The position numbers and the translations under genes were made by a program. The notes under the pieces were generated by a model. The model saw nothing but the letters and a program-made list of their open reading frames with translations. It had not been told where the DNA came from and ran no database searches. DNA of 56,227 bases, the filler included, from Platydemus manokwari (taxonomy: Eukaryota): the NCBI GenBank assembly GCA_037951405.1. It is 5 parts of 5 records of this genome, joined end to end, with 100 filler letters (N's around TTAATTAATTAA, not from the genome) between each part and the next. Parts side by side here need not be neighbours in the genome. Positions count along the whole stretch, not along the records: positions 31,516 to 43,409 come from JBBMOY010407777.1; 4 more parts are not named here. One strand, 5' to 3'. Shown in pieces: positions 1-56,227 of the stretch; the stretch's first letter is position 1; every line of letters starts with the position of its first letter.

Positions 1-1497
1 TCACAGCAAATATTTTGCTATAATCATTGTTATGATAATCAAATATTAAAGCAATATTTGGTTCAGTAGCGATTCTTTTCAATATGTAATAAATAATAAA
101 TAAGACAAGACAAGCAGAAAATAGAATAAATAAATACAAAATGTTTTGCATTTGAGATATTAAATTTTCAATAATAATATAGTCTAATAATTTATCAATT
201 TATCAAGGTTAAAATGGAAAAATTTCTTGATGAAATTAAACAAATTAAAGGAAAGCCATTAACATTTTCAACAATCAACTTAACAATGTTTCATCAATAT
301 AAAGTTGTGATTGGGAATTACTGACAAAGAAATATTAATTGATATGGGTTCTTGTTAATGGGTTGTCTAATCTTTATTATGTGAAGGTTTTATGATAAAA
401 TTTGTCAATATATCTTTAAAACTTATCTCAAAATTTTCTAGCAAATATTCTCAATGTGTTATCTTTAATTTATTCTTGACTGTCGTTGTATTGTTAAATT
501 TAGCTTTTAAGTTTTGCGATATTTAATTTTTGGAAAAGTATTTGGAAATTATATTTTCATTTATAATTGCTACACCGTTTGATTTTTCAAAAAGAATTTC
601 CAAGAAGAGTTGCTGTAATTATTAATTTTGCATTAATAATTAGCTAGATTGTCGATAACAATTTGTAAGCTAATTCACATCGGTTTGAAATATGTTTTCT
701 CTATATAATCACACAGATCTGATTTTAAAATGTGATCAGTACTTTTGGAATATAATTTCACGCATGTTTCAACAAATCATTCTATCAATTAATTTGTTCC
801 AAATTGAATTGATTGTTCTAATATGGTAATTATTGAATTTTTCTTTTTCCTTGAATAAACTCCGATTCACCGAAGTCAAAAGGTTACTTTTATTATCATT
901 GGAAAACTTTCTTTTCTAAATGTTAACATGATTATTTTAACGCAAGTTATCATAATTAATTACTACTCAATTCTTTGCTCGAACAAGGAGTTCTCTCGAC
1001 ACCTTAGCAAAATATTCAAGTTTTTCATCATTGCACTCGATGGTTTCTTGTCGCAATCTTACTCTAGACATTTTGGGATTAATTCTCTCAGGATCGAATC
1101 CAAATATGTAATCTCCTTGTTTAAACCAAATCGATTATTTAAACATTATTTGTCACAGCTCCAACATCATTTAATTTATATATAAGATGCAAATTGATGC
1201 AAAGTGATCACGGTGAAATTGAATCTGAGTGCAACGAGTATGAGTTTAAATTCTCCGGTGTGTGAATTATTAAATGGTGGATTCTATTTGACACTGGTGG
1301 ATTGGGGGATTTTAAAAAAAACTAGTTAAAACTGTCTAAATAAACTTTCATAATTCTTGATAATAATTATGTTAATAATAATTGTGTTTCAACGGTTAAA
1401 ATGAATAAGATTCGAAGCTTTTTATTTTACAAATTAAAGATAAAATAATTGATAATGAATCTAGATATACTATTTATAACTCTTGTCCTCTTTATAG

Positions 1498-4400
1498 CGT
1501 GTTAAACAGAATCAAGACGAATCGGCTCTGTTACGATCGTATATCCATGAATGGTCAAAGTTTTTTGCTCAGTGTGAATATTTACCCAAACCATTTGCAT
1601 CATTAGAGAATCATCTTGCCGGTAAAAGCAGTATTCCTAATACTAAAAAATCAAATGACAATTCCGGAATTGTTCGAAAGGTAAATTGTGTTATCATTTC
1701 AATATAAACTCGTAAAACTTTCAAAATGAATTGTGATAATTTCATGATAAAGAATTACACAAATAAATATCATTAGTCACTGGTAAACGGCTTACTAAAA
1801 CATTAGAAATATTCATATGTCCTGTCTGTCACGTTTAGCATCTAAATATGTGCATAAATATTTGTGTTCTATAAATTCACATTTTGTTAGTTTTACTATT
1901 ATCGGACTTGTATGAAGATATTTGTTGACAAATTAAAACTTGTTTTTTAGTTCCTTGGCATTATTCTTGTTTAATGATGATAATTATTTATAATCTATGA
2001 TAATAATATTGATATGAATTATAATTTATTTATAATAATAATTATTATTAATATTAAAATTTAAGTTTAATGATTTTTATAGATACAACATTTTTGATTT
2101 TAGAAGATTATTAAGATAAAGGATTTTTATAAAGAATTATTTTAATTCTATTAATTATTTTCGTCACATTATTAACGAAATAAATTAAAGAAATTCAATA
2201 GAATTAACATATTGATTTCAAAACAACGAAACAGTTCAGATAAGCAATTAAGGAAGGTTAAAAGCTTGAAACAGTTTCAAATGCTTGTCTCTTAAGTACA
2301 AATTATTATTATCAAGATCAATCTTGAGTTTGTACAAGCTACAATATATTTCAAAGATATGCCATTATTTACCAATGAAAAACCTATAGATGAATGCTTA
2401 AGGGAAATAATGGGTACGAATAAACAATCTCTACTTTATCGTTTCCACCTGATTATTCAGGATAATGTTTGCTGTTAAATTTAGTCTTACTGTGTTAAAC
2501 TTTTAAATTTATACGGATAAGATTAAGACTATGATAAGTGTATGATTGACTCCAACATTATAACAATAACAAAACAATAATAATAATAAATAACGAATGT
2601 CAAAAATTTTGCTCATTAATTAATAAAACGAAACATCACTTTGAATAAATTAATTTCTAGAATTTGGCACAGCATATTAATTAGAGCGTCTCTAAAGTAT
2701 TTAGATTTAGTTAATGTAAGCTAGTTCGACAAAGCTCTTAATTTTCCAAATACATTGATTGCTTACATTTGTTTCGTATGCGATTCGTTTAGAATTATAT
2801 AAACATGAAAAGATCAAGATAATTCAATTAAATATAAATCAATAGCTTAAACAGATTGAGATTTGGGAAATTAACATGCAAATTGAAGAATCTAGTAATC
2901 ATTATCTATGATTGATTAAAGAGAATCAGAGTGCATGACTATTAGGTTTAAATTAGGATTATAAAATGATTCTTAGTAAAATATGGAATTTATTGTAATG
3001 AAACAAATGCTCATTTATGCTGTAAATATAATTGTTTTTCTACAGGAATCTATAAGCCACGTTTCATTCATATTTAGTTTATTATTAACAAAAAATTTTA
3101 GATAAAAGCATGTTATGAATAACTAGCCTCAATTCCAAAAGCTCATGCTTCCTATTCATCTTTTTATGAATTCGCATATTTGTGGATTTAATATTAAATT
3201 TAATTAAATTAATTAAAATTTGTTTAACATGATTCAAATTTCTTCTTTATTTACATTTAATTAAATAGAATAATTTTTATTGCTTCGTTAAATTATGAAT
3301 ATGAATACCCATTTTGTAAGATTTCAAATAGTTGATTTCGATCACTAGATGATGCTCGATACGTGGAACAATACTATTTTCCAACAAATCAATCACAAAC
3401 TTCAAGCAAGTGCTATGAAATTAGTTCTGGATGAAAGAAGTGGAATTGTTATTGACAGTCAACTTGTTATTGGAGTCAGGGAATCTTATGTAAATTTGTC
3501 AACGAAATCCGAATCGAAATTATCAGTTTATCAAGAGAATTTTGAAAAAGCTTATTTAGAACACACAGAACAATTTTATCGACGCGAAGCATCGCAGTAT
3601 TTGACTGATCATGGCGTTTGTGAATATATGGCTTGGGTTAAACAGAAACTTAACGAAGAGAGCATACGGGCTCATAAATATCTTGAGACATCTCAAGAAT
3701 CGGAATCCGTCAAGAATCTCGAAAAGAAATGTGTTGAAATAATGATTATGTCATTTACGGTATGTTATTGGATTATTATTGACAGGAAAAATAAAAAAAT
3801 GATTAATAAAATTAATTAATTTTAAAATCGATAAACATTATTTGAAAATAGTGCAACCAATGAGACTTGTGGATTTTAGCATATCTAAGAAAGAACTTTT
3901 TCACCACTCATACATAAACAAAATATGTCAATTCATCTCTAACTGGTTCTGGCAAATTTTAATTTAATTTTTTTGTAAAACATATTTTAAAATGTTTTGG
4001 TGGATATTAAACAAGGCCTAGCTTTATCGACTATTTTTTATGATAATTTTATGATTGATCCATTGCTGATTGTATCATTAAAGTGTTATAAAATTGCCAA
4101 ATTATATAAATTCACAATGAAAGGTCATGTGTATTCATTATTTATTTAAATTGTTTATCTTATTTCTCATCTTGCCACGTTATGATGATCAATATTGGCA
4201 CAATTTTCTTATTCATTTAGCCCAATTTTTAACTCACAATTTGATTAATTTAATTTTTCTACGACTTATTTATGAGTTAATTTGTTATGGAAAGTTCAGT
4301 GAAATTGAGAGATGTGATGAAATTGAAAATAATACAAGTTTGTTTTAATTAGGTGATTTAATATGAAATAGAATTTATCTTGAAACATATTTTTTAACAA

Positions 4401-7400
4401 TTGTTAAATTTTTAATGAATTTATTTACTAACCCGGTTCTATGCTATAGTTTTCAGTTGGTTAAGTTTCAGTGGAACAAACCCTACATACAAACAAAATA
4501 GGAATAATTAATATCTTTTTGGTATAAATAATTTGATTATAACATGTTATTGTTAATAGTTTAGTGCTTTATAAATTACTAGGTAAATGTAATAAAATTA
4601 TTATTAGTAATGAGGTAAAACATAAAATTTTAGATGAGATAGAAAACTTTTTTGCTCACAAATTGTATAAATTTTATTTTAATACTAACCATGTAATCTC
4701 TCTCCTTCTATAAAGTATTGCAATGATCGATAAAAATGAAAAAAATACAGAACTTCATTTATTTTTATCGTTTTAAATTTAAGATTGCAGGTGTTGAATC
4801 ACTGAAGATCTTTTCTAGACTTGATCTCGTATAATGTCTGGTACCAAATTCGAACAAAAGTTTCATAATTTTTCAACATTATTTAGTTAATGTATTTTAT
4901 ATCACCGAATCTGACACACTAGCTATAGTATTCATTTAGTATTTTAGTCTAGTAAATAAAATAGTCTAGTAAAGGAAATTTCCATTTAAGAAACTAGACG
5001 AAACAATTTACCCATTTTAACGAAATGGAATCTAGAAAAATTTTCATTTTTATCAAGTCTCCCGTATTTTCTGGCACATAAATGATAATATTATGCGTGT
5101 GAAAAACACAAAAAATAATGCAGTTATCATATGATTAAAAATATATAAATCACAATAATTATTTAAGAATTCAGATTTGAAATTATTATTAGAGCATAAT
5201 ACAGTGGGTTGTTATTTTTTTTTATAAATGATCGGGTTTAAATAATTATTAACTGTTGATGAAAATATTGGCTTTTTAAATAAAATTATATATTTAAAGG
5301 AAATAATACTCGCTGAATTTCCTGCCATGATAAAAGCAAATGATACTTCCAAACTATCTCTTATGTATGATTTACTAAAAAGAGTTTCGAATGGAATCAA
5401 TCCCATGCTTGATCTTCTGGAAGAACACATTAAACACTCAGGCCTCAATGATATGATGGAAAATGCAGATTCAATTGTATCGGTATTTAATAAATTTTTA
5501 GTTGTAACTGTGCTCAATTTTTATTATAAGTTTTAATTTTTCTTTGTAAATATTTGGTGAGTGTTTTCATATTTTTGCAAGTCTTTGTAATGGTTGTAGG
5601 TAACATTAATTGACTGATCGATAATGACTTTTTTGATAATTTTTTAAACCAATAAGTTATTGCGACAAGTTATTTTTCAGTTTAAAGAACGCGATGAGGT
5701 TTGGAATAATTAATTAGTTATCTGGGTAACATTAAATGGAAAGAGCTCATTTCTTAATTAATACCATTTTTCGATTGTTTTTAATCAATTTANNNNNNNN
5801 NNNNNNNNNNNNNNNNNNNNNNNNNNNNNNNNNNNNNNNNNNNNNNNNNNNNNNNNNNNNNNNNNNNNNNNNNNNNNNNNNNNNNNNNNNNNNNNNNNNN
5901 NNNNNNNNNNNNNNNNNNNNNNNNNNNNNNNTTCTTCTTATTTTTATTATTATTAATTTTATTATTATTAATATTAATATTCGATGATAAATTATTCTTT
6001 TCATAATATATCAGCAATTTTTTAAAATTATAACTCATTTTAAATCAGAATAATTTACATGTTTAACAAATTCTATTTATATTCGAAATATTTAAAGGGT
6101 AGTATTGGGATTGATCATCGTTTTTGAGTAGGAGATCGATTTTGAAAAATATTTCTGTTACAATGTCACATTCTAATTTTACTGCATGCCATTAAATTAT
6201 TTGATAAAATCACTTAATTTTTTTTATTAGGCTCCAGAAAAATATGTAAATAGTTTACTGGACATGTTTGATCGATTTACAAAATTGATCAGCTTAGCAT
6301 TTAATACAGATCCCGAATTCCTTACGGCTAGAGATAAAGCATTTCAATTTATTGTTAATGATACCTCTATATTCAAATTGGACATGGCGACATCTAACAA
6401 GTACTTCCTGAACTCATTCGAATAGTTGATTTAAAATAGTGTAATAGACCAGGAAGTGTAAAAAAGCCAGAATCGCGATGTCCAGAGTTGTTGGCTAGTT
6501 ATTGTGATATGTTGTTACGTAAGGGTCCAACTAATAGACGGCTTACAACGGAACAAGTTGAACATAGATTGCAAAGTGTGATTCTCCTTCTCAAATATGT
6601 AATTAATAAAGATGTCTTTCTGGGGCATTATAAACCTCATTTAACTCGGAGATTACTTCTCGAGAATTCCGCTGATAATGAATTAGAAGAAAACATGGTC
6701 GAAAAATTACGAGTAGAACAATAATTTTGAATATTGATTTGGACTCATTAATTAATTAGGACGTTGGCGTTCCAGCTGACATGGTTAATAAATTAAGTCG
6801 AATGTTTCAAGACATCAAAGTTTGCAAAGATCTTAATGCTGAATTCAAGGGTGCACTTCGAAACAATAAAGAGGACGTAGCAGAAATTGTGAATATAAAA
6901 ATTCTCAATGGTGGGGCTTGGATGCAACAGGGTTTACGGGTGCCTTTATCACTTCCTCGAGAATTAGAGGATTACATTCCTGAAGTAGGAAATAAAACGT
7001 TTCCAACTTCGTTTTATTATATTTCCATTTGAGGTTGAAGAATTTTATCGTAAAAAACATCAAGGACGAATGATCACCTGGAACTATCTCATGTCGCATG
7101 GAGTGGTAACTTTCGAGAGGAAGAGTGGGAAATTCGATATTGATGTTACAACATTTCAAATGGCTATTCTTTTCAGTTGGAATAGTCGTCCTTATGATAG
7201 ACTCTCACTGGAAAGTCTTCAAATGGCCACTGGCTTAGCACTAGGGGATTTAAAAAGAAATTTATGGGTAAGACAGATAAATTATTGATTTAAAATCGTC
7301 AAATTTCATTTTATATTTCAATAAAAGAATATGATTTGTAAGAGTTATGTGGGTTTCATAATTAAAACTTTCACAGTTCCATCAGGTGGTCCAGTAGTAA

Positions 7401-9573
7401 ACCGATTTCGTTAATATCGGATATATTGATTAGATCTGATATTTTACTCGAACCCTATGGCCAGTTCACCCAACATAGTATATTATACTTATATTATACT
7501 TACCGCATGACCGTGACCACCTTTGTAATTGCATTTTGGTTACACATCAACATATCCAATCACAATTATTATCACTTTCAAATTAATCAATATCATCAAT
7601 AAATAATTATTTTTGTTTAAAATAAAATTTTCAATCAAATTAAGTCGATATATATTTTATTATTTATATTTTGAATTGATTTTTCTAAATAACTGTTTTG
7701 TAATTGGTCGATATTATTTTTTAATGAATAAAATTGTTTTGTTTTTTTTCATTTTTCAGTGGATTTATGTTGAGAATAATCATCGGTAGATTTATTATTT
7801 AATTGTCGATTTGTGTGATATCGGTATTTTTTATTGATTTGACAATTATTCTATTTGACAATTATTTTAAGAAATTATCGATCTATAAATATGTGTGTGT
7901 ATTTATTTATCCATGAATCTCCTTGTCTAGCAATATCTAACTATTAAATGATTTGTTTTGGATCTCTCAAATATCATTTATCCTTTCATAAATATCGTTA
8001 CATCTTCTCGATATTGATTTCTTTATATTCCATGACATTTTAAATTATATTATATAAAAATATTATAATAATGTCTTGGGAATTGATTGTTATAAAACAA
8101 ATTTCATTTATTGATGATTTATTTATTGACTGAGTTCCATACGATCAATATTAATGATATACTTTTATTGGAAATTTTCGATTTCAGAGTCTCAGCGAGC
8201 ATGGTAAATTAGACAAGCAATTGTTAATATATGAGCCCAAAGTCAAGACTGCTGAAGAATTCACAGAAAATACGGAATTTTGGATTAATCACGATTTTAG
8301 TCTTGTGTTAGTTGATTAGTTTTTAATTTATCATTGGTTAATATTTATTTTGAATAACATCATCAAACACAATCTATATATGTTTAATGTTATTATAAAT
8401 ATCGATTATAAAATATAGTAATTATATCATTTCTCATTTAAGCAATATCAAACCTCCACATATTTACCGGCATATGAAATAATTTCTCTTAATTACATAA
8501 TCACTCAATCTTTCCCAGTCATTCCCTAACACTATCACTTTAAGTTGGTACAAATCGATATGAATTTGGAAATAATCGATAAATGAAATGCGAAATATAA
8601 TAAAAACATATGCGTAATTTCTCCGATCTTTGCAGAATTAGTTAAATTCAAAATATATCCCATATATATTTATTGTTTCCCAAAATCGATTTAAATTGAA
8701 TTGGTTCATATATTCATTTACTCAACCAATTTTCTAAAAAGCTCCTCATTTTATTTTAAGAAGCACTATGATTTGGAAATTCCTACAAAATAGCTCGTTT
8801 TATATATTACAAAGATTTTATATATTACGTGAATTATAAAATTGAAAACAAAAATCGATGTCTGTCGTCGAATTTTCTAGCGAATATATTATCTATTATG
8901 AACTATATCAAGCATAAAAATGAATGAAAAATTCATATTATATATTAAAATTCATATCGAAGTTCCAGAATTTGTAAAAGTAATTTGAATCTATTGAAAC
9001 GCGATCTTTCATTGGTTAATGAATTTTTCGTGAATTGAGTTATTTATAGCTTCATATAGTTGAGTGATTTATCACGAAATAATATTATCCAAACTATCTG
9101 ATAATTGGTTATAAAGATATTAAACATTTTCATCAAACAAGCCGATTTTTATATAGATATAATTTTTATTATAATTAAATGATTTTTGGAAATTTTTATG
9201 ATAATTAATTGGGTAATAAAATGTATGATAAATACATTATTTCGCTCGTAGAAAACAAGGAAAAATTCAAAACCGTGGTCGATTGAATCTCATAGGTCGT
9301 ATGCCATTGACATTGGATAAAAAAACCCAAGAGCAAGATGAGAGTGCTATCGTTGAATTGAGAAAATATCGTGTCCAAGAAGGTATTATCAAAATCATGA
9401 AGTCACGTCGTCAAATGCGTCACGTGGAACTGTGTTCAGAACTATTGGAATTGTTACGCAATTTATTTCAGCCGTCACAAAGACTGATCAAAGAAGTTAT
9501 TGAATGGTTAATAGAGGAGGAATACATTAAACGAGATTCTAATGATTTATCCACCTTTATTTATATAGCTTGA
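1498..9573 (+). CDS. CUL5: Cullin-5, 5'-partial. Exons 1498-1680, 3349-3759, 5300-5482, 6231-6400, 6448-6712, 6760-6984, 7034-7267, 8188-8306, 9252-9573 (stop); first ~80 codons lie upstream of the window
   Basis: Spliced translation follows animal CUL5 throughout: ALLRSYIHEWSKFFAQCEYLPKPF, MLDTWN..IF, QLVIGVRESYVNL, FLTARDKA, ESRCPELLASYCDMLLRK, NKLSRMFQDIKV, VTTFQMAILFSWN, neddylation motif VQEGIIKIMKSRR, C-terminal FIYIA. All introns are GT..AG and frame-compatible. Confidence 0.97.
5793..5931. other. Assembly gap (139 N) inside a CUL5 intron
   Basis: Run of N with no linker sequence; the flanking CUL5 exons are consecutive. Confidence 0.98.
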
Positions 9574-11028
9574 GTTTTGAATTTATCTGCCGAATCTTTC
9601 ACCGATATTTCCTCTGTGGTATCAAAATGAACAAATTTATCTCACGCAATATTTGTCTATAATACCATTCTAATCGATTCAACGGATAATTTTCATATTC
9701 CGTTATTGACATTATTGATTATATAGTGCGTGCGTGCGTGCGTGTGATTATGATCTCATAGCGAAATTTGATTTTATAAATAGTATTTTTATAACAATGT
9801 AATTACCTGGCGATTATTTTAAATGTTCTATTGAAATACTTTTTTGATATAATAATAATAATGATAATAATAATGATTATGATAATAATAATGATGTTAA
9901 TAATAAGGCCGACCATGTGATATGCATAAAAATAATCGATTGTTTCTTATATGTTTAGTTAATTTTCTTTTAGCCAATTGAATATTATTCCCAATTTATC
10001 CAAGTGATATTTTGATTAATGCTTGGAATGGATTATTTGCTTGTTATTAATATTTAATAACATGATTCATTAAAATTTGCATCTTGAAAGGTTAAAACTG
10101 GAAATGACAACTCAATCGATTAAATTTTTGTTTTCTTTATCAACAAAAATGGATTTTCCTATCGCTTAATGACTTTGGTTTTTCTCTGTTAGGAATTAGA
10201 TATTTGTCATAGCATGTTAATCGGATTTACAAGCCAATGACATTTTAATCGTTATTCACTTATTTTAATTTGACATTTAGTTTTTTTTTGCATTCTAGAC
10301 TATTATCATAATTTATCAACACAGAAATAATGGTCAGTGTGAATAATTTCGTACGCGATTTGTTTAGTTTGAATTGCGACCGATTTGGCAATAAAAATAA
10401 TTTTCTGATTTACAAATTTGCTTATTTCAGCTACGAAAACATTAATTAATCTGTCAAATGGAAGTTGTTAAAGTCGTATTTTTTGTCGGAATAGTTGAAA
10501 TAAATTAAGGCAATTACAAACGTATAGGAATGTAATGCGAATCAAGAAAGAACAACATGAAAGTGCGCTATTTTGGAACTCCTTAATAAAAATATCAGAT
10601 TGTTGTTTACTCCTTAACAATTGTTATGTAAAAAGAAATTCTAAAACAAATACAATGTAGAAATTCTTATTTCAGGAAAAAGTCCTTTATTACATTTTAA
10701 AAGTTCTTTGTATTGTTATTCCAAATGAAAAAATAAAAACCCATGTATTGAAATTTTTTTATTTAAAAAAAGATTGATTTGATGCTGATTTAATTAAATA
10801 GATGAAAAATACTAAATCAATAGCGTGATTTATTAGCAGTATTCACTTCGACACAATGAATTTCATGTAATTCATTGAAAATTGGTTTATTAATTTATTT
10901 GTAATTAATTGAGAGTTATGAGATAAATTTTTTAAAGAAGTTTTTAAATTTACATGGAATTTAAATAAAATTATTTATTAAATATTTTATTGTAAGAAAG
11001 GTAATATCTAAGTGTATCCGTTAAATAA

Positions 11029-11128
11029 NNNNNNNNNNNNNNNNNNNNNNNNNNNNNNNNNNNNNNNNNNNNTTAATTAATTAANNNNNNNNNNNNNNNN
11101 NNNNNNNNNNNNNNNNNNNNNNNNNNNN
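11029..11128. other. Artificial contig-joining spacer 44N-TTAATTAATTAA-44N
   Basis: Exactly 100 nt; the central 12-mer gives stops in all six frames; the identical structure occurs four times. Confidence 0.95.
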
Positions 11129-11524
11129 AATATCATTAATTTTCATAGATTGTTAAACACAAAGAATTTTATAGAATCATTTTTATCCAATTTATGTTTC
11201 AGCTTAAAGAAAATTTCAAATCATTTCAGATAATCAATTTAAGGAGTAGAGGTGAAATATTGATAAATCTCAAATATAAATTATAAATTAACACTTTTGC
11301 CTTTGAAACTTATTTTGTAATAATTAGTTTTTATTATTAATTATATTATTGATATTTAATTATATATTACTATTGATAACATTACTAATTATTTCTTGTT
11401 CATTTTTATTAATATCAATTGCACTGTATAGTCATAATTCTGATTCGAATAATATTAATGATAATGATAATAATAATTATTATTGATATTCATTTCGTTG
11501 TTATTCAAAAATAATTGTTTATAG

Positions 11525-14500
11525 ACTTGTATTAGAAGAGTATCTAGACCCATTCGCCGAGGACGGTATTTCAATTACTTTCGACGAAAAAAGCCTGTTC
11601 TTGGTCGTCATTTCAAGTAATAGCATTAATATTTTATTTATATATAGATAAAAAATGTATTAAAATAATTATTTATTATTTATTTAACAAAATTAATTAT
11701 TGAAAAATTGGCATTGGTATCGCAATTATACAACCGATTTGTTTACGGACATTCAATTCAGATATTTCACTTAAAACCGTGTTCGAAGAGAAAGTTATTT
11801 ATAGCAGTTATTAATAAAACCATTTTCAAGTATATCATTTTCAACTGTTAAACCATCATATTTGTTATGATGTTATCTGAAACAATCAATAAATACAATA
11901 TAACTCATTTCGATCTATAATTTTCAGATACATTTTTCTTAAACTCAATACACCTCAATTGAATTTGATATATTGGTTATCTTTGGCTAAGAAAACCGGT
12001 GTACATATGATAACAGGGCCCATATCACTGTCGACACAGTTTGAATTGGAATTGAAAACAGTTGAGGACAATTTGTTTCATCGACCACAAGCCAATTGGT
12101 CGGTAGTACAAATGAAATCACAAATAAGAAAAAGCTTGAAAGTTTGGTTGATACAGAAGGCTGAAGAAGCAATCGATGATAAATGTCCATCAGAAAAGTA
12201 TCGTTTGTTCTCAGAACATGACAATAAGGTAAATGAATTTGCTGTTATTGGATAAGATTGGATTGGTGATTTCATTTTAGGATTTATTCCACGAGAAATG
12301 TCGTTATGAATTCGTGATTTTGTCCTATTTGAAATATGAAAGGTTATCCTCCGATAATAATCGAACGAAGCATCATTTATCTTTCAATTCAACAACAATG
12401 AGTGATCTCGGTGACACCTCAATAAATAATCAAGAAGTTCGTTATATTATTGTTTTTATAGTTCATTCCATTCTCCTTGATTCTTTATTTTCATATTTTC
12501 TTTTATCCCTTTTTAATGGCTTTTATTTCTTTTTGTCTGTATCGAAACCAATAAATATATGAATCTCATTATATTAAATAAAATATAATTTCATTTATCG
12601 TATTTTCTGGACTATAAGGCACATCTTAAAACAGATTTTTAGGATTTACTAAGGCTGGAATATTGAAAAAAAGATGGTAATGATGTTAATATAACCGAAT
12701 GTGACATTTTAGATGATGAAGAGTATTAAATCTTGCTATGTATTCTTGACTTAATTTAATATATTAATCAGTCAACTTATAGTTAGAACACGCCTTATAG
12801 TCTGGAAAATACGGTAGTGGTCGATATACTTGTTCAGTATCACTATACGGTATTTTTAAAATCGTAATTTTCCTTTAATAGCACACGGTAAATATGTTAT
12901 GTAGCATATTATTGAAATGTTAGTAATTTTATTCTAGACAATTTTTACTATTTTATTCAATAAAATGAAATTCATTAATTTATCGATTTACTATTTCATG
13001 ATAATTATTATGAATATTATTATCACTAAAGTATTAAAATTGGATTGTTATGCTTGATTGTAGTTTCCTATATGACATATATTTATCATTTTTATCGTAT
13101 TAGCCAAAATTAAAGACGACTCCGGCCACAGGATGTGTCCTATTTATTACCGAAAAATATTAATAATGCATTACCGTATAATTTTTATTTTTCATTTAAT
13201 GAAGTAAAAAACTTCCAGCCAATGGAATGTTCTGAATATTAGATGATTCTTAATTTTGTTTAATATTTCTTGAATTAAAGATGTCTTATATTCGGTAATT
13301 GCTAATAAATAAAACTATATAAATAAATTTAAAATATATGTTGGTAATTTTGGTTGATTCTCTCCAATGATTAATCCTTGTCAAAATTGGATTATTTGTA
13401 TTTTTAAATATTTGTTTTCGTAGTATTGACTTGAATTTATCGAGCTTCGTATTTCCATTTGTATTGAAATACTTGGTATTTTACTGGGTATCTTCAATTT
13501 ATTAAAGCTATATTACAAATCGTTATTTAAAATCGTTCTTAAAATTAATAACTTATTTTAGCTGCTCCCTGTACACAATTTAAAATTAGTCGATTTGAAA
13601 GTTAGATGGACCCAGACCAATAGAAATCTCATATATTCAATGATCGATATATATCGACACAAGACATTGCTGCGAAAGAATTTATCAGCACAAGCTCTCA
13701 AATCTATCCAATTGCAAATGCCATCAAATTCATATTTAGACGCCAAAAATAATTCCCGATCTCTTCATATAGATCAAGATTTAATTCATAAAAAGTATTT
13801 TTCGGTTGTAGCTTTCCAAAAATCATATTACACCTCTCAGATCTCACAATCTTGCTGATGAAAGAAGTACGAGTGAAACGAATTTGGTTGAAAGTAAATC
13901 CGGTTCAATCAAAGCACCGAAACATAAACGATCGAGTTCTGTGAGCTATTGTCAAGACAACTCTTCGAAGAGCTCAGAAGGATTACAAATAGTAGAAAAC
14001 AACAATCCAATGTTGCGACAATTATTGCAGGAAGTTGATACTGCCAAACTGTATGCTTACTGTGAAGAAGTGAATAGCAATGATTCCAGTGGATTATTGA
14101 TTGATTTTATTCAGGAATCGAAAGAAGTGAATGTGGTCGACAAATTAACTGGAGTGGAATTGTGTAAGAGTAATGTCAAAGTTTCCAGAAAGTGGCATTT
14201 GGAATTGATCAATAGTCAGGTATATTTTTATTGATTATCTGATAAATTGAAAATATTTGAGAACAAGCCTTAATAATTGATTAATAGGTAATGTTAAAGA
14301 CCAATCAATCATCAGTTTATGCTATAGTTACTGCTGCTCAAACGAAACTTGATTCATACGAACATATGCCGATCTGGAAGGATTCTCAATTGCTCACTAA
14401 ATCAAGTATAGTGGGTAAATTGGAATGTATGCAGTATTATGCTACGGTGGGAAAAGTATTTCATTAAAATATAAAGTCCATGGAATTTGTATTGATTTAT

Positions 14501-17500
14501 CAGGTTAATCCTAACGTTGGCCAACAATGGTTGAATACTTGTGATGTTGAAGATCAAGTTGACAATGAAGATCTTCTTTCAGGAACACCGGAAGTCGTTG
14601 GGTGTGGTAAAGCCGTAGGAGGAGTTGTTAGTTCGTGTGTGGGACATATTGATCCCATTGTGTCGGGAATTATTTCCAATAGTCCAGATCATGATAATTC
14701 TTCCAAACACAGCACAAAAGCCAATAATGTTGGGTGTATTCAATTGCAAAGAATGATTTCGAAATGTTCTTGTATGGTATATTATATCAGTTATGACAGA
14801 GCTGATCCCATTGCGCTACCTCAGAATCTCATTCCCCCTTTGGTAATTACTCTCTTTTTGCCATTTATTATATGCTTGAGTTTTGGTTTATTAAAACAAT
14901 CTTTTATGATTCAAATTTTATTCTTAGCCACTTGAAGAAGACGAAATTTCCCACTCATCCGAAGGAGCCACTACACTGACTCTTCTTCATAGCAATCTTA
15001 ATGTCGTCACGAATTCAGTTCGTCTGTTACTGTTTAATTTCATATCATATATGTATATAATTACAGCTACAATACCATATGATAGTAGACATTATTAACG
15101 ATCTTATTCTTTATGTCGAACCGAGAAGAAAAGTAAAAAATATTATTTCTACGTATTCGTATATGTAATAACTTCATAAAAAGGCAAGAGATGATCGTAA
15201 TAAAGTGGAATTTTCTCTTCTCTCTGAAGAGCAATTGAAAATAACGATTTTACGGAATCAGGAATATTTGCGAAATCTTGTTCATTATCAGATGCGATAT
15301 GAACGGGAATTATGGAAAGTCGTTGTGGAGGATCAAGTCAACCGTATCAAGTATTGATTGTTGTTATTGGATGTCAGGTTCAATTTTTGGCAACAGAGCT
15401 TTAGAGAGAATGATAAAACAACTGAAAACGGATATAGAAGAAAAGAATTCCGCACTGACTCAATGTATAGCAATATATCAGCAAATGCGAATTCAGTCCC
15501 AACGTCGTGATTTGCACTTGAAATCCTCGTTTTCTCGACCTAGTATCGCCACCAATCAGCAAGCCTCGGGATCTTCTAACATAAGTAATGTCAATACACC
15601 ACAAGACAATAGTTAGTTTACAGACCTTGGTTTTGGGACGAAATTATTGTTCTATATTAGCCATTAAAGTGTTGAAATCCCAATCAACGTCCAGTGATAG
15701 CATGATCCGATCGACATCGGAGGTTATTCGAAGAAATGAAGTTTGCTTTGAACATGCCACTTGGCGAATGACTGAGAATGATGGACAAATTGGTCTTTGC
15801 GATGTCGAGCTCAGAGGATTTATCTATTCGAAAGTCACTCGAGAAGACGATTCCGGTGCTCACAGTTTCGAATTGAACACCGTTAAAGTTGAAAGCCTCG
15901 TGAATAATTGTTTTTTCAAGGCAAGTTTATTTCAGCATGTCGTTGAAATGTTTATTGAATTGAAAAACTAGGAAGTTCTCATGATGGATGCATCGAGTGA
16001 GATGAATATTGGCGGGCCAGTTCTTAGAATAAATCTGATAGAACGTTATCCGGTTGGTGGAATAAAGGTTAATGAGGCTATGGAAATTTGTATTGCTCCA
16101 TTGGTTCTTCAGGTGAGTTGATAAATAAGATGAGGATTGTAATGAGGATTATTTATATTATAAATCATGTTTTAAAAATATATTTAGCTGTTTATTAGTG
16201 TTGGGAAAAATAATTGAAATGATATTATCTTATAATTATTTGTATAAACAAGTTATTACCACCATTAATATTGTGTCATGATGCTATGTTTGATGTCAGA
16301 TTAGCAAACTTTTCTACATGACAATGATGCCATATTTCTTTCCTGGGAAAGTGGAAGAAATCGATACAGAAAAAGGATCAGATAACATGAGTTTCGTCAA
16401 AAGTGAATCCATGGAATTGAAAAGATGTTTAGAAAATACACCTAGTTGTGAAGGTTAATGAATGTATCATTGTGTTGATATGATTATCTAATCGTGTAAA
16501 GTAGGCGTCTTGATGGGTCAGAATATTGAAATGACGGATCTGGATCAATTTTTAGGTGAAACACCAGTCAATGCAGAAGGTATTGGTTAATAGATGTGAT
16601 TGATGTGAATTTATTTTTACAAAGGGACATCTCTGCCAACGTTTGGATTGAAACTGAGGAAACTTGCTTCGTTTGGTAATTTGAAATCCAGAAAGAAAGA
16701 ACGATTTTTTGTAAGTAGTGATGACAATTTGTCTCCTTGCTCGTCTACAGATCCCACTGGATATATAGCAATGCCATCTATCAGTGACTCGGCAGCTCTT
16801 GATATTGCACGAAGCAGTATGACAACGGAATATTCCAATTTCGAGGACATGAAGTAATTTTATTTTGTTTTCCAAATCAATTTTTTCTTTCCCACCAAGT
16901 GAGAATTTAGAGATATCTCGCCCAAAATATGGAACAAATGCTTCCTCAAATCTGAAGATTGAAGATTTTATCAGTAATCAATATCAGTTTGTTTTCTTGA
17001 GGCAAATAATTCTAATTAATCGTTTAATCCATCAGGCGATCCGATAAAAACAATCGAACACCAGATTTGATTTCCACTGATTATTGCATGACTGATTCCT
17101 CACAGAACAATTCCCAAGACAGGCAGATTAAAAAGCCTATCGCTGATATTCATAAATCATCCATTCACAATACGGAAAAATCCGAATCGTCAATGAATAT
17201 TGCATCGAAAGATCCTCTCCAGTTGATGGCTGTATGAATATGGAATTTACATTTTTCTAATCTAATTTTCGATTTCAGGAACGTGCCAAGCAAAATTATA
17301 TGTTTCTCTATGTTAAAATTCACGGGTTTCCAATTCGACTCAGTTATCGGGTAAATTTCATTCACATTTTCTATATTGTATGGGCTCTGTTTTGACTTAA
17401 ATTGCCTCTTTAAATCTCAATGATTGTGAATAATAATTAATCAATACGATAATAGCACACAATATTGGTTGATTTCATATTTTGTCGCAGTAATATTTTG

Positions 17501-19120
17501 TAATATATGCTTTGAAATGGTTTTGAATTTGTCAGAATAATTTCTATGGGATTGACATCTGCAGTCGTCATGACAGAACTTATTTAAATAAATATCAACT
17601 GGACCCCGCTATATTACAACATTTGAAATTTTGTGTCGGTTATAATCCCATCGATGAACTCGTTAACATATTTCATGATAATTAGAATTCTGCTGTTATA
17701 TTCTATTGAATTCATCAAATCTATACCTTTTGAAGAACAATTTTATTCAGTTTAATTGTGGATATTGCGATGTTTATTTAAAAAACAAAATTTTACACCA
17801 CTGATATTGATTACTAATAAAAGCTGCTTTACCGAACTCTATTAACAGCTTTATTAATCAATCTCATCTAGCTCATGTACCGTCACTATGGTCGAAGTAG
17901 AATGTTATTATTTTTCTGTAATTTTGATACCTTCTCCATTTAATTGCTGAGAAAATGAACTATGTTGAAGTGTCATTTTTCCATTTAAATGACATTAAAT
18001 TCTTCTCTAACAAAAGTAAGAAACAGTTCGATTTGTTTATAGCGCATGAACTATCCAAATAATACTTCATTAGTCAAAAAAACTGTTGAAAATATTATTT
18101 ACTTTTAATAAAATTTTTAATAATCACTTATTTATCTAAAATAACATCACTTGAAATCATAATAAGTTACAATGGTGTTTAGAAATTTTTAATAATAAAA
18201 TTTTTAGATAAAATTATATAATTATTATTATCAAGGTTAAACTCGGTCTTGAGAGTTGCATCATATTTTCAAATAAAAAGTAATAAGTTTCCCATTTTTT
18301 AAAATTTATTTTACATTTTTTCACGTATTCTATTTATATTGTTGCAGTTGAAAAGAGAAATCTAGTTTTAGGCGAAATTATTATATGGATGTATAATCAA
18401 AAATAAGGCAAATGTCTGCAAGATTTTCGTTATAATTCTCGATTATTTCCTAGTTTTTCATATAATATCGTTAAATTCATGGAACTAGCTTGATGTAGTA
18501 ATGGAAAATTGACTAGGATTTACTTTGATACATGTTTTGGGCAAAAACATTAATTTCTTAAAGGTATTTGATGAATAAAGATACATAGGTTACTGAGTAG
18601 ATCTTAAAATAATTGCGTTTCGAATCATATATAGGAATCTTGTTATATTTTAATATTTAAATGACTATATGATTTGCAGGGAGAAAAACAAAAGGCATTT
18701 GCAATAAATAATTTTGCATTGAACATTACACCAATCGAGTACCATAACAGATTGTGGACATGGCTGGATTTGAATATGGAAGTTAAGAAAAGCATTAAGA
18801 AGCAATTAGTTTTAGAAGTTATTTTTTGTTTTATTTTATGTAATAATTATCGCATTGAATATTTTTGCTATGGTAGGTTTTAAAGCAAAAATTTAAAATC
18901 AAAAAGAATCCTTTTTCCTTGGTCAGTAGTTCCGGTTTCAATCAATTGATGAAGGAAGAAGATCGTGAGAAAAAGAAAATGGAAATGTTGTTGGGAGTCC
19001 ATGCATTACCGGTTTTATTTAATATTTGATTGTTTTTAATGATTATTCAATTCTCGTTTGCAGAAAGAAGTCTCAAAAAAACGAACAAATTTAATAAAGC
19101 GAGTTATTTTGAAAAAGTGA
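11525..19120 (+). CDS. BLTP2: Bridge-like lipid transfer protein 2 (KIAA0100/hobbit), C-terminal part, many exons; 5'-partial at contig edge
   Basis: Spliced translation matches the KIAA0100 C-terminal region: RPIRRGRYFN..KKPVLGRHF, DKLTGV..WHLELINSQVML, MQYYAT, GKAVGGVVS, IQLQRMISKCSCMVYYISY, QYHMIVDIINDLILYVEPRRK, ATWRMTENDGQIGLCDVEL, PVGGIKV, YFFPG, ERAKQNYMFLYVKI, EYHNRLWTWLDL. Stop TGA at 19118-19120. Confidence 0.93.
12596..12816 (+). mobile_element. Internally deleted pogo/Tigger(Tc2)-like DNA transposon (MITE-size) in a BLTP2 intron
   Basis: Left TIR TCGTATTTTCTGGACTATAAGGC (12598) vs right TIR reverse complement CCGTATTTTCCAGACTATAAGGC (ends 12814); TA on both sides. Internal GFTKAGILKKDG..DDEEY* resembles a pogo-type transposase tail. 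Confidence 0.8.
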
Positions 19121-19990
19121 TCTTGAAATTATTACGAACGGGCTGATTTTGATTTTTTTTTCTTCAATAAATGCTTTTGTAGAAAATGTTTTATTTAATA
19201 TTGTATTGAATCGATTATATCAATATGGTACAGATAATTGATAATTCACTAGCGAGAGTGGAAGTCAAAGTGGTCATAATTTCAGTATAGAATAGTCGCT
19301 TTTTAATACTTTTAATCTATATGAATTAAAAATGTTTAATTATAGGTGAGACGTAAACCAAAGTCAAGCTATTATACGTTTACAGGAAAGCTTGAATCTA
19401 TTTTTCTGATCAAGAATAATCTCGAGTAATATATTAAAATAGTCGTAAGTCGGTTACTAATCGACAAAATAATAGAAGCTTTTTAAATTTCTCGAAAATA
19501 TTAGATGAATGACAAATTTAATTTCACATTATTACGATACAATTGATATTGGTACAATTCTTAATAAGTGTGTTATTAAAATCGTTTTCATAAAACTAAG
19601 TATAGCATTTAACCAGAATGAAAATTTAAAGTTATAATCAATTTTGTGAGTTGATGTTTTGAGTCAAATTGAAATTGAATATTTACAAGATGGCAGGAAT
19701 TTCAATGATAATGATGGTGCTTTGTGATAGAAATATATGATTAATATAAAATTAAAAATTTCGTTAAGAATTCACGAAAATAGAATTTTAGAAAATAATT
19801 TTTAAGTGTTTTTAAATTTTATTTTAAAATAATAAATCAAATATTGAAAGTTACCAAATCAGTTATATTCATATTAAATATTCATTAAGAAAATTCATAT
19901 TAATTTCCGAAATGTCGGATAGTAATTTAATTAATTGAAATTGATGGGTTTACAAATAAAATGGAATAAAAATTTTAATGTCATCACGAG

Positions 19991-20370
19991 TTAATATTTT
20001 CGGAAACCATTGTAAATAAACTCTGTTATTCGTTTAAATTGTTCTTGCAATATATTTGGAATTAAAATATATGATGAAATTCGATTAGTTTTAGTAAAAA
20101 CAAAGTCATCATCCAATTCATAAAGCGGTGAGGTAGCAGTAAATAAAAATTCTGGCCCTAATGGTTCTATATTCTCAAGAGGATCTATGTATGGAACTGG
20201 TGGTTGCGGAAGAGTTTTGGGAAAGTATTTGGATAGTTTGTTAATTGTTGGAACCAGTATTATAATTCCGGTAATTACTGCACTGGTAATAAAAAGAGGA
20301 TGTCCCAAGTACTTTTTGATTTTTTCCAAATAGGTCTTTTTTTCTAAATCAGAATTATTTTTAAATAACT
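19991..20370 (-). CDS. Orphan ORF/terminal exon with one hydrophobic helix (PLFITSAVITGIIILV) and a Pro-rich segment; function unknown
   Basis: Open frame of >110 codons in ~75% AT DNA with protein-like composition; no in-frame ATG, so it is a spliced exon or a pseudogene. Confidence 0.35.
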
Positions 20371-21405
20371 CACTTTTTACATAACAATTTTACCATTGAA
20401 TACTTCAACTGCTAAACATTCTGATACAGATTTTTCTATTTCTTTTTCAAGTTGTATTTCATCTAAATATGATAAAATATTCTTGTTAAAATGTGACTAT
20501 CAATTTCAATTTAATGTAATGAGTGAAGTTATTATTAAAATATTGTTTGTAAAATTATCAGTTGATATGATTGAGAAATAGATTCTTATTATTATGGAAA
20601 AAAATGGTCACAGTCAGTCATTTCAATAGGTCATTAATTTAATTGAGCTAGTGAATTGCTAATCAATTAAGTGAAATATCATTGAATATTTGTAGAAAGG
20701 AGAACATTTAAATCACTCTAATAACATCCATCAATTAGTTGTCAATTGCTGACGAATATGAGACAATTTTATTTTTAAGAAATTCTATAATTGCCTTTGT
20801 AAAGTTAAGCGATAAGTTTACTCTTTACATAATAATTAAATCCCCAATTAATTTTTCAACTGTTTAATTCTTACTTTTCAATGGAAAATTAATTATGACT
20901 TATCGCCACAACGAAACGACAAAAGAAAATTTTGGTTATTCACAAATAAAACTTTGAATAAATTTAATCTTTTATCTGAAAACTTATGATTATATATTGA
21001 GAAGAAATCTGATAAAACCAAAGCGTAATTACAACGTTTACTGACATAATAATTAAGCAAGTCATATTTATTTCCATCAATCTGAATAAAAACAATTTAA
21101 AAATATTTCATGTAAGTAAAAATTTCAATCATGAATTTTCGTCAGTTGGTTTAAAGATTTTCAACAAATGAAATGAGATCTAATTCCCGTTAAGATTATA
21201 GATTTTAATAATAACTTTTGAATGAATATCAACAAATAAAACTATCAAATTCCGTTTACTTATTATTGTATAATATGAGATAGTGCACTTATAAAGAAAG
21301 TGTTATTAAGGGAGCAAATGGGAAATGAATTTGATAACAAAGTTGTATTTACGAACATAGGTATATATAGGTAACTATATACTGATTGACAGAAAATTAA
21401 TTAAT

Positions 21406-21505
21406 NNNNNNNNNNNNNNNNNNNNNNNNNNNNNNNNNNNNNNNNNNNNTTAATTAATTAANNNNNNNNNNNNNNNNNNNNNNNNNNNNNNNNNNNNNNN
21501 NNNNN
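21406..21505. other. Artificial contig-joining spacer
   Basis: 44N-TTAATTAATTAA-44N. Confidence 0.95.
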
Positions 21506-21579
21506 ATGATTTGCTACAGCACACACACAAGTGTTTACATCTGGTGTCAAATTCCGGTTATTAAGTTATAGACCCAATA
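21506..21579 (-). mobile_element. Terminal fragment of a mariner-like transposon at contig start
   Basis: Reads TA-TTGGGTCTATAACTTAATAACCGGAATTTGACACCAGATG inward; near-identical (1 mismatch) to 31544-31617; TA flank and TTGGGT start are typical of mariner TIRs. Confidence 0.65.
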
Positions 21580-21901
21580 ATATCGAATCTTTCGACACGA
21601 TATGAAACAATTAACAATGCAGTTTATAACTAATTTGCCCACAAATCGGCTTGTACGGGAGTTTCTGCCGGTTCCTGTTGCGTTGTTGCTCTGTCGTGCT
21701 GGCTTCTGGCTGAATGATAGCTGTTTTGACAATTAGTTTTGTAATTAACTTTATGGCAATTAGCTTGTCGAGTAATGTTATGGCGATTTTTTCTAAAATT
21801 TATTTGCTTTATGTACTGTATTTTATCGTACTCTTAGCCAATCATAAATTTCCTACTTCGTTATGACATAATTCTATTTTTAGCTTATTATATATTTGCT
21901 T

Positions 21902-22850
21902 CTAGTTGTTATTTTGAATTTCGTTTTTTTCCACAGGTTTGTGGCGATTTTTTTCGTCATTGGTTAGATCGATTTGCTCTTCTGGTGCAAAGATGGTAAG
22001 GATGTCTTCTTCCGATGTGCTGGAGAGTTGATTTGGCTGTAGTTTCTGAATCGGATAAGGTTTCTGTCTTATTGGCGGGTTTGGTTTCGGTGCTGACGGA
22101 GAGGTGAATGCCTGTTCCTTTACAGGCTCTTTTTCCTGTACACGTTTGTTGGCTTCAATTTTAGATGGGTTGACCCATTTTTCGTCGAGTTCCTTGTATA
22201 TGGCTCGAATGGTTTCTACTTCCCTCTGAATTACTCGGAAGGTTTTCATTAGGTTGGAAGTTGAGTACTACTTTCTGTTTGATGTTTTTCAGTTTGATCG
22301 GGTTTCTTGGGTCTAGATTGTAGTCGACAAGATATTCAGCTTGGACGAGTTCCTTTATGCCAAATATTTCCTCGTGGGGAATGTCGAGAGCTTTTACGAT
22401 ATCATAGACTTGAAGTCCTTCGACTTCTAGCATAATACGATTGACTCTTTTGTCGCACATTAGGATTTCGAGAAAGATTGGTTCGTCGATTCCGGGAATA
22501 AAGATAAGAATAGGTTGAGTTGTGGTGGTTATCCAGGTGCGTGGATATTGATCAGCTTGTGAGCTTCCCGGTAAGGTTTTTGGTAGACGAGCTCTTGTTG
22601 GGGTTCCGATATACGCTGCTACGGAGTCTCGTGGTCCTCGATGAGCGAATTTCTGCTTGTTGGTTAGGAGTGCCTGAGAATGGTACTGTCGATGTCGGCT
22701 GGTCTGGCGACGAACGTCGACCATTGTTTCGTGCTATGCGTTGGTGGTCATCGAATAAACTGTTTGACTCGATATGCTTGGGAGAATGGACTGCGGCCCA
22801 ATACTGACTGGGTATTGCATGATTGAGTAAACTTTTCGATTGTAGTCCAT
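21902..22850 (-). pseudogene. Gypsy ORF4 of unknown function (frameshifted; ORFs 22161-22724 and 21902-22249)
   Basis: Long overlapping open frames co-directional with pol inside the same GC-richer block. Confidence 0.5.
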
Positions 22851-22974
22851 ATCTGAAGAGAATGAATTAATAATCGTAGCTGAATGATACATACAGTATA
22901 CGCAGCTGATTAAATGTAATAATACAATTCAGGTATAAATAGCGATAGTGATTTTAGGTTGACTCAGTAATTGT

Positions 22975-23910
22975 CATAAAGTCGTATTACTGAAGTACCT
23001 TGGGGATGGTAAATAGTTTCTATACACAGGTGGCTTGTGCCGTGTTAGTAAGCATGCTCCTATTGGGAATAGAACGGAGGCTACAAATGCCGTTTCTATT
23101 CCAGCTCTATCTTTACAAAGATGCTCATGATCCGAATAGGCTGTTCGGTGACTTCTTGTCCCATTGCTCTGGTTTCCGGATTCGTAGTTGTGGTTTCATC
23201 ATTTTTCTTAGCCTTTGGTGACGGTTTATAATGTCGATGTTGTCTGGTGATGTTCGGATTCTAGGTACTTCTCTCCAGGAGTTTTTCTAATTGACCTAAT
23301 TCCTCTTTGTAGTGCTTCGTAGTGTGGTGCATTTTCTTTGCGCTGTGATTTCCTAGTTGGATTCGGGCATTGGTTGCCATTTCTCTTGGTCGTCCCTATG
23401 TTCGATAGTTATTATCAGTAGATAGTCTGTACAGCTGTTTCGCTTTATAGTGTATTTCGATAGTCGTTGGTGATTTATCTGAATAGATTCTGTGTTTCCG
23501 CTGGGGCTCTATATACTGATAGAGGCTAGGTCACATGGACATTCGTCCTTTGAAATAGTGATATGAGTTCCGGTAACTTTGTATTGTAAGGTCAGTTTAA
23601 ATGCCCATTATTCAATATAATTGGTTTCTTCTACTTCCAAATAGCTGGTTGCATCATCAAAATGATATTGTCGGATGTTAATCCCGATGGTACCGAATAA
23701 TTTCTGTTGCAAGATGGTGTAACTCTGTTGTGTCCGAATAGAGATATTGAGCTGTTCCGATTTTATCTTGTAATATGGGTTCTATTCGCTTTGCACATGC
23801 ACATTGACGTCGTTGTCATTCCATGAATTCATCCAAAATGGTCACACTAAAGGTGACTGACATGCTCCTCCCTAATTTATTGTTATTAAACTCAGAATAG
23901 CGAGTGTCAT
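22975..23910 (-). pseudogene. Gypsy ORF3 (env position): predicted type I membrane protein with FN3-like ectodomain
   Basis: From ATG 23910 one frame reads MTLAILSLITIN*GGAC (signal-like)...IRTQQSYTILQQKLFGT...KYTIKRNSCTDYLLIITIE with only isolated stops. It continues via frameshifts to a Thr-rich stalk DETTTTNPET and a hydrophobic GIETAFVASVLFPIGACLL followed by RHK (~23100-23040). Confidence 0.55.
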
Positions 23911-26910
23911 TAGCTGTGAGGTACCGATGTCCGCTGCTTGGTGTGACTTTTTCTTCTTGATACCGTTTACATCGGTTTACGTGCACCCACATTAGTTTCG
24001 CGTTGGTATTTTTCGACGCTAGGATTACTACATTAGTATCTGTCACCTTTTCTACAGTAAATGGTCCCTTAAAATAACGGGCTGGTTTTGATGATAGTTC
24101 TTTCTTGCATGCTTTTATGTTCTAACATGACCCGATCTCATACTTTTATTGAGTGCTCTTTTGTTCCCTGGCCATATCTGTCCCTGAACTACTCTTGCTG
24201 ATGCTGGGTATACAATTAAGATCTTGGCCATGCTCGGGTTCCTCTTTCATTTATTACGGTGACGTGATCTTCTTCGTCCATGTACTGTGCCAGTGTTGGT
24301 TCGATTTTCAAGTCCACAGGCATGTTACTCATACGTGCACACATTAAATAAAATGGTGAGTATCCGGTTCCGCTATGCTGTGCATTATTATAGGCAAATC
24401 TGCAGGATGATAGGTGTACATCCCAGTCATTTTGTTTATCGTTGGTATAACATGGTAGCATATTGTCAAAAGTACCGTTTGGTCTCTCGCATTTTCATTG
24501 ATTTGAGGGTGGTATGCGGATGTAATTAGTTTTGTAATTACGAAAAAATGATTCACCTGATTTATGATTTGCCTTAAAAACACAGTACCTCGATCGGTTA
24601 GCAACATTTTGGTACACCGTATCGAAAGATTATTTCTTCGACAAAGATACGAGCGATAGTGTCTGCGGTGTGATTCACGATTGCGAAAACCTCGATCCAT
24701 CGAGTTAGATGGTCGCAAAATACTTGAATGAATTTGTTTCGTTGTTTGGTGGTTGGCAATGGGCCGACAACGTCCATATCGATTATTTCCAATGCACTTT
24801 AAATTTCTTTCCTATGTTTCTTCGAGTCTGGCATACCTTGCAGATTGTACAACATCTGTATATATTATATCATATTAAGCCAATAATATTTTTTGTCGGA
24901 TACGGCTCATGGTTTTCTTGGCGGACAGGTGTCCTCCTATGGTTCCGTCGTGGTATTGTAAAAGTACTATATTCTTTAAAATCTGTGGTAAGACGATGAT
25001 ATATCGGCTTGGATAACCAACGTAGGGTCTACTCTTTTTGCGATTTCTGACCATTGTTCTGTTTTATCTTCTATTATTTTTACAATCTGCATGATGTCGT
25101 CATCCTCTTTTTGCAGTGCTTCTATGTCGTATTGGTTGTTCAATGATTGACTCGCTGTGAGTATAGTTTCGGCAGTGGCTTTGTATTCAGTGGGATCTTC
25201 TCGGAATAGCGCGTCGACATTTCTGTTGGCTTTTCCTTTCCTATAACACAACTTGATTTTGTATGGTTGCAACTTCAATGCCCATCTAACGAGTCTAGAA
25301 GCTGTGTCTCTGTGTTGCAATAACGATTGCAGAGGTTTGTGGTCCGTGAATACGTGTATTTCTTATCCATACGCGAATATTCTGAATCTTTCTACAGCGT
25401 ATACGATAGCAAGGGCTTCCAGTTCGATTTCGTCTGTTTTTAAGCCTCGGCTAAGGTATGCTATGGCGTATTCTTTTCCATTGAGGTCGATCTGCCATAG
25501 GACTGCTCCTATTACATATCCACCTGCACCCGTAATAATGATGAACGATTTACTCATATCTAAGTGTCTCAGGATTGGTTCCTTGAGTAATTGATATTTT
25601 AGCTAGTTGAAGGCTTGCTTCTGTTCCTGTTGCCACTGGAATGATTTATTCTTCTCTAATAACGACGTTAGTGTTAGTAGGGCTATTGTGCGAAGTTCCG
25701 TATGAATTTCCTTTAGTAGTTAACTAGCCTTAGAAGTTTTCGCACCTGTTTCACCGTCTTTGGTGGTGGGAATTTGGCTACTTTTTGGTTATATACTGGA
25801 TCAGGTTTCACCCCTTCATCCTTTCTCCGGACACCACATGTCCAAAGTATTTGACCTCTCGCTCGGTCCATTTACATTTTGTAGTCTTCAACTTGACTTG
25901 TACTTCTATAACCTTTTGTAATACTCTTTCGATGTCTTGAAGGTGTTCCATAAGGCCATTTGAATAAATAGACCATCGCGTGCTATACATTCATTAGCAT
26001 AATGTTCGTTGCTCTTTGAAACATGGCATGAGCTCCTGTGAGTTAGAATGGTATGAAAAGCGGTAAAAGGCGTTGACTCTTCATTCATTACGATATTATT
26101 GTAGCCCCTTTGCATGTCTAAAGTGGAGAACAGGTTTGCTCCCCGTACTTGGTTGACCGTGTCATCGATTGACGGTAGAGGGTAGTTATCTTTCGTTGTT
26201 TACTCGTTTACCTTACGATAATCGATGTACATGCGCATGGTGCCTTCTTTTTTCATGACAAGTACGATTTCTCTGATCCTTCCTTGATCCAACAGTGTCT
26301 GAATCTGTGTAGCTATCTCAGTTTCCATGGCAATAGGCGTTCGATAGGCTCGTTGACAGATAGGATTTGGGTCTATTAGCTCTATCTTATGTTTCATAAT
26401 GTTACATTTAACAGATAGTTTTTATGTCTGCCAAATGCCTCGGGATATCAATTGATTAGTTCAGTCAATTGCTTGCATTGTTCCAGTGCGACGTCTTTAC
26501 TTTGTATTCGCATGGGTTTACATAATTTCTCTTGAGCTGAGTACTAGTTCTGCTTCAAAATCTGGTGTTGGCATATAGTGTGACAGGACTGTTGTTCACA
26601 TTTGCAATTCTGATCGGAATCTTCCCGTCTTATACTATGGCGATTCCGTTTCCGATGGGTATAAGTCCATTTCTGTCTGTGCTGGCCACATTAACGTAAT
26701 CTACCAGTCCTCGTTGGTTCTGTCGTTTAATTCTTAAATCTTCCTGATTATCGTTCATTATCTGGAATTCATTGATAGGGTAGGTTTTCCGTTTATCGGT
26801 TCCGGTATTTTCTAACGGCTCCTTGTTTTCCTTTACATTTACGTCTTCTTGTCTAGTAGTCAGGTCTTGCTCAATTTGTACTAGATGATAAGGAGGTGCG
26901 CTAACTGTTG
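23816..26910 (-). pseudogene. pol: Gypsy pol pseudogene (RT, RNase H, integrase with GPY/F module)
   Basis: RT: HKIEL..PICQRAYRTP, MRMYIDYRKVN, DNYPLPSIDD, FSTLDMQRGY; YxDD deleted. RNase H: GAVLWQ..IAYLSR..ELEALAIVYAV, RLVRWALKLQ. IN: DVVGPLP, LLTDRGTVF, SAYHPQ, YNNAQHSGTGYSPF, FKGPFTV, VHVNRCKRY. Many stops and frameshifts. Confidence 0.95.
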
Positions 26911-29900
26911 ATTAATTTTTGTTTAAATTTAATCAGTGAAACTAAATCGATGGAAAATAAAAATATCAAGATTTCGATGAAAGAAATAAGATGTACCAAT
27001 AGGTAAATAAAAGTGAGTGACGTATTTTAATGATTTAAAAGTCGAAATAATGTGAAAATTTGTGTCTTTAATTATTGTATTGGGCTGAAATTATGTTGTT
27101 CTAAGTTAACGAATATGTGGTCACGCTAAGTAGAGTTATTTAAAGAAGTGATAACAGCCTTTAAACTACACTTACATGTTGTAAAAATAATAGAACGAAA
27201 AGGGAAAACACAAAACAATAGTACCCAAAATAATCAATAATTATTTCATATCTAAAATGGATTCGATAAGGGCACATGAATGAAAACAAAATATCATAAT
27301 GGCATGCGCTATCTTTAATCAAATAAAGACAACCAATTCAGCCGTGGAGATAATTTGAGGATATTGTAGGTGATTTATTAAAAACTTTGGTCTTAAAACC
27401 TCATGTAACCTCATTTAACTTATCAACAGTTTCTCTAGGAAAGAAGGATTGTTCAATATGGTAACTACCTTGTAAATGTATTACAAATCTATTATCGAAG
27501 GTGTTCATTTTCCAATAACGTATATTAAATGACTACTGGCATATCTAATAAATGCAAAATATTCCTTTTCAACAGATCTCCCACATATAGTGTCAGGCTA
27601 GATATGAAAATTATTCATTTTTCCATTAACAACCGACTTATTTATGGAATAGTAAGTGAAAATCAAATTTGTTTAACTAAATTGGTTATTTGGAGTAGTT
27701 TTTGAAAACCTTAATATGCCAGAAAAAATAGTTCATATAGTTTACAGATAATAAGATCTCGAACTCTAAATAATACAGCCGGCTTTTAAGATTGTTGAGA
27801 TATATTAATTTAAAATCCAAGTTTCATATAAGATTTTGAGCAAAAATATTAATTTCAATTTAATAAATAAAAACGTTTAATTTTTTAGGTGTGTCTTAAT
27901 GAAGGTGCAATATTTGTATTGATTTCACTAATTGATCTGTGGATTTTCTGGCTTTGAAGCACTGCCATAGACCAATCACATAATTTATTGTAACCATTGG
28001 TTACAGATAGAATATCGAAAGTACTACATAATTAATCCACCACCATTTTAAGACTCAAAGAAATCACACACATACACTGTGCATATTTTGTGTATTTTAT
28101 TTTATTATTATCCGTTTTGATTATATTCGAGTTTCATGTCAAATTATTATTAAAAAACCTGATTCGTTTATTAAATTTAAGGTGAGTTTAAAACTATATT
28201 CGATTCCAAATTGTAAAGAATTTATCATATCCTCAATAACGCAGATATCTAAATTCAGCACTAGCACCCTAAAAAAATAACCAGATATCTTGAAAATAGG
28301 ATACGTGTTAATTATCACTACTACACTTTTATTTTTCGTTGCTCCCAGTACGATAATATCAATTAAGTTACTCAAATACAGTAAAAATGCAAATATAATT
28401 TTAATAAATGACCTATAAAATTCGCAGTGGAAAAGAATCTTAACTGTCAAACATTTGGGAGATTTATTTATTGGTTGTTTCATTAAATCAAAATGAAAAT
28501 TCGAAGAATGTGAACACTAAACCGAATGATTAATTAAAAATAAGTTCCAAAAGTATTTTACAATCTAACTGCAAATTAAAACACATCTTACTCTTTATGG
28601 ATCATTTTAGGGAATTGGGTTAATTTAGTAGTACCCAAATCTAGTACAAAGGTTCTCTAGTTATGAATGTCATTGGTTATAATAAATAAATTTAGAAACA
28701 GAACATGTTTAATGTTTTAAGCTAGTGGCAAACTCAAATTTGACTGATGTTAGATTGAAGGAAATGGCTACATTGGAAACTGAAAAGTGCCAGGTATAAA
28801 AATTATACAATCATAAATAAATGAAGCATCAATATTTCGCTATAAAAAAGAGCTGAAACAAAAATTTCTTCAATTTCTATTTGATGTTTAAGTTTGAATG
28901 CTGAGTATACGAAGGTCTTTTTTCTGTTCGAGATCGTTCGAGTCTCTAGTTGAGCAAGAAGTCATTTTCATCTTTTCAGATTAATGTAGCTGTATAGTCA
29001 TCTGTGGTATGGTTTATTTTGTTCACTTGTGATTAGTAACTTTTGTAGTATGTTTATTCACGGTAGGTTACTTATATTATTTAATTTAATTGGCTTTCTT
29101 CAGGTGTTTTTTATTAGTTGCCTTTCCAATGAATTGTGCTTTTTACCAACTGAGGATAGTGCTGGTTAGTTTTACAAAATATTGTTATTATGATCATTAT
29201 GATTATGATAATGATTATTATGATTATTATTATGATTATTATTATGATAATTGTTAGAATTTATAATTGAATTAAATTTTTAAAGATTTAATTTTATATA
29301 AAATTAAATTAATTTGTTTATATAATTCTATTTAAATTTATAATTTGATCTCGTGTCTTTTCAGTTCGTTCTCGATGCCCGTTTTATAAAATAGTAGCGG
29401 CTTACTATTATTATTATAATTATGATTATCATTCTTATTAACTACAGCCATTATTAATATTATAAATTATATTTCTTATATTGATATCTCCACATATTTA
29501 TTAATTTATTTATATGATTGTGTTTTTGGCTGCCTTCATAAGTTCCAGAACAAATTCAACCAAACGAAACCTTGGTAATTAACCAGAAATATTTATTTTA
29601 TCAAAAACATTTAGCATTTGCATCTATATAAATAATCACTACATCGATTTCGACAGTTATTCAACAGTTCAATCATGTAGAATTAATGATTTATAATGGT
29701 CCAAACAAAGAGAAAATATTATTACTTTTTTAATGAAAAAAACTTAATTACAACTCAAAATATTTCTAATTTCATTTATTTTGTCATTTCAGTAAAAAAA
29801 TTGTTTTTAAAATTTAATTTTAAAAATTACGTGAAATATTTATGAAATGGTCAAATACTATGTTAGGATTCTTAATCTACCTTTTGCAATTCGAGTATTT

Positions 29901-31338
29901 TCCAACGTAGTTTGTATTCCATTTCGGATTTAAAGATTTGTGCCCGTAATTAGTAATATACGGTTTCAGAATTATAAATTAAAATGCAATAATAATATTA
30001 ATTATTAATAAATAAAAATAATATTAATAATATTTTCACCCTAAAAATATTGAAAATAAATATAAATGTTCACCAAATGTTATTATTATTTTATTATTAT
30101 TATATTATAATACATTATAATATAAAATTGTCTCGCAGCTCGACTTCTCCAGAGCTTGAGGTTACTTAACCACAACACAAAATCCTACAGAAGAATTTAA
30201 AGTCAAGATAAAGCGCTGAACTCACACTGACCCTATGAAAGTAAAACAAGAACACAAATCAAATAATTGTACTTTTGATTAGTATTTATTAAAGGTTTTA
30301 TGGAATTCTGGAAATAGATGGTGGTCATTGCAAATTGGCAAAAATAAGTCGTCATCATCGATTCACCACTTACTCTGTTTCCATATGCTCGAAAGCGGAT
30401 ATGATTCGAGAAAATCACCATTCTATGAATTGTCAAAATCAAATAAATTACGGAAATTCTTGTTACCTCTCTTCACACTAACCAAGGGTGCGAGATTAGT
30501 AATTCCTTAGACATTTGCAAGGAGGAAATTGTTGGCAGATCTGGAACATTAGTAGAAACTGATATGACAAATAGAATTGAGTCAATTGATAGGATGACTG
30601 CTTCGACTTTAGGATTGATTCATTTTGGAGCAAAAATAAAGTGAGGCAAAAGGATCTGCAAAGCAGTCATCCAGACAGCTTTTTTATTCCTTCAATTAAA
30701 CGCTTGCAGAGTTCAATTTCAGATTATATTATAAGATCATAACGATTTCCATAACCAGATACATAGTTTTAAATATCGATCGCAATATGTATTGCATTCT
30801 AAATGACCACATTCATTATTGTATCAAAGGTGATTTAAAAGGATTCGACTATCCGATATCGATTTGATAATTTACCCTAATTCGATTTTTAGGGTGATTT
30901 TGAAGGTGGAATGTTCATGGATTTGCAGATTGAATTTACAGATCAAGTTCCTAACCGGTCTAAGATATCATTATATAAAAAATTTCTACTAATTTCTAAG
31001 AACCTTTCGTTTAACATCAATATTTATCCATCGCTCTGGGGAAATATTTGCTATTCTAATAAAGGAATAATTTTTAAATTCTTGCCCCTCACTTAGTGTA
31101 AAATGATTTATTTTCAAACTCGCAGTTTTATAACAGCATCCATTTCCGGAATTGTAGCTTCAATGGGTATTTTATATGTATGTAGATCCAACGCTTTTCA
31201 TAGTCAAACCCATGTCAAGTAAAATTATTCTTTAGATTGTTTATTATCTGGCAAAATTAGTATCAATTTATCTCCATTTTTCCTTAAATAATTCAGAATA
31301 AGAATAGTAGAATAATAGAATTGATCTCTGAATTATTG

Positions 31339-31415
<77 letters not shown>
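31339..31415 (+). repeat. (TCTA)n microsatellite running into contig end
   Basis: About 19 perfect units. Confidence 0.97.
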
Positions 31416-31515
31416 NNNNNNNNNNNNNNNNNNNNNNNNNNNNNNNNNNNNNNNNNNNNTTAATTAATTAANNNNNNNNNNNNNNNNNNNNNNNNNNNNN
31501 NNNNNNNNNNNNNNN
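31416..31515. other. Artificial contig-joining spacer
   Basis: 44N-TTAATTAATTAA-44N. Confidence 0.95.
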
Positions 31516-31617
31516 ATAGAGCTTCAAAATGACGTGTATGTTAATGATTTGCTACAGCACACACACAAGTGTTTACATCTGGTGTCAAATTCAGGTTATT
31601 AAGTTATAGACCCAATA
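31516..31617 (-). mobile_element. Terminal fragment of the same mariner-like family
   Basis: Same sequence as 21506-21579, extending inward to CATACACGTCATTTTGAAGCT; different external flank after the TA. Confidence 0.65.
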
Positions 31618-31892
31618 TTTAATTATCTAAATATTTTGTTTTTATTAATGATAAAATATAATTTTATTTTTAGGGGTAAAATTTATTTTTAATTTAAATA
31701 AATATCATTAATATTAACTTGAATAATCTTAAGAATTCATCGGTCTAATGAACTGAAATTAATCTTGACTCTAACGACTTATGGACTTAACCAACTCTGT
31801 AGTTTGATTTTGATTTTAAAACAATATTTTTTTGATTGTTCCTTTAGTATTAGTTTTGAGTATTGATATTTATTATTAATATTAAATCTTAG

Positions 31893-32665
31893 GTTCCATA
31901 CCGTGGTTAGTAGTTCCAGAAATGTTTCCAGGCAGTTGCAGAGCGGTTGCTGTTTCGATATGTATTACTTTTAATTGGCTGTCTAATCTTGTCACTGGAT
32001 TAATCTTTCCTTCTCTCCATGTAAGATAATTTATATTAATCTAAAATTAACAGATCTAATCGCATAATTGTTTTGGTTTTGTATGATTTACAGTGGAAAT
32101 TATAAATTGATCAAATTTATTGATATGATTAACTTCAAAAACAAATATTGATTTTCTAGTTCTTCTTTCTTTATCTTCGATTTCTTTTATTCGAACTGAA
32201 AACATTTCCAAATCAATTTCCTTTTAAAACTTCATGAAATATCCCATTATTTAAAAATCAAGTCTGTCACACCAGATGCAGACTTTTATATCGAGGACTA
32301 TTTAATAATAGCGGAAGATTATTATATAAATATTTATGAGATGTACCATCTGATAAATAAGGCTTGAACGTTACGAAATTTCTGGTAAAATGAATGTTTT
32401 AATAATTATTTTTATAATACTTCATGAAATTCTCATTTTAAAAATCAATCTGCCTTGACAAAAAAAATGTCAAATGACTTAATTTTTTTTAATTTATTGA
32501 TGCTAGGATACTCTCCAAAATCTCATATTCTTGCCATTCATTGTATGTCAAGTGCTGTCAATAGGGTATCTTTTCAAATTCATGCCAGAAACCAAGCCAG
32601 ACAAACCCGCGAAATCCAATAACATTGCAAATGATCACCTCATCGCACAAGCAACGGAATTATAA
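31893..32665 (+). CDS. Facilitated sugar transporter (GLUT/SLC2A, MFS), last two exons 31893-32020 and 32507-32665
   Basis: GSIPWLVVPEMFPGSCRAVAVSICITFNWLSNLVTGLIFP (TM10-11, PW..E.F..R and NW..N motifs), then TM12 and PETK; GT-AG intron in frame; stop TAA at 32663-32665. Confidence 0.92.
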
Positions 32666-35600
32666 ATTAACTTTTGAAAAGAATCCCAAGAATCGAACAA
32701 ATGTTTTTTGTTATTTATAACAATAAACTTTTTATTCTACTTTGTTTTATTAATTATATAATCGAAGTGGTTTGAAATTAAGACAAATGAAATTAACATA
32801 AAAGATATTGAGAAGTTAACCCACTAAGAACGAATTGCAGTCATTGTCTATTGATAAAATATTTATTATGAAAACCCAAATAGACGTTGGCAGTAATTGC
32901 AATGGTAATTTTGGTTAGTGAAACATCTAAACCGCCATAGGTAGGCAAGCATGACACTCAGAAATTTGAAAGTCAAATAGCGAAATATATGTAGCTCTAA
33001 ACATGACATTCTGAAATATAAAATTAAATATGTCATCATCAGTATTGAGTCAAAACAATAGAAAAAGAATTCATGTGTGTCAGAAATTTATGAATGATAA
33101 GGTAAACCAAATAACTGAGATATCACTAAATAAGCAAATTTTATGCTCGGTAGACTATGAAATATGAGCCAAGAAAGGTGTTAGACCGAATAATAATGGA
33201 AGAAAATTCAGATGAGACTGCTTAAGATGTAGCTACTATTTATGCTGACGATAATCGATCAGATTTATATAAAATTTGTTTTATAATTGGAAACGTTTGA
33301 AATAATTTTAAAAATATACAAATTATTTTTGGGAATTTTGTAAATATGGTTAACACATTAGAATAAATTAATCTTATGGACTTCTAAGACATACTATTTC
33401 AAAACTTAACTATAAATTTATAAGATTTAAGCTAATAAAAGATAGAGAATTTTTTCATACATTCATTAGTTTTTGTTCAATTTATAATAACTAATCATCA
33501 CTTTTGTTTTAATGTTTCTTTTCGTTTTATTATTTGAAAAATGTAATTAAATGTATTTAAAGTAAGTAATGTTTCTTATTCAATTGTTACTCATAATTTA
33601 CGTTTTCATATTTTGAAATAAATTATGAATTCATTTTAAATTATTGAATAGAATATATAATTTTTGATTTTGACTCAATCTTTTTTTTGGATGATTATTC
33701 ATTCACAATTGCAGAAAATAAATATTGTTTCATGTTCGATATCAACTTGTGCAAATTATCTTTAAATACAAGGTTAAGTTTGAATTAACCTTTATTTTCT
33801 TTGAAAGTCATACATTTGTGGGTTTACTTATTGGCAATATATAATTTGGGAAATTTTTATTGGATATTTAGTTGGTTCGGCGAGTTTAAAATAGGAAGTT
33901 GTAACATATATTACGTTTGAGACTATTAACCATAAATATTACATAGCGTAGTAATAAGCTTATAATTAAATCTTACTGTTTCTTGGTCTCCCAAGACTTA
34001 AATTAATTTGGACAACGAGATAAACATGTTAATTTATTTTGCCTCGAAATTTATAATCAATATATGAATTCTATTAAAAGTAAAAATACAGTCTAATTTT
34101 TATGCTCTAAACACAGTATTAAAAGATAAGTGTTTGTCTGCATTTGCTAATTGGCATTTTGGTAATCATAATGTAGTGCATCTTTGTGCTTTATAATCTA
34201 TGAAAATAGAGTGTTATTTGGCTTCAGATTAAGAAACGTTCACTGCCGAAGATGTATCTATAGGGTCTGAGCTAGTTGCAAAAATATTTTTTATTTTTAT
34301 TTATTTTATTATCAATAGGTAGTTCACTACTAGTATTTTTAGGAATATTTGCGTTATGTACATTTGATTTATTTTGTTCATTTTTATTTTTTCGATGTAA
34401 AATGGATCGCCAATTATTTGGTGGAACGATATCTGTATTAATTTTACTTCTGCTTCCGTTATTATTATCAGGTGGGCTTGGATAGTCGAGGCATAACTCT
34501 TGCCAGGTTTAATTAAGTTATTATTAATTTAGAATTAAAATTAAATTGTGGGCCGGGTACCTAGTCGACTTTCAATTTTTAAAATTATCTCTTTTATATT
34601 ATATATTCAATAATTGATTCAAGAAACTAGTTTTTTAATTTCTATGAAATCTTTATTTAAACACAATTTTTTATTTTACCCAATATCGAAATGCTATTCA
34701 TGTCATACAACTTTTTCGCATTTTACATTCAATAATACTAAGACATTTATAATTCACGAAAACTAAAATCTTATTGGACATTAAAAAATCAATAACTGCA
34801 AAATGAAGTTTTCAAAAATCGTATAATTATGCACACTTTAACGGTTTTGCAAACCAATTATTTCAAATTATTATTGAGTGTTAAAATTATTGTACCAAGC
34901 GTTTCGATTGCTTTTGTATTGTGGACCTTTAGGCTATATCTTGTGTGAAATTTATCCGCAAATAAGGTTTCAATGTCTTAATAATTTTGTATTTTTATAT
35001 TAATATTATTTTTATATCTTGTTAACATATTTTATTCAAGTTATTTTATTAGTTATTCTGATACTTTGTTTATTTGTAATGATCTGATTTTTTCTTCTGA
35101 TTTTATAAATTACCTTTATAATAAATTCTTTTTTTACTCATTTAATTTCTATTTATTAGAAATTTATAAAGAATTTTTTACTTATCTTAAAAACAAATTA
35201 CCTCAAAATACATCGGTATCGCACTCTGTTAATCCAAGTGCTATGTCCGCGAGACATAATCATTGAACCTCTGCACCCGCAATAAGTTATTTGCCTACTA
35301 ATTAACTTTGCATTCTTTTTCACTAATTAGTATCAGATAGGATCTCGATTACACAAATTCTTATTTCAACTTTTGTGCTTCCAAGGCTATTGTAATTATT
35401 AGATATTGTTTAATTTTATGGTAATATTCTCTAAATATGAATTAATACCTTTCACCGCATAAGATTTATTGTATTTTTTAAATTATATATGGTCTTATGT
35501 TTATTTTTATAATCATTTCAATTTGAACATTTCTTGAAAAGAAATTTATATCCAACACAAAAAATTTCACTTGAGAAATATTCTTAAATAAAAATACTTA

Positions 35601-38475
35601 TAGTCAAGAATATTCGTTAATGCGCGAAATATCATTTGATGCTTATCATTGAAAAACTCGTCAGCAATTTAAGTTATTTGCTACAGCTTACTTTCACAAA
35701 AAATTCTTTTAACTATTTACAAAAATTCAGTTAGTAGCCAATGGAAATTCAAGAGTTTTTGTTATCTTGTTGGCTGATTTGAGTTGTGGTCTAGCGATGT
35801 GTCATCTTAAAAGCTAGTTGCAGAAAATCAATCATTTTTCTCTGTCAAATTTTATTGAAAATCAGTAAAAATATTCATAATTGTTAATACGCATTCTTCA
35901 CCCTTGTTAGGATTTTCAGTAGTCATGATTATTTATTTTCCATTACACTTGCGTTGTATATTTATTCCTGTCGCTTGTTATTATTAAAGTTATGTTAGAA
36001 CGCACTTTAATATCAACATAAATGGAAATCTCTAAGTTCTTATTAATAATATATTCAAAAGTAATTTTTTATTTCAATGTCTGGTAACTATTTTATTTGT
36101 TCATAAAATATGTAACAATTTTTTATTTTTATGTCTTGCTACTATTTTTGTTCGCATTTTTAAATCAGATATGATTTTATTTTTCTCGCATCACTTAATA
36201 TTCAATTTTCCTGTAATCGCGTGTTTTATTGCTTTGATTTTAGAGTTTTATATTATTTTATATTTTATTATTAGTATTATTAGTATTATTAGTATTATTA
36301 TTCGATAATTGTACCTTTATTATCACTATCGTCATTTATTTATTATTACTTTAACTATTGTTTGTTATTTAAATCATTTATTTAGAATTTTTTGCCTCTC
36401 ATTAATCTCTTATCGATTTACAATTTAAAAGAATTAAGACAATATCCATATAAAGGTATAATAGTTAAAATCATAAACATACGCAAGATAACAATAAACT
36501 AATACTATTTATATTAAGCACTTCACGCTAAGATAAAATAAGTGTCAAAACAAAAATTCAAATCAATTCAATAGTTTCAAAATTTCAATTCAAAAGTTTT
36601 AGGAATCAGTTTGATAGATCAGTTCAATTGGTTGTGATGATCATCAGATAGGATTTTATTACTAATGGTTGCTGTCTTATTGGAAAAGGTTTGTATTGGA
36701 ATCAGAATGAATTTGAACTGGGAAAATTGGAGAGCTACTGTTTGTGTTTGTGTTGATTATTTATTGGGCTGGGTGGCTACCCTCATCAAAATTAATCTTT
36801 AAAAATAAGAATAATATAACTAAAAATGAATATAAATTTTGGTTTGGAATAATGAATAAGTAAAGAACCATCAACATTATGAAATACAAAAAGTTTATTA
36901 ATTTGATAATGGTTTAATGATTCACTATTTCTCTCTGGGTTTCTAGTATAGTATGAAGACTGATACCAAGAATTTAATAATATTGACTGAAATGAAGTGT
37001 CTGTGATGATAATACTTGAAATTAAAATTTCCCAGATCACATTTATCTATATGACTTTATTTATTTCAATATTCTTGAAATTTTCCTTGAAATTAGATTA
37101 TTTGTTATTCTCAATTCGATACCAAGCTTTATGATCAACTAGAATTTTTGCTGGTAACGGTATATTGTTGCAGCATTTTCCATTAGGCTTGCAATTCAAA
37201 TTAATATTTTTGTTTATTTTTAAATAAAACAAATAAAATATAAGTATAATAAACATGCTTTTGTGTTTTGAAGTTCTTACGTTCGTTTTCTACGCGTATT
37301 TTATAAAATAGTATTTTTTAACAATGATCAAATTCATGCCAACAAAATTTAAACCTATTGCTGGTATGTTAATAAATTTTCCAGTATTAAATTCTCTAAT
37401 TTTCTTACGCCTGTTTTGGTTCTTTATCTATTGACTTATTACTGTTGTCATGTATTTTACTACAATGCTGTCTTTATTATTTTACTTTTATTACGCATAA
37501 TATAAAACAAAGGTAAAGTTGTATTTATTTAAAGACTTATTAGAACTTTGAAATGTACGATGAGGACATTTTTGCAATCGGTAATCATATTTCGTTATTG
37601 CTAGTTTGAATATGATTACTATTTATTTTATTCACTGGTTCTTGTGGAGCTTTAATAATTCGTATGATGATGAAACTATCGGAAATTCACTTAAATCTAA
37701 AGGTAATAATAATACAACTATTATTGTATTATCTATTGTACAAGGCTTTCCAAACACTGTACAGATGTTATGTCGATCTTAACTGTAATGTAAAAACTAA
37801 ATTAATGCCCGTAACACAGTTATTATTTTGTTTGCTTTATAGTGATCAAAAATGCATTTGGGTTTATTTAATCTGATTGAAAATGTAGCAATAATATCAA
37901 AAATATGATGTGGTGGGATATTTTATTTAGCTTTTACTGATCCTAGAGGGCTTTGGTAATCTGTATGAGGACGAAATAAATGGTTAGACTGAAATTATCT
38001 AAAGATAGCCAGTATTACATGACTGAATCACCACAGCTAGATGTTAATTTTGGTTGAAGCAAAGTTGAGCTTCGTTTTGATGAACCAAAATAAAATTTAA
38101 AACACGTTGTCCGAAGTATCTTTTAATGTTATCGCATGCTCGTCTTCATTTTAATTCCGCATTTGGTATGTATTCGAAAATTATTTCACATAGTACTCGT
38201 GTATATCTTTTATTATTACTTTTTAATATTTCGATGAAATCTCGGTGTTCCTTAATCTTTAGGTCATGATATTTTTAGTGCGTTACCATTTATATACAAT
38301 AATAAGTGCTGATATTCCTATTAGTTTCCAAGCCATATGCAATAGTCACTCTATTAAACTCTAAAATCGTCCAAACCTTCTTATCCACTTATATTTATTG
38401 TTTATTACAATAATATGATAATGTAATTGATCTGATGTTTTGTCACTCATTTTTTCAATTTGATTATCAATTAGA

Positions 38476-38999
38476 TTAATTCCACTTTGTATTCGATTCT
38501 ATTGGTGCTGCTTTCTCTCTGGCTATTTTTAAAGATATCCGTACCGGGTATTCTTTATTATTGTGATAAATTATATATTTCGCGTCGAAAAATATTGTGA
38601 ATCTTGTTCCTTTTCGATTAACTCTATCATTACAGCGTATGGAATGTTTTTTGCTTTGATCTTGATCTGAGTATTCTTTTTGTGATTTGTATTTTTGTAG
38701 GGGTGACAAATAAATTGAAGCTGAAGTAAATGTTTCTAGATGAATTCCTTCTTCCGGATATTTGATGGTAACATCCGTCTGAGAATTATGAATAATCAGC
38801 ATTGTTGGCATAAAATTTATCTGGGGTAAAATATCCTTTATTTTGAAATTTCCTTGTTCTTGGGTAAATAATATTATTGTTGGTCTCATTTGAGATGCAG
38901 GTTTTAATTTATTGGGCAGATTTGTAAAATCATCAAAATATCTTATCCCAATTCCGACGGGGCTTTTCGGACTGTTCTTATTGTGGTAAACGGTTCCAT
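38476..38999 (-). pseudogene. Orphan protein (~170 aa), 5' end disrupted
   Basis: 137-codon open frame 38889-38476 preceded by MEPFTTIRTVRKAPSELG*DIL.. with stops and a frameshift. Confidence 0.5.
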
Positions 39000-39001
39000 T
39001 T

Positions 39002-39172
39002 CTTTTGGATTATTAAGGATTAAAATGAATAATCAGCAAAACGACTTACTTATATATTATTTGATTGAGACTTTTTAATATAATTGTGGATGCCAAATGT
39101 TTTGGGGCCGCTTTATATGTTTTAAGCACTCTAATCTCATTGGTCCATTTTTTATAGGTTTTTAACCATTGG
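39002..39172 (-). promoter_or_regulatory. Pol II promoter (2x CCAAT + TATAAA) and 48-nt 5'-UTR intron of the 38999-38476 gene
   Basis: Minus strand: CCAAT at 39172 and 39143, TATAAAG at 39117, GTAAGT donor at 39049, AG acceptor at 39002, ATG at 38999. Confidence 0.55.
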
Positions 39173-39498
39173 TTAACTTTGTTTTCCTTATTATTTTATT
39201 CATCAAGAATTTTTTATTAATAAAAATTAATTTATTTGCATTAAAGTTCCATTCATCAATCAATATTTCATACATCATTCGTATTGTGTATTTACAGAAA
39301 TTTCAATTTACAACGAAACAGTTATCATTTCCCATTCGATATTTACAATAATTATTTCAATGAAACATTATTCCATAACCAGTTTTTACTTTTTAACTGA
39401 TATTTACATTTATTGTTTCTATTATCAATTATTACCGAATGTATAAATTCAAATTTCAACTGGTATTTACAATTGTTTGCTTTATTAAATACTACTGA

Positions 39499-40543
39499 TT
39501 AACAAAAATTCCCGAATTTAATAGAATATTTTTCTATATACATTTCATTATATGCATCAATCTCCCATGATCGGGGATTGTCTTTGCAGTATTTTCTATA
39601 CAAATTTTAGCCTAAGGCTATTACTATCATGGTGGTAGAACTAAAGATCAATGCTAATATCAAAACTATATTCAAGGTGATTTAATTTCGGGGTTTCTTA
39701 CTACTTAATGGAATCAATTTTATATCACTTGTACTTATATTCTGCTTTTTTATTCTTAGAACAGATTTCGTTGTTATTTTTCTTATTAAAACTGGTTTTA
39801 GAACTACTTGTTATATATGAATTATAAGTTTAGAGTTACTTATTTCATAATACAATAAATTTATATTTGTGGGGTTTCTTATATCAACTTTCTGGAGTGA
39901 TTCCTTCAACTGAATTTATCTTATATTGATAATCGTTTAAATGGACTCTTACTTCGAAACCTTTTACCTCTTTCCAAATGATTTTTATCTGGTCTAAGAG
40001 TTTTCTATGAATATTTTCAGGGTAATTCAGGTGTTTGAGCTATTGCTGTTATGACTATGTTTTATTTTATATTGATGTTCATTCACATGCACTCTTACTT
40101 CAAGGCATTTTAAATCTTCCCAAATGATTTTAATCTGGTCTAAGAGTTTTTCAATAAATATTTTACGGGGTAATTCGGGGGTTTGGGCTATCATTGTTGT
40201 GATATCTTTTTCCTTTCTTATTTCTAACTGATAGATGGTTCCACATTTTAAATTATATATGTTTACGGCTCCATTGTCACTTTCGTGTAATCTATCATCT
40301 GATGCTTGGCAGTTATTTTTTGCCTTATTATTTAAATTAACAATGGTGTCTTTCAATTGATTTTTCGTTGATTTACACGCAATATTTTCCTAAGTTTCTT
40401 TATATAATATTAAAGCAAAAATCATAAGCCTACTAATAATTCAGGATCTACTTCCTGCTCCTTAGGCTTATCATTTTTATCGATTTCATTAGACTGAATA
40501 AAAATAAACTCGATTATATGATTTGAAAAATTACTTTTTTCAT
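39499..40543 (-). pseudogene. Type I membrane protein with FN3-like domains and an internal tandem duplication
   Basis: MKKVIFQII.. signal-like start; FN3 signature NIYNLKCGTIYQLEI; duplicated TPELP..LLDQIKIIW..EVRVH.N..QYKI; TM ITLNIVLILALIFSSTTMIVIALG followed by YRKYCK; AATAAA 13 nt after the stop. Confidence 0.6.
39915..40185 (-). repeat. Tandem ~124-bp coding duplication (40061-40185 and 39915-40037)
   Basis: The two copies align by eye and encode nearly the same peptide. Confidence 0.9.
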
Positions 40544-40560
40544 TTTCAATGTGAGAATAT

Positions 40561-41429
40561 TTATTTAATAAACAGTTTTTCAATGAAACAACTCAGATGT
40601 AATCTGAAACCTTCACCACTAAGTATTGAGCAAATAACAATAACCTTCTTTTTGTCATAGGTTTCAACCAAGTTTGTCAAACATCTCTTCATCAACAAAT
40701 GGTCCTAGACATTTTCTTGGTCGTCTGTTTCGGTTATGATTCTGAAGCTATGAGATGCGTTGCCTTGATGAAATTGCCATTGCATATGGGATACCTGGAT
40801 GTTGAACTTGATACATTCGTTTGTGATTGTAACCATTAATTTATTCTTTAACCCTAATTTTCTCAGTAATATACCATTTGTCGTTGGCCAAGTTCCTAGT
40901 AAGTGAATAATGCACACCGAGTATCCCGGTCTTGATTATTTTATTTCTTTCCTGAGCTCCTCGTATTTTTGCACATTGAGGTTATCGGCAATAATCAGCA
41001 GACGTTGTTCGTTCAATGGGCATTTCACATGGATTAGAAATCTTGACCTTGTTTGGTTATTAACTACTTGCAAGTCAACTTGTAGTCTAAAACCCGTAAA
41101 TTGGCAAGGTTTTTCGACATAAACATAATTTTTGTGGAGTAATTGATAAATTTGGACAATATGTCCATGACCTCACACTTGTTAAAGACGTGTGTTTTTA
41201 ACTCTATCTTGTATTGGCACTTTCATTACTGATGGCCACTCATATACTTCTTGATCAGTGTTGGCAATGTATTAGAGCGTAGTTCATTCAGGTATATTAA
41301 TTTTGCTACTGTCAATCTTCCGTTGAATACGACTTTTTCCATATGGGTGAGACGGTAGGCATTATTTTTGTATGTCTTCCACGACGTATTTGTTGAGCCC
41401 ATTTCAGTTGATAACTTCCGGTGAAGCAT
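40561..41429 (-). pseudogene. CCHC zinc knuckle + restriction-like endonuclease (RLE, PD-(D/E)xK) of R2/NeSL-type non-LTR retrotransposons, without RT
   Basis: LRSNTLPT...KCQYKIELKTHVFNKC (knuckle, first Cys lost)...HxxIV...VEKPC...RLQVDLQVV...FLIHVKCP (D>H)...NVQKYEEL...PGYSV..LLGTW...N..LLRKLG matches the remembered RLE consensus RH..I..E..LRPDL..IIDV.CP..KY..L..GSLG.W..N..L..LG. Confidence 0.75.
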
Positions 41430-43409
41430 TAATATTGATTTATTTTAAAATGTAACTGTGATTATAATTACATATTTGAATATTCACCATTATTAGATAT
41501 CTTACAGTTTGTAGAACATCTGTCGCCCGAGAGTGTATCAATAATAAAATTAATCAAAAGATTGGTTTACTTGCTTATTATTCCTTCGATGGATTTCATT
41601 TAATAGTTGATTCCATGTACAGTTCTTTTTAGAATTCTTAATTTGATATTTTTCCTTATCGAGGGTTTATTTCAATGCTTTTATTAGTGTAAAATTTTAA
41701 TTTTCGCTGTCTATTTATACTATTTTAGAAGTATGTTTAAAAAAATTATTTTCCCACTTTGATTTAAAAAATCTCATTTTACATTCATTTGAATTATTTT
41801 ATTAATTTTTAGAAATTCTATGAATTTTTGGAAAATTCTGATGAATTAATTTTGGCATTTCTATAATTGATTACTATGGTCAATTTTAGAAATTATTTTA
41901 TTAATTAACTTAAACAATTCTACCTTTTATTATTATTATTATTGTTTTTGGTGCTTTATTCATTGTTTTGTGTTGTCCGATTTTAATTTAATTTTATATT
42001 TACCAAAATTATCAATTATTTTCAAAAGTACGATTAGTTACTACATATATAAAAATGCAACTACACATACGTATTTCAAAATCAAGGAAGGACTTGGGAT
42101 TATTCACATTTCAAGATTCAGATTAGAGACAATCAAATAGATAAATAGTTAAATCAATTGTCGTAGTCAGACGTTTCCATAGTCGAATTCCTCGTCGATG
42201 TTCACCGTTTGTGTAGCTCTCACCATCTTGAGGAACTGATCGTCGTTTCATCGGGGATTGTCAGTTCCAGTTTTATATTTTTAGCTCTCTCGCTCTGGAT
42301 GGTTTTTTCGGGCTTGTTTCCACGACACACGATGACATTTCAATTCCATTTATCATCCAGTTCTATCCGTTCTTGAGTATTGGTTCTCGGTACACCTTCC
42401 CAACACATTTATGCTTGATGACAATTAGCTTTAACTAGATAAGATTATTATTTTTATATATATTATTTTCTAAACATTTTTAATTAATATAATGATATTT
42501 ATTTTAGTAAACTATTCCTCTAATGGCGATTAATTTTTAATAAGATTTCTCTAATTCTCTCGCATTCTCATTCATTAATTTTTTTATTCCCTCGTTCTTT
42601 TTACTTGTACATAAACAAAAATAAAACTTTTTAAAAGAACAATACAAAAAAGGGATAACTGTCGATTGAACAAAATTAAAATCACTTATCTTATAGTCTT
42701 TTCTTCTTGAAGCATATTGAAAATAGATAAGCTTTTCAGACTGTATTTCTAATCCTATATCACAAATATCTTCTTAATAGTAAAATATTTTGAGCCAAAT
42801 AATATTATTGTGAAATTGATATTACTTGCTTGAAATTAGTTTCTTGATTATGATCGTATAAATTTCGTTTTCAAATTTGATTAAGTTACAGCTTGTATAT
42901 GATTATTGAGGTCACATACTGACTTTCTGTAATTTTTCTTCACACAGTTTTTGTATCTCTTAATATGTTGGCTTCAAATTTTTGAAATAACCTAATTGCG
43001 GGGGTTATGTTTGTTGTTTATCTTGATTGATTTACTTTTACTAATAAGAATTTTTCTGTTCAATGTCCATGAGTTAGATTGATCAAAAGGAACAAGAATC
43101 TTTTTATTTGTTCTTCTCTGGTTAACTTTGACATATTTCAAAACAGAAAAATTATATTATTAATATTTCAATATCTTTCATAAATATTTTTGTGCGTATT
43201 GTGTATGAAATTGTAACCGATTGTAGGTATATTTAATAAATATTATGCATGTATCTAATGTTTTGGATTTGCTTTTATTATTAGGACTAACTAGTGCGAG
43301 CTGTTGCATATTTTAATCAATTTCAACAGAATAATTGTTAATTGTTTAATTATTCGAAATATCATTTTATATTATTTTTTAGTTTGCGATTAAAACATTA
43401 AACACACAA

Positions 43410-43509
43410 NNNNNNNNNNNNNNNNNNNNNNNNNNNNNNNNNNNNNNNNNNNNTTAATTAATTAANNNNNNNNNNNNNNNNNNNNNNNNNNNNNNNNNNN
43501 NNNNNNNNN
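43410..43509. other. Artificial contig-joining spacer
   Basis: 44N-TTAATTAATTAA-44N. Confidence 0.95.
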
Positions 43510-43599
43510 AAATAATTATAACGAAAATTATAATTGTAATATTAACGCTAATAATAAAATAATATTTATTATAATGATAACTATATTAACTATAAAATA

Positions 43600-43709
43600 A
43601 TAATATTAATAATTACAGCGTTAATAATAACGATAATAATAATGATAATAATAATAAAAATAATAATACTAATAATAATACTAATAATAATGATATTAAT
43701 AAAAATGAA

Positions 43710-43762
<53 letters not shown>

Positions 43763-43790
43763 TGATGATAATAATAACAACGAGTAACAA
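43600..43790 (+). repeat. (ATA)n/AT-rich low-complexity tract
   Basis: Imperfect ATA repeats with a perfect core at ~43710-43760. Confidence 0.9.
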
Positions 43791-46700
43791 AACAATAAAA
43801 GTGCAATTCACTATATGAGAAATATAAATAAAAAACGAACAAAATAATTGTTTTCGCTCTCAATTCGAAAAGAAAAGTGAAAAAAAAACTCTTTCAATTA
43901 TTTTTTATCCTATAGAATTCCATGTTAGTGATGATAATCAATAGCAATAATGATGATACGGATGAGAATTGTAAATGAAAACAGATGATAAATGGTAAAT
44001 CATCAACCAAATATAAAATAGACATTTATATCAAATAATTTAGATGGTAAACCAATGCACTGAATGAGCTGAAAACAATATCCTTTATGCCCAACCAAAT
44101 ACGAGTGGGAAAAACACTGAAAAACAAAACAAAAACTAACTCGTCTCGTTGAATCGTAGTTGCCATATTCCAAACTCAAGCCAAAACACTCGAATACAAT
44201 ATCGAAATAAAAAAGAAAAATTAATAATAATAAATCCGAAACAGTTTATTGTACGAATATTCTGTCAGCCATTAAAATAAAAATGCTACGTTAAAGGAGG
44301 CATTGAACAACAACAACGGCAACAACAACAACAACAACAGCAATTGTCTGTATCATAATGATTGTGCAAATAATAATCCACACGCCCCAACTCAATATCA
44401 GAACATAAAAACACAAAGCAAGTCAAATTTATGTCAAGAAATTATTGTTTCGGGATCGCATTGAATATTTCAAATGACTATTGTTGGCACACAAAGTTCA
44501 CTTCTAACAAAAGAAGTTTTTCATAAAAAAAATAGACAAACTGGTTTGCTGAAATATATATTTGCACACAACAACTTAAACATACAACAGAACTGTTCCC
44601 GTTTTGTAAAATTTTGTTCGATAGCGAAACACTATGAAAAGCACTCTTGAAATGATTTGTGTGCGATTTATTGATTGGGATTTTTAGCGAAACAATATGA
44701 CAAATAAAATCTCCCCCAATACTTTAAATAATAATAATAATAAATATGATCAAATTTTTATTTGGGAAAGTCATTTTCAATCTCGTCCAACTCAGTTGGG
44801 ATTGTTTGAGAATCGATTTTGGATTTTTTTGTGTCAGAGATTAAGAGTTTTTGGTTCCGAGTTTAATTTATATTTCGAATTTTCTTACCAAATATATCGA
44901 CAAAATAACTTTTCATTTTCTCGACAAACATTGATAAAGATTTACGTGGGAATATTGGATTTAAAATTCATAAAAATAATAATAAAAAGAGACGAATTTG
45001 AAAAGCATCGTTGTGTGATGAAAGAAAATTCGTGGTGAGTCTGATGAGAATTTATGAAAATATGTTGAGTGATGTTATCGAGAGTGTAAATCATACTGAT
45101 GGATATTAAAAGGGTGTTGTTAGATTTGAGTGGAGAAGCTATACAACTCCTTTAGGATCGATTGGACCAATCCCAAGTTGGTTTATTAAAACAAGAATTT
45201 GTTAAGTCCATTTAATTTGTACCTTACCTCAAATTATAATTAACTTTTTAAACTGATATCGATGATTTGTACTTTAATATACTTCATAATATAAATGCCA
45301 TTACTGGAATTCATCATATCAAGACCTTGATCAGGCACTAAATTGCAACCGAAAATAACATTTTCCTAAAATCCTAAAACACCTACTAGCGGACAGAATT
45401 CATAAATAAAGAGAAACGAAAAATCAAAACCGGCGGTATTTTTGAAATTTTTTTTGTTTTATATTTGTACTTCTCAACACAACTATTTTCATTTAATTTT
45501 CATTCATTTTCCAAACTAATCATTGGAACCATTTCAATATGTCGGTCAATGATGAAAGTCAGAGTCGAACAAGAGATTTTCCAGCAAAAAAAAACGAAAA
45601 CCCAATCGAATTATATGTAGATCTCTGAAAACATTCGAAATGTCAGTTTTGATAACAACAAATTCAATTGGAATCTCCTCTGTGAAAACTAAAAATAGAA
45701 CATTTTCAAGGTCATAACGACAAGCAAAGTCAATAAAAATAAAACTACTAATATTCTAAACATATATTATCACCTACAATTCCAAATGCAACTCGCTCCG
45801 ACATAATAAAAAAAAACACATCAGTTTTATGAAGGTTAAACTGATCTTGAATTGAAATAAAGGGCAATTTTTCTTTCTCAGTTGTGGTGGATGGAGAAAA
45901 AAATTGCGATTGTTTATTTAACCCAGTAAATTGCGATATATTATTTTGATGTTTTCTTTATTATTAATGATGTTTTCTTTTGATAGGTTTGACAATAAGA
46001 TAAACAGGATTATTGCATTTGGGTTGATTATTGTGACATCATTTGTCGATATTGGCACACATTGGTGATGATTTTCATGATGATGAAGTAGATTAGTAAG
46101 CAATAGGAATATTTCCATATGAGCCGAGTATCTATTGGAGAGAAATACATTTGTGTTGTTCAATGACATGATAGTGATAGTTAATATTATATAGAATGCT
46201 TTATGGGTATGCAGAGATAAGTCAGACTTTTATTTTTAGGATTATCCAGTCCTATCTATCATATGATGGCATAATTACTAAATCGAATATTGTCTTATGA
46301 AGCTATTATCAGAGAGGCGGTCAACTGATTTATTGAGGTGATAATTCTCGAATAGAATATCAAATATCATAAACATTTAATCGCTATTATCAGGTTATCT
46401 TCAACTATCTGATTTGAATATTTTAATTATTTCGATTTTCTCCTTATTAAATGTATGTTTAGGAAAACAAAATATTCGCAATGCTATCACGCTGAATACG
46501 ATACACGATTGATTGTATTGTTGGATACATTGTGGTTCACTGGCTGATGTCATTTTGAAGCCACATGTGTGTCGGTTGTGATTCTCGTTAGAATGAAATT
46601 TGTATGTGTCGATAATATAACACGTCTTAATAATCGTACAGGTCTCAAGGTCATTAACATTATGGTTGTTAACCATGCCAATTTTATATTGGATTTTCCA

Positions 46701-47911
46701 TAGAATGATGACAACACCATATTTAGATTGCGAAATCTCAACGATTTACATTTTTTTCAAAAGGTCGACACACTCAAACAATTTAACTATAAAACCAACA
46801 CAGTTTGTCCATCAACTAAAATCGTTCCCACTTGAAAGCAGGACTATCAAAATGGAGGAGAAAAGAAAAAAAAACGTGTAAAGTAATTTTCTGATAATTT
46901 TCAATATTTAGAAAGGAAAAAAATTAAACTATTGGTCGAATTAAAAAAGAGCTTTCTTAAATTTCTTGATTATTTGACAAGTTAATGGATTATAGAGGGT
47001 AATCATCAGACAGGACTAATACCACTTTGATTTCATTCTCCACAATGAAGCATGCCATAAAAGTCACTAATAATAGAATGAGAAGAGATATTTTATCGAA
47101 ACATTATGGATAATAATACCAATTCTCTGAAGACTCAATCTGTAAATTTCGTACTATTATATTTTTTTAAAAAAAATTTATAAAGAAACGATTATTCAAT
47201 GGATTCTATTTCAATACAGTCTCATTTTTTGTCGTTTGATGATTTATCTTAACGTTTCCGCTGAATACCAGTGCTTTCAGTTTTATATTTGTTTTACTGA
47301 AATGAAAAAAATGAGAAAAAAATATTTGAATTTTATTGATGTGAAAGAATTGTTTTGTGACAATAATAATAATAATAATAATAATACAAACGATAAAAAT
47401 AATAACAATGAGTATGATAATCGTTAATATGAGTTTTCTTAATAATAAAGGAATAATAATAATTATATTATAAAATAAAATGATAATAATAAAGTGATAA
47501 TTATAATTATACGATGATAAAATAGCAATAAAAAGAAAAACCTGATTAAAACAATATAATTATTATGATTATAGATTGGAAAAACCGGAAGTATAAATTA
47601 AGAAAAACAATCGACATTTATTTGCGACGTGTTAGAAACTAATGAGACACCAATACAGGAAATCATCCCAGATTTTATTCCTCATTTTATCAGATTTTCA
47701 TTAATAATCATAAGTTTGGAAATTGACATTTTAATTTTTGTTTTAATCCTATTGTTCTTATAATAACAATCACGGATGAGTAATAATAATCAATATAAAT
47801 TTTATTATTATTATTATTAATATAATTATATTATTAATAATAATCAAAATTATAATTTTATCATTTAATATTATCGATGTTAATATTAACGTATAAAATT
47901 ATTTATTTAGC

Positions 47912-47976
<65 letters not shown>
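47912..47976 (+). repeat. (TAT)n microsatellite
   Basis: About 21 perfect units. Confidence 0.95.
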
Positions 47977-47977
<1 letters not shown>

Positions 47978-48911
47978 AACAATTACTTGAACTATTTTAA
48001 GTACAAAAAGCATATTAACATTAATAATGATACAAACGATGTATATGAATGCTATTTGGCATCACACCGTCACTTGGTTAGCAAAAAGTACCATTGGAAA
48101 TATCATTATGTTACACCTCTCTCGCTCAGAAAATAGCGGTACATGAACTATGTATATTCCATAAGACTCCATATTCAAATTATCAATTAATAAACTAATT
48201 AAAAAAGTTAGTCCATATAATGTGTTAACAAAATTACTTCTCGAAAACTTTTCAGTTCCAAAGCAAAAAGCTCAACATATCATTTATAGTCCAAAGGAGA
48301 TATCGCACATTTTTCTGGCTGATAATAATATATTTTATGTTTATCAAGATTAAAACCTTTATTGCTATATTGTATCGTTGCATTGGTGCGTTTGGCTTTA
48401 TTTGTTTTATTTGTGTATTACAACTTGCGTGAAGATAAATATTGATTTTTAATATAATTTCTATATACCTCTTAATATATGTCAAAGCGGTTCTATGTAG
48501 GACAAGGAGTGTATTAAATCTATAATGTTTTACCTTGTGTCTTGCGTTCACTCAAAGAATTTAATAACAATAAAAGTTGCTACTAACAGTTACTATTAGT
48601 GAAATTATTCTATGAACGCTTTTATAAACACAAATTATGATAACGATATATCAAATAGGACTAATAAAACATAATCCGAGATATAAGATTACAACAACGA
48701 TTTTAGGACAATACCATCAATTTAAGTCACAATTCCACAAATAACCTTGTGATAATCACGCTCCTTCATCTATATTGGATTGATATCAGGCACAAGGATG
48801 AGAAATATGATAGGATTTAAGAATTTTTTAGCTAATTAATTTGGATTATTTTTCTAGTAATTGTAATCACGGATATCACGATTTTACGAATAAAATCTTC
48901 AACTTGGTGAT

Positions 48912-49620
48912 ATGGATGAAATTTTCGTGTCCATTTTTATTCATGAGGATCAAGGTGTCAGACAAGTCTTGCTGAAATGACGGTGAGAATAAATGCACTG
49001 TAGAGGTCTGGGTGCAAATGAAAAATTAATTAATTTCCGAGAAGATCAAGAACTATTGAGTGGCATTTGGTATTTAGAAAAGGCAAGAGTAGTGGTTTCA
49101 TTTTCAGTGGTTTCAGCATTTACAGAGCAAAGAATTACCGGTTCTTATGTAATACGGGGAGTAGTTAATTATATGAATACTATTTTTCCAGCGATTTCTG
49201 TGGTTTATAAAATGCAGTAAACAGTGAACAATGCTGCTTTGTCTTTTGAGGATTAACCATCTGTAAAGGAAGCACATTTGAGTGGAGTTATGAAGCAATT
49301 CACAGAGTTTTAAAAGGTTATCAAAAGTGAAAAAAAATAAGTTTTATTGGAGATGATTGTTCCTCTTACATGGATTTCTTAGTCATCGATTTGGAAGTTG
49401 ATGCCAATACTATGAGTTCTAGATTTACAGACTGAGTATCCGATTTTGGTGCACCAAGTTGAGGTAGTGTTTCATTTGATTGGGGACGTCTCATCACTCT
49501 GCTAGAGGAGCGAATTGGAAATGTTTGGTTTATTATGTCGAGTTATATGGACTATATGAGATATGACAAATGAGCCGAGAAAAGTGTTAAAGGCTTGAAA
49601 CTTTTGTGATGGGTATAAAC
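48912..49620 (+). pseudogene. Possible negative-strand RNA virus (Mononegavirales/Jingchuvirales-type) nucleoprotein-like pseudogene
   Basis: Decayed frame ..K*RVRINAL.RGLG....IRGVVNYMNTIF....PSVKEAHLSGVMKQFTEF*KVIKSEKNKFYWR..VP. Motif spacing resembles remembered invertebrate mononega/chu-like N proteins (W..RI.A...LG; ..YL..IL; P.L.......F; Y.R...P). Similarity is weak and by eye only. Confidence 0.35.
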
Positions 49621-49802
49621 GAGATTAGAGATTATTTCGAAATGTTTTAAATGTGCACAACTAAAATAATATAAATTTGCATTGAAATGTATAGGATAAA
49701 TTTCTTCAAAAGTATTTTTTGCATTGATATTTCATTTCTCATCATCTCTATTAATTTATGTGCTTAAAACTGATCTTATGTTTTATATTTTTTTAATCAA
49801 AA

Positions 49803-50050
49803 ATGGTCTTTTCATACTCTATAAACAACGCAGTTAAGCTTACTGAACCTGTCCATGATAACAACAAAGCACAATTTGTTATTCTAAATATTCTGAACTG
49901 CAGAGCCCAAGTAGGACCTATTTTGGTCTGCTTTGATCAGTGTTCCATTTTGTACAGCACGCACATTCTTTTAGAACTTATTTTATGGTTAAGTACTTGT
50001 TAGACCAATAGAAATGTCTTGTGTATCTTTAACAAGAAAAGAAAAGAGTC
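49803..50050 (+). pseudogene. Small orphan ORF downstream of the N-like gene
   Basis: ATG-initiated 66-codon frame in a GC-richer block, followed by AATAAA motifs near 50188. Confidence 0.3.
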
Positions 50051-50199
50051 GTAAGTTTATGAAGGCAACCTATTGTGAATGTTTTAATATTTTTATTTCT
50101 TTGCGAAGGTAAAACACTGTATGATTTTTGAAAAAATGCACGATATGAAAAATTATAATGTATATTTATTTAGGACCACACAGACTAGAATAAATAAAT

Positions 50200-51363
50200 C
50201 AATTTATAATAAATGGAAGAAACATTGAGGGAATTTTTGCTTGATTCCCATCTGGCATATCTGTTCATATATAAACTTGACGAACTGTGTGTTGAAATCC
50301 CATAGAATTATTACAGTGATTTCACTCTCTTTCACTCTTACTAAAATATCATATTTAACTTTCTGTTAAGAGCTTCATGATACAAAATATGTGACATCTA
50401 TTGCCCAAGAGTTTTCACAATTTTACGTATTTCGCGGTCTTTCATTTGCTGTTCAGGAATTTTCACAATGATATCTGACTTCCTGTAGAGTTGTGCGAAG
50501 TATCTTGTTTTATTTTATCAATCTTGGGACAACTTCTTGGTCGTTCTCTGTTTGTGGAAACAACTTAACCCAGCTTTAATCAACTTCATTTAAAACGGGG
50601 GCTTCTAATTTCTGTCCGTCAATCTTCATTCATGATGTTGATTTTGGTAAGACATCGAATTTCAGACATTTCAATCTCTGGCTGTATTTTGCTCTCTCTT
50701 AGTAACAATATCCTTAAAAATTGTTTCACACGTCAAGTCTGAACTCAAAATCGATTATACCAATTTTTGAACTTGAATCTTCAGTGTGGCGAATTGCTCA
50801 TTATAATTTTGTTGAACTCTTGATAATTCAATAATCAAGTCAGTAAAGACTTTTTGTTGTAAAGGTATCCATGAACCACTTCCTTGAGTCTTCTTTAGTT
50901 GCTTCATTCATAAAATTCTTCCATGATATCATAGGTTTCTCCGATTATAGGAAGTCAAAAGCATTTAGAATATTGAGATTATTAATAACAAGTCTACAAT
51001 ATCCCGGATTCATCTAGTAGTTTAATTTGGGTCTCGGACGTCATATTTTTAAACATTAAAGTTAAAGGTTTCTTGAGACTTCTTAGGCAGTGACTACGAT
51101 AGTATTTTGCACTGTGAGATTCTGGGCATTAATTTCAGCAGAGTTGTCGCCAGTAACAGTCTTGGTAAATATGAATGTATATTTTTAAAACAGTATCAGA
51201 AAATTAAATATTAAAACAAACAATCACGTGACTATAAATACTACTGTCCACCTTGTTAGGTTGTATTGGATTATTTATGATGTAAATCAGTAACCAACAG
51301 ATCTGGCATTTCCTGTAACTCTTCTTTAGTTGCGATATTAGATCGAGTATTATTTCTTGCCAT
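50200..51363 (-). pseudogene. Orphan gene (MARNNTRSNIATKEELQEMPDLL...), decayed
   Basis: ATG at 51363 downstream of a TATA; long protein-like stretches (e.g. QKVFTDLIIELSRVQQNYNEQFATLKIQVQKL, coiled-coil-like) broken by stops and frameshifts. Confidence 0.4.
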
Positions 51364-52081
51364 TTCGTCTATTTAATTAATTTATTTCAAGCTCCGTTAT
51401 AATTCATGTCCACATTTCCCGCCATTTATAAAACTTTCAAATAATTTTTAATATCATCAAATATTGATCTTTCTTTGGAAATAATTATCTTCACCTGTAC
51501 GATTTATTTGATTTGGATCAAATCTTCATTTCATTACAACATGGACATCCAATGTATTAAGTAGATATTAAAATACTTATTTTGAGAGAAAACACAAGCA
51601 CCTTATTCCTGACACTTCTCAATATTTTAGAAGTCACTTTTTTATAAAAGAACTCTGGAGATTTTAGATATAATTCCAATCGCTTCTAATGTTAAAAGAA
51701 GGGGTCCTCGCTAATTTTCAATTAATTGCATTTTGACCTACTTTGACCCATTTTTCAAATAATTAATTTTTAGGAGATTTTAAAAATCCTATGTATGTAT
51801 TATTTGATACTAAACAACTAAAATTTTACACAAGTACTTAAATAAAAAATCCAAAATGTTATTAAAGAATTTAATTAAATAATCTATATAGATTTTTGCA
51901 ATACACTCCACAATTTTATAATTTTATTTTAGGACCCTATTTTTTAACTTTAGCCAAAAAATAAGTAATTAAAGTAAAATTAAAACACAAAATAATAAAG
52001 ATGAATAGAACAAATATAAATGAATCAAAATCTTATTGTATAAAATAAAATGTGTAAGTAGTTAAAAATTATTACAAAAAT

Positions 52082-52163
52082 AATAGTGAACGCAATAGTG
52101 AACATAGCAATGAACATAATTGTGAACGCAATACTGAACATAGTAGTGAACATAATAGTGAAA
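52082..52163 (+). repeat. 12-bp minisatellite (AATAGTGAAC(GC/AT)) x7
   Basis: aatagtgaacgc aatagtgaacat agcaatgaacat aattgtgaacgc aatactgaacat agtagtgaacat aatagtgaa. Confidence 0.9.
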
Positions 52164-52439
52164 TACTAAACGTAAAACAATAATAACAACAATTATAATT
52201 AAAATGTTAATTAAAAAGTTCAACAAAAGTTCATTAATAGAAATAAATAATTTAAAATGTCAATATTAAGTAAAAATAATTGAAAAACAGGCAGCTTAAC
52301 CTTAAAAATAGCAAGTATCGTGCTCATATTGAAAGATAAATGAGAAAACCACATTGCAGTGAGGAGATAGTCATTCTATCAGGCGAATCAATTAAGATGA
52401 GAATTATGCTTTAACTTGGAGTAATCGTTATGTAACAAG

Positions 52440-53376
52440 TTGTAGTTGCTTAAGCTGTAAGTATATATAGAAATTTTTTTGATAGAGTTAGTAGATCATT
52501 CTCACTGGTAATGTATTGTAGAGACTGCGACAAATACTGAGGTAGTTTGTGATAACAGCCAAGGGCAGACTCTGTATTGGTATTTTTAAACGAACATTTG
52601 GTCTGCATAATTATTTGTGAAACTCAAGACATGTATGAGCCAAACTCAGCTCACCCAGCTCATTTATAAATCAATCCAGCTTGACTTTTAATTCCCATCA
52701 CAATCCTATACTAGAAAAAGTATAGCTAGAGCGAAATAAATTCATCGATTGGATTTCAAAATCCCTACGGTTGCAAAGTCGTCCTCTACCAATATAGTTA
52801 GAAACCCTGAATAACCAGAAATATTGATTTTAATAATTGATTGTATACTATACGAACTAATATTGGACTAAAAATTGTTTTGTGTATGATTATCACTTTA
52901 ATTTCAAATATATTATCATCAAGTGAATACTTTATTGCTTTTATTTCATGTTACGAGCGGATATAAAGTTTATTGTATTATAATGGCATTTGAGCATTAA
53001 GAACCAAAACAATAGATGAGAAAGATAAGTGATAAAACAGGAATAAAACAGTGTTAGATTGGTAATAGCAAATAAGCAATTAGAAGTCTTCTAATCACAA
53101 CCAGATCATCAAAGGAGCAGTTAAAATCCGTGACCACAAACTTAAGGAAATTTGATGCTAAAAAGAGGTTGTCGAATTTTCGCGGTTGAAGAAGAAGTAT
53201 TAGTGAAGAAATAACCACGGAAGATAAAGAAGAACAGAGATCGTTATGAAGGTCCTCACAGAATTTTGAAATTATTAAGTCTATATCAAGTGCTTCCTGA
53301 TTTCCAAGGACAGACAAAACCCCGAAGTACTGAGTGGCTGAATAAGGTCTCAAAAACAGCGGGAAAGGCAAGTTAG
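52440..53376 (+). pseudogene. Gypsy-type integrase remnant (core heavily decayed; C-terminal GPY/F module clear)
   Basis: 53161-53376 reads KRGCRIFAVEEEVLVKK*PRKIKKNRDRYEGPHRILKLLSLYQV..TKPRSTEWLNK..*, fitting F.VG..VLV....K...YEGP..I; preceded by RKFDAKKR. Upstream LVDHSHW resembles the IN core (VDHFSRW). Confidence 0.65.
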
Positions 53377-53499
53377 ATAAATCTTGTTTAAATATTCTAA
53401 ATAACGTGGTTTTTCTAATTTAATTTAATAAATTGTTATGGAATTGAAAAGAAAATTGATAAGATATTAAAATCAATAAATAATAAAAAATTGTATTAG

Positions 53500-53531
<32 letters not shown>

Positions 53532-53599
53532 AATAAAAATAATAAATAAATGGACCAAAAAATGCTAAAATATTGATAATTAGGACCAAATATTTCCAT

Positions 53600-55640
53600 A
53601 ATTAATTCTTAAGAAACGTCGATAAAATAAAGCAACAGTAGCTTCTCACGCATCAGCATTTTCATGAATACCGGAACCACATATCGTTTAAAGACACATC
53701 CTAATATACTTCACACAGCTTGTAATTCAAAATTTTTTTACAAATTCGAGAATCTTAGCTAAAGATTATTTACATTCGACATAATTATTGATTGTTAGTC
53801 GAACTGGAGAAGCATATTCTATCCATGGGAATTCATTATTGATAGATATTTCTAAAATTTGAGGATAATTAAACACTGACGTGAGCAGAGAAAAACAGTC
53901 TAATTAATTGGTGATAATTATTTTATTCGTCGGTAACTCACAATGATTTGTATCAATTTTAAAGGTTCCCATCGTATTTAAAATGACAAATCTTCCTATC
54001 TTTTCAGTCTGCCTGAACTGCCGATAGATCTCTTTTGTGACGCATCGGATATTGAATTAATTGTTTCATTCAGTTTTGCTTTTCATATTTTTGGTCTTCA
54101 AAAATAAAAATTTGTTGAATAATAGTTATCTACTGTGATATTTCATTTGAGCATAGCAAATTACAGTTACAGCATCATTATATATAGAGAATATAATAAC
54201 GTCATTATATTCAGATTAATAAAACCGAGCTGTATTCAATATTAGTTGCACTCAGTGCTAATCTGTCCATCTTAAAATTCTTTAGTTAATATTTTCCAGT
54301 AGCAGAGTCTTCAATATTCACTGCTGAAGCCCTTCTAGAGCCAGTAAAAAATAACAACGCGATACATTTTAAGAGACAATTACTAAATCAGGGGTTATAC
54401 ACTGCCCGATAAATTCTTTGTAAAAGTGTCACACGAGTTAAGTACTAATCAACGTATCTTATTTAGTCTTCTGTGCAATATTAAACGTTTGAAAAATCAA
54501 TTGGCTCTCCTCCTATCATCTTCTCTCCCGAAAGACAGAAAGCAATCTTTACTTCCGATGATTGTGTTAAGTACAATGCATATATACTCTTTATTCATGC
54601 TCTCCATTTTTGCTGGATTGAGCCAAAAGAAGATTTTCCTGGCTTGTCCCACGACATCGTATGATTTACAATCGACAGAAATAAGTTATAATACCCCAAT
54701 TATACAGTTGTTCAACGCCTAATATCAATTTCAGTATACCTTGAAGCCAAACCGGCCTGCCTCTTGTCTATGACATACTTCTATGTATCCAGCGACTTCT
54801 TATTCGTCTTAATCACCTTGCAAATGACATCTATCTCCAATTCAGAGTATAAAATGTGAACACTATATCAACTGACCTTTCCATCTGTGATGAACAACCT
54901 TCAATAGCATATGCCACCAATCTTTATAAATATTTTCTAGTCCCCTGTGGCCAACCTAAGCGTATCTTAACCATTTAAATTCTCTTAATCAATTTACACC
55001 AGTTTTAAAACTATATCCAAATCAATATCCTTTACATAAATATCAGGGTATCAATTACTCCCTCAAATAAGTCCTTGTAACCACTATTTTCTCACACACT
55101 CTGAATACAATAGGAATAATGAAAATTCATCGGTCTTTGATCAAAACATCATATCAATATCCAAGGGAATTCTTAGAATTATGGGCTTCTATACAACCTA
55201 TGTATGCATCTTGTACTCCATTCATACCCTTTCCTACTTGAATATTATATCAATAGCATTGTCTCTGGTTATTAGTGTATGCCTTCAAATTAGCTCATTA
55301 ATCACTTCACATCTTGCTCGTATTGCTGAACACCGAATATTCCCACCATTTTTCCAACTCACCTCTGTGGTTTAGTAAATATCTTTCATCGAGTCGGTGA
55401 ACAAAAATCAAGCTTACATCCAGAGAACTCCGCAGACATAGCATTGACATCGAATTTTTGCATCGTGATTCCCAAATTCAACTAAAAATCACAGTCAACT
55501 CCGACGGCATTTTAAAACACTGATAGGCAATAAATTTTGACTCATTAATGTGGTCAGGAAAAATCCGGCCAGAGTCCGAAAATTGAAGGAAATTTAATTC
55601 ATGAATGCAATTCATATTAAATTAAGCTGCGACTATGATG
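53600..55640 (-). pseudogene. Class III viral fusion glycoprotein pseudogene (chuvirus G / herpesvirus gB-like), antisense to the integrase
   Basis: Ordered landmarks over ~670 codons: KFIAYQC (55534; cf. chuvirus-G-like LIAYDC), VCEKIVVTRTY (~55100), GGICY..FITDG, DRLALSATNIEYSSVLL (54270), YNDAVTVIC (~54180), NFYF*RPKI (~54100; cf. gB CYSRP), DTNHC, then a hydrophobic C-terminus. Confidence 0.55.
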
Positions 55641-56150
55641 GACGATTGTGTCTCAATCAGATAATTAATCGAAAGCAATAATTAAATTATAATTGATTAT
55701 ATTGATTATATGGATTACATATTATCAACTAATATAAACTAGATAAATATTTCTTAAAACCTTGCAAAAATTGTTTGAATTCATTCGATATCAAGTATAT
55801 TGAAATTATTTTATTTTACGTGATATTTTCATGTTTTAATGTGCCGAAGTGCGTACACACTAGGTCACTCTTTTTAAATAGATTTCGTGCTTTAAATTTA
55901 TTGCTTTATTGAAATAAACATTATAATTTCGTTTTGTTTTAATTCAAGACCCATTTAGTTATGACCAGCATGTATAACAATATTTTTAAATATGGAAAAT
56001 AATCTATTCATATTAAAAAATAAGAATTTTCTGAAAAAATAAATCAATATTGTGAAAAATTGTTAAAATTAGAATTTCGAATATTACATGTTATCTTTAA
56101 AATAATAATAATATTATTATATTTATTGCAATAATATAATTAAATTTACG

Positions 56151-56227
56151 TATTGGGTGTATAACCTTAAAATTTCGATTTGATAAAAGATGTCGCTGGG
56201 AGTATTGCTTGCATATAATGTCGTATG
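56151..56227 (+). mobile_element. Left end of a related mariner-like element, cut by the window end
   Basis: TA-TTGGGTGTATAACCTTAAAATTTCGATTTGATAAAAGATGTCGCT; TIR similar to the 21579/31617 ends. Confidence 0.55.

What the first reader, a model, noticed from the sequence alone, without database searches (positions are those of the whole stretch)
36790..43134. Virus-like array of orphan genes with surface proteins and a captured endonuclease
Seen: at least six co-directional decayed ORFs, two starting about 10-20 nt after an AATAAA (TAAAATAAATCAATATTA-ATG at 41429; AAATAAATATTCTCACATTGAAA-ATG at 40543). They include two predicted secreted/membrane proteins (40543, 37256) and an RLE nuclease. 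Host genes in this window are intron-dense and widely spaced, so the block looks foreign. Known precedents for such arrays are Polintons/Mavericks, nuclear DNA viruses and giant multi-ORF retroelements (Vesta, Terminons in bdelloid rotifers). No hallmark replicase, capsid or integrase is visible here, so the carrier is unidentified.
Basis: partly seen in the sequence, partly recalled or inferred. Interest (0 to 1): 0.72.

Follow-up and report, generated by a model that had tools for sequence, protein, structure and literature searches.

The report
LINE tail among decayed orphan genes
The supposed captured nuclease is likely the broken tail end of an ordinary jumping gene (a LINE) that landed among three or four dead genes of unknown origin in a probable flatworm; one of those genes has many related copies in the genome, but no virus hallmark gene was found.

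Summary
Partly confirmed. Four decayed minus-strand reading frames are statistically real (36792-37256, 38476-39198, 39370-40437, 40705-41172); three more are weak. The nuclease is not a bare captured gene. It carries the LINE linker helix, zinc knuckle and RLE in the published order. A short 3' UTR follows, and relatives stop matching at 40546, just behind the AATAAA. So it is likely a 5'-truncated NeSL/LIN-type LINE insertion. The AATAAA-ATG pattern is chance: 20 of 111 ATGs have it, and the frame from ATG 40543 has 14 stops in 101 codons. The comparison with host genes mostly spans five unrelated contigs joined by spacers. What remains odd is an orphan membrane-protein-like frame whose core has many relatives differing at third codon positions (7 of 8 listed). 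It sits with two or three further orphans in a 10-kb strand-skewed block. No polymerase, integrase, capsid, TIR or LTR was found, and no homologue in any database searched. The scan's notes hold no look-alike of this block; another note reports NeSL-type LINEs in this genome.

The parts
40546..41525 (-). Likely 5'-truncated RLE-type (NeSL/LIN-like) LINE: linker, zinc knuckle, RLE and 3' UTR; decayed (stops, frame changes); upper border approximate
   Evidence: motif chain; relatives over 40563-41204 and 41312-41525, none at 41526-41632
41175..41279 (-). LINE linker helix motif R-x-N-x-LP (41279) and C-x8-H-x4-C knuckle (41219); stop codons stand where the first Cys is expected
   Evidence: motif definitions in PMC5678591 (passages)
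40705..41172 (-). Degenerate RLE domain (GH, E, VD, H-x-K, N-x-x-KY, G-x-W in the order of RH, E, PD, D/E, K..KY, RG.W); one internal stop
   Evidence: motif order in PMC4838377 (passages)
40535..40704 (-).
   Evidence: sequence; 7 contigs match 40546-40693 and joints tie this piece to the RLE; LIN 3' ends carry similar AT-rich AATAAA ends (PMC4640811 S6)
39370..40437 (-). Orphan frame D, membrane-protein-like pseudogene: short hydrophobic start, about 200-residue middle, TM-like stretch near 39687-39610, Tyr-containing tail; FN3 likeness by eye only
   Evidence: multi-copy core 40028-40348; 7 of 8 listed differences at codon position 3
39915..40210 (.). Tandem duplication of about 148 bp inside D (39915-40063 / 40061-40210, 81% identical) that breaks the frame; 5 related contigs appear to lack it
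   Evidence: loose ends at 40061
38476..39198 (-). Orphan frame E (last 177 codons open); no relatives above background depth
   Evidence: no hits; AlphaFold2 pLDDT 33
37560..38388 (-). Possible further decayed frame F, split over frames; weak
   Evidence: single-frame p 0.02-0.04, best-of-six 0.11-0.36
36792..37256 (-). Orphan frame G, 154 codons, 2 stops, short hydrophobic ends (secreted or anchored look, by eye)
   Evidence: no hits
41633..42488 (-). Separate-looking multi-copy repeat zone: AT-rich repeat, (AAT)n at 41918-41956 preceded by AATAAA at 41960, and a 39% GC possible ORF remnant B (42150-42460)
42500..43134 (-). Possible remnant A (79 open codons, 42773-42537); no relatives; doubtful
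35883..36790 (.). Multi-copy non-coding repeat around a (TAT)n tract at 36251-36302, left of G
33466..43409 (-). Zone of continuous A-over-T skew on the minus strand (about 0.15), ending at the contig end

Best explanation
The block is dead repeat DNA in which a likely 5'-truncated RLE-type LINE (about 41.5 to 40.55 kb) sits beside decayed orphan frames D, E, F and G that likely come from one larger, unidentified multi-ORF mobile element. SHOWN: linker, knuckle and RLE motifs in LINE order; no RT upstream; multi-copy relatives of the LINE piece and of D's core; stops and frame breaks in every frame. INFERRED, step 1: an active NeSL/LIN-like LINE nicked this site with its RLE and copied its RNA from the 3' end (target-primed reverse transcription, established for this group); copying stopped early, leaving only the last 1 kb with its own poly(A) signal. 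INFERRED, step 2: the target was a region of a larger element whose family kept D under purifying selection while it multiplied. INFERRED, step 3: all parts then decayed neutrally to a similar degree (0.6-2.3 stops per 100 codons). Nothing here is predicted to work today.
For: LINE identity: R-x-N-x-LP (41279) followed by C-x8-H-x4-C (41219) was linked in 0 of 2000 block shuffles; the full four-motif chain also 0 of 2000, but motifs 3-4 were shaped after seeing the sequence. PMC5678591 defines this helix + knuckle + RLE order for RLE LINEs (passages). Planarian LIN families of the NeSL group are on record (PMC4640811), with AT-rich AATAAA 3' ends (S6). Independent insertion: 7 contigs share differences at 40599-40660, and the from_end column puts the end of their match at 40546, the first A behind the AATAAA. 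Joints 40574>40654, 40691>40939, 40692>40761 and 40693>40774 tie this UTR to the RLE; none of the 15 joints shown (19 hidden) ties the RLE to D's core or to 41.6-42.5 kb. One unit for D-G: same strand, spacers of about 100-300 nt, similar decay, and a 10-kb skew of about 0.15 against at most 0.05 in 38 four-kb windows of three other contigs. D under selection: 7 of 8 listed differences at position 3, P 0.003, or 0.008 for any frame.
Against: No database homologue or fold confirms the RLE (negative), and its catalytic positions are degenerate. No target-site duplication or sharp 5' border was seen. A depth trough also lies inside the LINE frame (41205-41311), so troughs do not prove borders. 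E and F show no relatives above background while D's core has many, which a single unit explains only if they diverged below the 80% cut-off. No terminus or replication gene of a larger element is on the contig. The skew could partly be a + strand intron (Cul5 introns 0.03-0.12). All copy evidence is one run of short contigs, probably the window's own source, and its tables were cut (40 of 347 differences shown).
Confidence: 0.48

Rival explanations
1. Pure patchwork: the LINE tail, D, E, G and the repeats at 36.0-36.8 and 41.6-42.5 kb are unrelated insertions. They share a strand by chance, or because they lie in a + strand intron where sense insertions are selected against.
For: Very uneven relative depth along the block; 27% of laid records run on into unlike sequence; no similarity among the frames except D's internal duplication; four firm frames on one strand has P 0.125 by chance; a second AATAAA plus (AAT)n end at 41960-41924.
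Against: Tight head-to-tail spacing of D, E, F, G; similar stop density; skew higher than in the four host introns measured; none of E, F or G resembles a known transposon protein, which fragments of ordinary families often would.
Confidence: 0.27
2. One reading: one virus-like element (Polinton, endogenous DNA virus or giant retroelement) that stably carries the RLE as a captured gene along with surface-protein genes.
For: Co-orientation, intronless frames, 10-kb skew, similar decay of RLE and orphans, D multi-copy under selection. Polinton-related insertions and giant Burro elements with accessory ORFs are reported from flatworms (passages).
Against: The RLE has the LINE linker in front and a 3' UTR whose relatives end at 40546; AATAAA-ATG is chance; no hallmark domain in six frames of the contig; no TIR or LTR; no Rfam match, hammerheads included. 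Polinton ORFs are described as accumulating without regard to orientation.
Confidence: 0.13
3. D, E and G are pseudogenes of fast-evolving, lineage-specific host surface or secreted proteins in a cluster; the LINE tail is a passenger.
For: D and G have hydrophobic ends; D differs from its relatives at third positions; a host transporter gene ends about 4 kb away on the same contig; orphan status fits a poorly sampled host.
Against: The frames are intronless where the identified host genes are split. D's relatives include collapsed records of far higher depth than single-copy DNA, more typical of a mobile family. No RNA data bear on it.
Confidence: 0.12

Closest known systems
NeSL-clade RLE LINEs, R5/LIN group (planarian LIN9/15/24/25/26_SM; PMC4640811)
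   Same: Linker helix R-x-N-x-LP, CCHC-type knuckle and C-terminal RLE in order; short AT-rich 3' end with AATAAA; multi-copy; probable flatworm host.
   Different: Only the last 1 kb is present; no RT; catalytic positions degenerate; no rRNA or tRNA target beside it; clade placement by RT tree not possible.
Burro/GYPSM1 giant Ty3/gypsy elements of planarians (PMC6431247)
   Same: Large, high-copy flatworm elements with accessory ORFs on a strand-skewed backbone; decayed fragments are reported.
   Different: No gag, pol, env, BIR, MATH, ankyrin or LTR found on this contig; several short frames instead of one huge polyprotein.
Polintons/Mavericks and related endogenous dsDNA viruses (PMC6431247; bioRxiv 10.1101/2025.04.19.649669)
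   Same: Compact intronless orphan ORFs in a multi-copy element; Polinton-related insertions are reported in flatworms.
   Different: No pPolB, integrase, ATPase, protease, capsid or TIR; all frames on one strand.
Terminons of bdelloid rotifers (PMC6431247)
   Same: Arrays of accessory ORFs, some with transmembrane domains.
   Different: No Athena RT, hammerhead or telomeric repeat junction; the passage read lists GIY-YIG and Rep, not RLE, among accessory genes.

Membership tests
RLE-type LINE (NeSL/LIN-like) | Linker helix motif (KXRINALP-like) before the knuckle | tested here: met
   R-S-N-T-LP at 41279 (definition)
RLE-type LINE (NeSL/LIN-like) | CX2-3CX7-8HX4C knuckle | tested here: inconclusive
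   C-x8-H-x4-C present at 41219; stop codons at the place of the first Cys
RLE-type LINE (NeSL/LIN-like) | C-terminal RLE with RH, PD-D/E, K..KY, RG.W in order | tested here: inconclusive
   Order and spacing fit (GH, VD, H-x-K, N..KY, G-x-W), but several residues deviate and no profile or structure hit confirms it. That N..KY and D-V-K-C-P are usual in NeSL-type RLE is recalled, not from a call.
RLE-type LINE (NeSL/LIN-like) | Reverse transcriptase upstream in the same ORF | tested here: not met
   No RVT_1 in six frames of the contig, while the decayed gypsy RT on another contig is detected. Absence is expected for a 5'-truncated copy, so this is filed as a fragment, not a full member.
RLE-type LINE (NeSL/LIN-like) | Defined 3' end with AT-rich signal and simple tail, shared by copies with different flanks | tested here: inconclusive
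   7 contigs match 40546-40693, inferred from the from_end column; short A tract follows; flanks of those contigs not seen
RLE-type LINE (NeSL/LIN-like) | RT phylogeny placing it in NeSL/R5/LIN | not testable with these tools
   No RT in this copy, no host genome held
Polinton/Maverick | pPolB, rve integrase, ATPase, protease, jelly-roll capsids | tested here: not met
   No Pfam, PHROGs or NCBIfam hit in 36400-43409 or the rest of the contig; the contig ends at 43409, so genes beyond it are unseen
Polinton/Maverick | Terminal inverted repeats and target-site duplication | tested here: not met
   Best inverted pair 50 nt at 72%, AT-rich
Giant LTR element (Burro-like) | LTRs and gag-pol(-env) polyprotein | tested here: not met
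   No long direct repeat and no pol domain on this contig
Terminon | Athena RT, hammerhead motif, telomeric repeats at ends | tested here: not met
Fibronectin type III membrane protein (frame D) | FN3 beta-sandwich fold | tested here: inconclusive
   Motif likeness by eye only; no Pfam or PDB hit; single-sequence AlphaFold2 pLDDT 45, mixed helix and strand

The most novel reading that the evidence does not exclude
Frames D, E, F and G are the surface-protein module of an undescribed, still amplified flatworm mobile element or endogenous virus with no homologue among the 1.84 billion protein representatives searched (frame of D, E and upper F). In the boldest version (about 0.07) the RLE tail is part of it, making a LINE-derived element that carries envelope-like genes.
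Probability: 0.3. Interest if true: 0.65.

Novelty: new member of a known kind. Interest (0 to 1): 0.3.

Why it matters
The RLE part is ordinary: truncated LINE tails are the commonest product of this kind of transposition. The value lies in frame D, a multi-copy, selection-shaped, membrane-protein-like gene with no known relative. If intact copies sit in one element with E and G, that would be a new flatworm mobile element or virus family and a route to how such elements move between cells or hosts. This copy alone cannot show that.

Tried and rejected
Searches without result: Pfam on 12 six-frame read-throughs and 20 pieces (best array hit Pkinase_C E 0.002, below cut-off, rejected); PHROGs on 14 pieces (best E 0.03); NCBIfam on 9 pieces (IS630 E 0.012 at 15 bits against cut-off 100); phmmer of the 964-residue frame 37498-40389 against 1.84 billion representatives, 0 hits (it covered one frame only, not the RLE, G, A or B); word searches for the RLE and the linker; PDB sequences (cyanovirin E 0.02 for G rejected as weak); phage tblastn; IMG/VR scans (one search counted 2 candidate stretches but returned no locus, so unusable); metagenome scans (none; one search gave L001/L002, a 47-residue 35% match in a bacterial-type contig, rejected). 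AlphaFold2 on single sequences gave pLDDT 33 and 45, so no fold search was run. The protein Atlas gave no answer. No RNA holder listed; this says nothing on expression. No Rfam or tRNA match. Ideas dropped: AATAAA-ATG packing (chance); remnant B as a second, HERO-type RLE (by eye only, frame not stop-poor, motif not found in the supplement searched); a Helitron end at 37281-37313 (only an AT-only 15-mer is shared with the high-copy repeat at 29340-29410); a coding frame at 40679-40420 behind the RLE (3 of 4 changed codons synonymous, but best-of-six p 0.15 and relatives carry 1-2 nt indels there; left open). Literature: no paper held 4 of the 5 terms linking non-LTR, RLE, extra ORF, transmembrane and FN3; (captured RLE in Polinton, Helitron or Penelope-like elements) listed 3 papers, seen as listings only. 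Supplements of bioRxiv preprints were not seen.
Full report
Setting. The window is five contigs joined by artificial spacers. The finding lies on the fourth (31516-43409) and runs to its end. Only the last exons of a sugar transporter share this contig, so the comparison with 'host genes in this window' is mostly across unrelated contigs. No whole genome is held. An earlier scan note calls the host a probable flatworm (e1-8642850, unchecked); the AT-rich composition fits, and I did not test it further.

Observation. Shuffling each proposed segment (16 segments, borders chosen by eye) supports four minus-strand frames: RLE (1 stop in 156 codons), D (1 in 137), E (4 in 241) and G (2 in 155). Remnants A, B and F are weak. 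AATAAA occurs 37 times on the minus strand of 6345 nt, and 20 of 111 ATGs have one 7-25 nt upstream; two of six is expected 30% of the time. On a coarse scan the array is not more stop-poor than two other contigs (5 of 40 windows with at most 4 stops on the minus strand, against 16% and 20%). The signal lies in particular frames, not in the whole block.

The nuclease. Reading down the minus strand one meets R-S-N-T-LP (41279), C-x8-H-x4-C (41219), then GH, E, VD, H-x-K, N-x-x-KY and G-x-W. PMC5678591 (passages) defines the end of the RLE-LINE linker as a KXRINALP-type helix followed by CX2-3CX7-8HX4C and then the RLE. PMC4838377 (passages) gives RH, PD-D/E, K..KY and RG.W. The two paper-derived motifs were linked in 0 of 2000 block shuffles. 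Against this, several catalytic positions deviate, and no sequence or profile search confirmed the domain. The linker shows this is the tail of a LINE protein, so the Met at 41429 is likely internal. Relatives stay similar upstream of it (21 contigs at 41474), and the loose-end letters of 8 contigs at 41457 resemble the window there but lack the AATAAA. No RT lies upstream, although Pfam does detect the decayed gypsy RT elsewhere in the window.

Its 3' end. Seven contigs of run X1 share differences at 40599-40660. The from_end column places their match at 40546-40693 (my inference), and four joints tie this piece to the RLE in single contigs. None of the 15 joints shown (19 hidden) links the RLE to D's core or to the zone above 41.6 kb. 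Planarian LIN families belong to the NeSL-related group (PMC4640811, passages), and LIN24, LIN25 and LIN26 end in AT-rich stretches with AATAAA-like words (supplement S6 passages). A 5'-truncated LINE insertion is the simplest reading. No target-site duplication was seen.

The orphans. D (about 40437-39370) has a short hydrophobic start, a TM-like stretch near 39687-39610 and a frame-breaking tandem duplication of about 148 bp, 81% identical. Its core (40028-40348) collects summed depth up to 1298 against 8-16 for the window's own contigs. The tool warns that this is no copy number, but it points to a sizeable family. Seven of the 8 listed differences there fall on third codon positions, 5 of them synonymous (P 0.003-0.008), so the family evolved as protein-coding. 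In the RLE frame only 4 of 11 do (P 0.53). FN3 likeness is by eye; Pfam, PDB and AlphaFold2 (pLDDT 45) did not support it. E and F show depth 22-29 against 14-36 in the host part of the contig, so no relatives are visible at 80% identity; G shows a few. The frame covering D, E and upper F found nothing among 1.84 billion representatives; IMG/VR scans for E, D and G found nothing.

One element or several? For one: D, E, F and G are head-to-tail on one strand, stop densities are alike (0.6-2.3 per 100 codons), and an A-over-T skew of about 0.15 runs from about 33.5 kb to the contig end. Three other contigs reach at most 0.05 in 38 four-kb windows; the gypsy element reaches 0.25. For several: depth is very uneven, 27% of laid records run on into unlike sequence, host introns here already reach 0.03-0.12 skew, and four frames on one strand has P 0.125. 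No TIR, LTR, hammerhead or hallmark gene was found. The copy evidence comes from one run, probably the window's own source, with cut tables (40 of 347 differences shown), so it is not independent and not complete.

Comparison. Burro elements, Polintons and Terminons are the precedents for multi-ORF elements (PMC6431247, passages). Polinton-related insertions are reported from flatworms (bioRxiv 10.1101/2025.04.19.649669, passages; also scan note e1-8586485, unchecked). Each fails its defining test on the sequence at hand, though the contig ends at 43409. PMC11410931 (passages) records LINE/R2 and gypsy elements as common in planarian genomes. A paper search for non-LTR elements with RLE and extra transmembrane or FN3 ORFs returned none.

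Verdict. LINE tail as an independent insertion: about 0.8 on its own. Orphans as the remains of one larger mobile element: best single reading, 0.48 overall. Patchwork 0.27, virus-like unit with a stably captured RLE 0.13, host pseudogene cluster 0.12. Interest 0.3: the headline feature is ordinary, and the unexplained multi-copy frame D is the part worth following.

Noticed in passing
window 11029-11128, 21406-21505, 31416-31515, 43410-43509: Four identical 100-nt spacers (N44-TTAATTAATTAA-N44) join five separate contigs; neighbours across them are not real neighbours.
   Followed up: yes
window 21506-21579 and 31544-31617: A 74-nt sequence, 99% identical, near the start of two contigs; summed depth about 180,000 in bin 31516-31912, so a very high-copy repeat or satellite.
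   Followed up: no
window 22000-27000, minus: Decayed Ty3/gypsy-type LTR retrotransposon (RT_RNaseH E 6e-7, RVT_1 E 1e-4; 40% GC) on another contig.
   Followed up: partly
window 29340-29410, plus: About 70-nt high-copy motif followed by a (TAT)n tract, like a LINE or SINE 3' end; an AT-only 15-mer recurs at 37299-37313.
   Followed up: partly
window 31850-32650, plus: Last exons of a sugar transporter gene (Sugar_tr E 2e-9); one diverged contig joins 32079 to 32489 across the intron.
   Followed up: partly
window 34272-34528: Three overlapping stop-poor frames (69-78 codons, both strands) inside the skewed zone; no Pfam hit on the minus frames, no relatives above background.
   Followed up: partly
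window 19991-20389, minus: 132-codon open frame with a hydrophobic stretch and a Pro-rich segment; no Pfam hit.
   Followed up: partly
window 50200-51200, minus: Decayed frame with a string resembling an APE endonuclease motif (by eye, recalled); no Pfam hit.
   Followed up: partly
window 3349-9573, plus: Intron-split cullin gene (Cullin E 3e-27, Cullin_Nedd8 E 2e-21).
   Followed up: partly
window 39391-39487: 34-nt direct repeat (76%, spacing 63) in the tail of frame D.
   Followed up: no
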